Shown: piece after piece, positions 1 to 64,000 of the stretch | Numbering within the stretch: position 1 is the first letter of the stretch | How the letters are laid out: each line of letters starts with the position of its first letter | Assembly (NCBI GenBank): GCA_964421015.1 | Contig: CAYQUS010000004.1 | Span: 53,744-117,743, forward strand | Origin: an uncultured Planctomycetia bacterium | GTDB taxonomy: Bacteria; Omnitrophota; Gorgyraeia; Tantalellales; Tantalellaceae | Reading direction: 5' to 3' | Length of the DNA stretch: 64,000 nt | The notes under the pieces: model-generated | Seen by the model: only the letters and a program-made list of their open reading frames with translations | Databases searched by the model: none | Told to the model about the DNA's origin: nothing | Program-made: the position numbers and the translations under genes

Positions 1-1243
1 CGTATTTCTGTTTAGTCAATGTAATGTCACCGCTCAAAACGTTGTCGGTAGCGGTGAAACAGTCTATTCCGGCCACGAATTTATTCTCCACCCCGCGCTC
101 CGGGAAAAATAGCCCTATTTCGGCTTTCGGTTTGAACTCGAAAGAGTCTATCCTGTGATTGACTTCGTAAGGATTACTCCCACCCCTGGAAACGGAAGCC
201 GTCCTGCGCGACCTGTACGAGGTAAGAGCGGAAACAGCCCATTCTCCGGCGGTAAAAGACGATAAAATCCTGGGTATGGCCGTAAAGTAATAATCCTCCG
301 TTTTTGCCCTGTCATTTGGGAACCGGGAAGCTCTCGTTCCGTCGCTTTGTATGTTGCCGGGATACAAAGCCCCCGGCTGGCCATACCAGTCCCTGTGGTA
401 AGCCGACGAGAATTCTATCTCAAACGGATCCGCCGGCGTCATCGTAAGAGAACCGAAAACATCGTCGGCCTCAAGATTATTATTGACCCTGTATCCGTCA
501 GAGTCCTTATGCGCGAAATTAAAAAAATACCCTATGGATTTCTCGGAACCTTCCGCGGAAATATATTCTTTATGGGACCTAAAACTTCCCAAAGCCTGAG
601 CGTACTTTATCCGGTGCCCCTTTTTCCCGCGTTTGGTGATTATATTCACCACTCCTCCCGAGGCGTTGTCTCCGTAAAGCACCGAATTCGCCCCCTTAAC
701 TATTTCTATCCGATCTATGGAAGCTATATCTACCTGCGAAAGATCTGCCCCGGACATATCTATCTGATTCATACGGCGCCCGTCAATAAGCACATCGTAG
801 TTCAAAAGCCCGGTTTCACCGAACCCCATCATATCTACGTTATTGTCCTTGGAATTACCCATGTACCCGTTAATGTTTATACCGGCCTTGCGAAAAAGTA
901 CGTCTTGCACACTGCGAGCGGCGGAAAGCTCCATCTCTTCAGATGTTATCACCGTGACGTTCTTGTTGATATTTGTGGTGTATTCAGGCGTCCTGCCCGG
1001 GGTCGACACTATGCGCGAGGCGTCAAAAACGGGAAGCAGCAAGGCCTCCGCCGGAGCGACCATGCTTTTTGATGTCTCCTTTCCGAATACCGGAGCCAGG
1101 ACCATCTCGACTGGCCCTGTAATAATGTCGGACACCCCGATTTTATTTTTTTTCGCATCAGATCGCGGTGGTTCTTCCTCACATTTAACAATACCCGAAT
1201 ATGCAAATGTCAATAAAACCACTAGAAACCATGTCCTGCGCAT
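1..1243 (-). CDS. TonB-dependent outer-membrane receptor, BtuB-like. N-terminal part only; the C-terminus lies beyond the window start
   Basis: Hand translation of the minus strand from the ATG at 1243 (SD GGAGG 5 nt upstream) gives MRRTWFLVVLLTFAYSG... (signal peptide) followed by a plug domain (NVTVITSEEMELSAARSVQDVLFRKAGIN...IDGRRMNQ...IASIDRIEIVKGANSVLYGDNASGGVVNIITKRG). There is no stop before position 1. The ORF track omitted it because it is open-ended. It lies directly downstream of a cobalamin riboswitch. Confidence 0.85.
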   Translation of the reverse strand, partial: MRRTWFLVVLLTFAYSGIVKCEEEPPRSDAKKNKIGVSDIITGPVEMVLAPVFGKETSKSMVAPAEALLLPVFDASRIVSTPGRTPEYTTNINKNVTVITSEEMELSAARSVQDVLFRKAGININGYMGNSKDNNVDMMGFGETGLLNYDVLIDGRRMNQIDMSGADLSQVDIASIDRIEIVKGANSVLYGDNASGGVVNIITKRGKKGHRIKYAQALGSFRSHKEYISAEGSEKSIGYFFNFAHKDSDGYRVNNNLEADDVFGSLTMTPADPFEIEFSSAYHRDWYGQPGALYPGNIQSDGTRASRFPNDRAKTEDYYFTAIPRILSSFTAGEWAVSALTSYRSRRTASVSRGGSNPYEVNHRIDSFEFKPKAEIGLFFPERGVENKFVAGIDCFTATDNVLSGDITLTKQKY

Positions 1244-1329
1244 GCGTCCTCCGTCTTTTGGGGCATTCGGGCTTTACCGTTGCGCGACAGCTGCGAAATT
1301 TCATCGCATTTCCCCCTGTGAGAAACAAA

Positions 1330-1361
1330 CCCCCCCGGCGATGAACTTCCCCGCCGGGGGG
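1330..1361 (-). terminator. Intrinsic terminator (riboswitch expression platform) between the cobalamin aptamer and the receptor start codon
   Basis: Minus strand: CCCCCCGGCG-GGGAAGTTCAT-CGCCGGGGGG, a 10-bp GC stem, followed by GTTTGTTTCT. Confidence 0.6.
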
Positions 1362-1424
1362 CTACCGTTTTGACCCCTCAACACCGTCCCGGCCTCCTCG
1401 GGCCGTTACGTCACTTTAAAACCA

Positions 1425-1600
1425 AGGGCAGGTCTTCTGGCTCAACCTCTCTTTAGGGAACCTTCCCGTCCTTTGGACAGTGGCGTTCTAGCCCGAAAGT
1501 TCCGCGTCTTTTACGCGGACGGTTTTACAGCGGCGGGACCGCGCCCGATTTCAACGGGCTTCCCTATTAAAGCCTTTCATAACACAAAAGGCTACCCTTA
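1425..1600 (-). promoter_or_regulatory. Adenosylcobalamin (B12) riboswitch
   Basis: Minus strand reads AATAGGGAAGCCCGTTGAAATCGGGCGCGGTCCCGCCGCTGTAAAACCG...GCCACTGTCCAAAGGACGGGAAGG...GAGCCAGAAGACCTGCCC. This matches the conserved cobalamin-riboswitch core (AGGGAA, GGTGAAAtCC-like segment, GCGGTCCCGCC.CTGTAA) and the B12 box (AGYCMGGAGACCKGCC). Confidence 0.85.
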
Positions 1601-1634
1601 AGATCTAATGATCCTTTTCACTTCATTGTTGCGC

Positions 1635-2138
1635 CTATCGAGCAAGCAAAAAATTACTATACCGCGATCCTCCGAAAGATCTTACGAAAAACCCATAAAC
1701 CGAGAAAAGTATCGCTGAAAATATAAGATTCCCTGCGATCATATTCCTGAGAAATGGTAAAGCCATGGCGTAGCAGTTAAGTAACCCCTGAAAAGTAGGG
1801 GGGTACCAGAACAACCATACACCAAAGTTTGAAATGACGAAGAACATCAGGACTCCCCCCAATGTCATAAAAAAAACTCCGAGAGGACCGGTCCTACCCT
1901 TCAGAAGGGTTCCCGCTATGCCAACGATCAAAAAACCTCCCCAGGTAAACGGAATAATATCGTGAAAGCCTATGATCGCATCCGTGAGGACCATAACCGC
2001 CAGAGGAACCCATGGGGCTATCCGTCGGTCCAAATAGGCTCCCGAAAAAACAGCTATAGAAATAATGGGAGCCGCGTTGTGATCAAGCGGTAAAAGCCTC
2101 AAAGCGAACCCGGCAAGAATTAGCAAGTACGCCAGCAT
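1635..2138 (-). CDS. Small polytopic inner-membrane protein of unknown function (about 5 TM helices; N-terminal LLPLDHNxAPI motif)
   Basis: 167-aa ORF that is hydrophobic throughout. No catalytic motif recognised. Confidence 0.5.
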   Translation of the reverse strand: MLAYLLILAGFALRLLPLDHNAAPIISIAVFSGAYLDRRIAPWVPLAVMVLTDAIIGFHDIIPFTWGGFLIVGIAGTLLKGRTGPLGVFFMTLGGVLMFFVISNFGVWLFWYPPTFQGLLNCYAMALPFLRNMIAGNLIFSAILFSVYGFFVRSFGGSRYSNFLLAR

Positions 2139-2159
2139 TTTGTCTCCTTATATGGTTTG

Positions 2160-2906
2160 TTATAAAGAATTTCCGGAAGCCCGCTTATCTTTTTTTCTGA
2201 AAAACGGTCCGAACTGATATCTCAAGACCAGATAAAAAAATCTTATAGTGTCCCTCACCGGGTTTATCTGAGACTGTTCGTCCCCATATATGGTCCTAAC
2301 AGAAACCGATTTTATCTTAAACCCCTGCCTGGCGGCCTTTATGAGCATTTCCGACTCGATGTCGTACCTGGAAGACTCAAGTCGGAGCTGCTCAAGAGCG
2401 GAAGCCCTTACTATCCTGAACCCGCATTGGGTGTCGGGTATAGTCTGCCGGCACATTTTAGAAACAACAAAAGAAGTGAACCTGTTAGTAAGATAGCGAA
2501 GCGTAGGCATATTTTCCGTATACTGCATACGGTTACCGGTCACCATATCCGCTTCCCCGTCACGGGCTCCGGACATAAGAGCCATTATGTCTTCAGTGTG
2601 GTGCTGCCCGTCTCCATCCATCAACACAACCCATTCAAATCTGGTTTTCTGGGAAACGTAATCTATACCCTGCCGGACAGAACTGCCCTTGCCGAGGTTC
2701 CTTTTGTGTCTAATGACCATCGCCCCGTTGTCCAGGGCAGCGCGTTCCGTGGCGTCGGTTGACCCGTCGTCCACAACAAGCACGGACATCCCCATCTCAG
2801 TGATGTTCCTCACTATCGAACCTATGGTCTTAGCCTCGTTATACGAGGGTATGACCACTATCGTATTGCCTATTTTGGGTCCCATATTCTCCTGAAGGCA
2901 TACCAC
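2160..2906 (-). CDS. Family 2 glycosyltransferase (dolichyl/polyprenyl-phosphate sugar transferase-like)
   Basis: IVVIPSYNEAKTI...VLVVDDGSTD...DGDGQH motifs typical of GT2 / DPM1-like enzymes. Confidence 0.75.
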   Translation of the reverse strand: MVCLQENMGPKIGNTIVVIPSYNEAKTIGSIVRNITEMGMSVLVVDDGSTDATERAALDNGAMVIRHKRNLGKGSSVRQGIDYVSQKTRFEWVVLMDGDGQHHTEDIMALMSGARDGEADMVTGNRMQYTENMPTLRYLTNRFTSFVVSKMCRQTIPDTQCGFRIVRASALEQLRLESSRYDIESEMLIKAARQGFKIKSVSVRTIYGDEQSQINPVRDTIRFFYLVLRYQFGPFFRKKDKRASGNSL

Positions 2907-3730
2907 TGGTCGGGATACCTTATTATGTACTTCTCAAAAAGCCTGGCATATTCTCCGATAAGACCTCTCACGTCACTCTCATGATCCCCCGTAGAATGAT
3001 ATCTTATCGGCTTCTCAAAAACAAGCTTGAACTTATCTCCTTTCTCCCGGGTAAGCGCCGTAAAAACTATCGGCGCTCCTGTTCTCAGGGAAATAACTGC
3101 CGCTCCTCTCGGAAGAAGCGTTTTTCGGCCGAAAAATTCGACTTCCACTCCCGTCAAAGTATAATCCTTGTCCGCGGCTATAGCAACTATCTGATTCTTG
3201 TTCAAAGCCTTAAAACAACTGCGGACATTAGCGCCTGTCGGTATGCTTTTTACACGGTTAATTGCCCTCTGAGAGTTAAAGAAGTTATTTATCCTGGGAT
3301 TAGCGTGTTCAAGAGCTATAACACAAAGGTCGTATCCAAGCGCTCCTACAAGAGCAGCCCCCAATTCCCAGTTTCCGAGGTGTAATGCCACAAGAATGGC
3401 CCCTTTACCCTCAGAAAGGCAGATATCCAGATTTTCCCTTCCGGAAACATCGATGTTGGACGAGATGTATTCCTCCGAAAACCTGGGAAATCTGAAAAAA
3501 TCCACAAGGTACTTGGCGAAATTCTTGAATATCCTGAATATATTTCTGTCAATCTCTGTTTGGGAAGCCCCCGGACCAAGCACCACGCTGAGATTAGCGC
3601 ACAGATCCTGCCTGTCCCTTCGAGATAACCAGAAATACACCCACGCTATGGAACCCGCTATAGCGTAAGCGACCCTTATCGGGAAAAGCCTTGCCAGAAA
3701 GAAACCTGTCATGTAGACATAGTAGAGCAT
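2870..3730 (-). CDS. Lipid A biosynthesis lauroyl/myristoyl acyltransferase family (LpxL/HtrB-like lysophospholipid acyltransferase)
   Basis: N-terminal TM helix, then the HLGNWE motif and the overall LPLAT/LpxL architecture. 286 aa. Confidence 0.65.
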   Translation of the reverse strand: MLYYVYMTGFFLARLFPIRVAYAIAGSIAWVYFWLSRRDRQDLCANLSVVLGPGASQTEIDRNIFRIFKNFAKYLVDFFRFPRFSEEYISSNIDVSGRENLDICLSEGKGAILVALHLGNWELGAALVGALGYDLCVIALEHANPRINNFFNSQRAINRVKSIPTGANVRSCFKALNKNQIVAIAADKDYTLTGVEVEFFGRKTLLPRGAAVISLRTGAPIVFTALTREKGDKFKLVFEKPIRYHSTGDHESDVRGLIGEYARLFEKYIIRYPDQWYAFRRIWDPK

Positions 3731-4851
3731 CGCTGAGCCTCAAATAGGAGACGCGCCGTGTCCACCGCGCTTTCGGGATGGGCTATCTCCAACGCTTTGT
3801 CCTTCATACCTTTAAGTTTTTGTCTATCATCAAAGAGTTCATTTAGTTTAGCGTGCAAAATCCCCATATCCTTGACCTCTATGGCAACTCCCTTTGACAG
3901 GAGATAATCCGTGTTCATCCTCTCATGTCCCGGTATGGGTTTTACTATCACTATGGGCAGCCCCTTAACGAGGGCCTCAGAAGTTGTCATCCCTCCGGGT
4001 TTGCTGACAATAACGTCAGCGGCATCCATAAGGATGTCTACGTTGTCGACATAAGAAAAAAGCTTTACCTCACCTGCGTTACCCTGAATGACGGTTTTCT
4101 GAAGTCTCTTAAGAAGCCTGGTATTGGATCCCGTAACCACCATCAGTTGATAATCTCGTTTTCTATCCGAGACCAGTGAAAGCACTGTCTCCTCAACCGC
4201 GCCCAACCCTTGACTTCCTCCCATTATGAGAACAACCGGTTTGCCGGACTTAAGCCCGACCATGGAAAGCGCGATGTCCTTATCCCGCCTGGAAGCGAAA
4301 ACCGGATCCACCGGGATACCGTATACTCGTATCCGCTCTCCGGGAACACCTTTTTCCTTAAGCCTGTTCGCCGTTTCCACGGAAGGGGCCACATAATAAT
4401 CAACTTCGTTATTTAGCCAATAGGAGTGAGGCGCATGATCCGTAAGCACACCTATAAGGGGCACGTCTGACAAAAATTTCCTTTTATAGTCCGACATCAT
4501 TCCGCATGGGAAGGCCTGTGTGCAGAAAACCGCGTCAGGAGAATATTTTTTCACAAGCCTGCCGATTTTGGCCATATTGAACCTGTGCAATGCCTCGCGC
4601 ACTTTCTGGGTTCTTTTCATTACTTCCGGGTTATCGTACATCCGCTCCCATATCTCAGGTCTTTTCCGTATAACCTCCATGTAGGCCCTGTTTATTATCT
4701 TGCCCAATACAGGATTGGTATATCCAAGAGCATTTATTTTCGTGACTTCAACTTCTTCCGTAAGCTCCGCGAAACCCGCTTCAATAGCCCGTGCGGCTCT
4801 GTAATGCCCGGAAAACCTGGAGATGTAGAGAAGAAGCGCTTTTTTCTTCAT
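3709..4851 (-). CDS. GT28-family glycosyltransferase (MGDG synthase / processive diacylglycerol glycosyltransferase-like)
   Basis: 380 aa. The N-terminal half resembles the MGDG synthase N-domain; the C-terminal half is GT-B (GGSQG-like motif). Clustered with an acyltransferase and a GT2. Confidence 0.65.
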   Translation of the reverse strand: MKKKALLLYISRFSGHYRAARAIEAGFAELTEEVEVTKINALGYTNPVLGKIINRAYMEVIRKRPEIWERMYDNPEVMKRTQKVREALHRFNMAKIGRLVKKYSPDAVFCTQAFPCGMMSDYKRKFLSDVPLIGVLTDHAPHSYWLNNEVDYYVAPSVETANRLKEKGVPGERIRVYGIPVDPVFASRRDKDIALSMVGLKSGKPVVLIMGGSQGLGAVEETVLSLVSDRKRDYQLMVVTGSNTRLLKRLQKTVIQGNAGEVKLFSYVDNVDILMDAADVIVSKPGGMTTSEALVKGLPIVIVKPIPGHERMNTDYLLSKGVAIEVKDMGILHAKLNELFDDRQKLKGMKDKALEIAHPESAVDTARLLFEAQRCSTMST

Positions 4852-4867
4852 AAACCTACCGTAAAAT

Positions 4868-5113
4868 TCATTCCCTTACTTCGGCGATGACCTCTCCGGA
4901 AACAGCTTTCTGTCCTTTTTGCTTGAAGATATTGATTATCGTTCCGTCACACGGAGAAGACACGTCAAAAGTAGCCTTATCAGACGAAACCTCTACTATA
5001 TCCTGTCCTTTCTCTACTCTGGAATTGAGGCCCAAATACCAATGCGTGACCACGGCTCCGTCCCGGGAAGACACCTCAGGCATTTTTACCAGCATAAAGA
5101 CTCTCCTTCTCAA
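4868..5113 (-). CDS. Standalone lipoyl-attachment (biotinyl/lipoyl) domain protein
   Basis: 81 aa with VEVSSDKATFDVSSPCDGTI, the lipoyl-lysine DKA motif. The annotated start overlaps the lipB end, so the real start is probably an internal Met (MLVKMPEV). Confidence 0.6.
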   Translation of the reverse strand: MRRRVFMLVKMPEVSSRDGAVVTHWYLGLNSRVEKGQDIVEVSSDKATFDVSSPCDGTIINIFKQKGQKAVSGEVIAEVRE

Positions 5114-5738
5114 GCATACTCGAAAAACACTCCGAAAAAACTCTCTTTACATCGGGCATATTGAGCTTTTTCCCGGTTATCTCCCTGGCCGAAGTTACCT
5201 GTATGTCCGGCTCTCCGCACGGATCTATCATCTCAAAAGGATATATCTCGTTATTTATGTTGACGGCAACCCCATGCGAGGTCACCCATTTGCGCAGCTT
5301 TATCCCGGTAAACGCTATTTTTTTTCCAAAAACCCACACGCCTCTTCTCTCGGGGTTGCGAACGGCAGGTATTCCGATTTTTTGAAGAGAACGCATCGTG
5401 ACCTGCTCCAGAATATCCAGAAAACGCGAAACATCCCGCATTTCACCCTCCAGAGCTACGATCGGATAGACCAAAAGCTGTCCGGGAGCATGATATGTTA
5501 CTCCGCCCCCTCTTTGGGTTATTTTCATCTCTATCCCGCGTGAGGTAAAAAAATCCCTGTCACGTATATGTTCCGGCAGGAACGCTCTACCTAAGGTGAG
5601 CACGGGAGTGTGTTCCATCAAAAGCACGGTATCTCCTACTGTCCCTTTTATCCTTTTTTCAAGAAAAAGTTCCTGGGCCAAAACGCCCTCGTCGTAGGGA
5701 ACGGTGCCTAGATCCAAAACTTCTATTTTCATCTTCAC
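5076..5738 (-). CDS. lipB: Octanoyltransferase (lipoyl(octanoyl) transferase LipB)
   Basis: 220 aa; LMEHTPVLTLGR...GGGVTYHAPGQLLVYPI matches LipB conserved motifs. Confidence 0.8.
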   Translation of the reverse strand: MKMKIEVLDLGTVPYDEGVLAQELFLEKRIKGTVGDTVLLMEHTPVLTLGRAFLPEHIRDRDFFTSRGIEMKITQRGGGVTYHAPGQLLVYPIVALEGEMRDVSRFLDILEQVTMRSLQKIGIPAVRNPERRGVWVFGKKIAFTGIKLRKWVTSHGVAVNINNEIYPFEMIDPCGEPDIQVTSAREITGKKLNMPDVKRVFSECFSSMLEKESLYAGKNA

Positions 5739-5752
5739 TTTTGCGGAACAGT

Positions 5753-6256
5753 TCAGGCTATGTCGGAAAATCCGCCGTGAGCCTTGAAATATTCTATTAC
5801 TCCGCCCGCGTCGAGAAACTTTTTCATTATTTCGGGAATGGGCTTGATCTCTATATTCACTCCCTTGGAGATATTCTTGAGCACGTTCTTCTCCAGATCC
5901 AGCTCAAGCTCGTCCATGTCGTCTATATAGTTTGTCTCGCATTCTATCAGGCAAAGACCAACGTTGAAAGCGTTCCTATAGAATATCCTGGCGTAGCTTC
6001 TGGCTATAACAGCCGATATCCCGCTGGCCTTAAGCGCGACGGGGGCCTGCTCCCTGGAAGAACCGCACCCGAAATTATTTCCAGCCACCAGGAAATCCCC
6101 GGGTTTAAGGCGCTTATGAAAATCCTCCTCAAGATCCTCAAATATGTGCTTTGCTAGTTCCTTATGATCCTGTATTTTGAACTTGTACCTTCCCGAAATG
6201 ACGTAATCGGTGTTTATATCATTGGATATTTTAAGACGTCTAGCGAATTTCGCCAT
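5753..6256 (-). CDS. leuD: 3-isopropylmalate dehydratase small subunit (short LeuD type; could alternatively be a homoaconitase small subunit)
   Basis: 167 aa aconitase-swivel domain (GDNIDTD-like NDINTDYVI, GCGSSREQAP). Confidence 0.75.
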   Translation of the reverse strand: MAKFARRLKISNDINTDYVISGRYKFKIQDHKELAKHIFEDLEEDFHKRLKPGDFLVAGNNFGCGSSREQAPVALKASGISAVIARSYARIFYRNAFNVGLCLIECETNYIDDMDELELDLEKNVLKNISKGVNIEIKPIPEIMKKFLDAGGVIEYFKAHGGFSDIA

Positions 6257-6282
6257 ATACCTTCCTCCCTTCCCTTAAAAAC

Positions 6283-7548
6283 CTACTTTATGCGTCTCTT
6301 ATGTTCTCTGGGATCAGCTATTTTACCTTCCAAAGCGGTGGCCGCGGCCGTGGCGGGACTGCCGAGATATATTCCCGAGTTAGGATTCCCCATTCGTCCC
6401 TTAAAATTTCTGTTTGCCGTCGATAAGGCCACTTCACCGTCGGCAAGAACTCCCTGATGAGTTCCAACGCAGGGCCCGCATCCGGGATTATTGACCACGG
6501 CGCCGGAACTCACAAATATCTCTATGAGCCCGGATTTCAAAGCCTCAAGGTATATTTTCCGCGAAGCCGGAGTGATTATCAGTTTCATGCCGCGGGCTAT
6601 TTTCCTTCCCTTGAGTATACTGGCCGCTATCTCAAGGTCCTCCAGACGCCCGTTTGTGCATGTCCCGATGGAAACTTCATCAATGTGAGTGCCTAAAACT
6701 TCCTCTACAGAACATACATTGTCGACGGTATCCGGCCGGGCTATCTGAGGCGAGAGCCCGCTGACATCGAATTTCCTTTCCTCGGCGTATACGGCGTCAT
6801 CATCCGGAGCGACCGGCCTGGCCTCCCTTGAAGAGTGCTTTTTTATCCAGTCGATAGTCTTCTTGTCGGCTTCCATCAATCCGCACTTAGCTCCCATTTC
6901 AACGGCCATATTTGATATGGTCATCCTGGCGTCAACGCTAAGATCGCTTATGGTCTTTCCCGAAAACTCAACTGAACGATAATTAGCCCAGTCCGCTCCG
7001 ACGTCGCCGATTATCTTCAGTATTATGTCTTTCGAGTAAACCCCCTTATTGAGCTTGCCTTCGACCACTATCTTCACCGTTTCCGGGACCTTGAACCAGT
7101 TTTTGCCGCTGGCCAGGGCGACCGCCAGATCCGTAGACCCCACCCCCGTGGAAAGCGCGTTAAGAGCCCCGTAAGTACACGTGTGTGAATCAGCCCCGAG
7201 AACCAGGTCTCCGGAGACTACAAACCCGGACTCCGGAACAAGCTGGTGGCATACGCCGCAACCTACGTCAAAAACCCTTACTCCCTGCTCTGACCCGAAC
7301 CGCCTTATCTTGTCGTGTATCGCTGAAACCCCGATATTGGGGCTGGGAGCTGAATGGTCTATCACCATGCAGAAGGAATCCCTTTTAAAAACATTATCGA
7401 CTCCCATTCTTTTGAAGCTATCTATTATCATTCCGCTGGTCCCGTCCTGGCCGAAACAAAAATCAACATCCGCCATAACAATGTCCCCTGCCATGGCCCT
7501 TCGCCCGCTGTGTTTAGACAGTATTTTTTCAGCTATAGTCTGCGACAT
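6283..7548 (-). CDS. leuC: 3-isopropylmalate dehydratase large subunit
   Basis: 421 aa aconitase catalytic domain with cluster cysteines (GTCTNG, NPGCGPC). Adjacent to leuD. Confidence 0.8.
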   Translation of the reverse strand: MSQTIAEKILSKHSGRRAMAGDIVMADVDFCFGQDGTSGMIIDSFKRMGVDNVFKRDSFCMVIDHSAPSPNIGVSAIHDKIRRFGSEQGVRVFDVGCGVCHQLVPESGFVVSGDLVLGADSHTCTYGALNALSTGVGSTDLAVALASGKNWFKVPETVKIVVEGKLNKGVYSKDIILKIIGDVGADWANYRSVEFSGKTISDLSVDARMTISNMAVEMGAKCGLMEADKKTIDWIKKHSSREARPVAPDDDAVYAEERKFDVSGLSPQIARPDTVDNVCSVEEVLGTHIDEVSIGTCTNGRLEDLEIAASILKGRKIARGMKLIITPASRKIYLEALKSGLIEIFVSSGAVVNNPGCGPCVGTHQGVLADGEVALSTANRNFKGRMGNPNSGIYLGSPATAAATALEGKIADPREHKRRIK

Positions 7549-7592
7549 TTCTCAACTCCCCTTTTCATAAGTGTTAAAACAGCAACTTGAAA

Positions 7593-8792
7593 TCAGGCCT
7601 CTCTTACCCACTGCGTGATCCTTCCTACACCTTTTTTGATTGTCTCAAGATCGGTAGCGAAACTCAACCGGACATATTTATCATCACCGAACGGGCCTCC
7701 CGGAATAACAGCTACTTTTTTTTCCTTAAGCAGCCTTTCGGAAAACTCAACGGATCCCATCCCGGTACGGGAAACATCGCAGAACATATAGAACGCTCCC
7801 AGAGGAATGAACGGTTTTATCTTTTCCTGCCCCGAAAAAAGCTCCAGCATAACGTCCCTGCGCTTTCTATATTCGGCGCAGTTCCTCTTTATCTCATCTT
7901 CGAGTTCCAGTGAGGTCATGGCGTATTCCGCGGCCGCCTGGCTTATGGAACAGGGATTGGAGGTGGTCTGGCTCTGGAAATTGGATATTAGGGAAGCCAG
8001 TGTCCTCTCCGCGGCGGCATACCCTATCCGCCAGCCTGTCATGGCATAGCTTTTCGAAACACCGTTTATTACGACGGTAATGTCTCTTACTGCCGGCGAG
8101 ACAGCGGCTATGGAGAAATGTTTTTTGCCGTCGAACATAATTTTCTCGTAAATCTCGTCACTTATTATGACCACTCCCTTTTCCAGGCATACCTCCGCGA
8201 TATCCCTGAGCTCTTTCTCATCATACACCGCTCCCGCGGGGTTAGAGGGGCTGTTGATTATTATGGCCTTGGTTTTGGATGTAACGGCTTTTCTGATATC
8301 GCTGGGAGAGACCCTGAAACCGGCGTCCGCTGATGTATTTATTATGACCGGTTTACCCCCTGCGAGCGTTACCATCTCAGGATAGCTCAACCAGTACGGG
8401 TGAACCACTATTACCTCGTCCCCGGGGTTGCACAGAACCCTCAAAGTGTTATATATCGAATGTTTAGCCCCGCAGGAAACCACTATCTCCCCCGGAGAAT
8501 ATTCTACCCCGTTATCCCTCTTAAGTTTTTCGGCTATGGCTTTCCGCAAAGAAAGCGTCCCGGCGGCCGGAGTATACCTGGTTTCCCCTCTTTCCATGGC
8601 TTGCAAGGCCGCTTTCCTGACACTCACCGGTGTGTCAAAATCCGGTTCTCCCGCGGCGAGGATAACGACATCCTCTCCTTTCTTTACCATATCCTTGGCT
8701 TTTGATGTTATTTCAAGGGTCGCGGATGGCTCGAGGGAACTGATAGTTTCAGAGAATTTTATCTTTTTGCGGGAAAGAACATTCTCAGACAT
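7593..8792 (-). CDS. Class I pyridoxal-phosphate aminotransferase (aspartate aminotransferase-like)
   Basis: 399 aa fold-type I aminotransferase; SKSYAMTGWRIGY lysine motif. Confidence 0.8.
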   Translation of the reverse strand: MSENVLSRKKIKFSETISSLEPSATLEITSKAKDMVKKGEDVVILAAGEPDFDTPVSVRKAALQAMERGETRYTPAAGTLSLRKAIAEKLKRDNGVEYSPGEIVVSCGAKHSIYNTLRVLCNPGDEVIVVHPYWLSYPEMVTLAGGKPVIINTSADAGFRVSPSDIRKAVTSKTKAIIINSPSNPAGAVYDEKELRDIAEVCLEKGVVIISDEIYEKIMFDGKKHFSIAAVSPAVRDITVVINGVSKSYAMTGWRIGYAAAERTLASLISNFQSQTTSNPCSISQAAAEYAMTSLELEDEIKRNCAEYRKRRDVMLELFSGQEKIKPFIPLGAFYMFCDVSRTGMGSVEFSERLLKEKKVAVIPGGPFGDDKYVRLSFATDLETIKKGVGRITQWVREA

Positions 8793-8922
8793 TAAACTCC
8801 TCCTTAAAACAGTAATAGTAGTTATTCTTTAAAGGGATAGGCGTCAGGAAGACCTCAAGAAGGAAAACCACTTTTCTTCCGCGCAAGGCCCTACAGCGCA
8901 TTAAGATATCATAACAGTGTGT

Positions 8923-8951
8923 ATATTACAAGAGGGAAAAAGAACCTGCAA
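8923..8951 (-). promoter_or_regulatory. Candidate sigma-70 promoter for the aminotransferase gene
   Basis: Minus strand: TTGCAG, 17-nt spacer, TAATAT. Located about 130 nt upstream of the start. Confidence 0.3.
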
Positions 8952-8969
8952 ACACAAAAAAATAACGGA

Positions 8970-10394
8970 TTATTCTTTTAACACTTTTATCTGAAAAGGG
9001 TTATCAATTATCATTTCCGTCCCGGAAAGTGTTTTCTGGACCTTACCGAAAACCTCTACGGTTTTTCCATTATATCCATTTAAAGGATCGACGGCTTCAT
9101 CGTAAAAAAATCGCAAGTTCCTCGAAGGTATAATGATCCTCAGTTTTTCTTTCCCTTCGCCGAACATAAGACTTAGCCGTCCGGGAGATACTTCTGCCCC
9201 GGTTATCCTGTCCCTGATAAAACAATAAGAACCAGAGTAAGCAGAAGCTTCTTCGGCCTTGATTTTCGGGGCCCTCCCCCATATCCCTCTCCCGGAGGCA
9301 ACCGCTTTCTGCTGAGCCTGGTTCAAGGCCTTATAATATCTCACATTGGGAGGAAAAGTATATACGCTCGCCAACCCCTCCTCGATAAGTTTCAAATTTA
9401 CCATTTCCCCATCGGCGTAAACATAAGCCAGGTATCTGCCGTACTTATCCTTTATGTCCTGATCAAACTCAAGCGAAAGTTCTTTTCCCCTTACAAGCTC
9501 CTCATTTCTTTCCTTGGCCTCCACGGCTAACATTTCGGGAGAAAAAACCCACTCCGACCCTTGTTTTAGACGCGTTTCAGGAGCATCTATCCCCGTATAT
9601 CTGATCCTCTCTCCGGAGAAAAGTTCCACCGTATCACCGTCTATTACATATCGCGCCATCTGTTTTTTCCCCGAAAGCCGCTCGAATGAACCCTCGGCGC
9701 AACTTACAAGCGAAAAAAGGGTAAGAACGAGAAGAAGAAGCGCGCCTAACCTGCCGGATATCTTACGGCCTTTGGCAAAAAGACATTTCCCGCTGACAGG
9801 GCATTCCCCGCAAAGAGGCCTTATAGCGCGGCACACTTTCCTGCCATGCGATATTAGCACATTAGTGAGGTCCCCCCATTTGTCCCTGTCGAAAATTTTC
9901 ATAAGATCTTTCTCTACCCTGACAGGATCCGCGTTCCCGGTAAACCCTATCCTGCCGGAAACCCTCTTGACATGCGTATCGACTGCTATGCCTTCTATCT
10001 TACCGAATCCGTGATAAAGCACTATGTTGGCCGTTTTTCTGGCCACCCCGGGAAGGCTTACGAGTTCTTTCATGGTACCGGGAACCTTACCTCCGAAACT
10101 TTTCTCTATTTTTCTGGCCGATCCTATTATGTAGCGTGCCTTGCTCCTGTAGAAACCCGTAGACTTTATTATCCTCTCAATATCTCGCTGGCCAGCCGCC
10201 GCGATTTTTTCTATAGTCGGGTATTTTTTAAAAAGTTCCGGAGTGACCATGTTGACCCTTTTGTCGGTGCACTGAGCCGATAGGATCGTCGCTATAAGAA
10301 GCTCGTGAGGTTTCTGGTACTCGAGCGCTGTCGTGGATCCGGGGTAGGCTTTAGAAAGAATGCCGTAGATCTCGGAGGCTATCTTCTTGTTCAT
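8970..10394 (-). CDS. nth: Endonuclease III (Nth, 4Fe-4S) fused in frame to a thermonuclease (SNase) domain and a C-terminal domain of unknown function, through a hydrophobic lipoprotein-signal-like segment
   Basis: Residues 1-210 are EndoIII with CX6CX2CX5C. Residues 215-232 (LGALLLLVLTLFSLVSC) are hydrophobic and lipobox-like. Residues 240-375 are SNase (YVIDGDTVEL...YTGIDAPE). Residues 376-474 are unassigned. No canonical internal start precedes the hydrophobic segment. Confidence 0.7.
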   Translation of the reverse strand: MNKKIASEIYGILSKAYPGSTTALEYQKPHELLIATILSAQCTDKRVNMVTPELFKKYPTIEKIAAAGQRDIERIIKSTGFYRSKARYIIGSARKIEKSFGGKVPGTMKELVSLPGVARKTANIVLYHGFGKIEGIAVDTHVKRVSGRIGFTGNADPVRVEKDLMKIFDRDKWGDLTNVLISHGRKVCRAIRPLCGECPVSGKCLFAKGRKISGRLGALLLLVLTLFSLVSCAEGSFERLSGKKQMARYVIDGDTVELFSGERIRYTGIDAPETRLKQGSEWVFSPEMLAVEAKERNEELVRGKELSLEFDQDIKDKYGRYLAYVYADGEMVNLKLIEEGLASVYTFPPNVRYYKALNQAQQKAVASGRGIWGRAPKIKAEEASAYSGSYCFIRDRITGAEVSPGRLSLMFGEGKEKLRIIIPSRNLRFFYDEAVDPLNGYNGKTVEVFGKVQKTLSGTEMIIDNPFQIKVLKE

Positions 10395-10395
10395 T

Positions 10396-12177
10396 CTAGC
10401 TCCGCCTGAAACGTTTTTCCAGCTCTTTCAAGGAAATTTCAATTGTGGTGGGACGGCCATGAGGACAAGTGAACGGAAGCTCGCAACTTTCTAGCTGCGT
10501 TAACAGATCGCTCATTTCCTGGCAACTCATCATGTCGCCGGCTTTCACGGCCGACCGGCAGGAGACAAGCTTCACAAGCTCTTCCATACATTCCATCTCC
10601 CCGGACCCTGTATGCGCAAGATCGGATATGACATCTTTTACCGCTGTTTCAAGCTGGTCCGGCTTTATCGCGGCGGGAACCGATCTTATCACAAAGGATT
10701 TTTCGCCGAACGCGTCAATTTCAAATCCCAGCCGGGAAAGCCCCGGAACTATCTGTCGCATCACGGCGGACTCCGACGGCGAGAGATCTATCCTCAAAGG
10801 GAAAAGAAGGGTCTGCTTCTCCAGAGAACTCCCGTTCAGAGTCTTTGAAAAAAGCTCGTACAGCACACGCTCGTGGGCCGCATGCTGATCCGTGATCATT
10901 AGCTCTTCGCGGGTGACCCTGACGATGTATGAAAGCCCTAACTGGAACAATCTTAAATGGCCATTCCCTTGAGAGTGAAAAACTTCCGCGACAGCGCCCC
11001 ACGAACCAACGCTCCCGAGCCCCCCCGTCCTTGCGGAATTCACCCCATAATCAAACTCCGCCTGCTCTTGCGGTGAGCTCAAGATCTGCTCTCCCGCGAT
11101 ACTTTCCGACAAAACATCACTTTCTTTTTTAATGGCTGCGGGATAGGCGGAACTCTCTCCCGAAAAGACCTTTATATCCGCATTTTTCAGGTCTTCAAAA
11201 CTTTTTTTCACAGCCCGGGAGATAAGCCCTTTTACCTCGTTCTCGTTCTCAAACTTTATTTCTGTCTTTGAGGGATGTACGTTAACATCTATTCGGCCGG
11301 GATCGATCGTTATGAAAAGCAAGCCCCACGGATATCTTCCCCTCTCAAGCAGACTCCGGTAGGACGAATAAACGGCGTCGCCGAGAACTCTGCTGCGGAC
11401 AGACCTGCCATTTACAAAGAAAAACTGACCTCTTTTGTCTTTTTTGGTGAATGACGGCACGCTCACAAAACCTTCTACGACGATACCCTCTTCCGAAAGA
11501 GAGATCGGTGTCATCGCCTTTGGCACGTCCTCACCCATTATCATCCCCACGCGAGAAAGCGTATCAAGCCCTTTTGGGGCCTCTATCAAGGTTCTCCCTC
11601 CATGTATAAGCCTGAAGCTTATATCGGGCCTGGAAAGCACAAAATCCGAAAAAACATCTATTATTCCTGAGACCTCCGTGGATTCTCTCTTCATGAACTT
11701 CTTTCTGGCCGGAACGTTGTAAAAAAGGTTTCTTACCTCTATGGTAGTGCCTCTGTCCCTGGCGGCGGGCCGCTCTCTCTGCACTACCCCGCTCTCAACA
11801 TACATGTATATACCCGCGGGGTCCTCCGCCCGTTTAGTTACGATATCTATCTGCGAAACGGCTGCTATGCTCGCCAGGGCCTCACCCCTAAAACCCAGTG
11901 TTGTTATGTTCCCCAGATCTGTAATTCCGCGTATCTTGCTCGTGGCGTGGCGCTTGAATGCCATGCCGACATCCTCTTTGCCCATACCTGAACCGTTGTC
12001 CGCAACGCGTATGAGATTATGGCCTGACCGGTCTATTTCCACCTCCACGCTGTCAGCCCCCGCATCTATAGAGTTCTCAATAAGTTCCTTAACGGCTGAA
12101 GCCGGGCGTTCCACCACTTCCCCTGCGGCTATTTTGCCTATAGTGTCCTCATCAAGCATTATTATGCGAGCGCTCAT
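10396..12177 (-). CDS. mutL: DNA mismatch repair protein MutL
   Basis: GHKL ATPase N-terminus (KELIENSIDAGA) and C-terminal dimerisation/endonuclease region. 593 aa. Confidence 0.9.
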   Translation of the reverse strand: MSARIIMLDEDTIGKIAAGEVVERPASAVKELIENSIDAGADSVEVEIDRSGHNLIRVADNGSGMGKEDVGMAFKRHATSKIRGITDLGNITTLGFRGEALASIAAVSQIDIVTKRAEDPAGIYMYVESGVVQRERPAARDRGTTIEVRNLFYNVPARKKFMKRESTEVSGIIDVFSDFVLSRPDISFRLIHGGRTLIEAPKGLDTLSRVGMIMGEDVPKAMTPISLSEEGIVVEGFVSVPSFTKKDKRGQFFFVNGRSVRSRVLGDAVYSSYRSLLERGRYPWGLLFITIDPGRIDVNVHPSKTEIKFENENEVKGLISRAVKKSFEDLKNADIKVFSGESSAYPAAIKKESDVLSESIAGEQILSSPQEQAEFDYGVNSARTGGLGSVGSWGAVAEVFHSQGNGHLRLFQLGLSYIVRVTREELMITDQHAAHERVLYELFSKTLNGSSLEKQTLLFPLRIDLSPSESAVMRQIVPGLSRLGFEIDAFGEKSFVIRSVPAAIKPDQLETAVKDVISDLAHTGSGEMECMEELVKLVSCRSAVKAGDMMSCQEMSDLLTQLESCELPFTCPHGRPTTIEISLKELEKRFRRS

Positions 12178-14822
12178 TTTTTATCCCCGGTAATTTTTTG
12201 TGCCGTTGCTCCAGATGAAAGCTCTTTTTTTATTTCCGCTATGGCCTGTAAGGCCTCCATCGGTGTCATCCTGTCCGTATCCATATCCATTATCCTCTCC
12301 GCGATACCCGAGGACAAGGACTTTTCCCCAAAAAAATCCAGCTGTTTTTCCGATCCGGGAATTTTTTCTATGAATCTTGACCTTACATTCCCGGCAAAGG
12401 AGTCTCTATGCAGATTTGCCAGTATTTCCCTTGCCCTTTTTACCACCGCCTCAGGCAGACCCGCCAGCTTGGCTACATGTATACCAAAACTTTCGTCGCA
12501 ACTGCCTTTCTGAACCTTATAGAGGAAAATTATCTGATCCTCCCATTCCTGGACGGCCAGATGATAATTTACCACTCCTCTCATTACCTCTGAAAGCTCC
12601 GTAAGCTCATGGTAATGGGTCGCGAACATGGCCTTGGCGCCTTTAAGTTCGCCGTGTATGTATTCAACCACGGCCCACGCTATCGAAACTCCGTCAAAAG
12701 TACTGGTACCACGGCCAACCTCGTCCAGCACTATAAGGCTTCTCTCTGTGGCACTATTAAGAATATTGGCGGTCTCTATCATTTCTACCATAAAAGTGCT
12801 CATTCCCTGGTAAAGCCTGTCCGAAGCGCCTACCCGGGTAAATATCCGGTCAACTATCCCGATTTCAGCCGACGACGCCGGGACAAAGCTTCCCATCTGG
12901 GCCATTATGGTTATAAGAGCCACTTGTCTTATAAAAGTGGATTTCCCGGCCATATTGGATCCGGTTATTATGAAGACTCTCTCCTCGTCCGTATCCATAA
13001 AACAGTCATTACTGACAAACTCCTTACCCTTGAGTATCCTCTCGAGAACAGGGTGTCTCCCTTCTTTTATCGACATAACCCCGGAAGAGGTAACTTTCGG
13101 GCGAACGTACCTGTTGTTGAACGCCGTCTCGGCCAGCGCCGCGATAACATCTATCTTTGACGCGGATTCCGAGGCCTGCCTCACATTTTCTATACCCCCT
13201 GCCACTCTTTCTCTGAGCCGCACAAATATCTCATATTCAAGGTTCTTTATCCGCTCTTCGGCCCCGAGTATCCTATCCTCCTGTTCCTTGAGCCCTTGAG
13301 TGACAAAACGCTCCGCGTTGGCCAAAGTCTGTTTCCTTATGTAGTCAGCGGGAACGCTGGGAAGATTGGAATTGGTTATCTCTATATAGTACCCGAAAAC
13401 CCTGTTATATCCCACTTTAAGGGAATTTATACCGGTTCTCTTGGCCTCGTTAACCTGAAAGTCCACAAGCCAATCCCGCCCGGAACTCACAAGCTTCCTG
13501 AGCTCATCCACTCCCTGATCATACCCGTCCTTTATTATCCCCCCCTCTTTGAGTGCGGTCGAAGGATCCTCCCTCAGGCATGACCTTATATCAGCTATCA
13601 CTGAAAAAAAATCCTCCATACCCGAGGCCATATCAGCCAGGCTACCGGGAAATTTTTCCTTTGATAGTTTCACCATCATTCCGACTTTCTCAAGAGAATC
13701 GGCCAGCGACAGCATATCCCTTGGGTTTGCCGTGCCAAGCGCCACCTTGTTGGCGAGCCGCTCTATGTCATACATCCCGTCAAGGATCTCGCGCGTATCT
13801 ACCCTGACCTGATTATTATCGTGAAAAAACTCCACAGCATCGAGCCTCTCGGATATTTTCACGGTATCAAGCAGGGGATTCAGAAGCCATCTTTTCAGCT
13901 CCCGTTTCCCCATAGGGGTCTTCGTCTTGTCCAACACTTCGTAAAGTGTTCCCGAGGAAGTAAGGTCCTCCTGATTCTCCACCAGCTCCAGATGGCGATG
14001 CGATACCCTGTCCAATGTCATATACTCCGTAACATTGTAAACCCGCATCGACCTGACATTGCCAAGCGAGTTCTTCTGAGTGTCTTTAAGGTACCTTAAA
14101 AGCGCTCCAGCCGCACCGATCCCGGATCCCATCGCCGAACAGCCGAACGATTCAAGAGTTTTAACCTCAAACTGCCGTCTAAGTTCCTCCTCAGCTGTCA
14201 GAGAGTTAAAAGTCCAGTCTTCCCGGATAGTTATTGTCCCGAGGCCGGCCTCCCGTATCTCCTTCATTTCTGCAGAGTCTCTGAACGATTTAGGAATAAT
14301 GGTTTCAGCCGGACAGATCTTATAGATCTCAGGAAAAAGCCTCTCGGTACTGTCCACTTCTGTCAGCCTGAACTCCCCTGTGGAAATATCAGCATAGGCT
14401 ATACCGAACCCGCAGGAGTTAAAGTTAAGCGACATTATGTAGCTATTGGAGGCTTCAGTAGAAAACCCTTCCGCTATGAATGTTCCGGGAGTTACAATAC
14501 GCGCTATGCGACGCCCAAAAATCTTTTTCCCTTCCTCTGCGGCCTCTTCTATCTGCTCGCATACGGCTACTTTTTTCCCGCTTTTTATGAGCCTGGCTAT
14601 ATAGTTTTCTGCCGCATGATGCGGAACCCCACACATAGGCACCTTGACGCCCTTGTGCTGTCCCCTGGAAGTTAAAGTTATGTGCAGTATCCGGGAGGCC
14701 TCTACGGCATCCTCGAAAAACATCTCGTAAAAATCCCCAAGCCTGAAAAAGAGAATAGCCCCCTCACATTCCTTCTTTATCTCAAGATACTGGCGCATCA
14801 TGGGAGTGAGGTTATCGCTCAT
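12174..14822 (-). CDS. mutS: DNA mismatch repair protein MutS
   Basis: 882 aa with Walker A GSNMAGKST and the characteristic MutS domains. Confidence 0.9.
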   Translation of the reverse strand: MSDNLTPMMRQYLEIKKECEGAILFFRLGDFYEMFFEDAVEASRILHITLTSRGQHKGVKVPMCGVPHHAAENYIARLIKSGKKVAVCEQIEEAAEEGKKIFGRRIARIVTPGTFIAEGFSTEASNSYIMSLNFNSCGFGIAYADISTGEFRLTEVDSTERLFPEIYKICPAETIIPKSFRDSAEMKEIREAGLGTITIREDWTFNSLTAEEELRRQFEVKTLESFGCSAMGSGIGAAGALLRYLKDTQKNSLGNVRSMRVYNVTEYMTLDRVSHRHLELVENQEDLTSSGTLYEVLDKTKTPMGKRELKRWLLNPLLDTVKISERLDAVEFFHDNNQVRVDTREILDGMYDIERLANKVALGTANPRDMLSLADSLEKVGMMVKLSKEKFPGSLADMASGMEDFFSVIADIRSCLREDPSTALKEGGIIKDGYDQGVDELRKLVSSGRDWLVDFQVNEAKRTGINSLKVGYNRVFGYYIEITNSNLPSVPADYIRKQTLANAERFVTQGLKEQEDRILGAEERIKNLEYEIFVRLRERVAGGIENVRQASESASKIDVIAALAETAFNNRYVRPKVTSSGVMSIKEGRHPVLERILKGKEFVSNDCFMDTDEERVFIITGSNMAGKSTFIRQVALITIMAQMGSFVPASSAEIGIVDRIFTRVGASDRLYQGMSTFMVEMIETANILNSATERSLIVLDEVGRGTSTFDGVSIAWAVVEYIHGELKGAKAMFATHYHELTELSEVMRGVVNYHLAVQEWEDQIIFLYKVQKGSCDESFGIHVAKLAGLPEAVVKRAREILANLHRDSFAGNVRSRFIEKIPGSEKQLDFFGEKSLSSGIAERIMDMDTDRMTPMEALQAIAEIKKELSSGATAQKITGDKK

Positions 14823-14894
14823 TTTTCTATTTTCCTTTTTCGTTCATAAAACATGCAGACAGAACCAAATGAGACTACCTTATTAATGCCTCTC

Positions 14895-14963
14895 AAAACT
14901 AAAAACACAAAGGCCCAAAGCTCCACGGACGGACACCCTCTCCGCCTTTAGTAGCTCTGGGCC
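14895..14963 (-). terminator. Probable intrinsic terminator after rplQ (end of the alpha operon)
   Basis: Minus strand: GGCCCAGAGC...GCTTTGGGCC stem (one mismatch, long loop), followed by TTTGTGTTTTTAGTTTT. Confidence 0.4.
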
Positions 14964-14988
14964 CCTAAAGAACACATGTACAAAGCTT

Positions 14989-15600
14989 TTACCCCATCGA
15001 TTTGCGCTGAAACCTCTTGAAAAGACCCCTTTTTGCTACCTTCTGCTGCTCTGTTTTGGCCTTTTCTTTCTTTACGTCCTCAACAAGGCGCTTCTCTTTT
15101 TCCTCTTCTTCTATTTCAGGAGCCACATGCTTGGCTTCCTTAAGCGGCTGCTCTTTTTTATCCTTAGCTGTTTTTCCCTTTTTGGTCTTTTCCTTCTCTT
15201 TCTTAGCTTTTATTCCGAGAAGCTTATCATCGGATATCGTTCTTTTGGTAAACTCTATGATCGCAAGCTGAGCTCCGTCTCCCTTCCTGTTCCCGCACGC
15301 CATGACTCGAGTATAGCCACCCGGGACACCGTTAAAAAGAGGCGCAATATCCGTAAAAAGGCACTTTACCATGTCTTTATCACACAGTTCCTGAAAGGCT
15401 CTGCGTCTAGCCGTAACCGATTCAGGATCTTTCTTGGCCATTGTTATAAGAGGCTCCACGAACCTTTGCAGAGCTTTCGCTTTGGCAAAAGTTGTCTCTA
15501 TCCTCTGGTATTCCAAAAGATCGTTGGCCATGCTCTTAAGCGTAGCCTTTCTCCAGCTTGTTCTTCTGCTGAGTCTTCCTTTATTTTTACGATGCCTCAT
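14989..15600 (-). CDS. rplQ: 50S ribosomal protein L17 with a long lysine/glutamate-rich C-terminal extension
   Basis: N-terminal about 120 aa is canonical L17. It is followed by an about 80-aa KEKEK-rich tail. Confidence 0.85.
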   Translation of the reverse strand: MRHRKNKGRLSRRTSWRKATLKSMANDLLEYQRIETTFAKAKALQRFVEPLITMAKKDPESVTARRRAFQELCDKDMVKCLFTDIAPLFNGVPGGYTRVMACGNRKGDGAQLAIIEFTKRTISDDKLLGIKAKKEKEKTKKGKTAKDKKEQPLKEAKHVAPEIEEEEKEKRLVEDVKKEKAKTEQQKVAKRGLFKRFQRKSMG

Positions 15601-15627
15601 TTTTCCCTTCCCTGTTTAAAAGCTATA

Positions 15628-16605
15628 TTATTCCTCTTCGCCTATTTCCATACCAAGATGCATCCCCATGCTCTCCAGTACAGCATTTATCTCGTTCAAA
15701 GACTTCTTTCCGAAATTCTTGTATTTAAGCATCTCTGTCTCTTTCTTGGAAACAAGATCTCCGATAGTCCTTATGTTAGCCTCTGCCAGGCAGTTCGAGC
15801 TCCTTACAGAAAGTTCCAGCTCAGATATAGGCTTAGAAAGTTTTTTAACAAGATCCTTCCTGTCCCTGACGTCCCCGTCTTCCTCCTCTACGTCCTCAGG
15901 AAGTTTACCGATAGTCAGGAATACATCAAGATGCCTTTGCAGTATGTTGGCCGCGTAAAGCACCGTGTCCTTAGGCTCCATGCTGCCGTTGGTGAACACC
16001 TCAAGGATAAGCTTATCATAGTCGGTAATGTGTCCAACCCTGGTATTCTCAACTTCCACATTGACCCTTTTTACAGGAGAAAAAAGAGAATCTATAGCTA
16101 TTGCCCCTATCGGATCATCCTCCGACTTGTTCTTGTCCGCGGGAACATATCCCCTGCCTCTTTCCACCGTCATCTCGATCTCAAGCTTTACGTCTTCCGT
16201 GAGAGTGGCTATGTGGTGCTCCGGATTTATTATCTCCACTGTCTCATCTGTGGTTATGTCCTTCGCCTTAACCTCGCCCTTTTTACTGACGTTCAGGAAC
16301 ATAGGTTTCGGGGTCTTAAAATGAGACCTCAACACAAGACCCTTTATGTTCATTACGATCTCGGTAACATCCTCATATACTCCGGGAATAGTAGCGAACT
16401 CGTGGAGCACCCCGTTGATCTTTATCTTGGTCACCGCCGTACCCTCTATTGAGGAGAGGAGTATCCTTCTTAAAGAGTTCCCTACGGTCACTCCATACCC
16501 CTTTTCAAAAGGCTCCGCAAGTATCTTTCCATAGGTGGGAGTATATGTCGACTCGTCGAACGCTATCCTTTTAGGCAGCTCAAAGTTCTTCAGTTTTATT
16601 CCCAT
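15628..16605 (-). CDS. rpoA: DNA-directed RNA polymerase alpha subunit
   Basis: 325 aa, alpha NTD and CTD. Confidence 0.9.
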   Translation of the reverse strand: MGIKLKNFELPKRIAFDESTYTPTYGKILAEPFEKGYGVTVGNSLRRILLSSIEGTAVTKIKINGVLHEFATIPGVYEDVTEIVMNIKGLVLRSHFKTPKPMFLNVSKKGEVKAKDITTDETVEIINPEHHIATLTEDVKLEIEMTVERGRGYVPADKNKSEDDPIGAIAIDSLFSPVKRVNVEVENTRVGHITDYDKLILEVFTNGSMEPKDTVLYAANILQRHLDVFLTIGKLPEDVEEEDGDVRDRKDLVKKLSKPISELELSVRSSNCLAEANIRTIGDLVSKKETEMLKYKNFGKKSLNEINAVLESMGMHLGMEIGEEE

Positions 16606-16683
16606 TCCAAAATCCTCCTCGTATTATCTCCGCCTCAAGCTAATGAGGCTTTTTTTATTCCCAGTGACAGTCTTCCCCCGCCA

Positions 16684-17313
16684 TTACTTCGAGTATAACT
16701 CAACTATAAGGTTTTCCTGTATACCCTTGCCGGAATCACTCTTGGTAGGAAGCCGTTTTATTTTTATCGCAAGTTTCTCCCCCGAAACCTCAAGCCACTC
16801 GGGAACACCTTTCTCCGAGAGCTCCTTAAAAGTCTCTTTCAGGGCCTTCATCTGCGCCTCAGTGCCGTGAAGCGTTAACTCATCTCCGACAGACACCTGG
16901 TAAGAAGGTATATTCACCCTACGGCCGTTGACTTTGACGAACTTGTGCCCCACTACCTGGCGGGCTCCTGAAAGCGAAGGCGAAAAACACGACCTATAGA
17001 CCACGTTATCCAGCCTTCTTTCCAGAAGCTGCAGAAGAACTTCGCCCGTAGCTCCTTTGGACCTTTCAGCTTTAGCGAAATAATTCCTGAACTGTCTCTC
17101 CATCATGCCGTATATTCTCTTAGCCTTCTGCTTTTCTCTCAGCTGCAGAGCAAAGTTGGAAGGTTTACGCTTTCTCAACTGACCGTGCTGTCCCGGCCCG
17201 TATTCCCTCTTCTCCAACGCGCACTTGCTTGACGTGCATCGCGTACCTTTAAGAAAAAGTTTATCTCCCTCTGTTCTGCACAATCTGCATGAGGCTGTTA
17301 TTCTTCTCGCCAT
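16684..17313 (-). CDS. rpsD: 30S ribosomal protein S4
   Basis: Zinc-ribbon N-terminus (CRLCRTEG), S4 domain. Confidence 0.9.
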   Translation of the reverse strand: MARRITASCRLCRTEGDKLFLKGTRCTSSKCALEKREYGPGQHGQLRKRKPSNFALQLREKQKAKRIYGMMERQFRNYFAKAERSKGATGEVLLQLLERRLDNVVYRSCFSPSLSGARQVVGHKFVKVNGRRVNIPSYQVSVGDELTLHGTEAQMKALKETFKELSEKGVPEWLEVSGEKLAIKIKRLPTKSDSGKGIQENLIVELYSK

Positions 17314-17352
17314 CTATCTGCCGCTCCTTATTTATCCTCTTTTGATTTTTGA

Positions 17353-17745
17353 CTATACTCTTCTTCTCTTCCTGGGCCTGCATCCGTTATGCGGCGTCGG
17401 GGTAAGGTCTTTTATCATTTTTACATTAAGACCCTCGGACCTTATACTTCTTACGGCGCTCTCCTTACCCGATCCGGGCCCTCTAAGATACACGTCTACG
17501 TCCCTTATGCCATGGGTCTTTGCTTTCTTGACCGCGTCTTTCGCCGCTACAGTGGCCGCGAAAGGAGTGGATTTTCTCGACCCCTTATATCCTACGCTGC
17601 CCGGGGAACTCCAGCATAGAACCTTCCCGGCCTCATCCGTAACCGTAACTATCGTGTTATTGAAAGTGGCATGAACGTAAACACAACCCGTCGTTACTTT
17701 CCTGAACACTTTTTTCTTTTTTTTGGTGGCTTCTTTTTTCTGCAC
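17353..17745 (-). CDS. rpsK: 30S ribosomal protein S11
   Basis: 130 aa canonical S11. Confidence 0.9.
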
Positions 17746-17797
17746 TTTTAGTTTCTCCCGTTTTTATCGCATGCCTTTTACTGTTACAGCCAAAAGC

Positions 17798-18202
17798 CTA
17801 CTTTGCGGCCGGCTTTACAGCCGCCCTGGCGGCTTTGTCCTTAAACGCACCTATTGTCTTCTTAGGGCCCTTTCTCGTCCGGGCATTAGTCCTGGTTCTT
17901 TGCCCCCTGAGAGGCAGATTTTTCTTGTGCCTTAGACCTCTATATGTACCTATGCTCATCAGCCTTTTTATATTGCCGGTAACGATCCTGCGAAGGTCGC
18001 CCTCGACCTGAAACCTCTCCTGTATTATTTTGGTTATGGCGTTTATCTCCTGATCATCAAGATCCTTAGCTCTTTTATCGACCGATATCCCGGCCTCGGC
18101 CAATATTTCCTTGGATCTGGTCGGACCTATGCCGTAAATATATCGCAGAGCTACCTCGATCCGTTTTTCTTTCGGTATGTCTATTCCTATTATCCTTGGC
18201 AT
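17798..18202 (-). CDS. rpsM: 30S ribosomal protein S13
   Basis: 134 aa canonical S13. Confidence 0.9.
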
Positions 18203-18278
18203 CTTGGCTCCTTAAGATTTTACTTCTTCTTTCCCGTTTTATTACAAAAAATCCCGCTATCAGTACCGCCCGAAAAGA

Positions 18279-18392
18279 TCAGCCTTGTTTCTGTTTGTGT
18301 TTCGGCTCGGAACATATAACCCTGACGATACCGTTACGCCTGACTATTTTACACTTTGAACATATTTTTTTTACGCTTGGTCTGACTTTCAT
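18279..18392 (-). CDS. rpmJ: 50S ribosomal protein L36
   Basis: Hand-translated 37-aa [40 protein letters not shown] (zinc ribbon), between infA and rpsM. Below the ORF-track length cutoff. Confidence 0.85.
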
Positions 18393-18394
18393 GA

Positions 18395-18616
18395 TTATTT
18401 CTCTCTTTTTGTTATTCTGCCACGTCCGAGATCGTAGGGGGACAACTCAACCGTCACCCTGTCACCCGGAACTATTCTGATATAATACATTCTCATCTTT
18501 CCTGAAACATGGGCAAGGACCATATGCCCGTTATCCAGTTTCACCCTGAACATAGCGTTAGGCAGATTTTCAACGATCTCGCCCTCAGTAACAACCGCGT
18601 CTTCTTTGGGGCTCAC
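18395..18616 (-). CDS. infA: Translation initiation factor IF-1
   Basis: 73 aa S1-like OB fold. Confidence 0.9.
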
Positions 18617-19359
18617 GACGTCACCACCTCCACATTGCTCTTCCCTACTATCACCGTATTCTCAAAATGCGCTGAAAGCTTTCTGTCAGCCGTAACTGCC
18701 GTCCATCCGTCAGGCATTATTTCTACTTCTCGTGTTCCCTCATTGAACATGGGCTCTATTGCCAGGACCAGACCTTCTTCCAAAACCTTCCCCCGTCCCT
18801 TGACCCCCCAGTTCGGTACCTCGGGAAGCTCATGCAGATTACGCCCGGTACCATGCCCCACAAATGCTCTAACTTCCTTAAATCCCGAGCTCTGAGCCAC
18901 TTTCTGTATCGCTATGGATATATCTGAGACCCTGTTACCTGATACCGCATTCCTCGTACCTTCTTCAAGGCTTTTTCTCGTTGCCTCTACCAGCATGGAA
19001 GCTTTTTCGGAGATCTCTCCTACCGGAAAAGTCCGCGCGGCATCGGCATAGAAACCGTTAAGCTTTACGCCTACATCCACCCCAAGTATATCCCCCTCGC
19101 GGAGAATAACTTTTTCAGAAGGGATCCCGTGAACAACCACTTCGTTCCTTGAAGCACAAATAGTCGCAGGGTATCCCTTATAGCCCTTAAAAGCCGGTTC
19201 GGCCCCATTATCCCTTATCAACTCTTCGATCTTGGTGTCTATTGATAAAGTCGACACCCCGGGCCTAACCAGTTTTCCGGCAAGTAACAAGGCTTCCGCC
19301 ACCAATCTACCGGCGGCCCTCAGCCGTTCATATTCCTCTTCATTTCGAAGAATCGTCAC
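18613..19359 (-). CDS. map: Methionine aminopeptidase type I
   Basis: 248 aa pita-bread fold with metal ligands. Confidence 0.9.
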
Positions 19360-20035
19360 CCGTCAGCCCCTCTTTTCGGAAAAGGGCGGCAATAACTTCA
19401 AAGAGCTTATTTGCTGGCATATCGCCGTCAAGTTCGCGCAAAATATTCTTTTCCCGGTAGTACTTTATAAGTTCCTCGGTCTGGCGCTGATATACAGCCA
19501 ACCTGTTCTTAACCGTTTCGGCCTTATCATCCTCTCTTTGGAAAAGCTCTACACCGCAAGAATCACATATGCCGTTTTTAACAGGAGGCATATTGGTTAT
19601 ATGATAGTTCTTCTTGCATTCCGGGCAAACCCTTCTCCCTGAAAGCCTCTGCACCGCCACATCCTCAGATGTCCTGAAATAAAGAACAAGATCAACTTTT
19701 CCCGAAACATTTCCCATAGCCTGATCAAGGGACTCGGCCTGAGGCCTGGTCCTTGGGTACCCGTCAAGCATTACTCCGTTCTTCGCGTCCGGCTTCGACA
19801 TCCTCTCGAGAACAAGGCTGGTAACTATCTCATCCGGAACCAGCTCTCCTTTGGCCATATACTCTCCGGCTCTTAAGCCGGTCTTGGACTGCTCCTTTAT
19901 CGCAGCCCTGAGCATATCCCCTGTGGAAATATGCAAAAGCCCGTATTCTTTTATCAGAAGCGCCGCCTGTGTTCCTTTTCCGGCTCCGGGAGGCCCTAAA
20001 AGCACCAGATTCATCTTACTTTTGCACTTTGTCAC
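19340..20035 (-). CDS. adk: Adenylate kinase (long form with zinc-binding lid)
   Basis: P-loop GPPGAGKGT; lid CPECKKNY...CDSCG. Confidence 0.9.
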   Translation of the reverse strand: MTKCKSKMNLVLLGPPGAGKGTQAALLIKEYGLLHISTGDMLRAAIKEQSKTGLRAGEYMAKGELVPDEIVTSLVLERMSKPDAKNGVMLDGYPRTRPQAESLDQAMGNVSGKVDLVLYFRTSEDVAVQRLSGRRVCPECKKNYHITNMPPVKNGICDSCGVELFQREDDKAETVKNRLAVYQRQTEELIKYYREKNILRELDGDMPANKLFEVIAALFRKEGLTGDDSSK

Positions 20036-21384
20036 GCCATCCGTCCTTTTACTCTGCCTTTTTTCATGAAACCCTCGTAGTGACGCATCAGCATATGTGA
20101 CTCCACCTGGCGCATCGTGTCAAGCATTACCCCGACAACTATCAAAAGTCCCGTCCCTCCAAAAAAGCTGGCCACCATAAATGGAACCCCCATCTGCCTG
20201 TTTATTATGGAGGGCAGTATAGCGATTATCGTCAGGAATATAGCTCCTGGAAGAGTTATTCTGGTCATTATAAAATCCAGGTACTCCGCCGTTTGCCTGC
20301 CAGGTCTTATTCCGGGAACAAATCCCCCGAACCTTTTAAGGTTATTAGCTATGTCGATCGGATTAAAAGTTATCGCTGCGTAGAAATAGCAGAAGAAAAG
20401 TATCAGAAGAGAATAAACAACAAAATAAAGAGGTCTTCCCATCATAAGAGCGCTGGCAAACCCTTGAACTCCTCTGTGGGGTATAAAGCCCGCTATGGTA
20501 GAAGGGAACAAGATTATAGACTGAGCGAATATTATCGGGATTACTCCTCCCTGGTTCACCTTTAACGGGATGTAAGTGCTCTGTCCGCCGTAAACCCTTC
20601 TTCCAACCACCCTTTTGGCGTACTGCACAGGTATCTTTCTAACCCCCTGTGTCAAAAGCACGACAGCCACGACCACTATCACGAACATAAGAGCCAGCAA
20701 AACCATTTTAAACGCGTCTATCTGCACGTCCCCACCTGTGGTCCCGGGAGTAGCCAGCGCGATAAGCTGCGCGAAAGCTTCGGGCATTCGCGACACTATG
20801 CCTGCCGTTATAATGAGGGAAATACCGTTTCCTATTCCCTTTTCCTGGATCTGCTCGCCCAGCCACATGATGAACGCCGTTCCTGTGGTAAGCGTGATTA
20901 TCGTAAGGAACCTGAAGCCCCACCCCGGGAACTGCACTATCTCAAGCCCCTGGAACCTGTCCGGATTCTCCAACCACAAAGCTATAAAGAAAGACTGTAT
21001 GACCGACAGAATGACCGTAAAATAACGGGTGTACTGCGTTATCTGTTTTCTGCCCTCTTCCCCCTGTTTAGCAAGTCTCTCAAGAGCGGGTATAACCGTT
21101 GTCAAAAGCTGCAATATGATCGATGCCGAAATGTACGGCATTATCCCAAGAGCAAAAATAGTAAGACGCTCCATTGCTCCGCCGGCGAACATGTTAAGTA
21201 TTCCGAACAATGTTCCACCCTGACTTCTGGCCATATTGTCGAAGAACTGAGCCAGTTTAGCCCCGTCAATTCCGGGAGTCGGAATAAAAGCCCCTACCCT
21301 GTAAATAGCAAGGAGTCCCAAAGTCACAAAGATCTTCTTCCTGAGATCAGGTATCTTGAAGATATTTCCAACTGACTCGAACAC
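20032..21384 (-). CDS. secY: Preprotein translocase subunit SecY
   Basis: 450 aa, 10 TM. Confidence 0.9.
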   Translation of the reverse strand: MFESVGNIFKIPDLRKKIFVTLGLLAIYRVGAFIPTPGIDGAKLAQFFDNMARSQGGTLFGILNMFAGGAMERLTIFALGIMPYISASIILQLLTTVIPALERLAKQGEEGRKQITQYTRYFTVILSVIQSFFIALWLENPDRFQGLEIVQFPGWGFRFLTIITLTTGTAFIMWLGEQIQEKGIGNGISLIITAGIVSRMPEAFAQLIALATPGTTGGDVQIDAFKMVLLALMFVIVVVAVVLLTQGVRKIPVQYAKRVVGRRVYGGQSTYIPLKVNQGGVIPIIFAQSIILFPSTIAGFIPHRGVQGFASALMMGRPLYFVVYSLLILFFCYFYAAITFNPIDIANNLKRFGGFVPGIRPGRQTAEYLDFIMTRITLPGAIFLTIIAILPSIINRQMGVPFMVASFFGGTGLLIVVGVMLDTMRQVESHMLMRHYEGFMKKGRVKGRMA

Positions 21385-21894
21385 TTAGATCTCCTTTTCG
21401 TTCTTTGTCTGTCTTATCCGCATTTCACTGGCACGTACAGCGACTATTTCGGCTTTACCGCCCGCATCTTCAATGGCTTTTTTAGCCGAGGCCGAAAAAG
21501 CATTGGCCTTTACAGTGAGCTTTTTCTGAAGCACTCCCTTACCCAAGACCTTAAAAGGGATCCTCTTAGAGTTCATTATCCCGTTCCCCAGCAGAAACTC
21601 CCTGTCCACAACTGAACCTGAACTCAAGGAATCCATCTTTTCCAGTGTTCCTATATTGACTATTCCCCATTCTTTCTTAAACTTATTCGTAAAACCCCTT
21701 TTGGGGAGTTTCCTTATAAGCGGCATCTGTCCGCCTTCGAACCCCGCAGGATAATTTCCTCCTCCGGAACGCGCTTTGGCTCCCTTATGTCCTTTTCCGG
21801 CCGTCTTTCCTCTGCCGGAACCTATACCTCTTCCCTTTCTCTTACCTTTGCCCTTTATGACCGGCTTTGGTATATTCTCTATCCTGAGCACCAT
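21385..21894 (-). CDS. rplO: 50S ribosomal protein L15
   Basis: Glycine-rich N-terminus typical of L15. Confidence 0.9.
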
Positions 21895-21929
21895 GTCGTT
21901 TCCTTTTCGAGTTTTATATCGTCTTTACG

Positions 21930-22577
21930 TTAATTTTCAGCCAAGGAACCCTTACGTTTCAGCATAAGGTTCTTGAACCCGTTTTCCGTCGCCTTCACCA
22001 CATTGACCGCGTTCCTGGAACCAAGAGTTTTCGTAAGTATATTTTTTATCCCCGCAGCGTCACACATGGCCCTTACCGGACCTCCGGCTATAACTCCCGT
22101 ACCAGGACCTGCCGGTTTAAGGATAACACGTGACGCTTTGAACTTCCCTATGGTCTCGTGAGGGATAGTGTCCTCTCTCATGTTTACTTTAATGAACGCT
22201 TTATTGGCCTGGGCTGTACCTTTTTTAATAGCTTCCACAACTTCGTTGGATTTTCCCAGGCCTATGCCCACATTACCTTTGCCGTCACCCGTTACAACAA
22301 GAGCACTGAACGAAAAATTCTTACCGCCTTTTACTACCTTCGACACCCTGCTTATCTTTATGACCCTCTCGATAAAACCTGAATCGGTCTTCTTTTCCCC
22401 CTGGGAACGCGAAAAACCGTCTTTCTTTTTGCGCTCTCCGCCTTTACCGTCCCGTCCTCTGGATCTCCCGGATCTAGCTTCCGCGGGCTTCTCGGTCTGC
22501 TCCGTGCCGCTTACGGTCTCATTTTCTTTCAGGTTTTCCTCTGTTCCGTCATTTTTAAGTTTCTCATCGCCAGGCAT
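21930..22577 (-). CDS. rpsE: 30S ribosomal protein S5 with an about 65-aa low-complexity N-terminal extension
   Basis: C-terminal 150 aa is canonical S5. The N-terminus is [18 protein letters not shown]-rich. Confidence 0.9.
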
Positions 22578-22602
22578 TTCGTTTTCTCCTTAAATTAAAC
22601 AA

Positions 22603-22965
22603 CTAAAATTCCAAACCGGCTTTTCTCGCCCCTTCAGCAAGAGCCTTCACGGCCCCGTGATACTTGTAACCGCCCCGGTCAAAAACGATCTTTTTTACTC
22701 CTTTACCGATCGCAGCCTCAGCTATCCTCCCGCCAAGCGCCTCAGCGTGTTTGGTGCTGGTTTTTGTCGTCCCTTTGGCGGAAGTCTTAGAACCCCCGGT
22801 TTTAGTGGACGCTCCGCATATCGTCTTTCCGGTTATGTCGTCTATAACCTGCACATAGATGTTCTTATTGGACTTATGCACAGCCATCCTGGGCCTATCA
22901 ACCGTCCCGGAAACTTTTTTTCTTACTGATTTTTTACGCCGTTCTTTCTGCTTAAGCTTGTCCAT
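22603..22965 (-). CDS. rplR: 50S ribosomal protein L18
   Basis: 120 aa. Confidence 0.9.
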
Positions 22966-23000
22966 ATATTTCCTTTTTAGATTTTATCAGGTTACAGCTT

Positions 23001-23537
23001 TTATGCCACGCTCTTGCCCTGTTTCTGCCTTACATATTCGCCCTCATACCTTATTCCTTTGCCTTTATACGGTTCGGGCGGGTAAAAATTCCTTATGTCA
23101 GCCGCTACCTGTCCTACAACCTGTTTATCCGGACCTTTGATCACTATCTGGGTAGGCGCCGGGGTCTCTATGGTAATATCCTTAGGCGGGGTAAACTTCA
23201 CGCTATGAGAAAAACCTATATCCAGAACAAGCTCTTTACCCTTCATCTGGGCTTTATATCCTACGCCCTGTATCTCCAGTTTCTTCTGAAAACCAACCGT
23301 AAGTCCGGTTATAGTGTTCTGTATCAAGCTCCTCGTTGTCCCATGCAGGGCTCTGTTTATACCCGAATCGGAAGGTCTGGATATGGTGAGAGCCGTGCCT
23401 TTAACTTCCGCTGTAAAACCTTCGGGAAGAACATGCTGCACTGTCTTTCCCTTGGCCTCAACACTCACTACTTTTCCTTTTACTTCCACCTTTATACCCG
23501 AAGGGATCTCAACGGGTTTCTTCCCTACTCTCGACAT
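23001..23537 (-). CDS. rplF: 50S ribosomal protein L6
   Basis: 178 aa. Confidence 0.9.
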   Translation of the reverse strand: MSRVGKKPVEIPSGIKVEVKGKVVSVEAKGKTVQHVLPEGFTAEVKGTALTISRPSDSGINRALHGTTRSLIQNTITGLTVGFQKKLEIQGVGYKAQMKGKELVLDIGFSHSVKFTPPKDITIETPAPTQIVIKGPDKQVVGQVAADIRNFYPPEPYKGKGIRYEGEYVRQKQGKSVA

Positions 23538-23556
23538 TACAATTCTCCTTTTTCAA

Positions 23557-23955
23557 TTACCAGAGATGACAGATAACTTCTCCGCCTATACCCTGCTCTT
23601 TTGCCTCTTTATCCGTCATCATACCTTTGTTCGTGGAGATCACGGCTATTCCCACTCCCGCTACCACGCTTTTTATGCTTTTAGCCTTAAGGAATTCTCT
23701 CCTTCCCGGCTTTGAGACCCTCACAAGTTTCGTAAGCACAGGGGTTTCGTCGACCTCATATTTCAGATAGACCTTTACCTCACCCTGTTTCTTATCCTCG
23801 ATCTCCTTGAAATTCTCTATAAAACCTTCCCTTTTAGCTATCTCCAGGACCTGAACCAGCATTTTAGACCTTTTTACCGTAACCGTCTTTTTGCCGGCCA
23901 TTATCGCGTTCCTTATAACTGTTAGCTGATCCGCTATAAAATCCGAAACACTCAT
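23557..23955 (-). CDS. rpsH: 30S ribosomal protein S8
   Basis: 132 aa. Confidence 0.9.
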   Translation of the reverse strand: MSVSDFIADQLTVIRNAIMAGKKTVTVKRSKMLVQVLEIAKREGFIENFKEIEDKKQGEVKVYLKYEVDETPVLTKLVRVSKPGRREFLKAKSIKSVVAGVGIAVISTNKGMMTDKEAKEQGIGGEVICHLW

Positions 23956-23993
23956 TTACTTTTTCTCCTTGTTTTTCGCCCGTACAACCGCTT

Positions 23994-24179
23994 CTACCAG
24001 CTCGCTTTCTTCACGCCCGGTATATCCCCTTTGGACGCCAACTCCCTGAAACATATCCTGCAAAGCTTGAATCGTTTCAAATACCCCTTTTTCCTTCCGC
24101 ATATCTGACAACGCGTTATAACACGCGTGGAAAACTTGGGGGTCATTCTGCTCTTTTCCAATAATCCTTTTTTCGCCAT
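23994..24179 (-). CDS. rpsN: 30S ribosomal protein S14, zinc-binding type Z
   Basis: 61 aa with CQICGRKKG...CRIC. Confidence 0.9.
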
Positions 24180-24221
24180 TTTTTCCTCTTGTATTCCTTA
24201 TTTTTGTCGAAGATGCCTTTT

Positions 24222-24764
24222 TTACTTTTTGGTAAAGGGCATTCCAAAAGCCTCCAGAAGCCCCATGGCCTCTTCAGCTGTTCCAGCCGTTGTTACTATG
24301 CATATATCCATCCCATGGCTCATCGGGATCTTGTCGAGTTCAAGCTCTGGAAATATAGTCTGTTCCTTTATTCCCAGGGTGTAATTCCCATTCTGGTCAA
24401 AAGCGGTCCTTGAAACGCCCCTGAAGTCCTTTATACGAGGTATCACAAAATTAATGACCCTGTCGAGAAATTCATACATTTTATCCTTCCTCAGAGTCAC
24501 CTTATAACCTACCGGCACGCCTTCTCTTATTTTAAAGTTAGAAATGGCTTTCTTCGACCTGGTTATGCTGGGCCGCTGCCCGGTTATAGCCGCAAGCTCG
24601 TTACGGACAGGCTCTATAAGGTCCTTTTGGTGAGCCATTTCGCCCATACCGACATTGACAACTATCTTTTGGAGCTTCGGTACCTGCATCTTGTTGGCGT
24701 AACCGAACTTTTTCATAAGACCCGGAACTATTTCCTTGTCATACATCTCTTTAAGTCTTGCCAT
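24222..24764 (-). CDS. rplE: 50S ribosomal protein L5
   Basis: 180 aa. Confidence 0.9.
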   Translation of the reverse strand: MARLKEMYDKEIVPGLMKKFGYANKMQVPKLQKIVVNVGMGEMAHQKDLIEPVRNELAAITGQRPSITRSKKAISNFKIREGVPVGYKVTLRKDKMYEFLDRVINFVIPRIKDFRGVSRTAFDQNGNYTLGIKEQTIFPELELDKIPMSHGMDICIVTTAGTAEEAMGLLEAFGMPFTKK

Positions 24765-24811
24765 ATTGTATCTTCCTCTTTCGTGTAGCCTTTTTTATTG
24801 AGTTACCGATA

Positions 24812-25123
24812 TCAAAGCACTTCTTTACACTTCCGGCAGAACCTTACCTTTGACCCGTCGCTGAGTATATCCATACCGACCCTTGTAGGCCTGTTGCAAC
24901 CTTTACACACAACAGCCAGATTGGATATATTTATCGGCGATTCCTTATGCATTATCCCGCCCTGGTCGTCCTGTCTTGTCCTGCGTTTATGCTTAACGGC
25001 GAAATTCACTCCCTGTACTATGGCTCTGTTGGTGGAAGGATACACCTTCAGCACCTTCCCTGTCTTGCCTTTATCCTTGCCGGCAAGCACCTTTACCGTA
25101 TCGTTCTTCTTTATACTTAACAT
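24812..25123 (-). CDS. rplX: 50S ribosomal protein L24 with a C-terminal Cys4 zinc-ribbon-like tail
   Basis: KOW motif at the N-terminus. The C-terminus is [11 protein letters not shown]...CRKC. Confidence 0.85.
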
Positions 25124-25155
25124 GTCTCTCCCGAAATATTTTCCTTTTCCCCTGA

Positions 25156-25524
25156 CTATATTACCTCTGGGGCAAGCGATATTATCTTCATAAAGTTTTT
25201 GCGTCTAAGCTCACGGGCGACCGGACCAAAAACACGTGTCCCTCTCGGGTTTCCGTCCTTGTCTATTATGACGACCGCGTTATGGTCAAAACGTAAAAGA
25301 GTTCCGTCTTCCCGGTGTATGGGATAAGCCGTTCTCACTACTACTCCCCTTACAACCTCTCCTTTTTTAACCTCGGCCGTGGGAGTGGACTCTTTTATAT
25401 TGCACGTTATAACGTCCCCTATCTCCGCCGTGCTTCTTCCCGACCTTCCTATCACACCTATCATGGATGCCTTTTTAGCGCCGCTATTGTCGGCCACATC
25501 CAGTATAGTTCCCATTATTATCAT
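25156..25524 (-). CDS. rplN: 50S ribosomal protein L14
   Basis: 122 aa. Confidence 0.9.
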
Positions 25525-25796
25525 TTCTTCTTTACCTCCTCCGCCTTCTGGATTATCTCTCTAAGTATCCAGGTCTTCTCCTTAGATATAGGGCGGACCT
25601 CCTCTACCATAACAAGATCTCCCTCAGAAGCCTCGTTTTTCTCGTCATGAGCTTTTATCTTTTTGTGCCCTCTGACAAATTTCTTATAGATGGGGTGCCT
25701 TTTCCGGGTCTCCCAGAGCACTGTCACTGTTTTGTCCATCTTATCGCTTATAACAGTGCCGATTATGGTCTTTTTAAGAGGTTTTTGTGAGTTCAC
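25521..25796 (-). CDS. rpsQ: 30S ribosomal protein S17
   Basis: 91 aa. Confidence 0.9.
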
Positions 25797-25980
25797 CTTT
25801 CTTCTCCTTTAAAATTGTAAGGCAGCGTGCTATATCCTTTTTAAGCAGTGAAAAACCGCTGGGCCTTTCCACTCTTCCCGTAACCATTTCAGCTCTCATC
25901 TTAAAAAGCTGTTCCTTTAAGCCCGCTAGTTTGTCCTCTAACTCCGGGACCGTCATTTCTCTGACCTCTTTCGGCTTCAA
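25774..25980 (-). CDS. rpmC: 50S ribosomal protein L29
   Basis: 68 aa. Confidence 0.9.
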
Positions 25981-26396
25981 CTTTTTCCTCCTCTGGTGAT
26001 AAATCTTGTCTTCATGGGGAGTTTATGCGCCGACAGCCGGAAAGCCTCTCGAGCCATGTCCAACGGTACACCTTCCATTTCGAATATCACTCGTCCCTTC
26101 TTAACAACAGCCACCCAGCCGACGGGCGTTCCTTTTCCCTTACCCATACGAGTTTCCGCCGGAGTTTCGGTATATGGCTTGTCAGGAAAAACCCTTATCC
26201 ATAGTTTCCCCGCTCGTCCGGTCTCTCTCATAAGAGCTACCCTGGCCGCTTCGATCTGTCTGTCGGTCATCCATGCTGTCTCTATGGCCTTGAGGCCGAA
26301 TTCACCGAAACTTAAACTGCAAGCCCCTGAACTCACACCCCTTCTTTTTCCTCTCTGCTGCTTCCTGAATTTGACCCTCTTGGGCATCATAGCCAT
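25977..26396 (-). CDS. rplP: 50S ribosomal protein L16
   Basis: 139 aa. Confidence 0.9.
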
Positions 26397-26410
26397 CGCT
26401 TACTGCTCCT

Positions 26411-27109
26411 CTATTCGCTAACGTTCTTCTTTTCTTTTTCCGGAGACTTATCTTTCGCTATACCCGGAACTTCTCTTGTGAACTTTTCCCCTTTGTATAT
26501 CCATACCTTTACGCCTATCAAACCATAAGCTGTCCTTGCCTCGGAAAAACCGTAATCTATATCAGCTCTTAGCGTATGAAGAGGTATCTTGCCCCACTTA
26601 TATCCTTCGGACCTGGCTATTTCCGCACCCGCCAGACGCCCGGAACACTTCACCTTTATACCTTCTCCGCCAGCGTCCTTAAGCGACTGTATCGTCTTTT
26701 TCATCGCTCGCCTGAACGCTATCCTTTTAACAAGCTGGAAAGCGATACTGTCAGCCACTATTTTCGCGTCCAACGCAGGATTAGAAATTTCCTTAACATC
26801 GATAAAAAGCTTGTTCTGATCCCCTATTATCTGCTGTATCTCCTCTTTAAGCGTCTCTATCTGGGCTCCCTTGCGTCCTATTATCATACCGGGTCTTCCG
26901 GCGTGTATTATCACCCTGACCCTCTGATTGGCCCGTTCAATATCCACACGCGATACCATCGCCTGCGTCAATGTTTTCTCGGCTATCTTCCTGATCTTGC
27001 AATCCTGCAGAAGCTGATCAGCGTACGCTCCCTTAGAAGCATACCATCTACTGTTCCAGTCGCGTATCACACCCAGTCTGAAACTTATAGGGTTGACCTT
27101 TTGTCCCAT
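26411..27109 (-). CDS. rpsC: 30S ribosomal protein S3
   Basis: 232 aa, KH domain. Confidence 0.9.
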   Translation of the reverse strand: MGQKVNPISFRLGVIRDWNSRWYASKGAYADQLLQDCKIRKIAEKTLTQAMVSRVDIERANQRVRVIIHAGRPGMIIGRKGAQIETLKEEIQQIIGDQNKLFIDVKEISNPALDAKIVADSIAFQLVKRIAFRRAMKKTIQSLKDAGGEGIKVKCSGRLAGAEIARSEGYKWGKIPLHTLRADIDYGFSEARTAYGLIGVKVWIYKGEKFTREVPGIAKDKSPEKEKKNVSE

Positions 27110-27110
27110 A

Positions 27111-27512
27111 TTAACTCTCCGCCTTGGTTTTCTTTTTCTTTTTGCTTTTCTCCGCTATTTTAACTGCTCTCTCAGGAACAACCTCAAGCTCAACCTTCAG
27201 ATGAGTCGTCCTGTGCCTGACCGAAGTGGCTCTTCCCATCGTGGCAGCCCTGTACCGTACCAGCATAGGCCCGCCGTTAGCTGACAATTGTGATATGTAA
27301 AGATCGTTCGTAAGAAACTTTTCCTGACGGTTGAAATTCGCGTTAGCGAAAGCCGAACTTAAGACCTTCCTTATCGGGACAGCCGCCATCTTATTGACGT
27401 TATCCAGAATAAAGTTCGCTTCTTCAACTGTCTTTCCCTTTATGAGGGCTACCACAAGCCCTGCTTTTCGGGGAGACATTCTTATGTATTTCGCTTCTGC
27501 CTTGGCAATCAT
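27111..27512 (-). CDS. rplV: 50S ribosomal protein L22
   Basis: 133 aa. Confidence 0.9.
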   Translation of the reverse strand: MIAKAEAKYIRMSPRKAGLVVALIKGKTVEEANFILDNVNKMAAVPIRKVLSSAFANANFNRQEKFLTNDLYISQLSANGGPMLVRYRAATMGRATSVRHRTTHLKVELEVVPERAVKIAEKSKKKKKTKAES

Positions 27513-27561
27513 TTTTCTTTTTCCCTTTTATTAGAAATCAACTTTTCCTACAGCTCTACCT

Positions 27562-27846
27562 TTAGGTCTTCTCAAGAGAAGTCTTAGTAGCCGCTCCGTG
27601 ACTCCTGAAAGTACGCGTTGGAGCGAACTCTCCCAACTTGTGTCCTACCATGTTCTCCGTGATGAATACCGGATGGAACTTTCTTCCGTCGTGTATTGAT
27701 ATGGTCAACCCAACGAAATCAGGAAGAACGGTAGACTCTCTCGCCCAGGTCTTTATGGGCTTCTTGCTCCCCGTTTCTATCATTTTGTCGACTTTTTTCT
27801 TAAGCTTTTCGTCTACAAACGGGCCTTTTTTGACCGACCTTGACAT
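27562..27846 (-). CDS. rpsS: 30S ribosomal protein S19
   Basis: 94 aa. Confidence 0.9.
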
Positions 27847-27848
27847 CT

Positions 27849-28670
27849 CTATCCCCTCCGTTTAATTATCTTCTTGGAAGACGCCTTTTTGCGCTTCCTG
27901 GTCTTAAGACCCTTAGTTATTTTTCCCCAGGGAGTAACCGGATGTCTTCCGCCGGACGATTTCCCCTCGCCTCCGCCCATCGGATGGTCAACCGGGTTCT
28001 TTGCTACGGCTCTGGAAAGAGGGGCTATTCCCCTGTGCCTGCTTCTCCCTGCTTTGCCTATGGATATATTCTCATGGTCCGCATTACCCACCTTACCCAG
28101 AGTAGCGTAACAATTCTCGTTAACAAGCCTGACCTCACCGCTGGGCATTCTCAAGTGTATGTTCTTGCCGTCTTTGGCTTCAAGAACCGCGTTATTTCCT
28201 GCGGATCTAGCTATCTTAGCCCCACGGCCAGGATCCATTTCTACACAATAAACCTCCGACCCTAGAGGAACCCTCCTGAGAGGCATCGAATTACCCACCT
28301 CTATCGCGGCCTCCGGGCCGCTTTCAAGCCGTGTTCCTATCTTTAACCCTTCCGGGGCTATCGTGTAACACTTAACCCCATCGGGATATTGTAAGAGGGC
28401 TATGTTAGCGGAACGGTTCGGATCATACTCGATGGAAAGAACCTCCCCCGACATACCCTTCTTTGTGTAATCAAAATCGATAAGCCTGTATCGTCTCTTA
28501 TGTCCGCCGCCTATTCCTCTCGAGGTTATGCGCCCCAGATTATTCCGCCCGCCGGTTTTACGCAAAGTAACAGTAAGAGACTTTTCCGGATAGGACCTGG
28601 TTATCTCTGAACCTTCTGAAACCGACGACCATCTTGTTCCTGGTGTTCTTGGCCTGTACTTCTTAACCAT
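27849..28670 (-). CDS. rplB: 50S ribosomal protein L2
   Basis: 273 aa. Confidence 0.9.
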
Positions 28671-28671
28671 A

Positions 28672-28950
28672 TCAAGTTACCTCTATTCTGTTTTCCGGTT
28701 TGAGCGTGACTATGGCTTTCTTCCAGGAGGGAGTCATTCCCTGTTTCAGTCTCACTCTTTTCTTCTTTCCCCTGACAATCATCACATTGACGCTGTCGAC
28801 TTTTACCTTATAGACGTTTTCAACGGCATTCTTTATCTCTATCTTATTGGCCCGGCTGTCGACCTTAAAGAGATATTTGTTCTGAGCCAATATCGACGAG
28901 CCTTTCTCTGTCCGTATCATATGTTTCAACACTTCATGGGAATTTCTCAT
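28672..28950 (-). CDS. rplW: 50S ribosomal protein L23
   Basis: 92 aa. Confidence 0.9.
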   Translation of the reverse strand: MRNSHEVLKHMIRTEKGSSILAQNKYLFKVDSRANKIEIKNAVENVYKVKVDSVNVMIVRGKKKRVRLKQGMTPSWKKAIVTLKPENRIEVT

Positions 28951-29582
28951 CTTAACCTCTCGATCAGTTTTTCAAAGGCTTCTTTTTCTATCACGATATG
29001 ATCGTGAAGAAGAACATCCCTCGCGTTCAAATTCCTCCCCTCCATCAGCCTGACCCCGTCAAGATTCCGGAAAGAAAGTTTAACGTTATCAGACATAACA
29101 TCCACTATCACGAGGGCTTTTCCGTCCACATTAAGCTTATCCAGTATCCCTCTGGAAACTTTGGCTTTCGGTTCAGCCATCTCTATCTTAACTACCGCTT
29201 TTATCATCTGCTCCAAAAGCCTCGCGTTAAGGCCTGAAAGCAGAGCCTTTCGCGCGGCTTTTTTGGGCATAGCGTAACCGAAATCCCTCGGGGTGGGGCC
29301 GAAAACAACTCCTCCGTGCCGCCATAGAGGGTTACGAGTTGACCCGACTCTCGCCCTGCCCGTACCCTTCTGACGCCATGGTTTTATTCCTCCGCCGGAA
29401 ACATCCCCTCTGGTTTTGGTAGATGCCGTACCCCTGCGCCTGTTGTTCTCATACATCTTTTTGGCCTCGTACAACAGGGTAGTGTTAACCGTGCCGTCGA
29501 AAAGATCCTTATCAAGAAGGATGTTCCCAACTACCTTTCCCTCGAGGTCATATACCGGTAATCTGTTATTGATTTTTTCCAT
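28947..29582 (-). CDS. rplD: 50S ribosomal protein L4
   Basis: 211 aa. Confidence 0.9.
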   Translation of the reverse strand: MEKINNRLPVYDLEGKVVGNILLDKDLFDGTVNTTLLYEAKKMYENNRRRGTASTKTRGDVSGGGIKPWRQKGTGRARVGSTRNPLWRHGGVVFGPTPRDFGYAMPKKAARKALLSGLNARLLEQMIKAVVKIEMAEPKAKVSRGILDKLNVDGKALVIVDVMSDNVKLSFRNLDGVRLMEGRNLNARDVLLHDHIVIEKEAFEKLIERLR

Positions 29583-29641
29583 TTTGTGGCTCTTCCTTAC
29601 ATTTTCCCGTTGTAACCGGATTTCGATTGATTTTTAATATC

Positions 29642-30340
29642 CTACTTTTTGCCTTTTTCTTCGGACGGTTCCGCCTCAGCTTCCGCCGACTCTTCTTTTC
29701 TTGGAGCTATCTCGCACTTCTTCGCATACCTGACGATAACGAAAGAACCATTGGCTCCGGGAACGGCGCCTTTTACCATCAGTATGTTCTCCTCTTTATT
29801 GACATCTACTACCTCGAGGTTCTGCACCGTAACTCTTTCAGCCCCCATATGTCCGGCCATCCCCAGTCCTTTAAAAACCCTGGAAGGGAAAGAACTCTGG
29901 CCTATGGAACCCGGGGCCCTGTGCGACATCGAGCCGTGCGTATCTCCGCCTCCGTACCAGTTGCAGCGTTTCATACCTCCCTGAAAACCCTTTCCCTTTG
30001 AAATACCCGCGACATCCACCATATCGCCCTTCTGGAATATCCTGCTTGTCACCTCGTCGCCCACTTTAACATCGGCCACGTTGTCGCATCTTATCTCCCT
30101 GACGAATTTTTTAGGCTTAAGACCCAGAGCCTTCAGAAGATCCCGCTGCGGTTTATTGGTCCTTTTTTCCTTTGCGTCGCAAAACCCGAGCTGCACCGCG
30201 TTATACCCGTCGCGTTCCGACACCTTTATGGCTTGGACCGTGCACGGGCCCGCTTCAAGAACCGTGACCGGGATGCTTATCCCGTCTTCCGTAAAAACCC
30301 TTGTCATTCCTATTTTCTTGCCCAATATTCCTGGTATCAT
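29642..30340 (-). CDS. rplC: 50S ribosomal protein L3
   Basis: 232 aa. Confidence 0.9.
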   Translation of the reverse strand: MIPGILGKKIGMTRVFTEDGISIPVTVLEAGPCTVQAIKVSERDGYNAVQLGFCDAKEKRTNKPQRDLLKALGLKPKKFVREIRCDNVADVKVGDEVTSRIFQKGDMVDVAGISKGKGFQGGMKRCNWYGGGDTHGSMSHRAPGSIGQSSFPSRVFKGLGMAGHMGAERVTVQNLEVVDVNKEENILMVKGAVPGANGSFVIVRYAKKCEIAPRKEESAEAEAEPSEEKGKK

Positions 30341-30391
30341 CTTTTCCTCTCTATGGTCTCTATCTCCGTTTTAGCGTTTTATTATGGGGGC

Positions 30392-30712
30392 TCATTGCTT
30401 TATTTCGACATCAACACCAGCGGGAAGGTCCAGCTTACGTAAAGCGTCGATCGTCTTCGACGTAGCGTCGACAATGTCAAGAAGCCTCTTATGGGTCTTG
30501 AGCTCAAACTGCTCTCGCGACTTCTTATCCACGTGCGGCGACCTCAAAACAGTGTAGAGCTCCCTCTTGGTAGGCAGCGGTATCGGTCCAAGGACCGTTG
30601 CGCCCGTCTTCTTCACCGTATCGACTATTTCGCTCATAGAAATATCCAGAAGCTTATGATCGAAAGACTTTAACCGTAAACGTATTTTCGCCTGTTTTAC
30701 CTTTTTTGCCAT
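30392..30712 (-). CDS. rpsJ: 30S ribosomal protein S10
   Basis: 106 aa. Confidence 0.9.
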
Positions 30713-30791
30713 TTTACCCTCTGTTTTTACTGTATAATTGCCGCGAGCACTTTATCAACTTTGCTTTTGCGGTCTTTCTGTTAATCAAAAC

Positions 30792-31988
30792 TTACTGCAA
30801 TATTTCCGCCACTACTCCGGCGCCTACCGTATGTCCGCCTTCTCTTATGGCGAACCTCAGTTCCTTCTCTATGGCTACCGGCGTTATAAGCTCAACTTCG
30901 ACCGTAACGTTGTCGCCCGGCATTACCATCTCCACTCCCTTAGCCAGCGTAACCACTCCGGTAACGTCCGTCGTCCTTATGTAGAACTGCGGCCTGTACC
31001 CGTTGAAGAAAGGCGTATGCCTTCCACCTTCTTCTTTGCTCAGTATGTACACCTCGGCCTTGAACTTGGTGTGCGGTGTTATAGACCCCGGAGCGGCAAG
31101 TACCTGTCCCCTCTCAAGATTGTTCTTGTCTATACCCCTCAAAAGCACTCCAACGTTGTCTCCGGCCTGACCCTCGTCAAGCAGCTTACGGAACATCTCT
31201 ATTCCCGTAACCGTGCTCTTCTTCGTGTCCCCAAGTCCCACTATCTCCACTTCTTCCCCGACCTTTACCTTACCTCTCTCTATCCTGCCCGTACCGACCG
31301 TTCCTCTTCCGGTTATGCTGAACACGTCCTCTATCGGCATAAGAAAAGGCTTGTCAACGTCTCTCACCGGCGTGGGTATGAAATTGTCGCAGGCGTCCAT
31401 AAGCTCGTCTATGAACTTGCAGTCCGGGCTATTGAGCGCTCCCTCCGCCTGAAGGGCCTTAAGCGCGCTGCCCTTGATTATCGGGGTCGTGTCGCCAGGA
31501 AAATTGTACTTCGTCAAAAGCTCTCTTATCTCAAGCTCAACAAGGTCAAGAAGCTCGGGATCGTCAACCATGTCCACCTTGTTCATGCATACCACTATCG
31601 CGGGCACGTTTACCTGCCTGGCCAGAAGTATGTGCTCTCTCGTCTGCGGCATCGGGCCGTCAGCCGCCGAAACTACAAGTATCGCCCCGTCCATCTGCGC
31701 CGCGCCCGTTATCATGTTCTTGATGTAGTCGGCGTGACCGGGACAGTCTATGTGCGCGTAATGCCTGGCGTTCGTCATGTACTCAACGTGCGCCACGGCT
31801 ATGGTAATTCCTCTTTCCTTTTCCTCGGGAGCCTTGTCTATGGTGTCAAAAGCCCTCTTCTCGGCCATGCCTTTATTCGCCAGGTACAACGTTATCGCGG
31901 ACGTAAGCGAAGTCTTGCCGTGGTCTACGTGACCTATCGTGCCTATGTTAAGATGCGGCTTTGTTCGTTCGAATTTTTCCTTGGCCAT
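30792..31988 (-). CDS. tuf: Elongation factor Tu, str-operon copy
   Basis: 398 aa; [17 protein letters not shown] motifs. The protein string is identical to the 46473..47669 copy. Confidence 0.95.
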
Positions 31989-32057
31989 GAGTCCTCCTAA
32001 AATTTTTTATCTGAAAATATATCCCTTTTTCAAGTGAACGTTACTCTATAATAACTA

Positions 32058-34136
32058 TTATTTCGTACCTTGCAATATCTTCTCCATTATATCCCGTGGA
32101 ACTTCCTTGTAAAATGAAGGTTCCATTGTATACGTTGCCCTTCCTTGTGTCAAGCTTCTTAACGCTGTCGAGTAACCGAACATCTGCGCGAGAGGAGCGG
32201 CCCCGGTAACGATCTTTGTCGTGGCTTTCTGGTCTATATTCTCGACCTTTATCCTTCTCATGTTCATATCGCCTATGACATCTCCAAGATACTCGTCAGG
32301 CGTAGTCACCTCGAGCTTCATTATGGGCTCAAGAAGAAGCGATCCGCCTTTATTAAGCCCGTCCTTAAGAGCTATCGACGCGGCATTCGAGAACGCTATT
32401 TCAGAGGAGTCAACCTCGTGATAAGATCCGTCATATAAAGTAACCTTTACGTCGGTCACGGGAAACCCTGCCAGAACGCCGGTTTTAGAGGCATCCATTA
32501 TTCCCTTTTTAATGGCCGAAAAATATTCGCGCGGGATCGAACCTCCCTTTATAGCCTCTATGAACTCAATGCCCGCGCCCTTTTCGTTGGGTTCGACTAT
32601 TACCTCAACGTGCCCGTACTGACCACGGCCTCCGCTCTGTTGTATGAATTTACCTGTCGTCTTTACAGACTTGGTTATCGTTTCCCTGTAGGCAACCTGG
32701 GGACTTCCGACATTAGCTTTCACGCCGAATTCCCTTTTCAGCCTGTCCACTATTATTTCCAGATGAAGCTCTCCCATTCCGCATATGAGCGTCTGGGCCG
32801 TCTCTTCGTTGTACATTACTTTGAACGACGGGTCTTCGCTCTCAAGTTTTCTTAAACCCTGGGCCAGTTTATCCTGCTCGGCCCTTGTGCCAGGCTCGAT
32901 AGACATTGAAATTACGGGCTCCGGATATTTGATCCTTTCCATCACTATGGGTTTCGATTCGTTACAGAGAGTATGCGCCGTTGTGGTATTTTTAAGGCCC
33001 ACAAGACCAACAATATCTCCCGGGCCCGCCATTTTTATCATCTCTCTTTCCGCGGCGTGCATCTTTACGATCTGTCCTATTCTTTCTCTTTTTCCGCACG
33101 AGGCGTTATATATGGAAGTCCCGGCCTCGATCTTTCCGGAATATACTCTCGTAAAAGTGAGAGTTCCTATAAAAGGATCCGACATTATCTTGTACGCGTA
33201 AGCGCAAAGCGGGCCATCCTCATCCGGAGAAAGTTTGATCGGCTCTTCTGTTTCCGGGTCCACGGCCTTGGGAAGTTCTACATCAAGAGGAGAAGGAAGA
33301 TAGTCCGCCACGGCGTCCAGCACCAACCTCATTCCCTTGTTCTTAAGGGCCGAGGCGCAAACCACCGGCACAAATAGATTCTTATTGGTAACTCTGCGGA
33401 TATGTTTTTTAAGGTCTTCGGGATAGATGCCTTTATCATTAAGATAAAGGTCTTCGACCTCGGGATCTACATCCGCGATCTTTTCTATAAGGTTATGTCT
33501 CCAGTGGCTGGCCAGTTCCTTCATATCCTCCGGTATCTCACATTCCTCATATGATTCCCCGAGATCTCCTTTCTCTCCGAACATGTAGGCCTTGCAGGAA
33601 ACAAGATCAATGACCCCCTTAAATTCGTCTTCTTTCCCTATAGGAAGCTGTATGGGAGTAGCGTTGGCCCCGAGCTTTTTGTGCATTTCGACTATGACCC
33701 TGAAAAAGTCTGCCCCTACACGGTCTACTTTATTGACAAGCGCTATCTTGGGAACATCATAGTGGTCTGCCTGTCTCCATACCGTTTCTGTCTGGGGCTG
33801 CACTCCGCCTACCGCGCAGAAAACTACAAGCGTGCCGTCAAGGACCTTAAGCGACCTTTCGACCTCAATAGTAAAATCGACATGCCCGGGTGTATCAATT
33901 ATGTTTATCCTCTTACCCTTCCATGAACAAGTTGTTACGGCGCTCGTAATGGTTATTCCTCTTTCCTGTTCCTGTTCCATCCAGTCCATTACGGCCGTTC
34001 CCTCGTGCACTTCCCCTATACGGTGTATCTTTCCCGTGAGAAAAAGTATTCTTTCCGTGGTCGTGGTCTTGCCGGCGTCGATATGAGCTATTATGCCTAT
34101 ATTTCTTATGTCCGCTAATTCGTCAGATTTAGCCAC
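32058..34136 (-). CDS. fusA: Elongation factor G
   Basis: 692 aa; AHIDAGKTT motif. Confidence 0.95.
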
Positions 34137-34186
34137 TTATATACCCCTTATTTTCAAGCATACGCTTGAGTTGTTTTGTTAAAAAA

Positions 34187-34657
34187 TCACCACTTGTAAT
34201 GGGCGAATGCTTTATTCGCCTCGGCCATTCTGTGAGTATCATCACGTTTTTTCATGGCCGCGCCCTCTTTCTTGTAGGCCAGCATTATTTCCGCCGCCAA
34301 TTTCTCGCCCATGGCTTTTCCCTTCTGCTGCCTGGCGAAATCCCTAAGCCATCTCATGGCGATGAACTGTCCTCTCTCGGACTTTACTTCAACAGGCACC
34401 TGATACGTGGCTCCGCCTATACGCCTCGACTTTACTTCGAGAAGGGGCCTGGCATTGTCCAGCGCCTGCACGAATACCTCAAGCGGATCTTTGTCCGGCA
34501 TCTTCTCTTTTATGTCCTCAAGGGCGCCGTAAACTATCTTCTCGGCTATGGATTTTTTCCCTCTTTCCATCACCATGTTTACGAACTTGCCAAGTATCTT
34601 GCTGCGGTATTTTGGATCGGCCGCCGCCACTCTTGTTTCAGCTCTTCTTCTTCTCAT
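34187..34657 (-). CDS. rpsG: 30S ribosomal protein S7
   Basis: 156 aa. Confidence 0.9.
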
Positions 34658-34677
34658 TCTTTATCCGTTCCTTCTTA

Positions 34678-35052
34678 TTATTGTTTCGGTTTTTTTGCCC
34701 CGTATTTCGACCTGCTTCTCCTTCTAGCCTCGACCCCCGAGGAATCAAGCGTTCCTCTTACTATGTGATATCTTACGCCCGGAAGGTCTTTTACCCTTCC
34801 GCCTCTTATTGTAACTATAGAGTGCTCCTGCAGATTGTGTCCTTCTCCCGGAATGTAGGCGGTAACTTCCATTTTGTTGGTAAGGCGCACCCTGGCCACT
34901 TTTCTTAAAGCCGAGTTAGGTTTTTTAGGGGTACGCGTCTTTACCTGAAGGCAGACCCCTCTCCTTTGCGGGCAGTTCATCAGGGCCGGCGAGCTGCTTT
35001 TGTACTTAACGGCCTTTCTGCCCTTTCTTATCAGCTGGTTTATCGTAGGCAT
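34678..35052 (-). CDS. rpsL: 30S ribosomal protein S12
   Basis: 124 aa; PKKPNSA motif. Confidence 0.95.
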
Positions 35053-35094
35053 TACTTTTTCCCCTTGTGTTTTTTATTTGTTCTCCGTTGGATA

Positions 35095-39141
<4,047 letters not shown>

Positions 39142-39182
39142 AAGTTTTGCCCCTCTATTGGGTTTGTTAGCGCTTTTACAAT

Positions 39183-42100
39183 TTACAGCACAGCTTTGTT
39201 TTCCGCGCTTTCACTCTGCTCAAGATGCACATCAAGCCCAAGGCTCTGCAACTCTTTTATAAGAACGTTAAAAGATTCGGGAGTAGAAGGTTCCAGCATA
39301 TTCTCCCCCTTTACTATGGTCTCATATATCTTCGTTCTTCCGGCGACATCGTCGCTTTTCACTGTAAGAAGTTCCTGAAGCGTGTACGCGGCGCCGTAGG
39401 CCTCAAGCGCCCACACTTCCATTTCGCCGAACCTCTGTCCTCCGAACTGCGCCTTTCCTCCCAGAGGCTGCTGGGTCACAAGCGAGTACGGCCCTATCGA
39501 CCTGGCGTGCATCTTATCGTCTGCAAGATGAGCCAGTTTCATCATGTAAATATAGCCCACTGTGACTTCCTGGTCGAAAGGCCTGCCTGAGAAACCGTCT
39601 CTCAGCATTATCTTCCCGGAAACCGGAAGCTTCGCCTTCCTCATCATTTCTTCTATGTCGGCTTCCTTGGCCCCGTCGAAAACAGGGGTTTTAACATGTA
39701 AGCCAAGCGCCTTGGCGGCCCACGCGAGCTGTGTTTCAAGAAGCTGGCCGATATTCATACGGCTGGGAACTCCGAGAGGGTTAAGCACTATGTCAAGCGG
39801 GGTTCCGTCCGACATGTAGGGCATATCCTCTTCCCTTACTATCTTAGCTATAACGCCTTTGTTCCCGTGCCTTCCGGCCATCTTGTCTCCGGCCTGAAGT
39901 TTCTTTTTACTGGCGACGTAAACCGTTATCCTGCGGAGCACCCCGGCGGGAAGTTCATCGCCGTGTTTTATCTGATCCATGTCGCGTTCCATGTCGCTCA
40001 TGGTCTGCTCTATCTGTCCGTCTATCGTCATCAATATGGAGTTTATCCGAGACTGCATCTTTTCGTCGCCTTCCACATAGATGTTCTCCAGATCGGCTTT
40101 CTTGAACTTGGCCATATCGCTTTCCGTTATTACCTGCCCGGCCTTTATCAGGACTTTTCCGGTCTCCAGATCTTCCAGCGGGTTCATCAGCCTGCAGCCG
40201 AGCAGTTTCTGATGAACTCTCTCGGCCTTTTTCTCCTCAAGCTGCTGCAGTATGTTCTCGTACCCTTCTTTCACTACCTTGCGCTGCTTTGAATCCATAC
40301 GTTTCTGTTCTTTGGAAAGAGTTTTCGCCGATTTCCTCGAAAGCTCCTTTACATCCACGACAATACCGTTTATCCCCGAGGGAACCCTCAACGACACATC
40401 CTTTACATCGCCCGCTTTCTCTCCGAATATGGCCCTTAAAAGCTTTTCTTCCGGAGAAAGCTCTGTTTCAGACTTAGGAGCGATCTTCCCGACAAGAATA
40501 CTTCCCGGAGAAACCTCGGCTCCTATGCGGATAACACCGGCCTCATCCAAATCCTTCAGGGCGTCTTCTCCCACATTCGGGATGTCCCTTGTTACTTCTT
40601 CGTTCCCCAGTCTGGTGTCCCTGGCTTCGAGTTCGAATTTGTGTATGTGTATAGAGGTGAACGCGTCCTCGCGGATAAGTTTTTCGCTTACGAGTATAGC
40701 GTCCTCAAAATTGTAACCTCTCCAGGACATGAAACCTACCAGAACGTTCCTTCCGAGAGCCAGTTCGCCTTTGTCAGTGGCAATACCGTCGGCCAGTATA
40801 TCCCCGGCTTTTACGACATCTCCAGGCTTGACCATAGGTCTCTGGTTTATACATGTTCTGGCATTGGTCCTTTGGAACTTCTTAAGCTTGATTTTCTCTC
40901 CTGATACAGTTATCTCAGAGCCGTCCACTTTCGTGACCTTGCCTTCTTTCCTGGAAACAAGCAAAGCCCCGGAGTCTTTCGCGGTGCGGTGCTCAAGCCC
41001 CGTACCCACTATCGGGGTCTCCGGAAAAAGCAGAGGCACAGCCTGTCTCTGCATGTTCGCACCCATCAGCGCCCTGTTAGCGTCGTCGTGCTCCAGAAAC
41101 GGTATAAGCCCGGCGCAAACGCTGACAAGCTGAAGAGGCGAAACGTCCATGTACTTAACTTCTTTGGCGTCAGCCTGTATAAAATCGTCCTTGAAACGTG
41201 AAAAAACCTTCTCATTCTTGAAATACCCGCGGCCGTCAACTTCGGTATTGGCCTGAGCTATAACGTAGTTGTCTTCTATGTCGGCGGTAAGGTACTCTAT
41301 TTCATCCAGGACCTTCCCGTTCTCCACCTTGCGGTAGGGAGTAACAAGAAAACCGAACTCATCAAGACCCGAGTGGCACGTTAGGGAGTTTATAAGCCCT
41401 ATGTTCGGACCTTCCGGCGTCTCAATAGGGCAAAGCCTTCCGTAATGTGAATAGTGGACGTCCCTGACCTCGAACCCAGCCCTTTCACGGTTAAGTCCTC
41501 CCGGACCCAGGGCGCTGAGCCTTCTGAGATGCGTGAGTTCAGCCAGAGGATTTGTCTGATCCATGAACTGGGACAATCTGCCCCTGGCAAAAAAATCATG
41601 TATAACGCTGGTTATAAGCTTGGTGTTCACGAGATTATGGGGCATGACGTCCTCCATATCGTAAACACTCATTCTTTCCCTGGCAACTCTTTCCACCCTG
41701 GCCATGCTTATTCTTATCTGATTAACAAGCTGCTCTCCTACGCACCTGACCCTTCTGTTGCCAAGATGGTCTATATCGTCCGTGCTCTGCTTTCCGTTCT
41801 TTATGTCAAGAAGTCTCTGTATAGCTCCCACCAGGATGTCTGAATCAAGAAGCTGTGAGTCAAGAGGCTTATCCAGGCCAAGTTTACGGTTTATCATCCT
41901 GAGCCCGACCTCGGTAAGATTGTAGCGCCTCTTATCGAAAAACATCTGGTCTATGAGCTCTCTCGCGGAATCAAGCGTTGGCGGGTCACCCGGCCTCAGT
42001 TTGCGGTACATATCCAGATACGCTTCCTCGCGTGTCTTTGTCCCGTCGTGCTCGAGCGTTCGCACTATCTCTTTTGGAACATCAAGGAGAACTTTAAGTT

Positions 42101-42914
42101 TTCGGATCTTCGCGTCCCATATCCTCGAAGCTATGCTCGGCGTTATCTTTTCTGTTTGCTGCGCCAGTATCGAAGAAGATGTCTCGTCTATTATGTCCTC
42201 TGCAAGAACGCTTCCCACCAGTTCTTCGCACTGGTTTTGCCTTGTAAGCGTTATCTCTTTAACGCCTCCGAAAGCCTTAAGGATATCCTCCTCGCCCGAA
42301 AGCCCGAATATCCTCAGAAAAGTCGTGGCGAGGAATTTTCTCTTCCTGTCTATATACACATGCAGAAGCTCGCTTTTGTCGAACAGGAATTCTATCCACG
42401 CGCCCCTATCGGGTATCAGCCTGGCTGAAAAGATCGACTTGCCGCCCGGTACGGGCGTTTCCTCGAAAGATATACCGGGAGACCTGTGAAGCTGGCTTAC
42501 GACAACCCTCTCGTCCCCGTTCACTATGTATGTTCCGTAATCGGTCATAAGCGGTATCTCTCCGACATAAACCTCCTGCTCCTTGACTTCCTGAGGAAGC
42601 CTCAAACGCAATTTCACCCTCAAAGGAGCGGAAAATGTCAAAGAACGCCTTTTGCACTCTTCCGGATCGTACTTCGGCTGTTTAATGTCATAATAAAGGT
42701 ACTCCAGGACATACTCGTGGTTGGAACTCTCTATGGGAAAAACTTCCCTAAAAAGACCTTCCAACCCCTTGTTCTCTCTCTTCGTCTTAGGAGTATCTTT
42801 CTGGAGAAACTCGTCGTAAGAATCCTTCTGGATCTCTATCAGGTTGGGAATATCGTGCGTCTCCTGCAACCTGGCATAACTGGCACGCTTGACCATTCCA
42901 GACATACGTTTCAT
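39183..42914 (-). CDS. rpoB: DNA-directed RNA polymerase beta subunit
   Basis: 1243 aa canonical RpoB. Confidence 0.95.
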
Positions 42915-43019
42915 TGCTCCCGTTTTATGGCTTAAACATTAAAAGCGCAAAAATACACACAGCTTCGAACCGCGCGGCATCAACACATCTATCACGCGCA
43001 AAAGTAAACGGACCTTACC

Positions 43020-43448
43020 TTACTTAAGCTCTACCTTGGCGCCGGCTTCTTCGAGCTGTTTCTTTATCTTCTCGGCTTCATCTTTGGTAGCGCCTTCCTT
43101 TATCGTTTTGGGAGCGCCTTCCACAAGATCCTTAGCTTCCTTGAGACCGAGGCTGGTAAGAGCCCTTATTTCCTTGATGACGTTTATCTTCTTGTCACCG
43201 GCCGAAGCGAGAACCACCGTGAACACGCTCTTCTCTTCCTCGGCTGCGGCTCCGGCTGCGCCGGCGGCAGGAGCGGCCCCGCCTACCATAACTCCCATGG
43301 GAGCGGCCGCGGATACCCCAAACCTGTCCTCAAGAGCCTTTACCAGGTCCGAAAGTTCAAGCACTGTCATCTCTTCTATGGTCTTTATGAAACTTTCCAT
43401 TTTCTGAGAAACGGCCTTTTTTTCTGTTTCCTTTATTTCCTCTACCAT
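43020..43448 (-). CDS. rplL: 50S ribosomal protein L7/L12
   Basis: 142 aa with an alanine-rich hinge. Confidence 0.9.
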
Positions 43449-43488
43449 CGCACTTCCTCCTTGATTTACCTGTTGCGTTGCACTATAC

Positions 43489-44028
43489 CTACTTCGACTC
43501 CTTTTTATCCTTTACCGCGTTAAGCGCGTATAAAAGACTTCTCATTACACCTGAAAGAACGGTCACAAAGCCCCTCGCGGGAGCGTTCATTGTTCCAAGC
43601 AGCATGGAAAGCAGCTGCTCGCGTGAAGGAAGATCGGCCAGATCGCTCACTCTTTCGGCTGTTATGACCCTTCCCTCGACATAGCCCATCGATATGTTAA
43701 AACCCTTATTCTGTTTGGAAAAATCCTTGAGGATCTTCACTACCTGCACGGGATCGTCCTTTATGACCCCTATACCCAGTATCTTTTTCTCCTTGGATAT
43801 CCCCTCGAACCCCTCTATCCCAGATTCTTTAAGAGCAATGTTCGCCAGACGATTCTTAAGGACCAGATACCTGGACCCACTCTTTTTCATGGTCTTACGA
43901 AGAACGTCTATATCGGAAGCCTTCATTTTCTCCATGCTGGAGAGGATGAACCCTCCGTCACCGGAGACAATGCTTTTCATCTCCTTTACCATCTTTTCCC
44001 GGACTTTTTTCCCGTATTTCTGCGACAT
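43489..44028 (-). CDS. rplJ: 50S ribosomal protein L10
   Basis: 179 aa. Confidence 0.9.
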
Positions 44029-44100
44029 TTTTACCTCTTGTTTTTTGTCTTATCTCTTCCGCCCTTTAGCAAGGGTTTTTTCCGTCTCTTCCCCGAAAGG

Positions 44101-44796
44101 CTACTGCGCCTGCCGGTAATGATTCTTATCTATCTTTATCCCAGGCCCCATGGTGGAGCTTATAGCTATGGATTTTACATTGTGTATTTTCTGCAATTTG
44201 GGGCTTGAAGCCATTACGGCCTTTATGAACGCGTCTATATTGTCGGCGAGATGCTCCTCAGGGAATGAAAGTTTGCCTACCACACCTTTGACACCGGACT
44301 GTTTGTCCATCCTGTACTCTATTTTCCCGCCCTTAAGATCCTTTACTGCCTTACCTATCTCGGTAGTGACAGTCCCGGATTTCGGGTTGGGCATAAGACC
44401 TCTGGGACCGAGCACTTTACCGAGTTTCGCAAGCTCTCTCATCATATCCGGCGTGGTGACCGCCACATCGAACTCAAGCCATCCCTCCGACACCTTCTTC
44501 ATCAGATCCTCAGCCCCTACATAGTCGGCGCCGGCGTCCTCGGCCTGCTTGGCGAAATCACCTTTGCAGAATACAGCCACCCTCGCCGTTTTTCCGGTCC
44601 CGTGAGGAAGGCTGACCGTACCCCTTATGGGGTTAGTGCTCTGCTCAAGTGTCAGCTTTATAGAAACTTCCACGGTCTGGTCGAATTTGGTCGCGGGTCC
44701 TTTCTTAAGAAGCGCAACCGCTTCCTTTACAGGCATATCGCTCTTGGATTCCACCAATTTTGCTATTGCCTTGTTCCTCTTAGTCGGTTTTGCCAT
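44101..44796 (-). CDS. rplA: 50S ribosomal protein L1
   Basis: 231 aa. Confidence 0.9.
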   Translation of the reverse strand: MAKPTKRNKAIAKLVESKSDMPVKEAVALLKKGPATKFDQTVEVSIKLTLEQSTNPIRGTVSLPHGTGKTARVAVFCKGDFAKQAEDAGADYVGAEDLMKKVSEGWLEFDVAVTTPDMMRELAKLGKVLGPRGLMPNPKSGTVTTEIGKAVKDLKGGKIEYRMDKQSGVKGVVGKLSFPEEHLADNIDAFIKAVMASSPKLQKIHNVKSIAISSTMGPGIKIDKNHYRQAQ

Positions 44797-44822
44797 CTAA
44801 ATCCACCTCGTTGTATTTAATG

Positions 44823-45248
44823 TCAGCCTTCGACCTCTATACCCATGCTTCTGGCCGAGCCCTTTATAATTTTTACCGCCGCGTCCATATCGGCCGCGTT
44901 AAGATCCTGCATCTTCTGCTTAGCTATTTCCTTGACCTGTTCGATGGTGACTTTCCCGACTTTCTCGGTCTTAGGGTTGCTGCTGGCCTTAGCTATTCCG
45001 GCGGCCATTTTCAGTAAAACACTCGCCGGGGGGCTCTTGATGATAAAAGAGAAGGTCCTGTCCTCATAAAGACTGATTATTACCGGCAGCACAAGCCCGG
45101 GTCTGTCTTTGGTCCTCTCGTTGAATTGCTTGCAGAATTCCATTATTGGTATTCCGTGCTGTCCCAAAGCCGGTCCTACCGGGGGCGCCGGATTAGCCTG
45201 TCCTCCCGGACACTGCAGCTTTATCATTGCTTTTACTTTCTTGGCCAT
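44823..45248 (-). CDS. rplK: 50S ribosomal protein L11
   Basis: 141 aa. Confidence 0.9.
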
Positions 45249-45293
45249 TTTTTTTCCTTTTTTATTTTGTTCAGCCCCGATCTTTCCGGGAAA

Positions 45294-45830
45294 CTACATT
45301 TTTTCTATCTGCCACGCTTCCAGTTCAACGGGAGTGGGCCTTCCAAAGATGGATATCATAACCCTTATTTTGCCTTTTTCCAGATTAGCGTCTTCGATAT
45401 TTCCTGTGAAGTTCTTGAACGGGCCCTCTTTGACCCTCACGGCCTCGCCGGACTTGAACATTATCTTGGGAACAGGCCTTTCCTTGCCTTCCTTGGTCTG
45501 CTCAAGGATTTCCTTGACCTCGTCTTCTCCGAGAGGTACGGGCCTCGTCTTTGTGCCAACAAAACCCGTAACACCGGGTGTATTTTTTACCATGTACCAT
45601 GTTTTGTCGTTAAGTTCCATTTCGACAAGTATGTAACCCGGGAAAAACTTCCTCTCAGTTATCTTTTTCTCGCCCTCTCGAACCTCGGCCACTTTTTCCG
45701 TAGGGACAAAAATGTTCGAAAAGAACTTCTGGTCTTCCGGGGAGTTCATTATCTGACTCTCCAGAGCCTTTTTAACCGTAAATTCCTTGCCGGTAAGTGT
45801 ATGAACAACATACCATCGCATGTTCGTCAT
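45294..45830 (-). CDS. nusG: Transcription termination/antitermination factor NusG
   Basis: 178 aa, NGN and KOW domains. Confidence 0.9.
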   Translation of the reverse strand: MTNMRWYVVHTLTGKEFTVKKALESQIMNSPEDQKFFSNIFVPTEKVAEVREGEKKITERKFFPGYILVEMELNDKTWYMVKNTPGVTGFVGTKTRPVPLGEDEVKEILEQTKEGKERPVPKIMFKSGEAVRVKEGPFKNFTGNIEDANLEKGKIRVMISIFGRPTPVELEAWQIEKM

Positions 45831-46021
45831 CGAAAAACCCCGCTTATTAGCAGATTTACTACTCTCGAGAGGATAATGTCAGCTACCCCCACAAAAATAG
45901 CCAGAAAGAACGTGGATATGAGCACCACGACCGTGGACGCCACAAGCTCATCTTTCGTGGGCCAGGCTACTTTCTTCATTTCCCCGTTAACCTGACCGAA
46001 AAAATTACCTATCTTAAGCAT
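45827..46021 (-). CDS. secE: Preprotein translocase subunit SecE
   Basis: 64 aa, single TM. Confidence 0.85.
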   Translation of the reverse strand: MLKIGNFFGQVNGEMKKVAWPTKDELVASTVVVLISTFFLAIFVGVADIILSRVVNLLISGVFR

Positions 46022-46056
46022 TTTTCACCTGTTCTTTTTACAGCGAGTCCGAAACA

Positions 46057-46132
46057 TGGCAGGAGAGACAGGCCTCGAACCTGCAACCCCCGGTTTTGGA
46101 GACCGGTGCTCTGCCAATTGAGCTACTCTCCT
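46057..46132 (-). tRNA. tRNA-Trp (anticodon CCA)
   Basis: Minus strand AGGAGAG-TA-GCTC...CTCCAAA...CTCTCCT-G-CCA folds as a cloverleaf. Lies between rpmG and secE. Confidence 0.85.
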
Positions 46133-46193
46133 AAGATAAACATGCGGCTATTCGTCGGACGGTAAGTCCGTGAAAAGGCTCACAATACTCCGT

Positions 46194-46361
46194 TTATTTC
46201 ACTTCCTTGTGCTGGGTATGTTTGCGGTCGAACCGGCAGAACTTGCTTACCTCCAACCTCTCGGGAGTGTTCTTCCTGTTCTTAACTGAAGTGTAATTCC
46301 GCCTCTTACAAACCTCACACTGCATGGTTATGATCTCGGTATTGTCCTTTTTCTTCGCCAT
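46194..46361 (-). CDS. rpmG: 50S ribosomal protein L33
   Basis: Hand-translated 55-aa [58 protein letters not shown] (zinc ribbon). Below the ORF-track cutoff. Confidence 0.85.
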
Positions 46362-46472
46362 TTTACCCTCGGTTTCTATCGCTCCGGCTGCTGTAATTCC
46401 GCCAGCCGTCTCTTCGCACTTTTCTCCAAAAACCCGTCAGGGACCACACCCCACAAGACCGGGCCCTGTTCC

Positions 46473-47669
46473 TTACTGCAATATTTCCGCCACTACTCCG
46501 GCGCCTACCGTATGTCCGCCTTCTCTTATGGCGAACCTCAGTTCCTTCTCTATGGCTACCGGCGTTATAAGCTCAACTTCGACCGTAACGTTGTCGCCCG
46601 GCATTACCATCTCCACTCCCTTAGCCAGCGTAACCACTCCGGTAACGTCCGTCGTCCTTATGTAGAACTGCGGCCTGTACCCGTTGAAGAAAGGCGTATG
46701 CCTTCCACCTTCTTCTTTGCTCAGTATGTACACCTCGGCCTTGAACTTGGTGTGCGGTGTTATAGACCCCGGAGCGGCAAGTACCTGTCCCCTCTCAAGA
46801 TTGTTCTTGTCTATACCCCTCAAAAGCACTCCAACGTTGTCTCCGGCCTGACCCTCGTCAAGCAGCTTACGGAACATCTCTATTCCCGTAACCGTGCTCT
46901 TCTTCGTGTCCCCAAGTCCCACTATCTCCACTTCTTCCCCGACCTTTACCTTACCTCTCTCTATCCTGCCCGTACCGACCGTTCCTCTTCCGGTTATGCT
47001 GAACACGTCCTCTATCGGCATAAGAAAAGGCTTGTCAACGTCTCTCACCGGCGTGGGTATGAAATTGTCGCAGGCGTCCATAAGCTCGTCTATGAACTTG
47101 CAGTCCGGGCTATTGAGCGCTCCCTCCGCCTGAAGGGCCTTAAGCGCGCTGCCCTTGATTATCGGGGTCGTGTCGCCAGGAAAATTGTACTTCGTCAAAA
47201 GCTCTCTTATCTCAAGCTCAACAAGGTCAAGAAGCTCGGGATCGTCAACCATGTCCACCTTGTTCATGCATACCACTATCGCGGGCACGTTTACCTGCCT
47301 GGCCAGAAGTATGTGCTCTCTCGTCTGCGGCATCGGGCCGTCAGCCGCCGAAACTACAAGTATCGCCCCGTCCATCTGCGCCGCGCCCGTTATCATGTTC
47401 TTGATGTAGTCGGCGTGACCGGGACAGTCTATGTGCGCGTAATGCCTGGCGTTCGTCATGTACTCAACGTGCGCCACGGCTATGGTAATTCCTCTTTCCT
47501 TTTCCTCGGGAGCCTTGTCTATGGTGTCAAAAGCCCTCTTCTCGGCCATGCCTTTATTCGCCAGGTACAACGTTATCGCGGACGTAAGCGAAGTCTTGCC
47601 GTGGTCTACGTGACCTATCGTGCCTATGTTAAGATGCGGCTTTGTTCGTTCGAATTTTTCCTTGGCCAT
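46473..47669 (-). CDS. tuf: Elongation factor Tu, second copy, in a tRNA-Thr-tuf-rpmG-tRNA-Trp-secE-nusG context
   Basis: The 398-aa protein string is identical to the 30792..31988 copy. Nucleotide identity runs from the stop codon to about 10 nt upstream of the ATG and then stops. Confidence 0.95.
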
Positions 47670-47779
47670 GAGTCCTCCTTCAGACTTGGTTTTTCCCGAC
47701 CGTGCCTCATCCGTGGCACCGGCATTTTTCAGCTATTTTTTCCCGCGCTCCGTTGCGTTTACGGCGCGCGCTAAATTCC

Positions 47780-47855
47780 TGGAGCCCTCGGCCGGAATTG
47801 AACCGGCGACCCCATCCTTACCATGGATGTGCTCTACCGGCTGAGCTACAAGGGC
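47780..47855 (-). tRNA. tRNA-Thr (anticodon GGT)
   Basis: Minus strand GCCCTTG-TA-GCTC-AGCCGGTA-GAGC...CATCC-ATGGTAA-GGATG...GCCGG-TTCAATT-CCGGC-CGAGGGC-T-CCA. 76 nt. Confidence 0.85.
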
Positions 47856-47983
47856 GCGCTTTTTCCACCGTTTCTTTTCCTCTATATCTTATCGGCTAAA
47901 GCTCAAAACCACACCATATGCTCGGCTTTAACGCCGGCACTGCATGTGCGGTATATGTATATTTTCGCCTAACCGAGATGTCG

Positions 47984-48011
47984 GAGTTAAGATTTTACCA
48001 AATAAGTCTTT
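47984..48011 (-). promoter_or_regulatory. Candidate sigma-70 promoter of the tRNA-Thr-tuf operon
   Basis: Minus strand: TTGACA (48011..48006), 16-nt spacer, TAAAAT (47989..47984). An AT-rich tract lies upstream. Confidence 0.45.
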
Positions 48012-48103
48012 TTTGTCAAGCCATATTTGCCATTTTTTTATTTTCTATTGTTTTTCACCCCGAACCGCCGCCACGGAAAGTTTTTTTTAGAAAATAACGG
48101 CAC

Positions 48104-48132
48104 TTTACTCCGAAGAGTTCATCGGATATACT
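48104..48132 (+). promoter_or_regulatory. Candidate promoter of the plus-strand small-protein operon
   Basis: TTTACT, 17-nt spacer, TATACT. It ends 8 nt before the ATG, so the transcript would be nearly leaderless. Confidence 0.3.
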
Positions 48133-48139
48133 TAATGCT

Positions 48140-48535
48140 ATGAAAAAACCGCCTTCTATGAGCTCTGCCTTAACAATGTGGACATTTTTCAGCCTCGGCA
48201 TACTTTCGTCGCTGGCCTTCCGTGTTCTCATAGTCTTCCACCACATCGATCCCGGAATGGTCCGCCCTGTGTGGTACGCCGGGGTCGCGGGCTATACTTT
48301 CTTTTTTTTCTACAGGTACGGCATATCGAAAAAACGTAAAAAAGCTGTTACGGATTTTGGCCTGCTTGAAAAAATATCCTCGGGGGAGTGCCTTTCGGGA
48401 GACGACAGAAAAGCCGCGGAGTATCTTTTTAGATCAATAACCAAGTCAAAAGAGGATATCAACTACCTTGTTATTTTTATTCTGTCGATAGTGGCAGTGG
48501 GCATAGACCTGGCCCTTAAAGCCGCGGGGAGATAG
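48140..48535 (+). CDS. Small integral membrane protein (3 predicted TM helices), unknown function
   Basis: 131 aa with hydrophobic segments at about 13-33, 43-60 and 108-128. First gene of a tightly spaced 4-gene plus-strand cluster. Confidence 0.55.
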   Translation: MKKPPSMSSALTMWTFFSLGILSSLAFRVLIVFHHIDPGMVRPVWYAGVAGYTFFFFYRYGISKKRKKAVTDFGLLEKISSGECLSGDDRKAAEYLFRSITKSKEDINYLVIFILSIVAVGIDLALKAAGR

Positions 48536-48538
48536 GCT

Positions 48539-49015
48539 ATGAGAAAACTGCCTGCCTTTGTCATATTAGCGCTGTGCCTGTCATCATGGGCCTATCCCGA
48601 AGCGGTTCACGCTCAACCTCTTTCGTCACGCCCCTCCGCTCCGGTCGTCGACCCCTCAGATCCGATGGATGCCGTACGGGAGAAGGTAGCCGACCAGATC
48701 TATCTTTATCGGGAGGTAATGCAGCACATATCTGATATCTCTGAAAGTTTCAGTTACGGGTACAATACCCCCGACGAAGCTCTCAAAAGGGTCCTTGTTC
48801 TGAGGCACGCCTACAACACCAAATCCGAGCCGCTTTGCCCCGAGATAAAGCGGTTCAATGACCTAATGAACCAGATGTTCTCGCGGCTCGAGAACTATTT
48901 CATCCATTTTAAGCAGATATACCGGGAGGATCCTTACCTGAACGCGAAACTTGCCGAGACAAAATTCTACACCGCCGAGGAAGCCGAAAGGCTTGAATAT
49001 ACTTACCTTAAATAG
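48539..49015 (+). CDS. Secreted protein of unknown function (signal peptide MRKLPAFVILALCLSSWAYPEAVHA)
   Basis: 158 aa. Starts 4 nt after the upstream gene. No recognisable motif. Confidence 0.5.
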   Translation: MRKLPAFVILALCLSSWAYPEAVHAQPLSSRPSAPVVDPSDPMDAVREKVADQIYLYREVMQHISDISESFSYGYNTPDEALKRVLVLRHAYNTKSEPLCPEIKRFNDLMNQMFSRLENYFIHFKQIYREDPYLNAKLAETKFYTAEEAERLEYTYLK

Positions 49016-49023
49016 GAGAAAAA

Positions 49024-49140
49024 ATGAAACTTTCATCGTCTCAGATAATTTCTTTGGCTGTCCTGGTGGCAATTACGATGATCGTGGTGTATATTCTTAG
49101 ACAGGAAATATCCGACATGCTTTTTCTCGGGGGGAAATAA
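49024..49140 (+). CDS. 38-aa single-TM peptide
   Basis: Hand-translated MKLSSSQIISLAVLVAITMIVVYILRQEISDMLFLGGK. Its stop overlaps the next start (TAACATG). Confidence 0.35.
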   Translation: MKLSSSQIISLAVLVAITMIVVYILRQEISDMLFLGGK

Positions 49141-49141
49141 C

Positions 49142-49465
49142 ATGACACTTGTATCGACCAAAACAAAATGCCGAATGATCGCAGCGGCAACTTTATCCTT
49201 TTCCCTATTCGCGTCCCCTTGTCCCGCCGACCCCATGGACAATCTTAGCAGAACAAGCATAGACCAGGCGACGCGTGAAGTCGACAAAGAGGTGATCCCG
49301 GAAAACTTTCAATGGGTGGTCCGCAAAAAGGCGGACATAAGAAAAGAAGACGGCCAGCTCATAGAGGATCCCGATAAAGACCTGGAAGGTTTTCCTCTCG
49401 AAGAAACCGCCGACGACTTCCCCCCATGCGCCCCGTGCTCCATCAAACCGCAAAAGAGCCGTTAA
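49142..49465 (+). CDS. Small secreted protein of unknown function (signal peptide; acidic; C-terminal PPCAPC)
   Basis: 107 aa. Last gene of the plus-strand cluster. Confidence 0.45.
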   Translation: MTLVSTKTKCRMIAAATLSFSLFASPCPADPMDNLSRTSIDQATREVDKEVIPENFQWVVRKKADIRKEDGQLIEDPDKDLEGFPLEETADDFPPCAPCSIKPQKSR

Positions 49466-49512
49466 CATTTACCGGCTACAAGCGGCGCGGATACTTTTTT
49501 TCAGCAAATCAA

Positions 49513-49541
49513 TTGACAAGAATTCAGAAAGAGTATATCAT
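49513..49541 (+). promoter_or_regulatory. Candidate promoter of tRNA-Gly
   Basis: TTGACA, 17-nt spacer, TATCAT. Located about 20 nt upstream of the tRNA 5' end. Confidence 0.45.
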
Positions 49542-49560
49542 TTTCCTTCGTGGCACAAGG

Positions 49561-49634
49561 GCGAGCGTAGCACAATGGTAGTGCAGAAGCCTTCCAAGCT
49601 TCCTACGTGGGTTCGATTCCCATCGCTCGCTCCA
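49561..49634 (+). tRNA. tRNA-Gly (anticodon TCC)
   Basis: GCGAGCG-TA-GCAC-AATGGTA-GTGC-A-GAAGC-CTTCCAA-GCTTC...GTGGG-TTCGATT-CCCAT-CGCTCGC-T-CCA. Confidence 0.85.
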
Positions 49635-49649
49635 TCTTTCCCGCGCTCC

Positions 49650-50108
49650 CTACTCCGCGTCTTGGCGATACTCAGATATAGGACTGCCTTCCGCTCCGGC
49701 ATAAAAAACAACTATTTCCGCCGGCTTATCGCCCTCGTTATAGCCGTAATGCCATGTATCTACCACCTCGACTATGGCCTCTCCTTCTTTTAGATGAAGA
49801 ATGTCCCCACGCTCGGTAACAACAGTAAGCTCTCCGCTCACCATGTATCCCGCGTTCATAACAGGATGCAAGTGCGTCGGAAGCTTTACCCCGGGAGGTA
49901 TTTTTATATCAAGAACGGTAATTTCGCTCTGCCCTTGAGGGTACCCTGGAAGAATGTTACCGTCCCATGAATTTGAAGTTTTAGCCAGTACTCGGGTTTC
50001 AATCGCCGTCTTTTCCGCTACCGCCTCTTCTCCACATGCCCCGGAATGTATCAAAAAAGCGAAACCCCATACAAATACACATCTTGCGATCTTCCTATAG
50101 GTTAACAC
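49650..50108 (-). CDS. Periplasmic cupin-domain protein
   Basis: Signal peptide, then a cupin_2 barrel with metal-site histidines (PTHLHP...H). Confidence 0.65.
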   Translation of the reverse strand: MLTYRKIARCVFVWGFAFLIHSGACGEEAVAEKTAIETRVLAKTSNSWDGNILPGYPQGQSEITVLDIKIPPGVKLPTHLHPVMNAGYMVSGELTVVTERGDILHLKEGEAIVEVVDTWHYGYNEGDKPAEIVVFYAGAEGSPISEYRQDAE

Positions 50109-50136
50109 TTATCCCCCTCTGCCCGGAAGTTATAAA

Positions 50137-50469
50137 CTATTTCTTATCGGTGCCCATAAGGGCTCCGCGTCTTTCCTCTCTCCTCTCTTGCCTTCTTTCT
50201 ATGCCGGCTTCTACTATGCCGGTGGCTTCCTTACCCACTTCTGATACGGCGGAAACAGCCGGTAGAGATGCTTTTTCGGAAGAAGCCGCGGTTTCCTGTA
50301 CAGCCGGGGTTTCTGTAACGATAGGGGCAGATCCCTCGGTAACAGCCGGAGCTTGAACGGAAACTTGCGTTTCATTGGCCTGCTGATCTACATTCTCTGG
50401 CTCTTCCGCGGCGAACGCCATACTGGAAACGAAAACTAATGCCATCACCATACTAATAATTTTTTTCAT
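50137..50469 (-). CDS. Small secreted low-complexity (Ala/Glu/Val/Thr-rich) protein with an Arg/Glu-rich C-terminus
   Basis: 110 aa; signal peptide MKKIISMVMALVFVSSMAFA. Confidence 0.45.
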   Translation of the reverse strand: MKKIISMVMALVFVSSMAFAAEEPENVDQQANETQVSVQAPAVTEGSAPIVTETPAVQETAASSEKASLPAVSAVSEVGKEATGIVEAGIERRQERREERRGALMGTDKK

Positions 50470-50730
50470 ACTGTCCCTCCTCCGGTCTGTTCTTCAGACT
50501 TTTTAATAAAGGTTTTCACCACCGGGGCGGTAAAAAAACATTCTCCCGGTGAACCATAAACCCGTTTATTATAACTCCGGGCTTCAAGATTGTAAACTTA
50601 ATGCCGTATCAACATATTACGTCTTTTTACGATACGCCCGGTCACCGGATCTGAGGAAATACGCTCTAAATTTTCCAGGGGTTACGCAAAGCCGAACATA
50701 AAAAAACTTCGCGGGCTTTCGCCTCGGCTT

Positions 50731-51522
50731 CTACTCCGCTATCTCGATGCAGTTAATAAGGAAGGTCCTGAGCTCCTGACGGAGATGACAGAAAGAATAA
50801 ACATAATCGCCTTTTATGCTCAGGGGGGTGATAGTCCTTTCCGTGATCTTTTCTTTCCACGAAGACCTGTACCTGATCTTTACGGGATCCTGTGTCTTTA
50901 TGGCTCGGTTCAATACCGTTAGCACATTCCCGCCGGCGGCAGCCGGGCCGGCCGTCTGCGTATAGGTCCTGGCTATATCCTCAACGTTCTCTATACCTCG
51001 TTCTTTCAGGACCTCTAAGGCCTTATTAAAAACTCTCCAGGTGGATATTACATCTGCCAGTGCCCTGTGCTGGAGTTCCGCCTTGATATCGAAATATGAA
51101 ACCACATTACCAAGACTATAACCGCCCGGAACGGTGAAACAGCTCCTTGCCAGCTCAAGAACGTCTATAACAAGATAATCGTTAAGTTCGGTCCTTTTAG
51201 GCCCCAGGGCCGCGGCCAGAAAACTTATGTCGAACCTGGCGTTATACGCTAGAAGAACTGAACCCCTTATGAATTCCATAAACCCGGGCAATACTTGGTC
51301 TATTACTGGCCTGCCTTTAAGCATGTCAGAAGATATCCTGTTCACTCTGTAAGCGCCTGGTGAAACGGGCCTTAAAGGGTCCACAAGCTCCTCAAAAACG
51401 CTCTCTTTACCGTCAGGCTCGCGGCGCATTGCCCCGATCTCGCATATAGCGTCACCTGAACCGGCAAAAAGCCCGGTAGTTTCAAAGTCGAAAACCGTAT
51501 ATGTAGCTTCACTTAAATTCAT
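50731..51522 (-). CDS. DnaQ-like (DEDDh) 3'-5' exonuclease fused to a C-terminal WYL-like domain
   Basis: Exo I motif FDFETTGL; Exo III H...D motif (QHRALADV). C-terminal about 70 aa is VKIRYRSSWKEKITERTITPLSIKGDYVYSFCHLRQELRTFLINCIEI, which matches the WYL-domain pattern. Confidence 0.7.
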   Translation of the reverse strand: MNLSEATYTVFDFETTGLFAGSGDAICEIGAMRREPDGKESVFEELVDPLRPVSPGAYRVNRISSDMLKGRPVIDQVLPGFMEFIRGSVLLAYNARFDISFLAAALGPKRTELNDYLVIDVLELARSCFTVPGGYSLGNVVSYFDIKAELQHRALADVISTWRVFNKALEVLKERGIENVEDIARTYTQTAGPAAAGGNVLTVLNRAIKTQDPVKIRYRSSWKEKITERTITPLSIKGDYVYSFCHLRQELRTFLINCIEIAE

Positions 51523-51579
51523 AGTGTTGTGTTCGGGGTATTGAGTATCGAGGATGCTCCTATCGGCCCCGGCGCCATT

Positions 51580-52386
51580 TTATCCCGATACTTTATAAGT
51601 GATACCCTCGCGACTTCCCTCTGCCGGGTATTTATTTATCTCCTCTTTGGCCGCGGCTATCCTTTCGTACAGATACGGATGGCTGCGGAGAAAATACACC
51701 CATTTCGCATCCCCTCCAAGCCGCTGTAATTTCTCGAGGAATGTAACTATGGCGTTCGGGTCATATCCCGCCTGATACATGTACTTTATGGAAAGCCTGT
51801 CAGCCGCGTATTCGTCCTGTCGCGAAAACCCGTTGGCCGCCAAAGTGTAAACAACGTTGGCCGCCTGCGAAAAATACTGCCATGCCTGGTCTTTTTTATC
51901 GGCGGGCCGCGTATCTAAAAGATATGCCAGGTTAAGGGCCATCTCGGCGCCGAGCCCTTTTTCCACCATTTTCATCACATGCCTTGCCTCATCATGGCCC
52001 ATCTCATGGGCTATAACCGCGGCAAGCTCGTCATCCGTAGCCGCGGCCAGAAGGCCCGTGGAAACCACTATGTAACCGCCTCCCGGAGTGAAGGCCTGTA
52101 TTTCCTTATCCTCGTAAACTATTATGTGTTTGTCGCGGATACGCGGAGAACCTATGGGAGAGGCCAGAGCGCGGGCCGTCTCAAGGGCCCGGGCATCCTT
52201 AACCAAGACTTTTCCCTGAAGTTTAGCTCTCAGGGTATTGATCGCGATGGAATCTTCCTGCTCTAGAGAAAGCCAGGCAGCCTCGTTTTTCTGAGTAGCA
52301 GGATTGTAATAGGTCGCGCAGCCCGAAAAGACCGCGCACATGAAAACCGCCAGAAAAAAATTTAAATACCTCAACGCCCTCATCAT
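51580..52386 (-). CDS. M48-family zinc metallopeptidase lipoprotein
   Basis: Lipobox FSGC; HEMGH zinc motif (AHEMGHDEARH). Confidence 0.75.
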   Translation of the reverse strand: MMRALRYLNFFLAVFMCAVFSGCATYYNPATQKNEAAWLSLEQEDSIAINTLRAKLQGKVLVKDARALETARALASPIGSPRIRDKHIIVYEDKEIQAFTPGGGYIVVSTGLLAAATDDELAAVIAHEMGHDEARHVMKMVEKGLGAEMALNLAYLLDTRPADKKDQAWQYFSQAANVVYTLAANGFSRQDEYAADRLSIKYMYQAGYDPNAIVTFLEKLQRLGGDAKWVYFLRSHPYLYERIAAAKEEINKYPAEGSREGITYKVSG

Positions 52387-52522
52387 AATTCACCATGCAT
52401 TCTCTGTCCGGGCTTTTTAAATCGCCGCGCTCATGCCCAACCTTTTCGTCTCAAAAAAATAAACGGTCCGGGGACGCCATACACCCGGGCCCCGGACCGT
52501 TCTACACACGAATAATTCCGGA

Positions 52523-53191
52523 TCAGAACGACCAGTTAGCAAGGACCATGAATTCCATAGGATCCTTGTTGCCGTTATAGTTACCCAGGCCTATTTGAAG
52601 GCCGTTCAGGTTGTTGGTGTAATTCACAAGCCCGAGCTGAAATCCCTTCATTTCGGCGGCGTAATTTACAAGCCCTCCCTGAAAACCCTTAAAAGTACCG
52701 TCGTTGAAATTTACGACGCCAAGCTGGGCGCCTACGGATTCTCCTTTGGAAACGTTAAGAACACCGCACTGCCCCCCGTGCAGAGTCCCTTCCGTCCAGT
52801 TCACAAGACCCCACTGTATGCCTGTGGTGTCACCGCCTACAATATTAGCCATGCCGTACTGAAGCCCCACAAAGCGCTGTTTAACGTAGTTTACCATTCC
52901 TATCTCTATACCGTAAGCGGATCCCTCAACCCAGTTACCAAGACCGAACTCTACTCCGCTCATGTCGCCGGTGGTCCTGTTGACACCGAACCACACAAGG
53001 CTTAGACCCGTAACGTCCTTGTTGACGGTGTAAAAAACGCTGAGCCTAAGCCCCTTTATTGACTGGTCCTCAGGCACGGTCTGTACAGGGTTGAAAAGCG
53101 CGAGCTGTAAAGGCTGTGCCTCCGTGGCAAAAGCCGTCCTGGCCATTGCCGAGATCAAAATAACTGCCGCCACAAAAAATTTTTTCATCAT
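52523..53191 (-). CDS. Secreted outer-membrane-type repeat protein: about ten tandem 15-residue repeats (consensus h-Q-x-G-h-V-N-aromatic-x-x-G-x-x-x-G) and a C-terminal Phe
   Basis: Signal peptide, then repeats such as IEIGMVNYVKQRFVG / LQYGMANIVGGDTTG / IQWGLVNWTEGTLHG / FQGGLVNYAAEMKG / FQLGLVNYTNNLNG. The protein ends ...LANWSF. Confidence 0.6.
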   Translation of the reverse strand: MMKKFFVAAVILISAMARTAFATEAQPLQLALFNPVQTVPEDQSIKGLRLSVFYTVNKDVTGLSLVWFGVNRTTGDMSGVEFGLGNWVEGSAYGIEIGMVNYVKQRFVGLQYGMANIVGGDTTGIQWGLVNWTEGTLHGGQCGVLNVSKGESVGAQLGVVNFNDGTFKGFQGGLVNYAAEMKGFQLGLVNYTNNLNGLQIGLGNYNGNKDPMEFMVLANWSF

Positions 53192-53297
53192 GTTTTTCTC
53201 TCCTCCTTTTAACCCCCGGTTTTATATTTTCCGATTTCCCTATTCAGATTCTACGCCTTAGGGAACATATTTTCAAACTTTATCTTTTTGAACGTCT

Positions 53298-53720
53298 CTA
53301 TTCCCCGATCACTTTTATCAAAACCCTTTTACGGCGCTGTCCGTCGAACTCTCCGTAAAATATCTGTTCCCACGGCCCCAGATCAAGTCTGCCGTTCGTG
53401 ACCGCTACCACCACTTCTCTTCCCATAACGGTCCTTTTAAGATGAGCGTCGGCGTTGTCCTCTCCGGTGAGGTTATGTTTATATTTGTCCACTCCGTAGG
53501 GCGCGAGTTTTTCAAGCCACACCAGAAAATCCTGATGCAGTCCGGACTCATTATCGTTGATAAAAACAGAACTTGTTATGTGCATGGAGTTAACAAGACA
53601 CATCCCTTCCTTAGCCCCGCACTTTTTTACGGCTGCCTCCACCTGTGGCGTTATATTAATAATGTCGTACCTTTTTTCGGTGTTTAACCATAGATAATCC
53701 GTATGAACTTTCATCGCCAT
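53298..53720 (-). CDS. YjbQ-family (UPF0047) secondary thiamine-phosphate synthase-like protein
   Basis: 140 aa matching the YjbQ fold motifs (DITP...[13 protein letters not shown]...HLKRTVMG). Confidence 0.7.
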
Positions 53721-53827
53721 TCCTTTTTCTTTTTACCGGCCTTGAGTTTGAACGCCAGGCTCTCTTTTTTCTCTCTCTGAAGGCGCGATATGTCTTTCTG
53801 GCGCCGGGTTATTGTGTGTTTAGTCAT
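53711..53827 (-). CDS. Possible 38-aa highly basic peptide overlapping the yjbQ start (speculative)
   Basis: Hand-translated [43 protein letters not shown] sits 8 nt upstream. Its TGA overlaps the yjbQ ATGGCGATGA start region. Confidence 0.2.
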
Positions 53828-53838
53828 TCGCTCGCTCC

Positions 53839-54045
53839 TCACTTTAAAGGTTCAGGATCTTTGCACGCGGCCCAGACCAAAGCCGCCACCCATCCTATAA
53901 AAGTCCAGCCAAGGAGCAGGTTCAGTATAAAAATAGCCCCGGCATTACGTTTTCTTCGGCCGACTATGGCGGGCAGAAAATAAAAGAACAGGCTGAATAT
54001 GACCGCTAACGCGATGATAAGTACCGCGATCGTTCCTTCTTGCAT
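53839..54045 (-). CDS. Imm-type superinfection immunity family small membrane protein
   Basis: 68 aa; LPAIVGRRKRNAGAIFILNLLLGWTFIGWVAALVWAA matches the conserved core of the T4 Imm-like (PF14373-type) family. Confidence 0.6.
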   Translation of the reverse strand: MQEGTIAVLIIALAVIFSLFFYFLPAIVGRRKRNAGAIFILNLLLGWTFIGWVAALVWAACKDPEPLK

Positions 54046-54242
54046 GTAAGCCTCCTTAAGTCAGGTTTTAACACACCCCAACTCTAATTATAAGTGGCAC
54101 GGTTTTGGGGGGAAGGTCCCCATCACAACCCTTAGGTCACGTTTTTGTAAACACTTGCATTATAGACTTTATCGACAAGGTTTTCAACAGCTTGGTGGCC
54201 AATTTACAGGGTAGATTTGGCCGACCGTGGGCATATAAGAAC

Positions 54243-54276
54243 AAAACCCAGGATCTCTCTGAGATCCTGGGTTTTG
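54243..54276 (-). terminator. Intrinsic terminator, potentially bidirectional, downstream of tRNA-Tyr
   Basis: AAAA-CCCAGGATCTC-tct-GAGATCCTGGG-TTTT: a perfect 11-bp stem with an A tract and a T tract on either side. Confidence 0.7.
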
Positions 54277-54404
54277 GCCTCGGTTATTATTTGTCTTGGT
54301 GTCCCTTGGAGCCGGGGTCGGCTCCAAGGATCCCCCATCTTTCCGGGAATCTCACAAAAACTTTCCGCCCAAGGTAAGGAAAGTTTTTGTGTATAGGTTA
54401 AGCT

Positions 54405-54489
54405 GGTGGGGAGGGAAGGATTCGAACCTTCGAAGGCGTAAGCCGGCAGATTTACAGTCTGATGCGTTTGGCCACTTCGCTACCTCCCC
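54405..54489 (-). tRNA. tRNA-Tyr (anticodon GTA), class II with a long variable arm
   Basis: Minus strand GGGGAGG-TA-GCG...CTGTAAA...long variable arm...GAAGG-TTCGAAT-CCTTC-CCTCCCC-A-CCA. 85 nt. Confidence 0.85.
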
Positions 54490-54750
54490 GAACGAGGTGT
54501 ATTCTATGTTATAGAGCGCTTTTTGTCAAATAGCCTAAACTTTGACCTGTGATTGCTACTTGCATATTACTGTTTTTTTAGATCCTTCGGTCGCTTCGCT
54601 CCCTCAGGATGACGAACTTTAGGCTCAGGAAAACACCTTGGTGACAGGCACCTTTGTATCACAACATAGACCAGACAAAGTTGCCAGTCACCAGTCGCGG
54701 CAAAGTTGCCAAACACCTTTGAAAACACATTGGTGCCAGGCACCAATTGC

Positions 54751-54799
54751 TTCCTCCTTCCTCCTTCCTCCTTACTCCTTACTCCTTACTACTTTCTAC
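54751..54799. repeat. Seven tandem degenerate heptamers (TTCCTCC x3, TTACTCC x2, TTACTAC, TTTCTAC) in the tRNA-Thr/tRNA-Tyr spacer
   Basis: Direct reading of the plus strand. On the transcribed (minus) strand it is a purine tract (GGAGGAA)3(GGAGTAA)2.... Confidence 0.8.
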
Positions 54800-54808
54800 T
54801 TAAAGACA

Positions 54809-54884
54809 TGGAGCCGGCGGAGGGATTTGAACCCCCGACAGGCTGATTACAAATCAGCTACTCTACCAACTGAGTTACGCCGGC
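54809..54884 (-). tRNA. tRNA-Thr (anticodon TGT)
   Basis: Minus strand GCCGGCG-TA-ACTC-AGTTGGTA-GAGT-A-GCTGA-TTTGTAA-TCAGC-CTGTC-GGGGG-TTCAAAT-CCCTC-CGCCGGC-T-CCA. Confidence 0.85.
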
Positions 54885-54918
54885 ATTCTATCGTTTTAAA
54901 GAGCATCGACCCGTAAAA

Positions 54919-54945
54919 GATATACTAAATGATGCGTAAAGTCAA
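54919..54945 (-). promoter_or_regulatory. Candidate promoter of the tRNA-Thr(TGT)-tRNA-Tyr transcription unit
   Basis: Minus strand: TTGACT, 15-nt spacer, TATATC. About 35 nt upstream of the tRNA 5' end. Confidence 0.3.
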
Positions 54946-55051
54946 GTAGCACGGGAACAGAACCGGGATTGGGATTTTTTTGCTGTTAAGTTCACCACAT
55001 TGGTGAAAGGCACCGGCGGTTCCAGTCACCGGAACCAGAGCCTCTTTGCCT

Positions 55052-55915
55052 CTAAAGCCCGGCTTTGGCGAACGCCTCGTTGAGCGAATCCAGAACATCA
55101 GAAGCTATCATGCTGAAAATACCTTTTTTCTGCGCAGCTATGTCGCCGGCAAGGCCGTGAAGATAAACCCCGGAAACGGCCGCGCTGTAAGCATTGAGCC
55201 CCTGCCCTATAAAAGAAGCTATTATCCCGGTAAGCACGTCGCCTGTACCTCCCGTTGCCATGCCGGAGTTCCCGGTATCGTTAACGAAAGTCTCTCCTTC
55301 GGGAGAAACTACAACGGTCCCGTGCCCTTTAAGGCACACTACCGCTCCCGTAATGTCGGCAAGACGTTTGGCCGAACCCACCCTTTCCTTCTGCACATCG
55401 GATGTTTTTTTTCCAAGTAAACGAGCGGCCTCGCCCGGATGCGGTGTTATGACCGTAGCGGCTTTCCTGCCCTTTATGGTTTCAGCCTCGCCTTCCATAA
55501 CGTTAAGTCCGTCGGCGTCAAGCACCACCGGAACACCAAGTTTACGCAAAAGCGCTCTTACCAGTTTATGCACATCTTGACTTTGCCCCAGACCGGGCCC
55601 CATCGCCACGACATCGCATTTTTCCGACGCCTCAAGTATTTCCTTTTCCGCTTTCTTCGAAAAAGCCGACCCATCGGCTCCGGCGGCCACGGGCAGGGTC
55701 ATTACTTCAGTAAGTTTGGTTTCCATTACGCCGTTTAGCGTCTCCGGGACGGCGCATGTCACAAGGCCGCTTCCCGCTCTTAAAGCGCCCATCGCCGTAA
55801 GACAGGCCGCGCCAGTCATGCCTCTTGACCCGGCGACCACAAGAACTTTTCCGTAATCCCCTTTATGAGAATCTTCCTTCCTGGAACTTATCTTGCCCAT
55901 GTGTGTTTTAAACAT
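55052..55915 (-). CDS. nnr: ADP-dependent (S)-NAD(P)H-hydrate dehydratase (YjeF C-terminal domain family)
   Basis: 287 aa; KGDYGKVLVVAGS...GMTGAA...GTGDVL motifs of the carbohydrate-kinase-like YjeF_C fold. Confidence 0.75.
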   Translation of the reverse strand: MFKTHMGKISSRKEDSHKGDYGKVLVVAGSRGMTGAACLTAMGALRAGSGLVTCAVPETLNGVMETKLTEVMTLPVAAGADGSAFSKKAEKEILEASEKCDVVAMGPGLGQSQDVHKLVRALLRKLGVPVVLDADGLNVMEGEAETIKGRKAATVITPHPGEAARLLGKKTSDVQKERVGSAKRLADITGAVVCLKGHGTVVVSPEGETFVNDTGNSGMATGGTGDVLTGIIASFIGQGLNAYSAAVSGVYLHGLAGDIAAQKKGIFSMIASDVLDSLNEAFAKAGL

Positions 55916-56294
55916 CTTTCACCGCCAATGCGTTTGATGTAGCTATGTTTTCTGTGTGTGATACGCTCACAAGAACGCGCGTCAGGTCGAACTCCCGCAT
56001 TATCTGCCCGGCTCGCCCGTGAAGCTCAACATAGGGTTTGCCATCGGGATGGTTCAAAACCTCTATGTCGGACCAGTTGAGGCCTATCCTCGCGCCGTCA
56101 GGAAGAGCCTTCTTGACGGCTTCTTTGGCGGCGAACTTGCCGGCCATGTGCTCGTAAAAAAATTTTTTGCTGGAAGCGTGTTCAAGCTCTTTTTCGGTAA
56201 AGATCTTGCGGAGAAAATCTTTTCCTCTTTTTTCCACGACTTTCCGGAACCTTTTTATGTCAACTATGTCCGTCCCCAGACCGAAGACCCTCAC
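55908..56294 (-). CDS. acpS: Holo-[acyl-carrier-protein] synthase
   Basis: 128 aa; GTDIVDIKRF and SVSHTENIA motifs. Confidence 0.8.
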   Translation of the reverse strand: MRVFGLGTDIVDIKRFRKVVEKRGKDFLRKIFTEKELEHASSKKFFYEHMAGKFAAKEAVKKALPDGARIGLNWSDIEVLNHPDGKPYVELHGRAGQIMREFDLTRVLVSVSHTENIATSNALAVKDV

Positions 56295-57007
56295 GAGATC
56301 AGCTCCTTCATTCGCCTGACGGCCTCTTTTATCCCCCAGAAAACGGAATTTGAGATTATGGAATGTCCTATATTAAGTTCGTATATTCCGGATATATGAG
56401 CCACTGCCGCCACGTTGCCGTAAGTAAGGCCGTGCCCGGCAGCCACGATAAGCCCCATTTCCAGGGCCCGTGCCGTCATGTTTTTTATCTCTTCAAGCTC
56501 CTTTTCCGCCGCCATACCTGTTAAAAACCCTTCGGCGTAACGCCCTGTATGAAACTCTACCATCTTTACTCCCGCGGAAACCGACGCTTCCAGCTGTTTG
56601 AGTTCGGGATCTATGAAAAGGCTCGCTCTTATCCCCGAATCTTTCAGCCTTCCCGCGACTTCCCGTATCTTTTTCAGGTTGCATGCTACGTCGAGACCTC
56701 CTTCGGTGGTTATCTCCCGGCGGTTTTCAGGAACGATCGTGGCCTGCTGCGGCCTTAAAAGGCATGCGATATCCACTATTTCAGAGTCTACTGACATTTC
56801 CATATTAAGAGGCGCATTGATCGCCCGCTTTATCATGAAAAGATCTTCGTCCTGGATATGCCGACGGTCCTTCCTGAGATGACATACTATGCTGTCGCAG
56901 CCCGCCTCGACACACTCAATTGCCGCCCTCACAGGATCTGGCTCAACGGTCTTCCTGGCTTCTCTCAGGGTAGCTACATGGTCTATGTTAACACCGAGTT
57001 TTATCAT
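56291..57007 (-). CDS. pdxJ: Pyridoxine 5'-phosphate synthase
   Basis: 238 aa; GVNIDHVATLR N-terminus; TIM barrel. Confidence 0.85.
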   Translation of the reverse strand: MIKLGVNIDHVATLREARKTVEPDPVRAAIECVEAGCDSIVCHLRKDRRHIQDEDLFMIKRAINAPLNMEMSVDSEIVDIACLLRPQQATIVPENRREITTEGGLDVACNLKKIREVAGRLKDSGIRASLFIDPELKQLEASVSAGVKMVEFHTGRYAEGFLTGMAAEKELEEIKNMTARALEMGLIVAAGHGLTYGNVAAVAHISGIYELNIGHSIISNSVFWGIKEAVRRMKELIS

Positions 57008-57032
57008 GTCGTTTTGGAAAAGGCGCCGCGCC

Positions 57033-57476
57033 TTATCGCGAGGTATTCTCCGCGGGTTCTACGGGCAGGTATACGTCCACCACCTTGTTATCCAGATTTA
57101 TGTACTTCACGTCTGAACTCAGCCCCAGACGGAGCTGAACCGCGGCCGTGTATTCCCTGAGATCTATCCTGTCGGTCCTGAGCTCCTCCACCTGGTCCAG
57201 AGCGCTCTTGGGACCGAATATCGCCATTTTTTCAGGTTCGACCTTAACTTTTTCGAACGGAACACGGTACCCTTTGGGAGACTTACCGTAGAAAACCGGT
57301 TTTATAGGTACCTCTTTAAGAGAAAAATTAAAATTCGAAAGTATCTCTTCAGTGGACTCTCGCCTGTGAGCATAAGGATCGCTGTTCATAAGATCAAAAA
57401 CATAGAACCACGTCGCTACGGCAAACGCCAGCGTTACCACCTTGGCCCAGAAATTGTTCGTAATTATGCTTTTCAT
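57033..57476 (-). CDS. YbbR-like domain protein, probable diadenylate-cyclase regulator CdaR
   Basis: N-terminal TM helix plus a single YbbR-like domain. Immediately downstream of cdaA and overlapping it. Confidence 0.55.
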   Translation of the reverse strand: MKSIITNNFWAKVVTLAFAVATWFYVFDLMNSDPYAHRRESTEEILSNFNFSLKEVPIKPVFYGKSPKGYRVPFEKVKVEPEKMAIFGPKSALDQVEELRTDRIDLREYTAAVQLRLGLSSDVKYINLDNKVVDVYLPVEPAENTSR

Positions 57477-58279
57477 CTGGAGATCTTCCCCGGGTTGCGC
57501 ATACCTGTTATCTTTTTTATCACCGAAGGAACATGTCTTTTTTTGTCTTTCGGCGTATAGGCTTTTTCTATTATCCCCGCCAGGTTCTTCGGGTCGATAT
57601 CCGTGTTTATTCGCCCGCCCGACGCCACGGATATGGCGCCGGTCTCCTCGCTTACCACCACGACCACGGCATCGGTCTCTTCCGAAAGACCCAGGGCCGC
57701 GCGGTGCCTTGTGCCCATGCTTTTAGGCACGTCAGGGTTCTGCGTGAGAGGAAAAAGGCATGCCGCGGCTTCAAGCCTCTGGTGCGACACTATTATCCCG
57801 CCGTCATGAAGCGGTGTAGTCACCGAAAATATGGTGTTTATAAGTTCACTGGTTATCTTGGCGTCCAGGCTTACCCCGCTCTCAACGTAACGCCGTAAAC
57901 CGATCTCCCTCTCTATGGCTATAAGGCCGCCTATACGCCTCTTCGACATTATGGCGCATGACTTTGATATCTCGCCTATTATTTCTTTCTCTTCTTGAAA
58001 AACACCGAAACGCCCTATCCTGGCCAATCCTCTTCGTATCTCAGGCTGGAAAATTATGAGGAACGCTACAACGGATATTGCCAGAAGCCTTGTAAGCATC
58101 CAGTTGATGATAACGAGGTTCAATCCCCTGGTAAGGAGGACTATAAGAGAAATGACGATTATCCCCTTGAGCACCTGTTCGGCGGCGGTTCCTTTGAAGA
58201 GAAGGTACACCATGTAGTACATTCCCCACAAAAGCAGTATTTCAAGCACAACTTCCCAGCCTAGAAAAAAACCCATCAT
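57473..58279 (-). CDS. cdaA: Diadenylate cyclase CdaA (c-di-AMP synthase)
   Basis: Three N-terminal TM helices, then a DAC domain with the LHDGG and TRHRAALG motifs. Confidence 0.85.
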   Translation of the reverse strand: MMGFFLGWEVVLEILLLWGMYYMVYLLFKGTAAEQVLKGIIVISLIVLLTRGLNLVIINWMLTRLLAISVVAFLIIFQPEIRRGLARIGRFGVFQEEKEIIGEISKSCAIMSKRRIGGLIAIEREIGLRRYVESGVSLDAKITSELINTIFSVTTPLHDGGIIVSHQRLEAAACLFPLTQNPDVPKSMGTRHRAALGLSEETDAVVVVVSEETGAISVASGGRINTDIDPKNLAGIIEKAYTPKDKKRHVPSVIKKITGMRNPGKISR

Positions 58280-59127
58280 CCCGCGCCTTTTATGGCGTCC
58301 GCTACAAGCGCCGCGTCGCGTATCTCCGCGACGTCGTGCACCCGTACTATGTCCGCCCCGTTAAGTATGGCGGCCGTCACAGCGGCGGCCGTCCCGAAAA
58401 TCCTCTCACCCGAAGTCTTTCCCGTTATCTCGCCCAAAAAACTTTTTCTGGACACACCTACCATTATAGGCCTTGAGAGAACCTTAAAACAAGAAAGTTT
58501 TTTCAATATCTCAAGATTGTGCTCTTTTGTCTTGCCGAACCCTATACCCGGATCTATGATTATCCTTTCGTGGTCTATTCCCGCCTCTAAAGCTGCCTCG
58601 ACGGACAAGGAAAGGTACTCCGTTATTTCCCCGATAAGGTCTACGTAGCTGGGGGACCTCTGCATATCCCTGGGAGTCCCCTTCATATGCATAAGGCACA
58701 CCGCTGCGCCCCGTGAAGCGACGACTTCTGCCATGCGGCTATCCCCATGAAGCGCGGTTATGTCGTTAATTATCCCGGCCCCTTCGTCCAGTGCCAGCCT
58801 TGCCACTTCGCTTTTCGCCGTATCTACAGATATCACAGCGCCGCATTTTTTTCTAAGGAGCCTTACGACCGGGATAACCCGCCTTATCTCTTCTTTTTCG
58901 TCTACCGGAGAAGCCCCAGGCCTTGAGGACTCTCCACCCACGTCGATGATCCCGGCTCCCGCCGATACCATCTCAAGAGCCCTGTCCAGAGCTTTCTCCG
59001 GAGCCATGTACCGCTCGCCGTCGCTGAAAGAATCAGGCGTAACGTTCAATATGCCCATCAGGCACGTCCCGCCCGACAGGCGTATCACATGTTCCCCAAG
59101 ACGCAAGTCTTTCCCGAAAAAAGCCAT
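58276..59127 (-). CDS. folP: Dihydropteroate synthase
   Basis: 283 aa; GILNVTPDSFSDGG motif; pterin-binding TIM barrel. Confidence 0.85.
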   Translation of the reverse strand: MAFFGKDLRLGEHVIRLSGGTCLMGILNVTPDSFSDGERYMAPEKALDRALEMVSAGAGIIDVGGESSRPGASPVDEKEEIRRVIPVVRLLRKKCGAVISVDTAKSEVARLALDEGAGIINDITALHGDSRMAEVVASRGAAVCLMHMKGTPRDMQRSPSYVDLIGEITEYLSLSVEAALEAGIDHERIIIDPGIGFGKTKEHNLEILKKLSCFKVLSRPIMVGVSRKSFLGEITGKTSGERIFGTAAAVTAAILNGADIVRVHDVAEIRDAALVADAIKGAG

Positions 59128-59141
59128 TTAAAAAACCCGCC

Positions 59142-61052
59142 TCAAGCGTTATCCGTGTCGTCCTGCGACATGGACGCGAACCCGAGAAGCTCGGCCACCT
59201 CATTTTCGTAAAGTGTCTCTTTCTCTATGAGTTTGCCGGCAAGAAGGTCCAGCTTATCTTTGGCCGCGGACAGTTTAGAAACCGCCTGATTGTAACAGCC
59301 GTCTACTATCGACTTCACCTCGTCGTCTATGAGCTTAGCGGTATCCTCGCTGTAATTCCTTTCTTCGGCTATGTCCCTTCCGAGGAATATCTGGTCGTGC
59401 CTTCTGCCGAAAGTAAGATGTCCGAGTTTTTCGCTCATGCCGTACTGGGTGACCATATCGCGCGCTATGGTCGTGGCCCGTTTTATGTCGTCACGGGCGC
59501 CGTTGGAAACATCCCTGAACGTTATCTCTTCGCTGGCCCTGCCGCCGAGAAGCCCCGTTATTATGCCGAGGAATTTACTTTTCATGTAAAAATCCTGGTC
59601 TTTTCTGGGAAGCTGTATCGTGTACCCTCCGGCCATGCCGCGAGAAACTATGGTCACCTTATGCAGAGGATCCGCCCCTTCCACAAGATACGCCAGAAGA
59701 GCGTGTCCGGCCTCGTGATACGCCGCTATCTTTTTATCCTCTTCGGTTTTTTTCTTTGACTTTCTTTCGGGGCCGGCTATGACCCTCTCCATAGCCTCCT
59801 GCAGCTCTTCTGTCCCGACAGCTCGCTTATTTCTCCTGGCTCCCAACAGCGCCGCTTCATTGATGAGATTGGCAAGATCAGCCCCGGAAAAACCGGTTGT
59901 TTGTTTGGCTATCTTACCAAGGTTTATGTCCTTCTCCATTTTGACTTCTTTGGAATGGACCTTAAGGACTTCCTCTCTCCCCTGAAGGTCCGGTAGCCCT
60001 ACTACCACCTGGCGATCGAACCTTCCCGGACGCAGAAGCGCCGGGTCAAGAACATCTGGCCTGTTGGTGGCCGCCACAAGTATTACTCCAGTCTCCGTGT
60101 CAAACCCGTCCATCTCGGAAAGAAGCGCGTTAAGGGTCTGCTCGCGTTCGTCGTGCCCTCCCCCTATACCCGAGAACCTCTGTCTTCCCACGGCGTCTAT
60201 TTCGTCGATGAAAATTATACAGCCTTTCTGGCTCAGCTTGACCGACTTCTTAGCCTGATCAAAAAGGTCGCGGACCCTTGAGGCCCCTACGCCGACGAAC
60301 ATCTCTACAAAATCGGATCCTGAGAGGCTGAAGAAAGGAACACCGGCTTCCCCGGCGACAGCCTTTGCCAGAAGGGTTTTACCGGTACCGGGAGGCCCCA
60401 TAAGAAGGACCCCTTTGGGCATCTTACCGCCAAGACGCTGGAATTTTCTGGGGTCCTTAAGGAACTCTATGACCTCTTTGAGCTCTTCCTTGGCCTCTTC
60501 TATGCCGGCCACCTGATCGAATGTGACCCTTGTCTTGTCTTTAGCCGCAAGTTTCGCCCTAGACTTACCGAATGAAAGCATCCTTCCGCCTCCGGCCGAA
60601 GCTCCTCGGTAAACAAAGAACCAGAGGAAAAATATGAAAAGTATCATCGGCCCAAGCGAGTAAAAAAGGTTCGCCAGGAAAGTCTGCGGAGGTTTGATGT
60701 CAAAGTCCGGGATATTGGACCGCATCGCGTTAAGAAGCACGGTATCCTCTTCCGGCACTATCACCGAAAAAGCAAGGCCGCTGTTCAGCTTACCCGCCAC
60801 TCTGTCCTCCACTTTAACCGCGGAAACTATTGTGCCGGAACGGTCGTTCGTCATGACCGTGTCGTAGAACTCTTTGTATGTCATGGATTTAGCTGTCTGC
60901 TCAAAAGATGAAAAAACCCACTGAAAAATAGACAGAACGGCCACTATGATAAATATCCACGTCACCAGGTTCTTGTCAGAACCGGGCGTTTTGCTTCCTT
61001 CCGGGGGTGTCATGCCCTTTTTACCCCGTTCAGGTTTTTGCCTGTTTTCCAT
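59142..61052 (-). CDS. ftsH: ATP-dependent zinc metalloprotease FtsH
   Basis: 636 aa; two TM helices, AAA+ Walker [15 protein letters not shown] zinc motif. Confidence 0.95.
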
Positions 61053-61151
61053 GCCGCTTTTCTCCCTCCGATATAATACCGTTGTAGCTCTTCGTAAAAA
61101 CTGTTCCGGTCATTGTAGCATACGCCCGCGCCGGGGGTCAATTCGAGTATA

Positions 61152-62171
61152 TCAGGCGGACCGGGAAAAAGAGATCTTCCCTCCGCTCTTGACAGCCGTC
61201 ACGCCTCCCGGAAGATCCAGCGAACGGCCTTTTGACTGTGTCCGGGCGAAATTGTCCAGGAGCATCCAGTGCCTGTAAGAAAGTTTTTTTACGCTGCCTC
61301 CCGATGAAACAAAAAACCTTTTAAATATTTCTCTCCTTACCGCCGCTGGCTGAGCGAGATACTCCCTTAGTTTTACCCCCGTGCGGGGCTGTCCGTCAGG
61401 GACCACACATTCCGCCTTTTCTTTTCTGCAGGCCGCGGCGAAGAGCAGATCTTCTCTGACTGAATCGGCGATATTGACCAGCGAAGACCTAACCTCCGGA
61501 TTTATCTTTTCAAGAAAAGGCAGGACTTCCATCCTGATACGGTTGCGCAGAAATTTTTGATCCGCGTTGGAACTATCTTCCACATGTTTTATGCCGTTCA
61601 CGTTCACAAATGACACAATATCCTTTCTTGATATCCTGATGAGCGGCCGTATGAACCTTATCCCCTGTTCTGTTCTGACAGGCGGTATCCCGGCAAGACC
61701 GTCAGCGGAAGAACCTTTTATGACTCTCATAAGAACAGTCTCCGCCTGGTCGTCCATATTGTGTCCCGTGGCCACGCATGAGCATCCTTGAGCTTTAGCT
61801 GTCCTTATAAAAAACTCGTATCTTTTTTTCCTGAGCTTTTCCTCCAGAGATATCCTGCCTTGATGGCGCGATGGGAACCTCAGTTTTTCGCTCACGCACT
61901 TTAGTCCGAGACTTTCCGCGAGATGCGCCACAAAAAGAGCTTCCCGGGCGGATTCGCCCGCGCGGGTCCCGTGATCGAGCGTGGCCACGACTATCTCTAT
62001 CCCTAGCCCCGAAGAAAGCGCCCTGAGCGCCGTAACAAGAGACACGGAATCCGCTCCGCCCGATACCGCGACCAGGACCTTTTCGCCCTTTCTGACCATA
62101 TCGTAATGAGATACGGTATCTTTGACCTTTTTGAGAAAATCGGGATACCTGGTTTTAACTTTTTTCTTCAT
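61152..62171 (-). CDS. tilS: tRNA(Ile)-lysidine synthetase
   Basis: PP-loop SGGADS at the N-terminus. 339 aa. Confidence 0.8.
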   Translation of the reverse strand: MKKKVKTRYPDFLKKVKDTVSHYDMVRKGEKVLVAVSGGADSVSLVTALRALSSGLGIEIVVATLDHGTRAGESAREALFVAHLAESLGLKCVSEKLRFPSRHQGRISLEEKLRKKRYEFFIRTAKAQGCSCVATGHNMDDQAETVLMRVIKGSSADGLAGIPPVRTEQGIRFIRPLIRISRKDIVSFVNVNGIKHVEDSSNADQKFLRNRIRMEVLPFLEKINPEVRSSLVNIADSVREDLLFAAACRKEKAECVVPDGQPRTGVKLREYLAQPAAVRREIFKRFFVSSGGSVKKLSYRHWMLLDNFARTQSKGRSLDLPGGVTAVKSGGKISFSRSA

Positions 62172-62721
62172 TTTTACCTTTTACGGCTCTCGCCAGCTGT
62201 ATCTCGTGACCGTACACGCAGCCGCAGTAATCCTGCCTGTAAAGCCCCAGTTCCGCGGCTATTTCCAATGACCTTTTGAACCCGTCTTTTTTCTTGAAGT
62301 CGTCCTGAATGAACCTGTCACGGCCGATCTCGCGTCCTGCAAGATTTATCATCGAGGCGTCTTTCATGGGCCCCATGGTGAGCGTGGTCGTAAACGCGTC
62401 ATACATGTGCGCTCTGGCGTATTCGTAAGTTCTTTGGAGCCGCATCCTGAAACATATATCGCATCTTTTCCCGCCCTCTTTCTCATATTCGCAACCCTTT
62501 ACCGCCTCAAACCATTTTTCGCGGTCGTATTTGCCCTCTATAAGTTCTATACCCCAGTTAGCCAGGCACTTCCGCGCGGAATCAAGCCTCTTCTGGTATT
62601 CATCGGCAGGCTGTATGTTGGGATTATAAAAATACCCGGTAAGCGTGTATCCCCTGACAAGCAGTTTTTCCACAACTCCTCCGGCGCAAACCCCGCAGCA
62701 TACGTGAAGCAAAACTTTCAT
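62155..62721 (-). CDS. queH: Epoxyqueuosine reductase QueH (DUF208 family)
   Basis: 188 aa with the HVCCGVC and CGC cysteine motifs typical of QueH. Confidence 0.65.
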   Translation of the reverse strand: MKVLLHVCCGVCAGGVVEKLLVRGYTLTGYFYNPNIQPADEYQKRLDSARKCLANWGIELIEGKYDREKWFEAVKGCEYEKEGGKRCDICFRMRLQRTYEYARAHMYDAFTTTLTMGPMKDASMINLAGREIGRDRFIQDDFKKKDGFKRSLEIAAELGLYRQDYCGCVYGHEIQLARAVKGKNEEKS

Positions 62722-62743
62722 TTCTCTCCCTTATCTCAAAGCG

Positions 62744-63667
62744 TCAAAGCGTTATACTGTAAAAATCCTCGGCGGCCTCAAAAACAGGGTTCCCGGCGAA
62801 CATTTTCCTTACTTTTCCGGTCTCACCGTACTTACGGCTGAAATGCGTAAGGATAACTTTCTTTATCCCCAGATCTGAAGTCATCCTGAGTATCTCGGGA
62901 AAAGACGCGTGACAATGCGGCCTGTCTTCTCCCTGCTCGTCGATGTATGTGCAGTCCTGAATAAGGATGTCAGCCCCCTCGGCCAGCCTGACAAGATTAT
63001 CGCATATTTCCGTATCACCGGAATACACTATCTTTCTACCCGCTGTCCTTACGGATATGTCCTCTTCCCTGACCCTCCTGCCCGCAACGACACAGCTCCC
63101 TTTTTCCTTGATAACCCCGAACATTTTATCATTTTGGGAAAAGCCCATGCCCGCGGCCTTTTCGGGATCTATCGAATATCTGTCATTCTCGATAAAAGCA
63201 TAGGAAACAGCCGGCACACTATGGCGCGCCGGAACCGACACAACCCGAAACTCTCCGCAGCCATACACTTCCGATACCCTGGAGCCTTTATACGGCACGT
63301 CACGGTTCTCTACCTTGAACTTTCCCATGGGATAAAGAAGGCCTCCTCGCGGACGCATCTTTCTGGCCTCGGGCCCATGTATATAAAGGGTACGGTCCCG
63401 GCCCTCGAAACCCATAGTGTCCACAAGCCCCGGTATGCCAAGACAGTGGTCCCCGTGCCAATGGGTAACAAAGATCCTGTCGACGCTGTTTATCCCTATC
63501 CCGGAAATAAGCATCTGCCTCTGAGTGCCTTCACCGCAGTCAAAAAGACCGGTGAACCTGGAAGCGCTTTCGTATCTGAGACATATGGCCGTGTGCGCCC
63601 TTTCTTTGGTGGGCACGCCGGCCGCCGTTCCAAGTATAGTGATCTCTATTTTAGGCAAACTTTCCAC
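62744..63667 (-). CDS. rnz: Ribonuclease Z (tRNA 3' processing metallo-beta-lactamase)
   Basis: 307 aa; HWHGDH motif. Short form of RNase Z. Confidence 0.8.
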   Translation of the reverse strand: MESLPKIEITILGTAAGVPTKERAHTAICLRYESASRFTGLFDCGEGTQRQMLISGIGINSVDRIFVTHWHGDHCLGIPGLVDTMGFEGRDRTLYIHGPEARKMRPRGGLLYPMGKFKVENRDVPYKGSRVSEVYGCGEFRVVSVPARHSVPAVSYAFIENDRYSIDPEKAAGMGFSQNDKMFGVIKEKGSCVVAGRRVREEDISVRTAGRKIVYSGDTEICDNLVRLAEGADILIQDCTYIDEQGEDRPHCHASFPEILRMTSDLGIKKVILTHFSRKYGETGKVRKMFAGNPVFEAAEDFYSITL

Positions 63668-63721
63668 TCTCCCTTGTTCGATGCTGAAAACTAAAGCTCC
63701 GCCTCACTGCCTGACACTGCC

Positions 63722-64000
63722 CTATACTTCCTGTTTAGGAAGGATCTCCGAGATCTTCTTATTCTGGGACTCCCCGTAAAGGTTCCAGTGACGCGCCGTC
63801 ATCCTGAGCCCCTCCTCGGTAGAAACCCTCGGGACATAGCCCAGCACATCCCTTAAACGGGAAATGTCATAGACCCTGTCCTTGAATATACGGCCCATCT
63901 TGCGCCTCACAGACGGTAAAATCCTCGCCGTCTTTACCGCCCACGCCGGTATCACGAAAGGATCGGGAGATCCGAGTTCCTCAGCGATTATGTTTATGAA
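63722..64000 (-). CDS. C-terminal fragment of a probable NAD-dependent epimerase/dehydratase family protein; the start lies beyond the window end
   Basis: The frame is open to position 64000. The C-terminal ...DISRLRDVLGYVPRVSTEEGLRMTARHW resembles the end of SDR-type sugar epimerases. Confidence 0.35.
   Translation of the reverse strand, partial: FINIIAEELGSPDPFVIPAWAVKTARILPSVRRKMGRIFKDRVYDISRLRDVLGYVPRVSTEEGLRMTARHWNLYGESQNKKISEILPKQEV

Follow-up and report, generated by a model that had tools for sequence, protein, structure and literature searches.

What does a WYL domain do on an exonuclease? The question is raised by a gene on the reverse strand of a 64,000-nucleotide stretch of DNA from an uncultured bacterium of the Omnitrophota; in what follows, the window is this whole stretch. 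An earlier note on the same DNA had read the gene as a DnaQ-like exonuclease fused to a WYL-like domain, had drawn attention to an M48 metallopeptidase gene beside it, and had proposed that the arrangement could represent a nucleic acid-sensing effector, noting that WYL domains recur in defense islands and DNA-damage responses. Here, we analyze the domains of this protein, which we refer to as ExoWYL, its relatives and their genomic contexts. The features concerned are as follows.

50731..51522, - strand: ExoWYL ORF, ATG start, 263 aa, complete (from the ORF list)
51028..51495, - strand: DEDDh (DnaQ/PolC-type) 3'-5' exonuclease domain, residues 10-165 (Pfam RNase_T)
50932..51027, - strand: linker, residues 166-197 (end of helix 153-174, then Ala/Gly/Pro-rich and poorly conserved)
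50737..50931, - strand: WYL (Sm-like) domain, residues 198-262 (N-terminal helix at 198-210, five strands)
51580..52386, - strand: M48 zinc metallopeptidase lipoprotein, 268 aa (Pfam Peptidase_M48), a context gene only

The ORF and the peptide strings that had been quoted from it lie exactly at 50731..51522 on the - strand. Judged by its sequence, ExoWYL is a real gene, and its product is predicted to be a small, cytoplasmic, stand-alone 3'-5' exonuclease with a WYL tail; no signal peptide was found on the protein. The linker between the two domains is modeled by AlphaFold with a mean pLDDT of 59, falling below 50 at residues 194-197, and both its length and its sequence vary among relatives (alignment of 32 sequences). 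The model of the whole protein has a pTM of 0.72 with low confidence in the linker, such that the orientation of the two domains relative to each other is not readable from it.

Exonuclease domain

The N-terminal part of ExoWYL matched RNase_T (PF00929) over residues 10-165 (E = 4.9e-25; the score of 89.4 bits clears the cutoff of 24). All three exonuclease motifs that had been noticed previously are present: Exo I is D12-x-E14 (in FDFETTG), Exo II is D98 (in NARFD) and Exo III is H152-x4-D157 (in HRALAD). The DEDDh residues are intact, and they are invariant or nearly so in the family: D12, E14, D98, H152 and D157 do not vary in the alignment of 32 relatives and are kept in 177-178 of 178 family members (D98 in 177). 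AlphaFold models residues 1-185 with a pLDDT of ~90-98. The nearest solved sequence is the exonuclease domain of T. maritima PolC (2p1j, E = 4.9e-22, 35% identity), and Foldseek matches of the modeled domain included PolC, DinG, epsilon, ExoX, TREX1 and RNase T. Target TM values of 0.73-0.84 for the PolC exonuclease domain, DnaQ, epsilon and ExoX indicate an RNase H-like fold in the model.

By both sequence and structure comparison, the domain is closest to DNA-acting enzymes, PolC (2p1j) first, followed by the exonuclease domain of DinG, epsilon and ExoX. Exo I-III and the fold are common to ExoWYL and the PolC-type and DnaQ-like domains (2p1j, S. aureus DinG exonuclease domain 8zef, E. coli epsilon and ExoX), with Foldseek E-values of ~1e-11 to 1e-12. 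Unlike PolC- and DinG-type proteins, ExoWYL stands alone with 263 aa: no polymerase, helicase or GIY-YIG domain is attached to it, and its C-terminal part is a WYL domain where epsilon has its tail.

WYL domain and its ligand groove

A WYL domain had been suggested for the last ~70 aa from a pattern of conserved residues, and both profile searches and structure prediction bear this out. Residues 200-260 matched the Pfam WYL family (PF13280) with E = 1.7e-10 and 41.2 bits, above the cutoff of 21.8. A family profile, built from the C-terminal 65-80 residues and compared with solved WYL structures in the PDB, gave the same answer, matching PafBC (E = 3.6e-24), the Pif1-WYL helicases 8bnv and 8bns (E = 1.5e-13 and 2.8e-11) and also PafB/PafC, CapW, BrxR and DriD, the CapW and DriD structures being ssDNA-bound ones. 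In the AlphaFold model, the C-terminal region forms one helix and five strands (pLDDT 96.3) and has the Sm-like WYL fold; it superposes on the WYL domain of CapW (7tb5) with a TM of 0.93 and an rmsd of 1.1 A, the next fold matches being BrxR, PafBC and DriD, with Hfq (Sm fold) lower down. Both the homology and the predicted fold contradict the alternative that this region is a degenerate epsilon tail.

Neither of the domains that accompany WYL in transcription factors was detected. Because the protein ends one residue past the WYL domain, a WCX domain is absent, and no match to PF25583 was found in ExoWYL, although one is present in a neighboring gene at a related locus (L001). Similarly, no HTH match was found in ExoWYL with Pfam, its N-terminus being the exonuclease domain.

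Conserved WYL positions in ExoWYL are Y218, R229, P233, Y240, C245, R248, R252 and F254, and the segment KIRYRSSWKEK is very basic. In M. smegmatis PafB, six residues are reported whose mutation abolishes ssDNA binding (PMC11804915). Four of these six positions are kept in our alignment (R181 as R229, Y196 as Y240, R204 as R248 and R208 as R252). The other two, PafB R211 and R214, correspond to L255 and C258, which stand at the canonical R-x-x-R positions of the domain. Across the family, R, K or Y occupies the six equivalent positions in ~70-95% of members; at the equivalents of R211 and R214, the residue is an arginine in 128 and 126 of the 178 members, respectively (~71-72%). ExoWYL of the window belongs to a subclade without these two arginines, which are described as 'highly conserved' in the WYL motif; it is a subclade in which the canonical R-x-F-R-L-D-R-I is replaced by RTFL[IMV]xCI and which accounts for ~8% of the sampled family.

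Since two arginines are replaced by L255 and C258, ligand binding may be weakened or altered in this subclade. A stronger reading is that its WYL domain has lost the ability to sense or bind nucleic acid altogether, and is instead a structural, dimerization or partner-binding module on a constitutive DEDDh exonuclease. The replacement extends throughout the subclade, and a PafB double mutant at the equivalent pair, R211/R214, lost ssDNA binding (PMC11804915), which speaks for this reading. However, ExoWYL still has R229, Y240, R248 and R252, and single mutants of PafB R181 or Y196 likewise lost binding (PMC11804915); the basic segment is also present, and the WYL domain is strongly conserved inside the subclade (55-74% identity over 65 residues). 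Together, these features make complete loss of binding doubtful, and a nucleic acid-binding role for the WYL domain is plausible.

Genomic context in the window

The window is core genome, with ribosomal operons, rpoBC, tuf and mutSL, and the ExoWYL gene sits within a tRNA gene cluster. We considered a mobile island between the tRNA genes; the composition around the ExoWYL gene does not deviate, and neither flanking direct repeats of at least 13 nt nor an integrase ORF were found. No CRISPR-like array was found in the window.

The neighboring M48 gene matched Peptidase_M48 with E = 1.5e-32 (113.4 bits against a cutoff of 20.3) and encodes HEMGH at residue 127 and a lipobox, FSGC. Its product is LoiP/BepA-like but scored under the NCBIfam equivalog cutoffs for BepA, LoiP and HtpX. 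It lies on the same strand as ExoWYL at a distance of 57 nt, as the earlier note had stated; the order given there, with M48 following, holds only in + coordinates, the M48 gene being transcribed first. No terminator-like or promoter-like site was found in the 57-nt gap, and the two genes are probably co-transcribed.

We also examined M48 as a functional partner and rejected it. The pairing is kept only in the nearest relative (L091; M48 72% and ExoWYL 71% identical) and is already missing in relatives at 62-66% identity; it is absent in L007, L008 and L001, and at L005 there is only a distant Ste24-type M48, 1.3 kb off. In addition, the lipoprotein signal on the M48 gene implies that its product is exported, whereas the exonuclease has no signal peptide. 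With the core-genome setting, these observations lend no support to the reading of the two genes as a non-housekeeping arrangement.

Related loci and family size

Full-length homologs of ExoWYL were found at 30-71% identity, and the architecture PF00929+PF13280 was already precomputed for ~40 of 51 homolog matches. Among the best 150 cluster representatives (50% identity), at least 130 were full-length members. Members of the family come from Omnitrophota, Chloroflexota, Nitrospirota, Planctomycetota, Bacteroidota and Elusimicrobiota. A match on the Ruegeria TM1040 megaplasmid (87% query coverage) was rejected, as it is the 479-aa exonuclease of a DUF294-exonuclease pair and not an ExoWYL protein.

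We compared neighborhoods at 23 related loci, where the homologs occupy stable positions in the chromosome. Most neighbors are housekeeping genes, and about half of the neighborhoods are purely metabolic; in Anaerolineae, a stable housekeeping synteny (an acyltransferase gene and then ExoWYL) was observed in three species. The neighbors that do recur belong to repair and recombination: AddAB (twice), RecA-RecX, RmuC, RecQ and HTH-WYL-WCX regulators. AddB-AddA is directly upstream of ExoWYL at L001 and L006, which are from distant lineages and whose AddAB proteins are only 23-27% identical. A RecA-RecX-PolB-like exonuclease group is directly upstream at L020 and RmuC at L010, while RecQ is 3 kb away at L009. 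An HTH-WYL-WCX regulator adjoins ExoWYL at L001, where HIRAN is also present in the cluster, and another is 3 kb off at L007. Giant proteins encoded next to ExoWYL in Omnitrophota (L005, L006 and L087) were rejected as a conserved partner, since they are mutually non-homologous (for L005, by tblastn comparison only). Of the defense genes that the earlier note had proposed to look for around homologs, none of the restriction-modification, CBASS, CRISPR or BREX type is adjacent; because the contexts are mixed, the homologs are not strictly uniform as core replication or repair genes either.

Proposed function

Our preferred reading, held with moderate confidence and based on analysis of domains and contexts, is that ExoWYL is a repair exonuclease trimming 3' ends of ssDNA, with the WYL domain as an accessory ssDNA-binding module, and that it does not serve in phage defense. 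The DEDDh domain would remove nucleotides from free 3' ends via two-metal-ion hydrolysis, with D12, E14, D98 and D157 as putative metal ligands and H152 as the general base. A flexible linker of ~30 residues would join it to the WYL domain, which would bind single-stranded nucleic acid, most probably ssDNA, beside the 3' end and thereby act as an accessory substrate-binding or substrate-selecting module. WYL domains of PafBC, DriD and CapW recognize ssDNA in this manner. In the cell, ExoWYL would trim 3' tails, flaps or fragments of ssDNA in recombinational repair and the DNA-damage response. The M48 lipoprotein protease would be a lineage-specific operon neighbor without a mechanistic link.

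The closest parallel is provided by Pif1-WYL helicases (T. elfii TePif1, and Pif1 of Deferribacter and Sulfurihydrogenibium, 8bnv/8bns), DNA-metabolizing enzymes that, like ExoWYL, end in one WYL domain and have neither HTH nor WCX. High-affinity ssDNA binding by T. elfii Pif1 depends on this domain (bioRxiv 10.1101/163188; PMC9964779), which acts there as an accessory module for ssDNA binding and tunes catalysis (bioRxiv 10.1101/163188). The two differ in the catalytic domain, an SF1B helicase in Pif1-WYL and a DEDDh exonuclease in ExoWYL, and in the groove: the Pif1 WYL domain keeps the FR-x-D-R arginines (RVFRIDRI), which ExoWYL of the window lacks.

The substrate is probably DNA rather than RNA. 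ExoWYL could instead be an RNA-directed 3'-5' exoribonuclease, similar to RNase T or oligoribonuclease, for RNA maturation or turnover, with a WYL domain that binds ssRNA as do Hfq and the Cas13d accessory protein WYL1. Makarova et al. 2014 labeled the fused domain '3'->5' exoRNase' (PMC4012209), the Pfam family is named RNase_T, and both RNase T, for the exonuclease domain, and Hfq, for the WYL domain, are among the structural matches. Moreover, NYN_YacP follows ExoWYL at L003 and L004, with RNase PH 3 kb off, and the location of our gene within a tRNA cluster would fit such a role. However, PolC, DinG, epsilon and ExoX, which act in DNA proofreading or repair, outrank RNase T in sequence as well as structure matches; the WYL profile is nearest to ssDNA-binding WYL domains (PafBC, Pif1, CapW and DriD); ssRNA gives no activation of PafBC (PMC11804915), which also counts against RNA; and the recurring neighbors are DNA recombination genes. 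We therefore regard an RNA substrate as possible but unlikely.

An epsilon-like proofreading subunit of the replicative polymerase, with WYL in place of the epsilon C-terminal tail, is less probable still. Homologs have been named 'DNA polymerase III epsilon subunit' by JGI pipelines, ExoWYL with 83.3 bits clears the 71.5-bit cutoff of TIGR00573 (dnaq family domain), and in Anaerolineae it is a single chromosomal gene that is vertically stable. On the other hand, ExoWYL fails every NCBIfam equivalog cutoff, and its scores against the epsilon models TIGR01406 (71.4 vs 222.7 bits) and PRK05711 (73.5 vs 196 bits) fall far under them. In E. coli epsilon, a flexible C-terminal tail binds the PHP domain of the polymerase (alpha), and a clamp-binding motif precedes the tail. 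The corresponding region of ExoWYL is predicted by the model to be a folded WYL domain, and no QxxLxF-like motif was found in the linker (TYTQTAGPAAAGGN). No polymerase gene is consistently adjacent; a PHP-domain protein encoded beside ExoWYL at L087 gave no DNA_pol3_alpha match and hence was not counted as a link to the replisome. In addition, Omnitrophota also have DEDDh genes without WYL (L025, L028, L037 and L043).

Least probable of all, and in our view very improbable, is an anti-phage effector in which the WYL domain senses phage nucleic acid or a signaling nucleotide and switches the nuclease on: WYL domains are enriched near defense systems (Makarova 2014, PMC4012209), DEDDh and WYL are both among the cas-associated models of PADLOC, there is similarity (E = 1.7e-28) between the exonuclease part and PDC-S48, a candidate single-gene system, and an AbiEi antitoxin gene 0.9 kb off at L008 and an HTH-M78 gene with a predicted PIN gene (assigned by eye) at L007 could be cited in its favor, but ExoWYL has only domain-level matches in PADLOC-DB 2.0 (DEDDh, WYL, and PDC-S48 over positions 3-205 of 411 of the latter, a protein of 411-512 aa of which only the exonuclease half is covered), none of nine window neighbors matches PADLOC, and restriction-modification, CBASS, CRISPR or BREX genes are adjacent at none of the 23 loci. 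The core-genome window with its ordinary composition and without a CRISPR-like array or flanking repeats, as well as the synteny kept in Anaerolineae, also argue against it, and the two-domain architecture was not found in phage records or viral structure models. The effector proposed by the earlier note thus finds no support in neighbors, phage records, composition or homolog contexts.

Relation to known WYL proteins and significance

The combination of domains is not new. A '3'->5' exoRNase'-WYL architecture was already listed by Makarova, Anantharaman, Grishin, Koonin & Aravind 2014 (PMC4012209), where the fusion is only listed, without function, context analysis or experiment; the listed examples were not found in the supplement of that article. 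Beyond this listing, no study of the fusion was found when the literature was searched for WYL together with exonuclease, DnaQ, DEDDh or Omnitrophota, and NCBI names members 'WYL domain-containing protein' or 'exonuclease domain-containing protein'. Thus, the family is widespread, catalogued since 2014 and uncharacterized. ExoWYL adds a member to it, from a subclade with a variant WYL motif within the listed architecture.

Among well-known WYL proteins, the wHTH-WYL-WCX factors (PafBC, DriD, CapW, BrxR and SiwR) have the same WYL fold as ExoWYL (TM 0.85-0.93, rmsd 1.1-2.1 A) and share with it the groove residues equivalent to PafB R181, Y196, R204 and R208; moreover, some ExoWYL homologs are encoded beside such regulators (L001 and L007). 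They differ from ExoWYL in having HTH and WCX domains and in their output, which is transcription, whereas that of ExoWYL would be enzymatic. In these factors ssDNA lies between WYL and WCX, an arrangement that is impossible in ExoWYL, which in addition lacks the equivalents of PafB R211 and R214.

For annotation, these results indicate that 'DNA polymerase III epsilon subunit' is an unsuitable name for ExoWYL genes and that a WYL domain by itself is not evidence of a defense system. From 2022 onward, WYL domains have come to be recognized as the ssDNA sensors that underlie SOS-independent DNA-damage responses (PafBC and DriD) and the de-repression of CBASS and BREX (CapW and BrxR). Almost all of this work concerns transcription factors, and Pif1-WYL is the one enzyme fusion for which we found experimental data. 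With its 263 aa, a direct WYL-nuclease fusion is a simple test case for the ability of WYL domains to gate or guide catalysis.

A tentative extension of the repair role, which we consider rather improbable, is that ExoWYL is to enzymes what the WYL transcription factors are to regulators. Guided by the same ssDNA-sensing domain, it would seek out and degrade the short ssDNA fragments and the tails arising from AddAB-type resection, the molecules that in this scheme switch on PafBC-, DriD- and CapW-type regulators, and would thereby terminate or tune a WYL-dependent alarm or DNA-damage signal. If so, the L001 cluster, AddB-AddA-ExoWYL-(54 aa)-HTH-WYL-WCX-HIRAN, would be a complete module with a signal producer, an eraser and a sensor, and the subclade of the window, without R-x-x-R, would be a derivative whose affinity for the ligand has changed.

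Domain architecture of ExoWYL

ExoWYL is encoded by an ORF with an ATG start at 50731..51522 on the minus strand (263 aa), exactly where the earlier note had placed it. Residues 10-165 matched the RNase_T family of DEDDh exonucleases in Pfam (E=4.9e-25, 89.4 bits, cutoff 24). The catalytic residues, D12 and E14 (Exo I), D98 (Exo II), and H152 and D157 (Exo III), did not vary across 32 aligned full-length relatives, and were kept in 177-178 of 178 sequences when representatives from an exhaustive search were included. The proposed DEDDh exonuclease was thus correctly recognized. In NCBIfam, this domain exceeded the cutoff of the TIGR00573 'dnaq' family domain (83.3 bits vs 71.5), and the protein fell below every equivalog cutoff, including those for epsilon, PolC, DinG and DEDD-GIY-YIG proteins. 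A structure search with the exonuclease half of the model returned PolC exo, DinG exo, DnaQ, epsilon, ExoX, TREX1 and RNase T.

The C-terminal WYL domain proposed in the earlier note was borne out by three independent tests. First, residues 200-260 matched WYL in Pfam (E=1.7e-10, 41.2 bits, cutoff 21.8). Second, a profile restricted to the last 65-80 residues, built from 24 relatives, matched solved WYL structures, including those of A. aurescens PafBC (E=3.6e-24), of two Pif1 helicases that carry WYL at the C-terminus (8bnv, 1.5e-13; 8bns, 2.8e-11), of PafC and PafB from M. smegmatis (about 2-3e-11), and of CapW, BrxR and DriD. Third, the AlphaFold model of residues 199-263 (pLDDT 96.3) had the Sm topology, one helix followed by five strands. 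Its best superposition was with the CapW WYL domain from P. aeruginosa (TM 0.93, rmsd 1.1 A), ahead of BrxR, PafBC, ssDNA-bound CapW and DriD, and Hfq ranked lower.

The full-length model (pLDDT 90.4, pTM 0.72) consisted of two domains and a linker disordered around residues 194-197. ExoWYL combines an intact two-metal DEDDh active site with a genuine, flexibly tethered WYL domain. Its chain ends one residue past the last WYL strand, leaving no WCX domain, and it has no HTH. With both defining features missing, ExoWYL falls outside the HTH-WYL-WCX regulators. It has no signal peptide, and is a cytoplasmic stand-alone protein.

Family size and the predicted ligand groove

A word-indexed search yielded 51 relatives, about 40 with both domains, mostly from Omnitrophota and otherwise from Chloroflexia and Nitrospira; their source names were 'exonuclease domain-containing', 'WYL domain-containing' and 'DNA polymerase III epsilon'. 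The family is much larger than this set. In an exhaustive profile search, at least 130 of the best 150 representatives (50% identity clusters) were proteins of 255-310 aa matched over their whole length, and rank 150 still had an E-value of about 1e-64. Sampled names from this search extended the family to Limnocylindrales and Elusimicrobiota, and a genome scan to Anaerolineae, Planctomycetota and Bacteroidota. No phage record covered at least 80% of ExoWYL, and viral structures gave no match beyond its exonuclease domain.

PafB of M. smegmatis no longer binds ssDNA when it carries R181A or Y196A alone, the triple R181A/R204A/R208A substitution or the double R211A/R214A substitution (PMC11804915). 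Equivalent residues were assigned from a HMMER alignment.

Groove residues of PafB, their ExoWYL equivalents and conservation in the family
PafB R181: ExoWYL R229, kept; R in 170/178 members
PafB Y196: ExoWYL Y240, kept; Y or F in 152/178
PafB R204: ExoWYL R248, kept; R or K in 152/178
PafB R208: ExoWYL R252, kept; R or K in 169/178
PafB R211: ExoWYL L255, lost; R in 128/178
PafB R214: ExoWYL C258, lost; R in 126/178

Four groove positions are thus retained in the window protein, and the closing R-x-x-R pair is gone (RTFLINCI vs RTFRLDRI). In the alignments of 32 and 178 sequences, the L/C variant was limited to its own subclade (sequences of at least 60% identity). Judged by sequence, the window ExoWYL is a derived variant in the predicted ligand groove and may bind its ligand more weakly or differently. 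The family overall resembles canonical ssDNA-type WYL binders, since the variant is so confined and R is common among the 178 members. That the WYL domain has turned structural in this subclade is an unlikely alternative, set beside two lost and four kept positions.

Genomic setting

The window is core chromosome, with nearly all genes on the minus strand. It holds the S10/spc/alpha ribosomal operons, fusA, two tuf copies, rpoB, rpoC and secE/nusG-type genes, the repair genes mutS, mutL and an Nth-SNase fusion, and ftsH, folP and tilS. ExoWYL lies within a ~7-kb stretch bounded by tRNA genes (47780-54884).

Features around the ExoWYL gene
54.4-54.9 kb: tRNA-Thr(tgt) and tRNA-Tyr
Next, in order: Imm_superinfect, UPF0047, 222-aa secreted protein, M48, ExoWYL, 110-aa secreted protein, cupin
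51580-52386, minus strand: the M48 gene, 57 nt upstream of ExoWYL, same strand
49561-49634, opposite strand (inverted): tRNA-Gly(tcc), after the cupin gene
Beyond tRNA-Gly(tcc): three unknown ORFs (plus strand), then tRNA-Thr(ggt) and tuf

The E. coli counterparts of these tRNA genes make up one operon with tufB. In the window the set is split, about 5 kb of unrelated genes including ExoWYL following tRNA-Thr(tgt) and tRNA-Tyr. The stretch showed no flanking direct repeats, integrase or compositional shift (GC 0.47-0.52 around ExoWYL vs 0.489 overall).

Several other features of the window were observed. Just past tRNA-Tyr and adjoining the UPF0047 gene, 53839-54045 (minus strand) encodes a 68-aa membrane protein with an Imm_superinfect (Superinfection-immunity) domain (E=4.6e-15). 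The tuf (EF-Tu) copies (30792-31988 and 46473-47669) are 100% identical across all 1197 nt, implying ongoing gene conversion. Directly downstream of mutS-mutL, a 474-aa protein (8970-10394, minus strand) joins endonuclease III-type HhH-GPD glycosylase and staphylococcal-nuclease (SNase) domains, an unusual repair-enzyme fusion. Tandem cobalamin riboswitch aptamers occur at 1253-1330 and 1410-1614 (minus strand; AdoCbl-II 51.5 bits, Cobalamin 101.2 bits).

The M48 product has a lipobox (FSGC) and HEMGH, and is thus an exported LoiP/BepA-like lipoprotein protease. Co-transcription with ExoWYL is likely, since no terminator-like or promoter-like site was found in the 57-nt gap. The pair is kept in the closest relative, L091 (M48 72% and ExoWYL 71% identical, gap about 10 nt), where genes further upstream differ from those of the window. 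It is missing in L007, L008 and L001 (relatives at 62-66% identity); the sole other M48 nearby was a distant Ste24-type protein 1.3 kb from ExoWYL in L005. The co-oriented neighbor described earlier is real, but with the pair kept only in L091 we read the adjacency as short-range synteny and not as a functional system.

Gene neighborhoods of relatives

Neighborhoods were inspected in 23 loci, and this chromosomal gene showed a bias towards recombination neighbors. Recombination or repair genes directly adjoined ExoWYL in four: AddB-AddA in L001, a UvrD-type helicase and PD-(D/E)XK nuclease in L006, RecA-RecX-PolB-like exonuclease in L020 and RmuC in L010. The L006 pair is only 23-27% identical to AddB-AddA of L001, which indicates an independent association. 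Within 2-5 kb were RecQ (L009), HTH-WYL-WCX (L007), Nth (L088) and Ham1/RdgB (L003 and L014). The remaining loci had metabolic or envelope contexts, including an acyltransferase-ExoWYL synteny stable in three Anaerolineae species.

The L001 cluster (1608-10680, Omnitrophota; also L002) reads AddB, AddA, ExoWYL, a 54-aa ORF, an HTH_11-WYL-WCX regulator and a HIRAN protein; beyond these lie TPR, DUF1848 and a large DEAD-box helicase. With its two distinct WYL proteins, the cluster resembles a module devoted to DNA damage. In L020 (7495-10783, Bacteroidota MAG), the order RecA, RecX, PolB-exo-like 3'-5' exonuclease (DNA_pol_B_exo2), ExoWYL puts a pair of distinct predicted 3'-5' exonucleases one after the other behind recA. 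A second stable housekeeping context is found in L017 and L019 (distant Omnitrophota, about 30% identity), where ExoWYL lies between LPG_synthase_C-like and aminodeoxychorismate/anthranilate synthase component I genes.

Three Omnitrophota loci (L005 1-7774; L006 9158-16891; L087 8695-12139) have exceptionally long ORFs flanking ExoWYL (5573 aa, at least 3200 aa, at least 1148 aa). These ORFs had few or weak Pfam matches and no detectable homology among themselves (L005 compared by tblastn). On a megaplasmid of the cultured Ruegeria sp. TM1040 (NC_008043.1, 719557-725099), a locus without ExoWYL, DUF294 nucleotidyltransferase-like and 479-aa 3'-5' exonuclease genes lie together, with a separate gene for a WYL domain-containing protein 1 kb downstream.

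Proposed function

The favored reading, at about even odds, is that ExoWYL is an ssDNA 3'-end trimming enzyme with an ssDNA-binding WYL domain. Trimming of ssDNA 3' ends is suggested by an exonuclease domain closest to DNA proofreading and repair enzymes. By analogy, the WYL domain would hold ssDNA upstream of the 3' end and thereby supply affinity or selectivity, which fits how CapW, DriD and PafBC hold ssDNA; the C-terminal WYL domain of TePif1 works as such an ssDNA-binding module (bioRxiv 10.1101/163188). Pif1-WYL, likewise an enzyme with an accessory WYL domain, may be the closest known system in its working.

An RNA-directed enzyme is improbable. We also doubt that ExoWYL removes the ssDNA signal to which WYL regulators respond, an idea suggested by the AddAB-ExoWYL-regulator cluster of L001 and by the finding that ExoI addition shuts off PafBC in vitro (PMC11804915). 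A role as replicative proofreader is very unlikely, ExoWYL not being an epsilon equivalog. Least probable is the defense effector of the earlier note: none of nine neighboring proteins matched a PADLOC model, ExoWYL itself had only domain-level matches (DEDDh, WYL, the exonuclease half of candidate PDC-S48), the setting is core genome, and a search at the locus found no CRISPR-like array. Among the 23 loci, defense-like neighbors were limited to an AbiEi antitoxin (L008) and HTH-M78 with a predicted PIN gene (L007). The earlier domain assignments stand; the defense reading and the M48 linkage are not supported.

Makarova et al. 2014 (PMC4012209) included a WYL fusion to a '3'->5' exoRNase' in their list of WYL architectures, and both domains already carry labels from Pfam and NCBI pipelines; literature searches found no paper studying the exonuclease-WYL fusion. 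Being Pif1-WYL-like, and neither an HTH-WYL-WCX regulator nor an epsilon equivalog, the window protein adds a member carrying a variant motif to a family that is catalogued but uncharacterized. Neither its kind is unexpected nor its surroundings an unusual system; within a large family, ExoWYL is a neat fusion that lends itself to testing.

Follow-up and report, generated by a model that had tools for sequence, protein, structure and literature searches.

Introduction

The closest described relatives of the protein analyzed here are found in the LA_2272 and VC2662 families, exported proteins of diderm bacteria that carry the same repeat motif. LA_2272 has been listed by bioinformatic surveys among proteins predicted to lie at the surface or in the outer membrane, and one such survey threaded it onto the pertactin beta-helix 1dab (PMC2387172, PMC5348505). 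VC2662 of Vibrio cholerae, an uncharacterized hypothetical protein, is part of the OMV proteome. In a ΔompU mutant it was the most up-regulated protein (log2 2.5), along with OmpA, OmpT and OmpV, and a ΔompU ΔVC2662 double mutant resembled the ΔompU single mutant (PMC10865864). The full-text literature on LA_2272 or VC2662 gives no function. For the family as a whole, the VC2662 data speak for a place in the cell envelope and for no more than that; this localization is transferred here at the family level, as our protein scores below the cut-off of the VC2662 model, NF047437.

Several better-known systems are similar in fold or layout. The curli protein CsgA is small and exported, consists of beta-strand-arc-beta-strand repeats of 19-23 residues and has an aromatic end. 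The beta-helices of type V passengers and TPS proteins (HMW1, EtpA, HxuA, Ag43 and Hap) are much larger, wind in three-sided coils and need a linked barrel or TpsB partner. Region IV of the Marinomonas primoryensis antifreeze protein (MpAFP; PDB 3p4g) is a Ca2+-dependent right-handed beta-helix, whose 19-residue repeat motif, xGTGNDxuxuGGxuxGxux, provides Ca2+-binding Asp residues and a Thr/Asx ice face. Here we analyze a repeat protein encoded in a window of 64,000 nucleotides, the whole stretch of DNA under study, to which all positions refer. A sequence-only reading had taken it for a near-perfect tandem array ending in an outer-membrane-type aromatic residue.

Results

The gene and its surroundings

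The coding sequence occupies positions 52523..53191 on the minus strand (ORF call) and comprises 222 codons and a stop codon. A Shine-Dalgarno sequence, AAGGAGGAG, can be read at 53200..53208 (minus strand), 8 nt 5′ of the ATG. Further upstream, a consensus scan returned a sigma-70-like promoter candidate, TTGAAA-17 nt-TAGAAT, at 53248..53276 (minus strand; 10/12 matches); this candidate is a pattern match, and the region contains 6 such sites against 4.1 expected by chance. Beyond the coding sequence, an intrinsic terminator at 52453..52501 (minus strand) begins 22 nt past the stop codon. Its outer stem is GC-rich and 12 bp long (AACGGUCCGGGG / CCCCGGACCGUU) and is followed by UAUUUUUUU. The corresponding RNA (52430-52525, minus strand) folds at -38.6 kcal/mol (z = -3.65), which 0/200 shuffles equalled. 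The hairpin was missed by a simple terminator scan because its loop is longer than 8 nt. With a promoter-like site, a Shine-Dalgarno sequence and a terminator, the gene has the sequence marks of an expressed, free-standing unit, and it is predicted to be transcribed independently. It has no paralogue within the 64-kb window, and public contigs, such as one in GCA_029565455.1, encode an identical 222-aa protein.

The local gene order is Imm_superinfect, YjbQ/UPF0047, the repeat-protein gene and, downstream of it, genes for an M48 peptidase (51580..52386) and then an RNase_T-WYL exonuclease (50731..51522). The gene is indeed co-oriented with those for the M48 protease and the WYL exonuclease, as had been pointed out, but a functional link with them is not supported, given the strong terminator that lies between them and the lack of linkage outside the same species; we therefore reject an operon with these genes. 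The local arrangement was reproduced on same-species contigs only, and among 86 loci the M48 neighbor occurred in just four contigs, all of the same species. A search for conserved neighbors over 75 non-redundant loci found no family in more than 8 loci, and the loci of individual relatives show quite different surroundings. The genomic context gives no functional clue.

A Sec-type signal peptide

Residues 1-22, MMKKFFVAAVILISAMARTAFA (53126..53191, minus strand), were assigned as the signal peptide from sequence features, conservation among homologs and a helix in the AF2 model. A basic n-region with two Lys residues precedes a hydrophobic core of 13 residues, and a type I A-x-A site comes last, before the sequence continues with TEAQ. 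AF2 places residues 2-20 in a detached helix of lower pLDDT. The same layout is conserved across the aligned homologs, and the signal peptide proposed in the sequence-only reading is supported by its Sec-type features and by this conservation. Cleavage after A22, which we infer, would leave 200 mature residues.

The lipobox Cys is absent: the signal peptide ends with AFA before TE, residues 1-30 contain no Cys, and the single Cys of the protein is residue 142. Among close relatives, lipoprotein variants were sought and none was convincing. Thus, the signal peptide is of type I, whereas the related Leptospira lipoproteins bear a lipobox. The protein would be Sec-exported, non-lipidated and non-enzymatic.

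Thirteen rungs of a 15-residue repeat

BLOSUM62 autocorrelation of the mature sequence gave peaks at lags of 15, 30, 45 and 60 only, all other lags being at background. The score at lag 15 was +0.31, compared with -0.97 ± 0.17 for shuffles (z = 7.6). Residue identity at this lag is just 23%, so that the repeat exists at the level of the motif and "near-perfect" overstates it. The motif was defined by a logo built from 233 full units, gathered by a repeat HMM from the query and 120 relatives: G1(100%) [VWLI]2 [QE]3 x4 G5(98%) [LAVIF]6 V7 N8(91%) for positions 1-8, and [WYIV]9 [VTS]10 [EGK]11 G12(83%) x13 F14(72%) x15 for positions 9-15.

Nine recognizable 15-residue units of the LA_2272 type, identified with the repeat HMM and NF047436, cover residues 79-211 (52559..52957, minus strand). 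The repeat HMM places their starts at residues 79, 94, 109, 124, 139, 154, 169, 183 and 197, and two of the nine are 14 residues long. Asn residues at 34, 57, 71, 86, 101, 116, 131, 146, 161, 176, 190, 204 and 219 mark 13 rungs, which span the whole mature protein; nine of them are the recognizable units, and those toward either end are degenerate. The earlier count of ten 15-residue tandem repeats was thus right about the period, and all the peptides that it listed occur in order at residues 69-211; the number itself gives way to nine recognizable units with degenerate ends.

The first rung and the loop that follows it, residues 24-44 (EAQPLQLALFNPVQTVPEDQS; 53060..53122, minus strand), were delimited by conservation and DSSP. 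In this segment Q37 does not vary and Q29 hardly does, the occupancy is 0.99 and the mean majority frequency 0.64. DSSP of the AF2 model gives a strand at 26-33 and a loop at 34-44. Residues 24-44 probably form an N-terminal cap.

Rung number varies between species

The sequence-only reading also raised phase variation, or a change of copy number between strains. At the DNA level, however, TRF reported zero tandem arrays at a minimum score of 30. The 45-nt tandem repeat that such variation would involve was not found, the best in-register matches extending over 16-40 nt at 70-80% identity. Without a DNA tandem repeat, we take the protein repeats to be old and diverged, and not substrates for slippage. 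In addition, 4/4 public contigs fetched, of nine read, encode the identical 222-aa protein. A phase-variable repeat surface antigen was rejected, since both TRF and the repeat search show that near-identical, slippable DNA repeats are absent.

Between species the picture is different. The relatives fall into clusters according to how far the N-terminal motif lies from the C-terminus, at about 134, 148, 164, 179, 194, 209 and 224 residues, that is, in steps of about 15 residues. In an alignment of 51 homologs (A1, numbered as the query), the central rungs (residues 118-162) show the weakest conservation and an occupancy of roughly 0.7, and the first five and last three rungs have an occupancy of 0.95-1.0, the last three being the best conserved. 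Judged from these alignments, rung number differs between species, apparently through ancient gain and loss of whole units in the middle of the protein.

A member of a large, named family

The protein matches the NCBIfam model NF047436 (LA_2272 family surface repeat) with 66 bits (E 1.9e-18) against a curated cut-off of 25. Seven stretches match at E ≤ 1 and three at E ≤ 0.001, and all members of alignment A1 (51/51) match the model as well. Membership leads one to expect tandem repeats in an exported-type protein, and the lag-15 z of 7.6, the nine units and the signal-peptide features agree with this. With 39.2 bits, NF047435 (LA_2272/LA_2273 lipoprotein) exceeds its cut-off of 30; the alignment is confined to the repeat portion, positions 35-59 of the 59 in the model, and identity as such a lipoprotein was rejected for want of the lipobox Cys. 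NF047437 (VC2662 family equivalog) gives 87.5 bits (E 7e-25), below its cut-off of 140; on these scores the protein is homologous to VC2662 but not its equivalog. A Pfam scan gave no match even at E ≤ 1.

Close relatives, with up to 73% identity, come almost all from Omnitrophota MAGs; most are nameless and nearly all the others are called "hypothetical protein". When one genome per GTDB species was scanned with the C-terminal pattern, 288 relatives were confirmed, those beyond Omnitrophota belonging to Verrucomicrobiota/Kiritimatiellales, Ignavibacteria, Gemmatimonadetes and Eisenbacteria MAGs. Among 1.84 billion cluster representatives, a profile search retrieved 9,825 proteins at E ≤ 1e-3, 959 of them at E ≤ 1e-30. 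The about 9,800 family clusters are counted at 50% identity. The proteins retrieved are 148 to 1,009 aa long; most have no other domain, and a few long members sporadically include an ankyrin or caspase domain, fusions that proved uninformative. The IMG/VR viral contigs hold no relatives of the protein, and a phage origin was set aside on this ground.

Sequence comparison thus adds a new member to a large family that is named but functionally uncharacterized; the family matched is not a well-characterized periplasmic one, the kind of match that would have argued against the earlier proposal. Within the LA_2272 family, the Omnitrophota-centered subgroup to which this protein belongs carries two distinguishing marks, PxQLALFNPxQ in the N-terminal rung and NWSF at the C-terminus. 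For a large family that has no Pfam model and whose members public records label "hypothetical protein" nearly throughout, the analysis offers a confident fold assignment, a logo of the repeat and an outline of the domain, in which conserved rungs cap a middle that can expand. Its practical value is modest, as a useful annotation.

A predicted right-handed beta-solenoid

AF2, run on alignment A1, returned a model with a mean pLDDT of 93.3 and a pTM of 0.82 that is all-beta past the signal helix. Strands of ~6 and ~4 residues alternate in it with a period of 15. The same architecture was predicted for P0114, a distant relative of 163 aa with its own alignment (A2; pLDDT 89.9). The best structural neighbor of the model is the beta-helix of MpAFP region IV (PDB 3p4g), at 15% sequence identity. 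Further neighbors are TPS domains, autotransporter passengers and tailspikes, together with bactofilin for the short model; all of these are right-handed and superpose at 2-3.5 Å. In contrast, left-handed LbH enzymes and left-handed antifreeze proteins superpose on the model at just 8-12 Å. The close fit to right-handed folds and the poor fit to left-handed ones lead us to read the model as a right-handed solenoid. Transmembrane barrels are absent from the structural-neighbor lists of both models. A Foldseek search against the PDB gave no significant match (best E 0.73), and a sequence-profile search of the PDB found no true relative of solved structure, the marginal match being to designed pentapeptide solenoids (4yfo, E 0.0019).

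It had been suggested that the protein was either a small beta-barrel or a beta-solenoid. The all-beta model with its period-15 strands speaks for the solenoid, and the lack of barrels among the structural neighbors speaks against the barrel. On the strength of the model, we consider it likely that the gene encodes a Sec-exported, capped right-handed beta-solenoid of the LA_2272-repeat family, an envelope scaffold whose length is set by the number of its rungs. The 200-residue mature chain would wind into a single solenoid of about 13 rungs, each 15-residue rung providing one strand of roughly 6 residues and one of roughly 4. Beta-solenoids usually rise ~4.8 Å per rung; 13 or so rungs would therefore make a rod roughly 60 Å long.

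The residue statistics of the logo, rather than the coordinates of the model, were used to assign side chains to the inside or the outside. Charged residues amount to 0-4% at positions 2, 4, 6, 7, 9 and 14, which most probably form the hydrophobic core. At positions 3, 11, 13 and 15 they amount to 30%, 71%, 50% and 15%, respectively, and these positions are likely to lie on the surface, including a row of Gln/Glu at position 3. Strict alternation along a strand fails across F14-x15-G1-h2-Q3-x4, from which we infer a bulge or corner at Gly1. The conserved Gly residues at positions 1, 5 and 12 may permit tight turns or bulges, and Asn8 would form a ladder down the rod. The first and last rungs, which are the most conserved and always present, probably act as caps or folding nuclei, and middle rungs appear to have been gained or lost between species as whole 15-residue units, altering the length of the rod. 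Located in the cell envelope, in the periplasm or in association with the outer membrane, such a rod could serve as a rigid spacer or a binding scaffold.

The C-terminal rung

The last rung, residues 212-222 (MEFMVLANWSF; 52526..52558, minus strand), was delimited by the alignment, the repeat logo and the AF2 model, in which residues 214-221 form a strand with pLDDT above 90. The protein does end in NWSF as first described. In the 51 sequences of alignment A1, N219 and F222 occur without exception and W220 reaches a conservation of at least 90%; 103/120 relatives from the first search have a terminal Phe, and about 12/120 have one extra residue past it.

This C-terminus had been put forward as typical of BAM-dependent barrels. 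However, L217-A218-N219-W220-S221 is in register with h6-V7-N8-aromatic9-x10 of the repeat, so that N219 and W220 are ordinary residues of the last rung and the final Phe alone is special. Residues F(-1), W(-3), A(-5), V(-7) and F(-9) of FMVLANWSF also fit the OMP beta-signal pattern. LANWS is, however, equally repeat positions 6-10, and some relatives extend past the Phe; taken alone, the C-terminus does not support BAM dependence, although it may have a role in outer-membrane targeting. In the simplest reading, the C-terminal strand and its Phe would seal the hydrophobic core where the rod ends, and would not serve as a barrel-insertion signal. A C-terminal aromatic residue by itself does not define a BAM-dependent barrel, and a tempting misreading is thereby corrected.

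Discussion

Four other readings were weighed against the capped envelope solenoid; in order of plausibility, they are docking at the outer membrane, fiber formation, a true barrel, and the binding of ice or another flat ligand. The solenoid could be docked or displayed at the outer membrane via its C-terminal strand, through BAM or through beta-augmentation of a partner barrel, and act as a surface adhesin or antigen. This we regard as unlikely. The terminal rung and its Phe are strongly conserved, the name chosen by the NCBI curators is "surface repeat", TPS and autotransporter passengers are among the structural neighbors, and one homolog adjoins a FadL-type barrel and a TPS-domain protein; over the 75 loci, however, no partner barrel gene is conserved beside the family, and in the AF2 model the last strand is buried like that of any other rung. 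The presence of VC2662 in OMVs and its rise with OMPs in ΔompU (PMC10865864) also point toward docking, but OMV presence fits a protein of the periplasmic lumen equally well, and our protein has no lipid anchor. The type V and TPS beta-helices depend on a linked barrel or partner, and none is present at this locus. We think it highly unlikely that the protein is a fiber subunit, assembling end to end as bactofilin does or by templating in the manner of curli CsgA, with the end rungs as polymerization interfaces. Stacking would be blocked by the conserved end loops (residues 34-44 and 207-213), which have the look of caps. The Q-x-G-x-x-N spacing is common to both proteins, but hhalign against CsgA gave a probability of 0.6%, no Curlin_rpt match was found in Pfam at E ≤ 1, and 30% of units have E or D at position 3, which a buried amyloid Gln ladder would not. 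Nor are csgEFG-like or other secretion genes linked.

A transmembrane beta-barrel inserted by BAM, in which the 15-residue units would be hairpin strands and NWSF the beta-signal, comes close to the bottom of our ranking. It can draw on the aromatic-x-aromatic-COOH C-terminus with hydrophobic residues at -5, -7 and -9, on the invariance of the Phe in 51 sequences, on the 30-residue length of the NCBIfam repeat model, which corresponds to two units, and on the listing of LA_2272 as a predicted OMP in a bioinformatic survey (PMC5348505). We did not find an antiparallel, closed barrel whose membrane-spanning strands are even in number, and the C-terminal register described above offers another account of the NWS in NWSF. 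Least credible of all is an ice-binding protein, or another protein that binds a ligand on a flat surface, analogous to MpAFP region IV. The fold is similar, but the likeness to MpAFP is that of a generic narrow solenoid: the identity is 15%, the period is 15 rather than 19, the logo has no conserved Asp or Thr matching the Ca2+/ice site, and family members are found in mesophiles, Vibrio cholerae and Leptospira among them. The protein also lacks the Ca2+-binding GTGND turn, and the PDB profile search showed no relationship at the sequence level. A Ca2+-dependent antifreeze protein of the MpAFP region IV type was rejected on the period of 15 and on the absence of conserved Asp or Thr from the logo, which leave a likeness in fold alone.

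Two further assignments were considered and rejected. The protein shares with CsgA its small size, export, strand-arc-strand repeats and aromatic end; it differs in its repeat length of 15, its hydrophobic core, its capped-looking ends and the absence of a csgBEFG context. Membership of the curli family is rejected on the lack of a Curlin_rpt match, the negligible hhalign probability and the unrelated neighbors. The annotation of one homolog as YjbI (COG1357) by JGI, and the weak profile match to 4yfo, recall pentapeptide-repeat proteins, whose A(D/N)LXX repeats have a period of 5 residues. Against this assignment, the autocorrelation at lag 5 (-0.99) does not rise above background, and Pfam Pentapeptide has no match at E ≤ 1. 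The match to the NCBIfam SmQnr model (E 0.14) is at noise level.

The envelope solenoid that we favor could be one case of something broader: LA_2272-repeat proteins may be a widespread and so far unrecognized class of envelope rods in which the invariant end rungs serve for interaction. Through the beta-signal-like C-terminal strand they could be non-barrel clients of BAM, or partners of BAM or an outer-membrane barrel; or else their ends could stack into periplasmic or extracellular filaments. Either way, their rung number would set their length. We offer this as speculation that is quite unlikely to hold. If it were true, the rise of VC2662 in ΔompU would reflect a role in outer-membrane homeostasis. 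Should the family prove to act in envelope homeostasis or assembly, VC2662 of V. cholerae would be a tractable model.

Genes neighbouring the solenoid gene

An M48 peptidase is encoded at 51580..52386 on the minus strand. Its N-terminus, MMRALRYLNFFLAVFMCAVFSGC, resembles a Cys-containing lipoprotein signal, and because of this resemblance the peptidase is probably a LoiP/BepA-type lipoprotein protease of the cell envelope. The linkage between the M48 and solenoid genes is found within the same species only and is not kept beyond it. The protein encoded at 50731..51522 (minus strand) combines two domains in one polypeptide: a DEDD-type RNase_T exonuclease domain at residues 10–165 and, C-terminal to it, a WYL domain for ligand sensing at residues 200–260. 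This RNase_T–WYL fusion is uncommon, and the protein might be a regulated nuclease. The product of 50137..50469, also on the minus strand, is 110 aa long; it has a signal peptide, a low-complexity middle rich in Ala, Glu, Thr and Val, and a highly charged C-terminus, ERRQERREERRG, and no Pfam family was found for it.

Two genes upstream of the solenoid gene lies a gene for a 68-aa Imm_superinfect-family membrane protein (53839..54045, minus strand; PF14373, E 4.6e-15), which occupies the same relative position in public contigs of the same species. In the public gene calls for four loci (L001–L004), a 38-aa ORF is placed in the interval between Imm_superinfect and YjbQ, corresponding roughly to 53720..53840 of the window, and the YjbQ start differs, giving 138 or 140 aa.

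The gene cluster is flanked by tRNA-Gly(TCC) (49561..49634, plus strand), tRNA-Tyr(GTA) (54404..54489, minus strand) and tRNA-Thr(TGT) (54809..54884, minus strand). Several of the ORFs listed across 54296..54916 are spurious, arising from translation of the tRNA region.

Paralogues and other members of the solenoid family

The window contains a single solenoid gene copy. Two paralogous copies, adjacent or close together, occur in some genomes of Omnitrophota and in one MAG that bears the label Deltaproteobacteria (public loci L032, 2427–3949; L041, 6001–7582; L047, 5955–9648). Long family members recovered by a profile search of cluster representatives (P0147–P0160) span 770–1,009 aa with 5–8 repeat blocks each, and P0147 has ankyrin repeats besides these blocks; another member, P0195, has a caspase domain (Peptidase_C14). 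The related Vibrio cholerae protein VC2662 is named "PhaC PHA synthase" in an OMV proteome table (PMC10865864, Table S2) and "hypothetical protein" elsewhere in that paper; the synthase label is apparently a database error in the annotation of a repeat protein.

What the first reader, a model, noticed from the sequence alone, without database searches (positions are those of the whole stretch)
54490..55040. Repeat-dense tRNA spacer: three copies of a 19-nt dyad motif, a 10-nt direct repeat and a 7 x heptamer tract around tRNA-Thr(TGT)
The motif CAC(C/A)TTGGTG(A/C)(C/A)AGGCACC occurs at 54634..54652, 54726..54744 and 54996..55014. The last two are identical at 17 of 19 positions. Two copies lie between tRNA-Thr and tRNA-Tyr, and one lies just upstream of the putative tRNA promoter. 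Each contains internal dyad symmetry (GGTGcc..ggCACC and CACC..GGTG), as expected for a dimeric DNA-binding-protein operator or a recurring RNA hairpin. AAAGTTGCCA is directly repeated at 54677 and 54702. A CCAGTCACC element recurs at 54685 and 55022; the latter copy sits in the loop of a GGTTCC...GGAACC palindrome. Immediately 3' of tRNA-Thr on the transcript is (GGAGGAA)3(GGAGTAA)2(GTAGTAA)(GTAGAAA), a run of Shine-Dalgarno-like purine heptamers with no ORF to serve. None of this is needed for a simple tRNA spacer, so it may be a regulatory or structured-RNA element, or the remnant att-like repeats of the insertion described above.
Basis: seen in the sequence. Interest (0 to 1): 0.5.

Follow-up and report, generated by a model that had tools for sequence, protein, structure and literature searches.

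The report
Selfish palindromic repeats crowding tRNA spacer
The repeats around tRNA-Thr are real, but they look like short selfish palindromic DNA (REP/TIR-like repeats, which in other bacteria flank IS200-type tyrosine transposase genes) plus a strain-specific microsatellite, recently inserted into a spacer that is only about 50 bases long in related genomes, so they are not a conserved regulatory element.

Summary
The 19-nt motif occurs three times, against 0.01 expected by chance. A looser 13-nt core (GGTGCC-N-GGCACC-like) occurs six times, all within 54640-55030 and nowhere else in the 64 kb.

The operator and structured-RNA readings are not supported.
- Related Candidatus Omnitrophota genomes keep the order nnr, tRNA-Thr(TGT), tRNA-Tyr. 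Their Thr-Tyr spacer is only 49-57 nt, essentially the tRNA-Tyr promoter, and has no such motif.
- Another strain of the same species lacks the heptamer tract and carries extra partial motif copies there instead.

The same 19-mer is a multi-copy palindromic repeat in unrelated phyla (Oxalobacteraceae, Bacillaceae, Thermoleophilia, Ilumatobacter). In two cases, palindromes with this GGTGCC-W-GGCACC core directly flank both sides of an IS200-like Y1 tyrosine transposase gene of the RAYT/TIRYT type.

Best reading: this is a lineage-specific cluster of REP/TIR-like selfish hairpin repeats. It lies next to a slippage-prone heptamer microsatellite and a CGTC-tagged hairpin. As a by-product the cluster probably separates tRNA-Thr from the independently promoted tRNA-Tyr.

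No cognate transposase gene and no dispersed copies were seen in the sequence available for this genome.

Verdict: a new member of a known kind, of modest interest.

The parts
54996..55014 (-). Motif copy 3, CACATTGGTGAAAGGCACC on + (13-nt core 55002-55014). It lies between the nnr stop codon and the tRNA-Thr promoter. On the minus strand it reads GGTGCCTTTCACCAATGTG and is followed by GGTGAAC, which pairs back.
   Evidence: local fold -24.2 kcal/mol, z = -3.1 for 54988-55042. It is present in all same-species contigs L001-L005 and absent from relatives.
55018..55036 (-). Hairpin GGTTCC-AGTCACC-GGAACC. It contains a degenerate core copy, GGTTCCAGTCACC (55018-55030).
   Evidence: (D5).
54917..54945 (-). 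Sigma-70-like promoter of tRNA-Thr, TTGACT-17-TATCTT. It is conserved in relatives (TTGACA/TTGACT-17-TATCTT).
54809..54884 (-). tRNA-Thr(TGT).
54750..54802 (-). Heptamer microsatellite. On the transcript: GTAGAAA GTAGTAA (GGAGTAA)2 (GGAGGAA)3. It is unstructured and strain-specific.
   Evidence: period 7, 7.6 copies. (-1.7 kcal/mol, z = -0.4). Absent from strain contig L001.
54726..54747 (-). Motif copy 2. It includes a perfect 9-1-9 palindrome, ATTGGTGCC-A-GGCACCAAT (54729-54747). On the transcript the hairpin is followed by GUGUUUUC.
   Evidence: I7. (terminator-like site). (-12.5 kcal/mol, z = -2.2). The sequence CACATTGGTGCCWGGCACCAATGTG is shared with Ilumatobacter repeats.
54701..54717 (-). 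Degenerate core copy, CAAAGTTGCCAAACACC (13-nt core 54705-54717).
   Evidence: (D2).
54639..54693 (-). REPIN-like inverted dimer. Arm 54639-54657 holds motif copy 1 (54634-54652). Arm 54675-54693 holds a diverged copy, GTTGCCAGTCACC. The arms are 19 nt, 89% complementary, with a 17-nt spacer. On the transcript the dimer is followed by GGUGUUUUCC.
   Evidence: I1. (-28.6 kcal/mol, z = -4.2)..
54581..54614 (-). Second kind of hairpin element, CGTC-AT-CCTGAGGGAGCGAAGCGACCGAAGG-AT-C. It resembles CGTC-tagged palindromic repeats.
   Evidence: -12 kcal/mol, z = -1.4. Family description in PMC3733652. Single copy in the window.
54532..54625 (.). An 11-nt inverted repeat, AGCCTAAACTT / AACTTTAGGCT. 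It brackets the CGTC hairpin and an A-rich stretch.
   Evidence: I4.
54501..54529 (-). Strong sigma-70-like promoter of tRNA-Tyr, TTGACA-17-TAGAAT (11 of 12 matches). It sits at a conserved position in relatives (TTTACA-17-TAGAAT or TAAAAT).
54404..54489 (-). tRNA-Tyr(GTA).
54242..54276 (-). Terminator-like site downstream of tRNA-Tyr: a 16-bp stem followed by a U-rich tail (UUCUUAUAUG).

Best explanation
The 19-nt 'dyad motif' copies belong to a family of short, self-complementary extragenic repeats with the core GGTGCC-W-GGCACC, extended by CAC(A/C)TT...AA(T/G)GTG. In other bacteria this family is multi-copy, and palindromes built on its core flank genes for IS200-like Y1 (HUH) tyrosine transposases. 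Those transposases are of the RAYT/TIRYT type, matching subclass 2.1 of Quentin et al. 2018.

In this Candidatus Omnitrophota genome, six full or degenerate copies have colonised the two short intergenic segments on either side of tRNA-Thr(TGT). They are arranged as single hairpins and one inverted (REPIN-like) dimer. Together with a CGTC-tagged hairpin and a heptamer microsatellite, they expanded an ancestral spacer of about 50 nt to 319 nt.

Shown:
- The repeats and hairpins are real.
- The locus was expanded in this lineage only.
- The segment next to the tRNA-Thr 3' end turns over between strains.
- The 19-mer and its core are identical to sequence in transposase-associated repeats elsewhere.
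- tRNA-Tyr has its own conserved promoter.

Inferred:
- The copies arrived or multiplied by single-strand, hairpin-directed Y1 transposase action or by local duplication and slippage.
- They are neutral or selfish rather than regulatory.
- As a side effect, the hairpins, each followed by GUGUUUUC, pause or terminate tRNA-Thr transcripts or protect their 3' ends. tRNA-Thr and tRNA-Tyr would then be separate transcription units here.
For: 1. Non-random cluster. The 19-mer occurs 3 times (0.01 expected). The 13-nt core occurs 6 times (0.14 expected), all within 400 nt. The hairpins are stable: the dimer folds at -28.6 kcal/mol, z = -4.2.

2. Not conserved.
- Relatives with 66-74% identical Nnr keep the order nnr, tRNA-Thr(TGT), tRNA-Tyr.
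- Their spacers are 49 nt (L129-131) and 57 nt (L128), holding only the Tyr promoter. In L126/127 the spacer is 258 nt of unrelated insert.
- None of these loci has a core motif.

3. Strain turnover. L001 is the same species (identical PdxJ, near-identical flanks). It replaces the 65-nt heptamer segment with 39 nt carrying two more partial motif copies, TTTGGCGCCTGGA and TTTGGTGCCTGGCAC.

4. The same sequence elsewhere.
- Among the 121 matches in those stretches there are three high-copy palindromic families. Oxalobacteraceae-type has 26, Bacillaceae-type 28 and Thermoleophilia-type 29.
- A further 5 are CACATT..AATGTG palindromes. The other 33 are unclassified, mostly single hits, about as many as my chance estimate of roughly 20-35.

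5. Transposase link.
- In Pseudoduganella violacea (L117), a 249-aa ORF is bracketed on both sides by the palindrome that contains the 19-mer. The ORF matches Y1_Tnp (PF01797, E = 1.6e-7) and NCBIfam REP_Tyr_transpos (E = 4e-19).
- In an actinobacterial contig (L135), a 285-aa homolog is bracketed by AATGTTCGTTGGTGCCAGGCACCAATGAACATT and TGTTCGTCGGTGCCTGGCACCGACGAACA.
- In Ilumatobacter (L049), the motif lies 13 nt after the stop of a homolog.
- These proteins carry NH[YTF]H and Y-I-x-L/A-N-P motifs. L117 also has a C-terminal HTH. This matches subclass 2.1/TIRYT, which Di Nocera 2013 describes as flanked by TIRs that are sometimes self-complementary and occur in dimers or clusters (PMC3733652; PMC6006769).

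6. Separate promoters. TTGACA-17-TAGAAT lies just upstream of tRNA-Tyr and is conserved in relatives. The copy-2 hairpin was scored as terminator-like.
Against: - No Y1 transposase homolog is encoded in the 64-kb window or in the same-species contigs.
- All copies sit in one cluster, with none elsewhere in 64 kb even at 3 mismatches. Dispersal within this genome is therefore not shown. The cluster could have arisen mostly by local duplication: copies 1 and 2 share a 24-nt unit at 92% identity (D1).
- The canonical GT[AG]G foot of REPs is absent.
- The U-tracts after the hairpins are short (4 U), so terminator activity is uncertain.
- In Neobacillus (L092) the Y1 homolog is about 640 nt from the nearest copy, so that association is loose.
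- Why unrelated phyla share an identical 19-mer is explained only by inference, either conserved transposase specificity or horizontal transfer.
Confidence: 0.62

Rival explanations
1. The hairpins are functional RNA elements that evolved or were recruited in place. They would act as intrinsic terminators or 3'-end-protecting stem-loops that insulate tRNA-Thr from tRNA-Tyr, possibly releasing a stable spacer RNA.
For: - The copy-2 hairpin is followed by GUGUUUUC and was flagged as terminator-like.
- The inverted dimer folds at -28.6 kcal/mol (z = -4.2) and is followed by GGUGUUUUCC.
- tRNA-Tyr has its own strong promoter.
- REP elements are known to act as terminators or mRNA stabilisers (background in PMC3733652).
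Against: - Relatives have no hairpin between the two tRNAs, so the function is dispensable.
- One copy lies upstream of the tRNA-Thr promoter, where it cannot terminate tRNA-Thr.
- The U-runs are only 4 nt.
- The whole spacer has z = -1.9 only.
- No Rfam family matches.
- This rival is compatible with the best explanation as a secondary effect.
Confidence: 0.17
2. The repeats are scars of site-specific integration and excision at the 3' end of tRNA-Thr. On this view they are att-like or end-binding repeats of an integrative element that has mostly been lost.
For: - Strain differences start exactly after the tRNA-Thr CCA.
- In relatives L126/L127, a ~190-nt insert is followed by a direct repeat of the tRNA-Thr 3' end, GTTCGAATCCCTCCGCCGGCTCCAGAGA.
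- DNA downstream of tRNA-Tyr differs between contigs that carry an identical Nnr (L129 vs L130).
- Many assemblies break at this tRNA.
Against: - No second copy of the tRNA-Thr 3' end exists anywhere in the window, even with 3 mismatches.
- No integrase or transposase gene was noticed among the ORFs between tRNA-Tyr and tuf. They were read only as translations and were not scanned against Pfam; only a Y1 query was run.
- One copy lies upstream of the tRNA.
- The spacer has no match in plasmid or phage collections beyond the tRNA body.
- The motif is at chance level in viral contigs, with 3 hits.
- In other genomes the motif shows no tRNA preference: 2 of 121 hits lie within 600 nt of a tRNA.
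Confidence: 0.1
3. The 13/19-nt dyads are operators for a dimeric DNA-binding protein that regulates the tRNA genes.
For: - The motif has dyad symmetry.
- Several sites lie near two promoters.
Against: - The motif is absent from orthologous promoter regions of all relatives, although the promoters themselves are conserved.
- Copy number varies between strains.
- The sites lie 50 nt upstream of the -35 element or downstream of the gene, not over the promoters.
- Elsewhere, the same sequence behaves as a dispersed repeat linked to a transposase gene.
- A sigma-54 reading fails: the -12 GC is missing in TGGCACCAATGTGTT, read directly from the sequence.
Confidence: 0.05

Closest known systems
TIRtron / TIRYT-associated inverted repeats (Di Nocera et al. 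2013, PMC3733652). The proteins correspond to TnpA-Y1 subclass 2.1 of Quentin et al. 2018 (PMC6006769), i.e. Bertels group 1 RAYTs.
   Same: - Palindromes with the same GGTGCC-W-GGCACC core directly flank Y1 transposase genes with subclass-2.1 signatures in L117 and L135.
- The repeats are self-complementary.
- They occur as dimers and clusters.
- They form moderately abundant families.
- Copy 1, GGTGACAG, matches 7 of 8 positions of the published GGGGWSAS motif.
   Different: - No TIRYT gene was seen in this genome's available sequence.
- The published shared motif is GGGGWSAS. A gammaproteobacterial homolog, L134, does have GGGGTCAC.
- The GGTGCC-W-GGCACC variant was not found in any searchable paper.
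- Quentin et al. reported finding no REP-like sequences next to subclass 2.1 genes.
Canonical REP / REPIN / BIME elements with their RAYT (E. coli, Pseudomonas)
   Same: - Short, imperfect extragenic palindromes.
- Inverted dimers.
- Clusters in intergenic DNA.
- Hairpins that can affect transcript ends.
- Association with a single-copy Y1 transposase in other hosts.
   Different: - No 5' GT[AG]G foot.
- High copy number in this genome is not shown.
- The associated proteins score below the NCBIfam RAYT equivalog cut-off (47-69 bits against 80).
CGTC-tagged palindromic repeats (Di Nocera et al. 2013). This applies only to the 54581-54614 hairpin.
   Same: - A CGTC tag is followed by A-T as the first two stem pairs.
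- The location is extragenic.
   Different: - The stem is 5 bp plus interrupted pairs with an 11-nt centre, rather than an 8-9 bp stem with a 4-5 nt loop.
- The tail is not CCA.
- It is single copy in 64 kb.
- The phylum is not among those reported.
tRNA 3' external transcribed spacers acting as RNA sponges (e.g. 3'ETS-leuZ in E. coli; from my own knowledge)
   Same: The purine-rich, Shine-Dalgarno-like tract lies in the 3' trailer of a tRNA.
   Different: - The tract is missing in another strain of the same species and in all relatives.
- No partner RNA is known.

Membership tests
REP/REPIN with RAYT (canonical) | Short (20-40 nt) imperfect palindrome able to form a stem-loop | tested here: met
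   a 9-1-9 perfect palindrome at 54729-54747, and a 19-nt-arm inverted dimer at 54639-54693 (-28.6 kcal/mol).
REP/REPIN with RAYT (canonical) | Extragenic location | tested here: met
   All copies lie between the nnr stop, tRNA-Thr and tRNA-Tyr.
REP/REPIN with RAYT (canonical) | Many copies dispersed around the same genome | tested here: not met
   Within the 64-kb window, plus about 3 kb more from L001, all copies are in one 400-nt cluster.
REP/REPIN with RAYT (canonical) | Conserved 5' GT[AG]G tetranucleotide at the foot of the hairpin | tested here: not met
   The feet read GCAA|TTGG and ACAAA|GGTG. GTAG occurs only inside the heptamer tract, about 40 nt away.
REP/REPIN with RAYT (canonical) | Cognate Y1 transposase gene flanked by the repeats in the same genome | tested here: inconclusive
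   No homolog was found among six-frame ORFs of the window or of L001-L006 (phmmer). The remainder of the genome is not available.
TIRYT/TIRtron-associated repeats (Y1 subclass 2.1) | The repeat sequence is the one that brackets a TIRYT-type gene | tested here: met
   Met in other organisms only. In L117 the palindromes contain the exact 19-mer. In L135 they share the 13-nt core. Both bracket the gene on both sides. In L049 the motif lies at the 3' side.
TIRYT/TIRtron-associated repeats (Y1 subclass 2.1) | Associated protein has NH[YF]H, Y[IV]xLNP and a C-terminal HTH | tested here: met
   Tested on the L117, L092 and L049 proteins, compared with Table 1 of PMC6006769. The HTH was detected only in L117.
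TIRYT/TIRtron-associated repeats (Y1 subclass 2.1) | Shared GGGGWSAS motif in the repeat | tested here: inconclusive
   The window copies read GGTGACAG (7 of 8) and GGTGCCAG (6 of 8). The L134 homolog has exact GGGGTCAC.
Intrinsic (Rho-independent) terminator | G+C-rich stem-loop immediately followed by a U-run | tested here: inconclusive
   One hit in the consensus scan: 54747..54729, 8 pairs, tail GUGUUUUCAA. It has only 4 consecutive U, and they start 3 nt after the stem.
Transcription-factor operator | Conserved position relative to a conserved promoter in orthologous loci | tested here: not met
   The promoters are conserved, but the motif is absent in L126-L131.
tRNA-targeted integrative element (att scar) | Direct repeat of the tRNA 3' end bounding the inserted DNA | tested here: not met
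   The window holds only the tRNA's own 3' end, at up to 3 mismatches. The feature is met in relatives L126/L127.
Known RNA family (Rfam) | Covariance-model match | tested here: not met
   Only the two tRNAs match at gathering or permissive thresholds. The other hits are far below threshold.
CGTC-tagged REP (54581-54614 only) | CGTC tag, A-T first stem pairs, 8-9 bp stem, 4-5 nt loop, CCA tail, multi-copy | tested here: inconclusive
   The tag and the A-T pairs are present. Stem and loop geometry, tail and copy number do not fit.

The most novel reading that the evidence does not exclude
GGTGCC-W-GGCACC palindromes may be the conserved recognition hairpin of one clade of subclass-2.1 Y1 transposases that has spread horizontally across at least five phyla: Pseudomonadota, Bacillota, Actinomycetota, and possibly Patescibacteria/Caldisericota and Omnitrophota.

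If so, a subclass reported as lacking REPs would in fact drive REPIN-like repeat populations. The Omnitrophota tRNA-Thr locus, with two alleles that differ by repeat gain and loss, would catch this process in action in an uncultivated lineage.
Probability: 0.3. Interest if true: 0.5.

Novelty: new member of a known kind. Interest (0 to 1): 0.3.

Why it matters
For this locus, the result prevents an over-reading. The dense repeats are not a tRNA regulator or a new sRNA. They are recently acquired, strain-variable repeat DNA. They also explain why metagenome assemblies of this organism keep breaking at tRNA-Thr.

More generally, an identical 19-mer forms high-copy palindromic families in unrelated phyla. 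Palindromes with its core bracket TIRYT-type Y1 transposase genes. This gives a concrete, testable DNA substrate for a large and poorly understood transposase subclass. That subclass was reported to lack REP partners.

Tried and rejected
- Rfam at gathering and permissive thresholds found only the tRNAs.
- A literature search for the motif strings found only unrelated eukaryotic papers.
- A search for the assembly and run accessions in papers found nothing.
- Sigma-54 promoter reading: rejected, because the -12 GC is absent and the spacing is off.
- Phage origin: rejected. The 19-mer has only 3 hits in IMG/VR, which is chance level. The spacer does not match phage or plasmid records outside the tRNA body.
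- A species-specific 24-nt form scanned against JGI metagenomes gave 0 hits.
- A related-locus scan with Nnr in metagenomes gave only 2 loci, neither useful.
- Exact-protein look-ups for Nnr, P0001, the YjbQ-like protein, the 68-aa protein and the 59-aa spacer ORF were all not on record. I therefore could not get contigs entering the spacer from the tRNA-Tyr side.
- A profile search for Y1 homologs returned mostly Oxalobacteraceae and none named Omnitrophota.
- A third apparent allele in L003 (CCATGAGATCGG) is most simply an Illumina adapter start (AGATCGG) at a contig end, not a variant. This rests on my own knowledge of the adapter sequence.
- The L002 junction to a different tRNA-Tyr looks like an assembly chimera.
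- An ORF-coverage heuristic for classing hits as intergenic failed in high-GC genomes and was dropped.
- A second CGTCATCCTGAG match at window 63797-63808 is a chance 12-mer inside a coding region.
Full report
**1. The observation**

- tRNA-Thr(TGT) lies at 54809-54884 and tRNA-Tyr(GTA) at 54404-54489, both on the minus strand.
- The 19-nt motif occurs at 54634, 54726 and 54996. That is 3 matches against 0.01 expected, and no shuffle reached 3.
- The 10-nt and 9-nt repeats and the heptamer tract are confirmed.
- Two small corrections apply. CCAGTCACC starts at 54684, not 54685.

The motif belongs to a larger set. A 13-nt core, G[GT]T[GT]..A..CACC, is close to the palindrome GGTGCC-N-GGCACC. 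It occurs six times, all between 54640 and 55030 and nowhere else in 64 kb (0.14 expected). Allowing 3 mismatches adds nothing.

**2. Anatomy on the transcribed (minus) strand**

Reading from the nnr stop codon towards tRNA-Tyr:

- a hairpin, GGTTCC-GGTGACT-GGAACC
- motif copy 3
- a promoter-like site, TTGACT-17-TATCTT
- tRNA-Thr
- 9 nt, then seven purine heptamers, which are unstructured (-1.7 kcal/mol)
- motif copy 2, a perfect 9-1-9 palindrome followed by GUGUUUUC (-12.5 kcal/mol, z = -2.2)
- a degenerate copy
- an inverted dimer, with 19-nt arms, a 17-nt spacer, -28.6 kcal/mol and z = -4.2. Its 3' arm is motif copy 1, again followed by GUGUUUUC.
- a different hairpin that starts with CGTC
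- a strong promoter, TTGACA-17-TAGAAT, 11 nt upstream of tRNA-Tyr
- tRNA-Tyr and a terminator-like hairpin with a 16-bp stem

The 'spacer' is therefore an intergenic region with hairpins and an independent tRNA-Tyr promoter. It is not simply a co-transcribed linker. The whole 319 nt folds only slightly better than shuffles (z = -1.9). No Rfam family matches apart from the tRNAs.

**3. Comparison with the same species and with relatives**

The organism is a member of Candidatus Omnitrophota, judged from the source names of Nnr homologs. Identical PdxJ proteins led to six contigs of the same species, several of them from JGI and ENA metagenomes.

- Nearly all these contigs stop at tRNA-Thr.
- The one that continues, L001, is near-identical to the window except directly after the CCA end. 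There the 65-nt segment with the heptamers is replaced by 39 nt, TAGATTTGGCGCCTGGATTTGGTGCCTGGCACGTTCTCC. This carries two further partial copies of the motif.
- A third apparent variant, in L003, is most simply an adapter sequence at a contig end.

Relatives whose Nnr is 66-74% identical keep the order nnr, tRNA-Thr(TGT), tRNA-Tyr and both promoters.

- Their Thr-Tyr spacer is 49 nt (L129-131) or 57 nt (L128). It consists essentially of the Tyr promoter.
- The segment between nnr and the Thr promoter is also about 90 nt shorter.
- None of them has a single core motif.
- L126/L127 have a 258-nt spacer of unrelated sequence ending in a direct repeat of the tRNA-Thr 3' end. This is an integration scar, so this tRNA is a hotspot in the lineage.

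The repeat-dense DNA of the window is thus a lineage-specific insertion of about 260 nt plus about 90 nt, and it is still changing between strains. That argues against a conserved operator or structured RNA.

**4. The same sequence elsewhere**

I ran an exact scan of one genome per bacterial species for the minus-strand form, GGTGCCTGKCACCAAKGTG. My rough chance expectation is 20-35 hits. Among the 121 matches in those stretches:

| Type | Hits | Repeat context |
|---|---|---|
| Oxalobacteraceae | 26 | GAGCCCGTGTCCACCTT-GGTGCCTGGCACC-AAGGTGGACACGGGCTC |
| Neobacillus/Bacillus | 28 | followed by GGTGACACC...GGTGTTCACC and GTGGACAC..GTCCAC |
| Thermoleophilia/Gaiellaceae | 29 | tandem or inverted 13-mers, often right after stop codons |
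| Extended CACATT...AATGTG palindromes | 5 | Ilumatobacter, Caldisericales, Lachnospiraceae |
| Unclassified | 33 | mostly single hits, some in conserved coding genes |

The unclassified hits are about as many as the chance estimate. Viral contigs hold only 3 hits. Only 2 of the 121 hits lie within 600 nt of a tRNA, so the family has no tRNA preference.

**5. Link to a transposase**

- In P. violacea (L117), two inverted copies of the palindrome directly bracket a 249-aa ORF. The ORF matches Pfam Y1_Tnp and, below the equivalog cut-off, NCBIfam REP-associated tyrosine transposase.
- Homologs lie next to the motif in Ilumatobacter (L049, 13 nt after the stop). The association is looser in Neobacillus (L092).
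- A further homolog, fetched from an actinobacterial metagenome contig (L135), is bracketed by two 29-33-nt palindromes with the same GGTGCC-W-GGCACC core.
- A gammaproteobacterial homolog (L134) is bracketed instead by TIRs containing GGGGTCAC.
- The proteins share MGR..R..GA.YH.T.RGN, NH[YTF]HL and RYI.LNP. L117 also has a C-terminal HTH.

These are the signatures of TnpA-Y1 subclass 2.1 (PMC6006769). That paper equates the subclass with the TIRYTs of Di Nocera et al. Those authors describe flanking inverted repeats that are sometimes self-complementary, form dimers, clusters and moderately abundant families, and often contain GGGGWSAS (PMC3733652). Copy 1 of the window, GGTGACAG, is one mismatch from that motif. 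The GGTGCC-W-GGCACC variant itself appears in no searchable paper.

**6. Interpretation**

The most economical reading is a cluster of REP/TIR-like selfish palindromes in permissive intergenic DNA beside a tRNA hotspot.

- The mechanism of spread is inferred from the family: Y1 HUH transposases act on single-stranded hairpins.
- In this genome neither the enzyme nor dispersed copies were seen. Local duplication and slippage may account for part of the cluster, because copies 1 and 2 share a 24-nt unit.
- The heptamer tract is a strain-specific microsatellite. Its Shine-Dalgarno-like look, and the 59-codon TTG ORF that follows it, are most likely incidental.
- A secondary role of the hairpins as transcript-end elements for tRNA-Thr is plausible but untested.
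- The element at 54581-54614 resembles CGTC-tagged repeats but fits that family only partly.

**7. Verdict**

- Observation: confirmed.
The suspicion of mobile or repeat DNA: supported.
- Classification: a new member of a known kind of repeat.
- Interest: modest for the locus itself. A side observation is worth a specialist's follow-up: one 19-mer shared across phyla, whose core is tied to a transposase subclass said to lack REPs.

Noticed in passing
L007-L120 (species-representative genomes): The exact 19-mer GGTGCCTGKCACCAAKGTG forms high-copy palindromic repeat families in Oxalobacteraceae, Neobacillus/Bacillus and Thermoleophilia/Gaiellaceae. It also occurs in Ilumatobacter, in a Patescibacteria MAG (three tandem 15-nt units, L031) and in a Caldisericales MAG (L054). 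The reason for cross-phylum identity is unexplained; conserved transposase specificity or horizontal transfer is inferred.
   Followed up: partly
L117 330-1195; L135 1434-2411: Subclass-2.1-like Y1 transposase genes are bracketed on both sides by perfect or near-perfect palindromes with a GGTGCC-W-GGCACC core. Quentin et al. 2018 reported finding no REP-like sequences next to this subclass.
   Followed up: partly
L126 3843-4176, L127 3967-4300: In a related Omnitrophota genome, tRNA-Thr(TGT) is followed by a ~190-nt insert and then a direct repeat of its own 3' end (GTTCGAATCCCTCCGCCGGCTCCAGAGA). This is the signature of site-specific integration into this tRNA.
   Followed up: partly
L129 vs L130, downstream of tRNA-Tyr (from about 4101): Contigs that encode an identical Nnr protein carry completely different DNA after tRNA-Tyr: a Zip transporter region in one, an HTH-gene region in the other. 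The flank of the Thr-Tyr tRNA pair is a strain-variable hotspot.
   Followed up: no
window 54581-54614 (minus strand): CGTCATCCTGAGGGAGCGAAGCGACCGAAGGATC is a CGTC-tagged hairpin with a GCGAAGC centre. It resembles the CGTC-tagged repeats of Di Nocera et al. but has atypical stem and loop sizes. It is single copy in the window and absent from viral contigs.
   Followed up: partly
window 54586-54605 vs 54467-54486: The CGTC hairpin region is 80% identical over 20 nt to the 5' acceptor/D-arm part of the adjacent tRNA-Tyr (GAGGGAGCGAAGCGACCGAA vs GAGGTAGCGAAGTGGCCAAA). This could be chance or a relic of a partial tRNA duplication.
   Followed up: no
window 54567-54746 (minus strand): A 59-codon ORF starts at a TTG 6 nt after the last GGAGGAA heptamer, which is an ideal Shine-Dalgarno spacing. 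It runs through the palindromes (its translation begins MVPGTNV). It is on record in no assembly and the heptamers are missing in strain L001, so it is probably spurious.
   Followed up: partly
window 47900-54400: About 6.5 kb of assorted genes lie between tRNA-Tyr and the usual tRNA-Thr(GGT)-tuf-rpmG-tRNA-Trp-secE-nusG block. By my reading of the translations they include an M48-type peptidase, a DnaQ-like exonuclease, a YjbQ-like protein and a cupin protein (not tested). A tRNA-Gly(TCC) sits on the opposite strand (49561-49634). The two proteins nearest tRNA-Tyr are not on record in any other assembly, so the segment may be strain-specific.
   Followed up: no
window about 30800-32000 and 46473-47669: Identical tandem-repeat hits at a constant offset of 15681 nt (31532 vs 47213, 31808 vs 47489, 31928 vs 47609) indicate two near-identical tuf copies in the window.
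   Followed up: no
window 1253-1330 and 1410-1614 (minus strand): Two cobalamin riboswitch aptamers lie in tandem: AdoCbl-II (51.5 bits) and Cobalamin (101.2 bits).
   Followed up: no
L003 end (2791-2799); L002 from about 2760: There are assembly artefacts at this locus. L003 ends in AGATCGG, which looks like the start of an Illumina adapter. L002 (GCA_029565455.1) switches inside the tRNA-Thr T-arm to a different tRNA-Thr 3' end plus a different tRNA-Tyr 6 nt later, which is probably a chimeric join.
   Followed up: partly
L033, L038, L082, L103 (Blautia, Butyrivibrio, Lachnospiraceae): GGTGCCTGTCACCAATGTG followed by GTCAACTTAAGATA-like sequence recurs near contig ends and upstream of Sel1-repeat genes. 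No transposase was found nearby, and its nature is unknown.
   Followed up: partly
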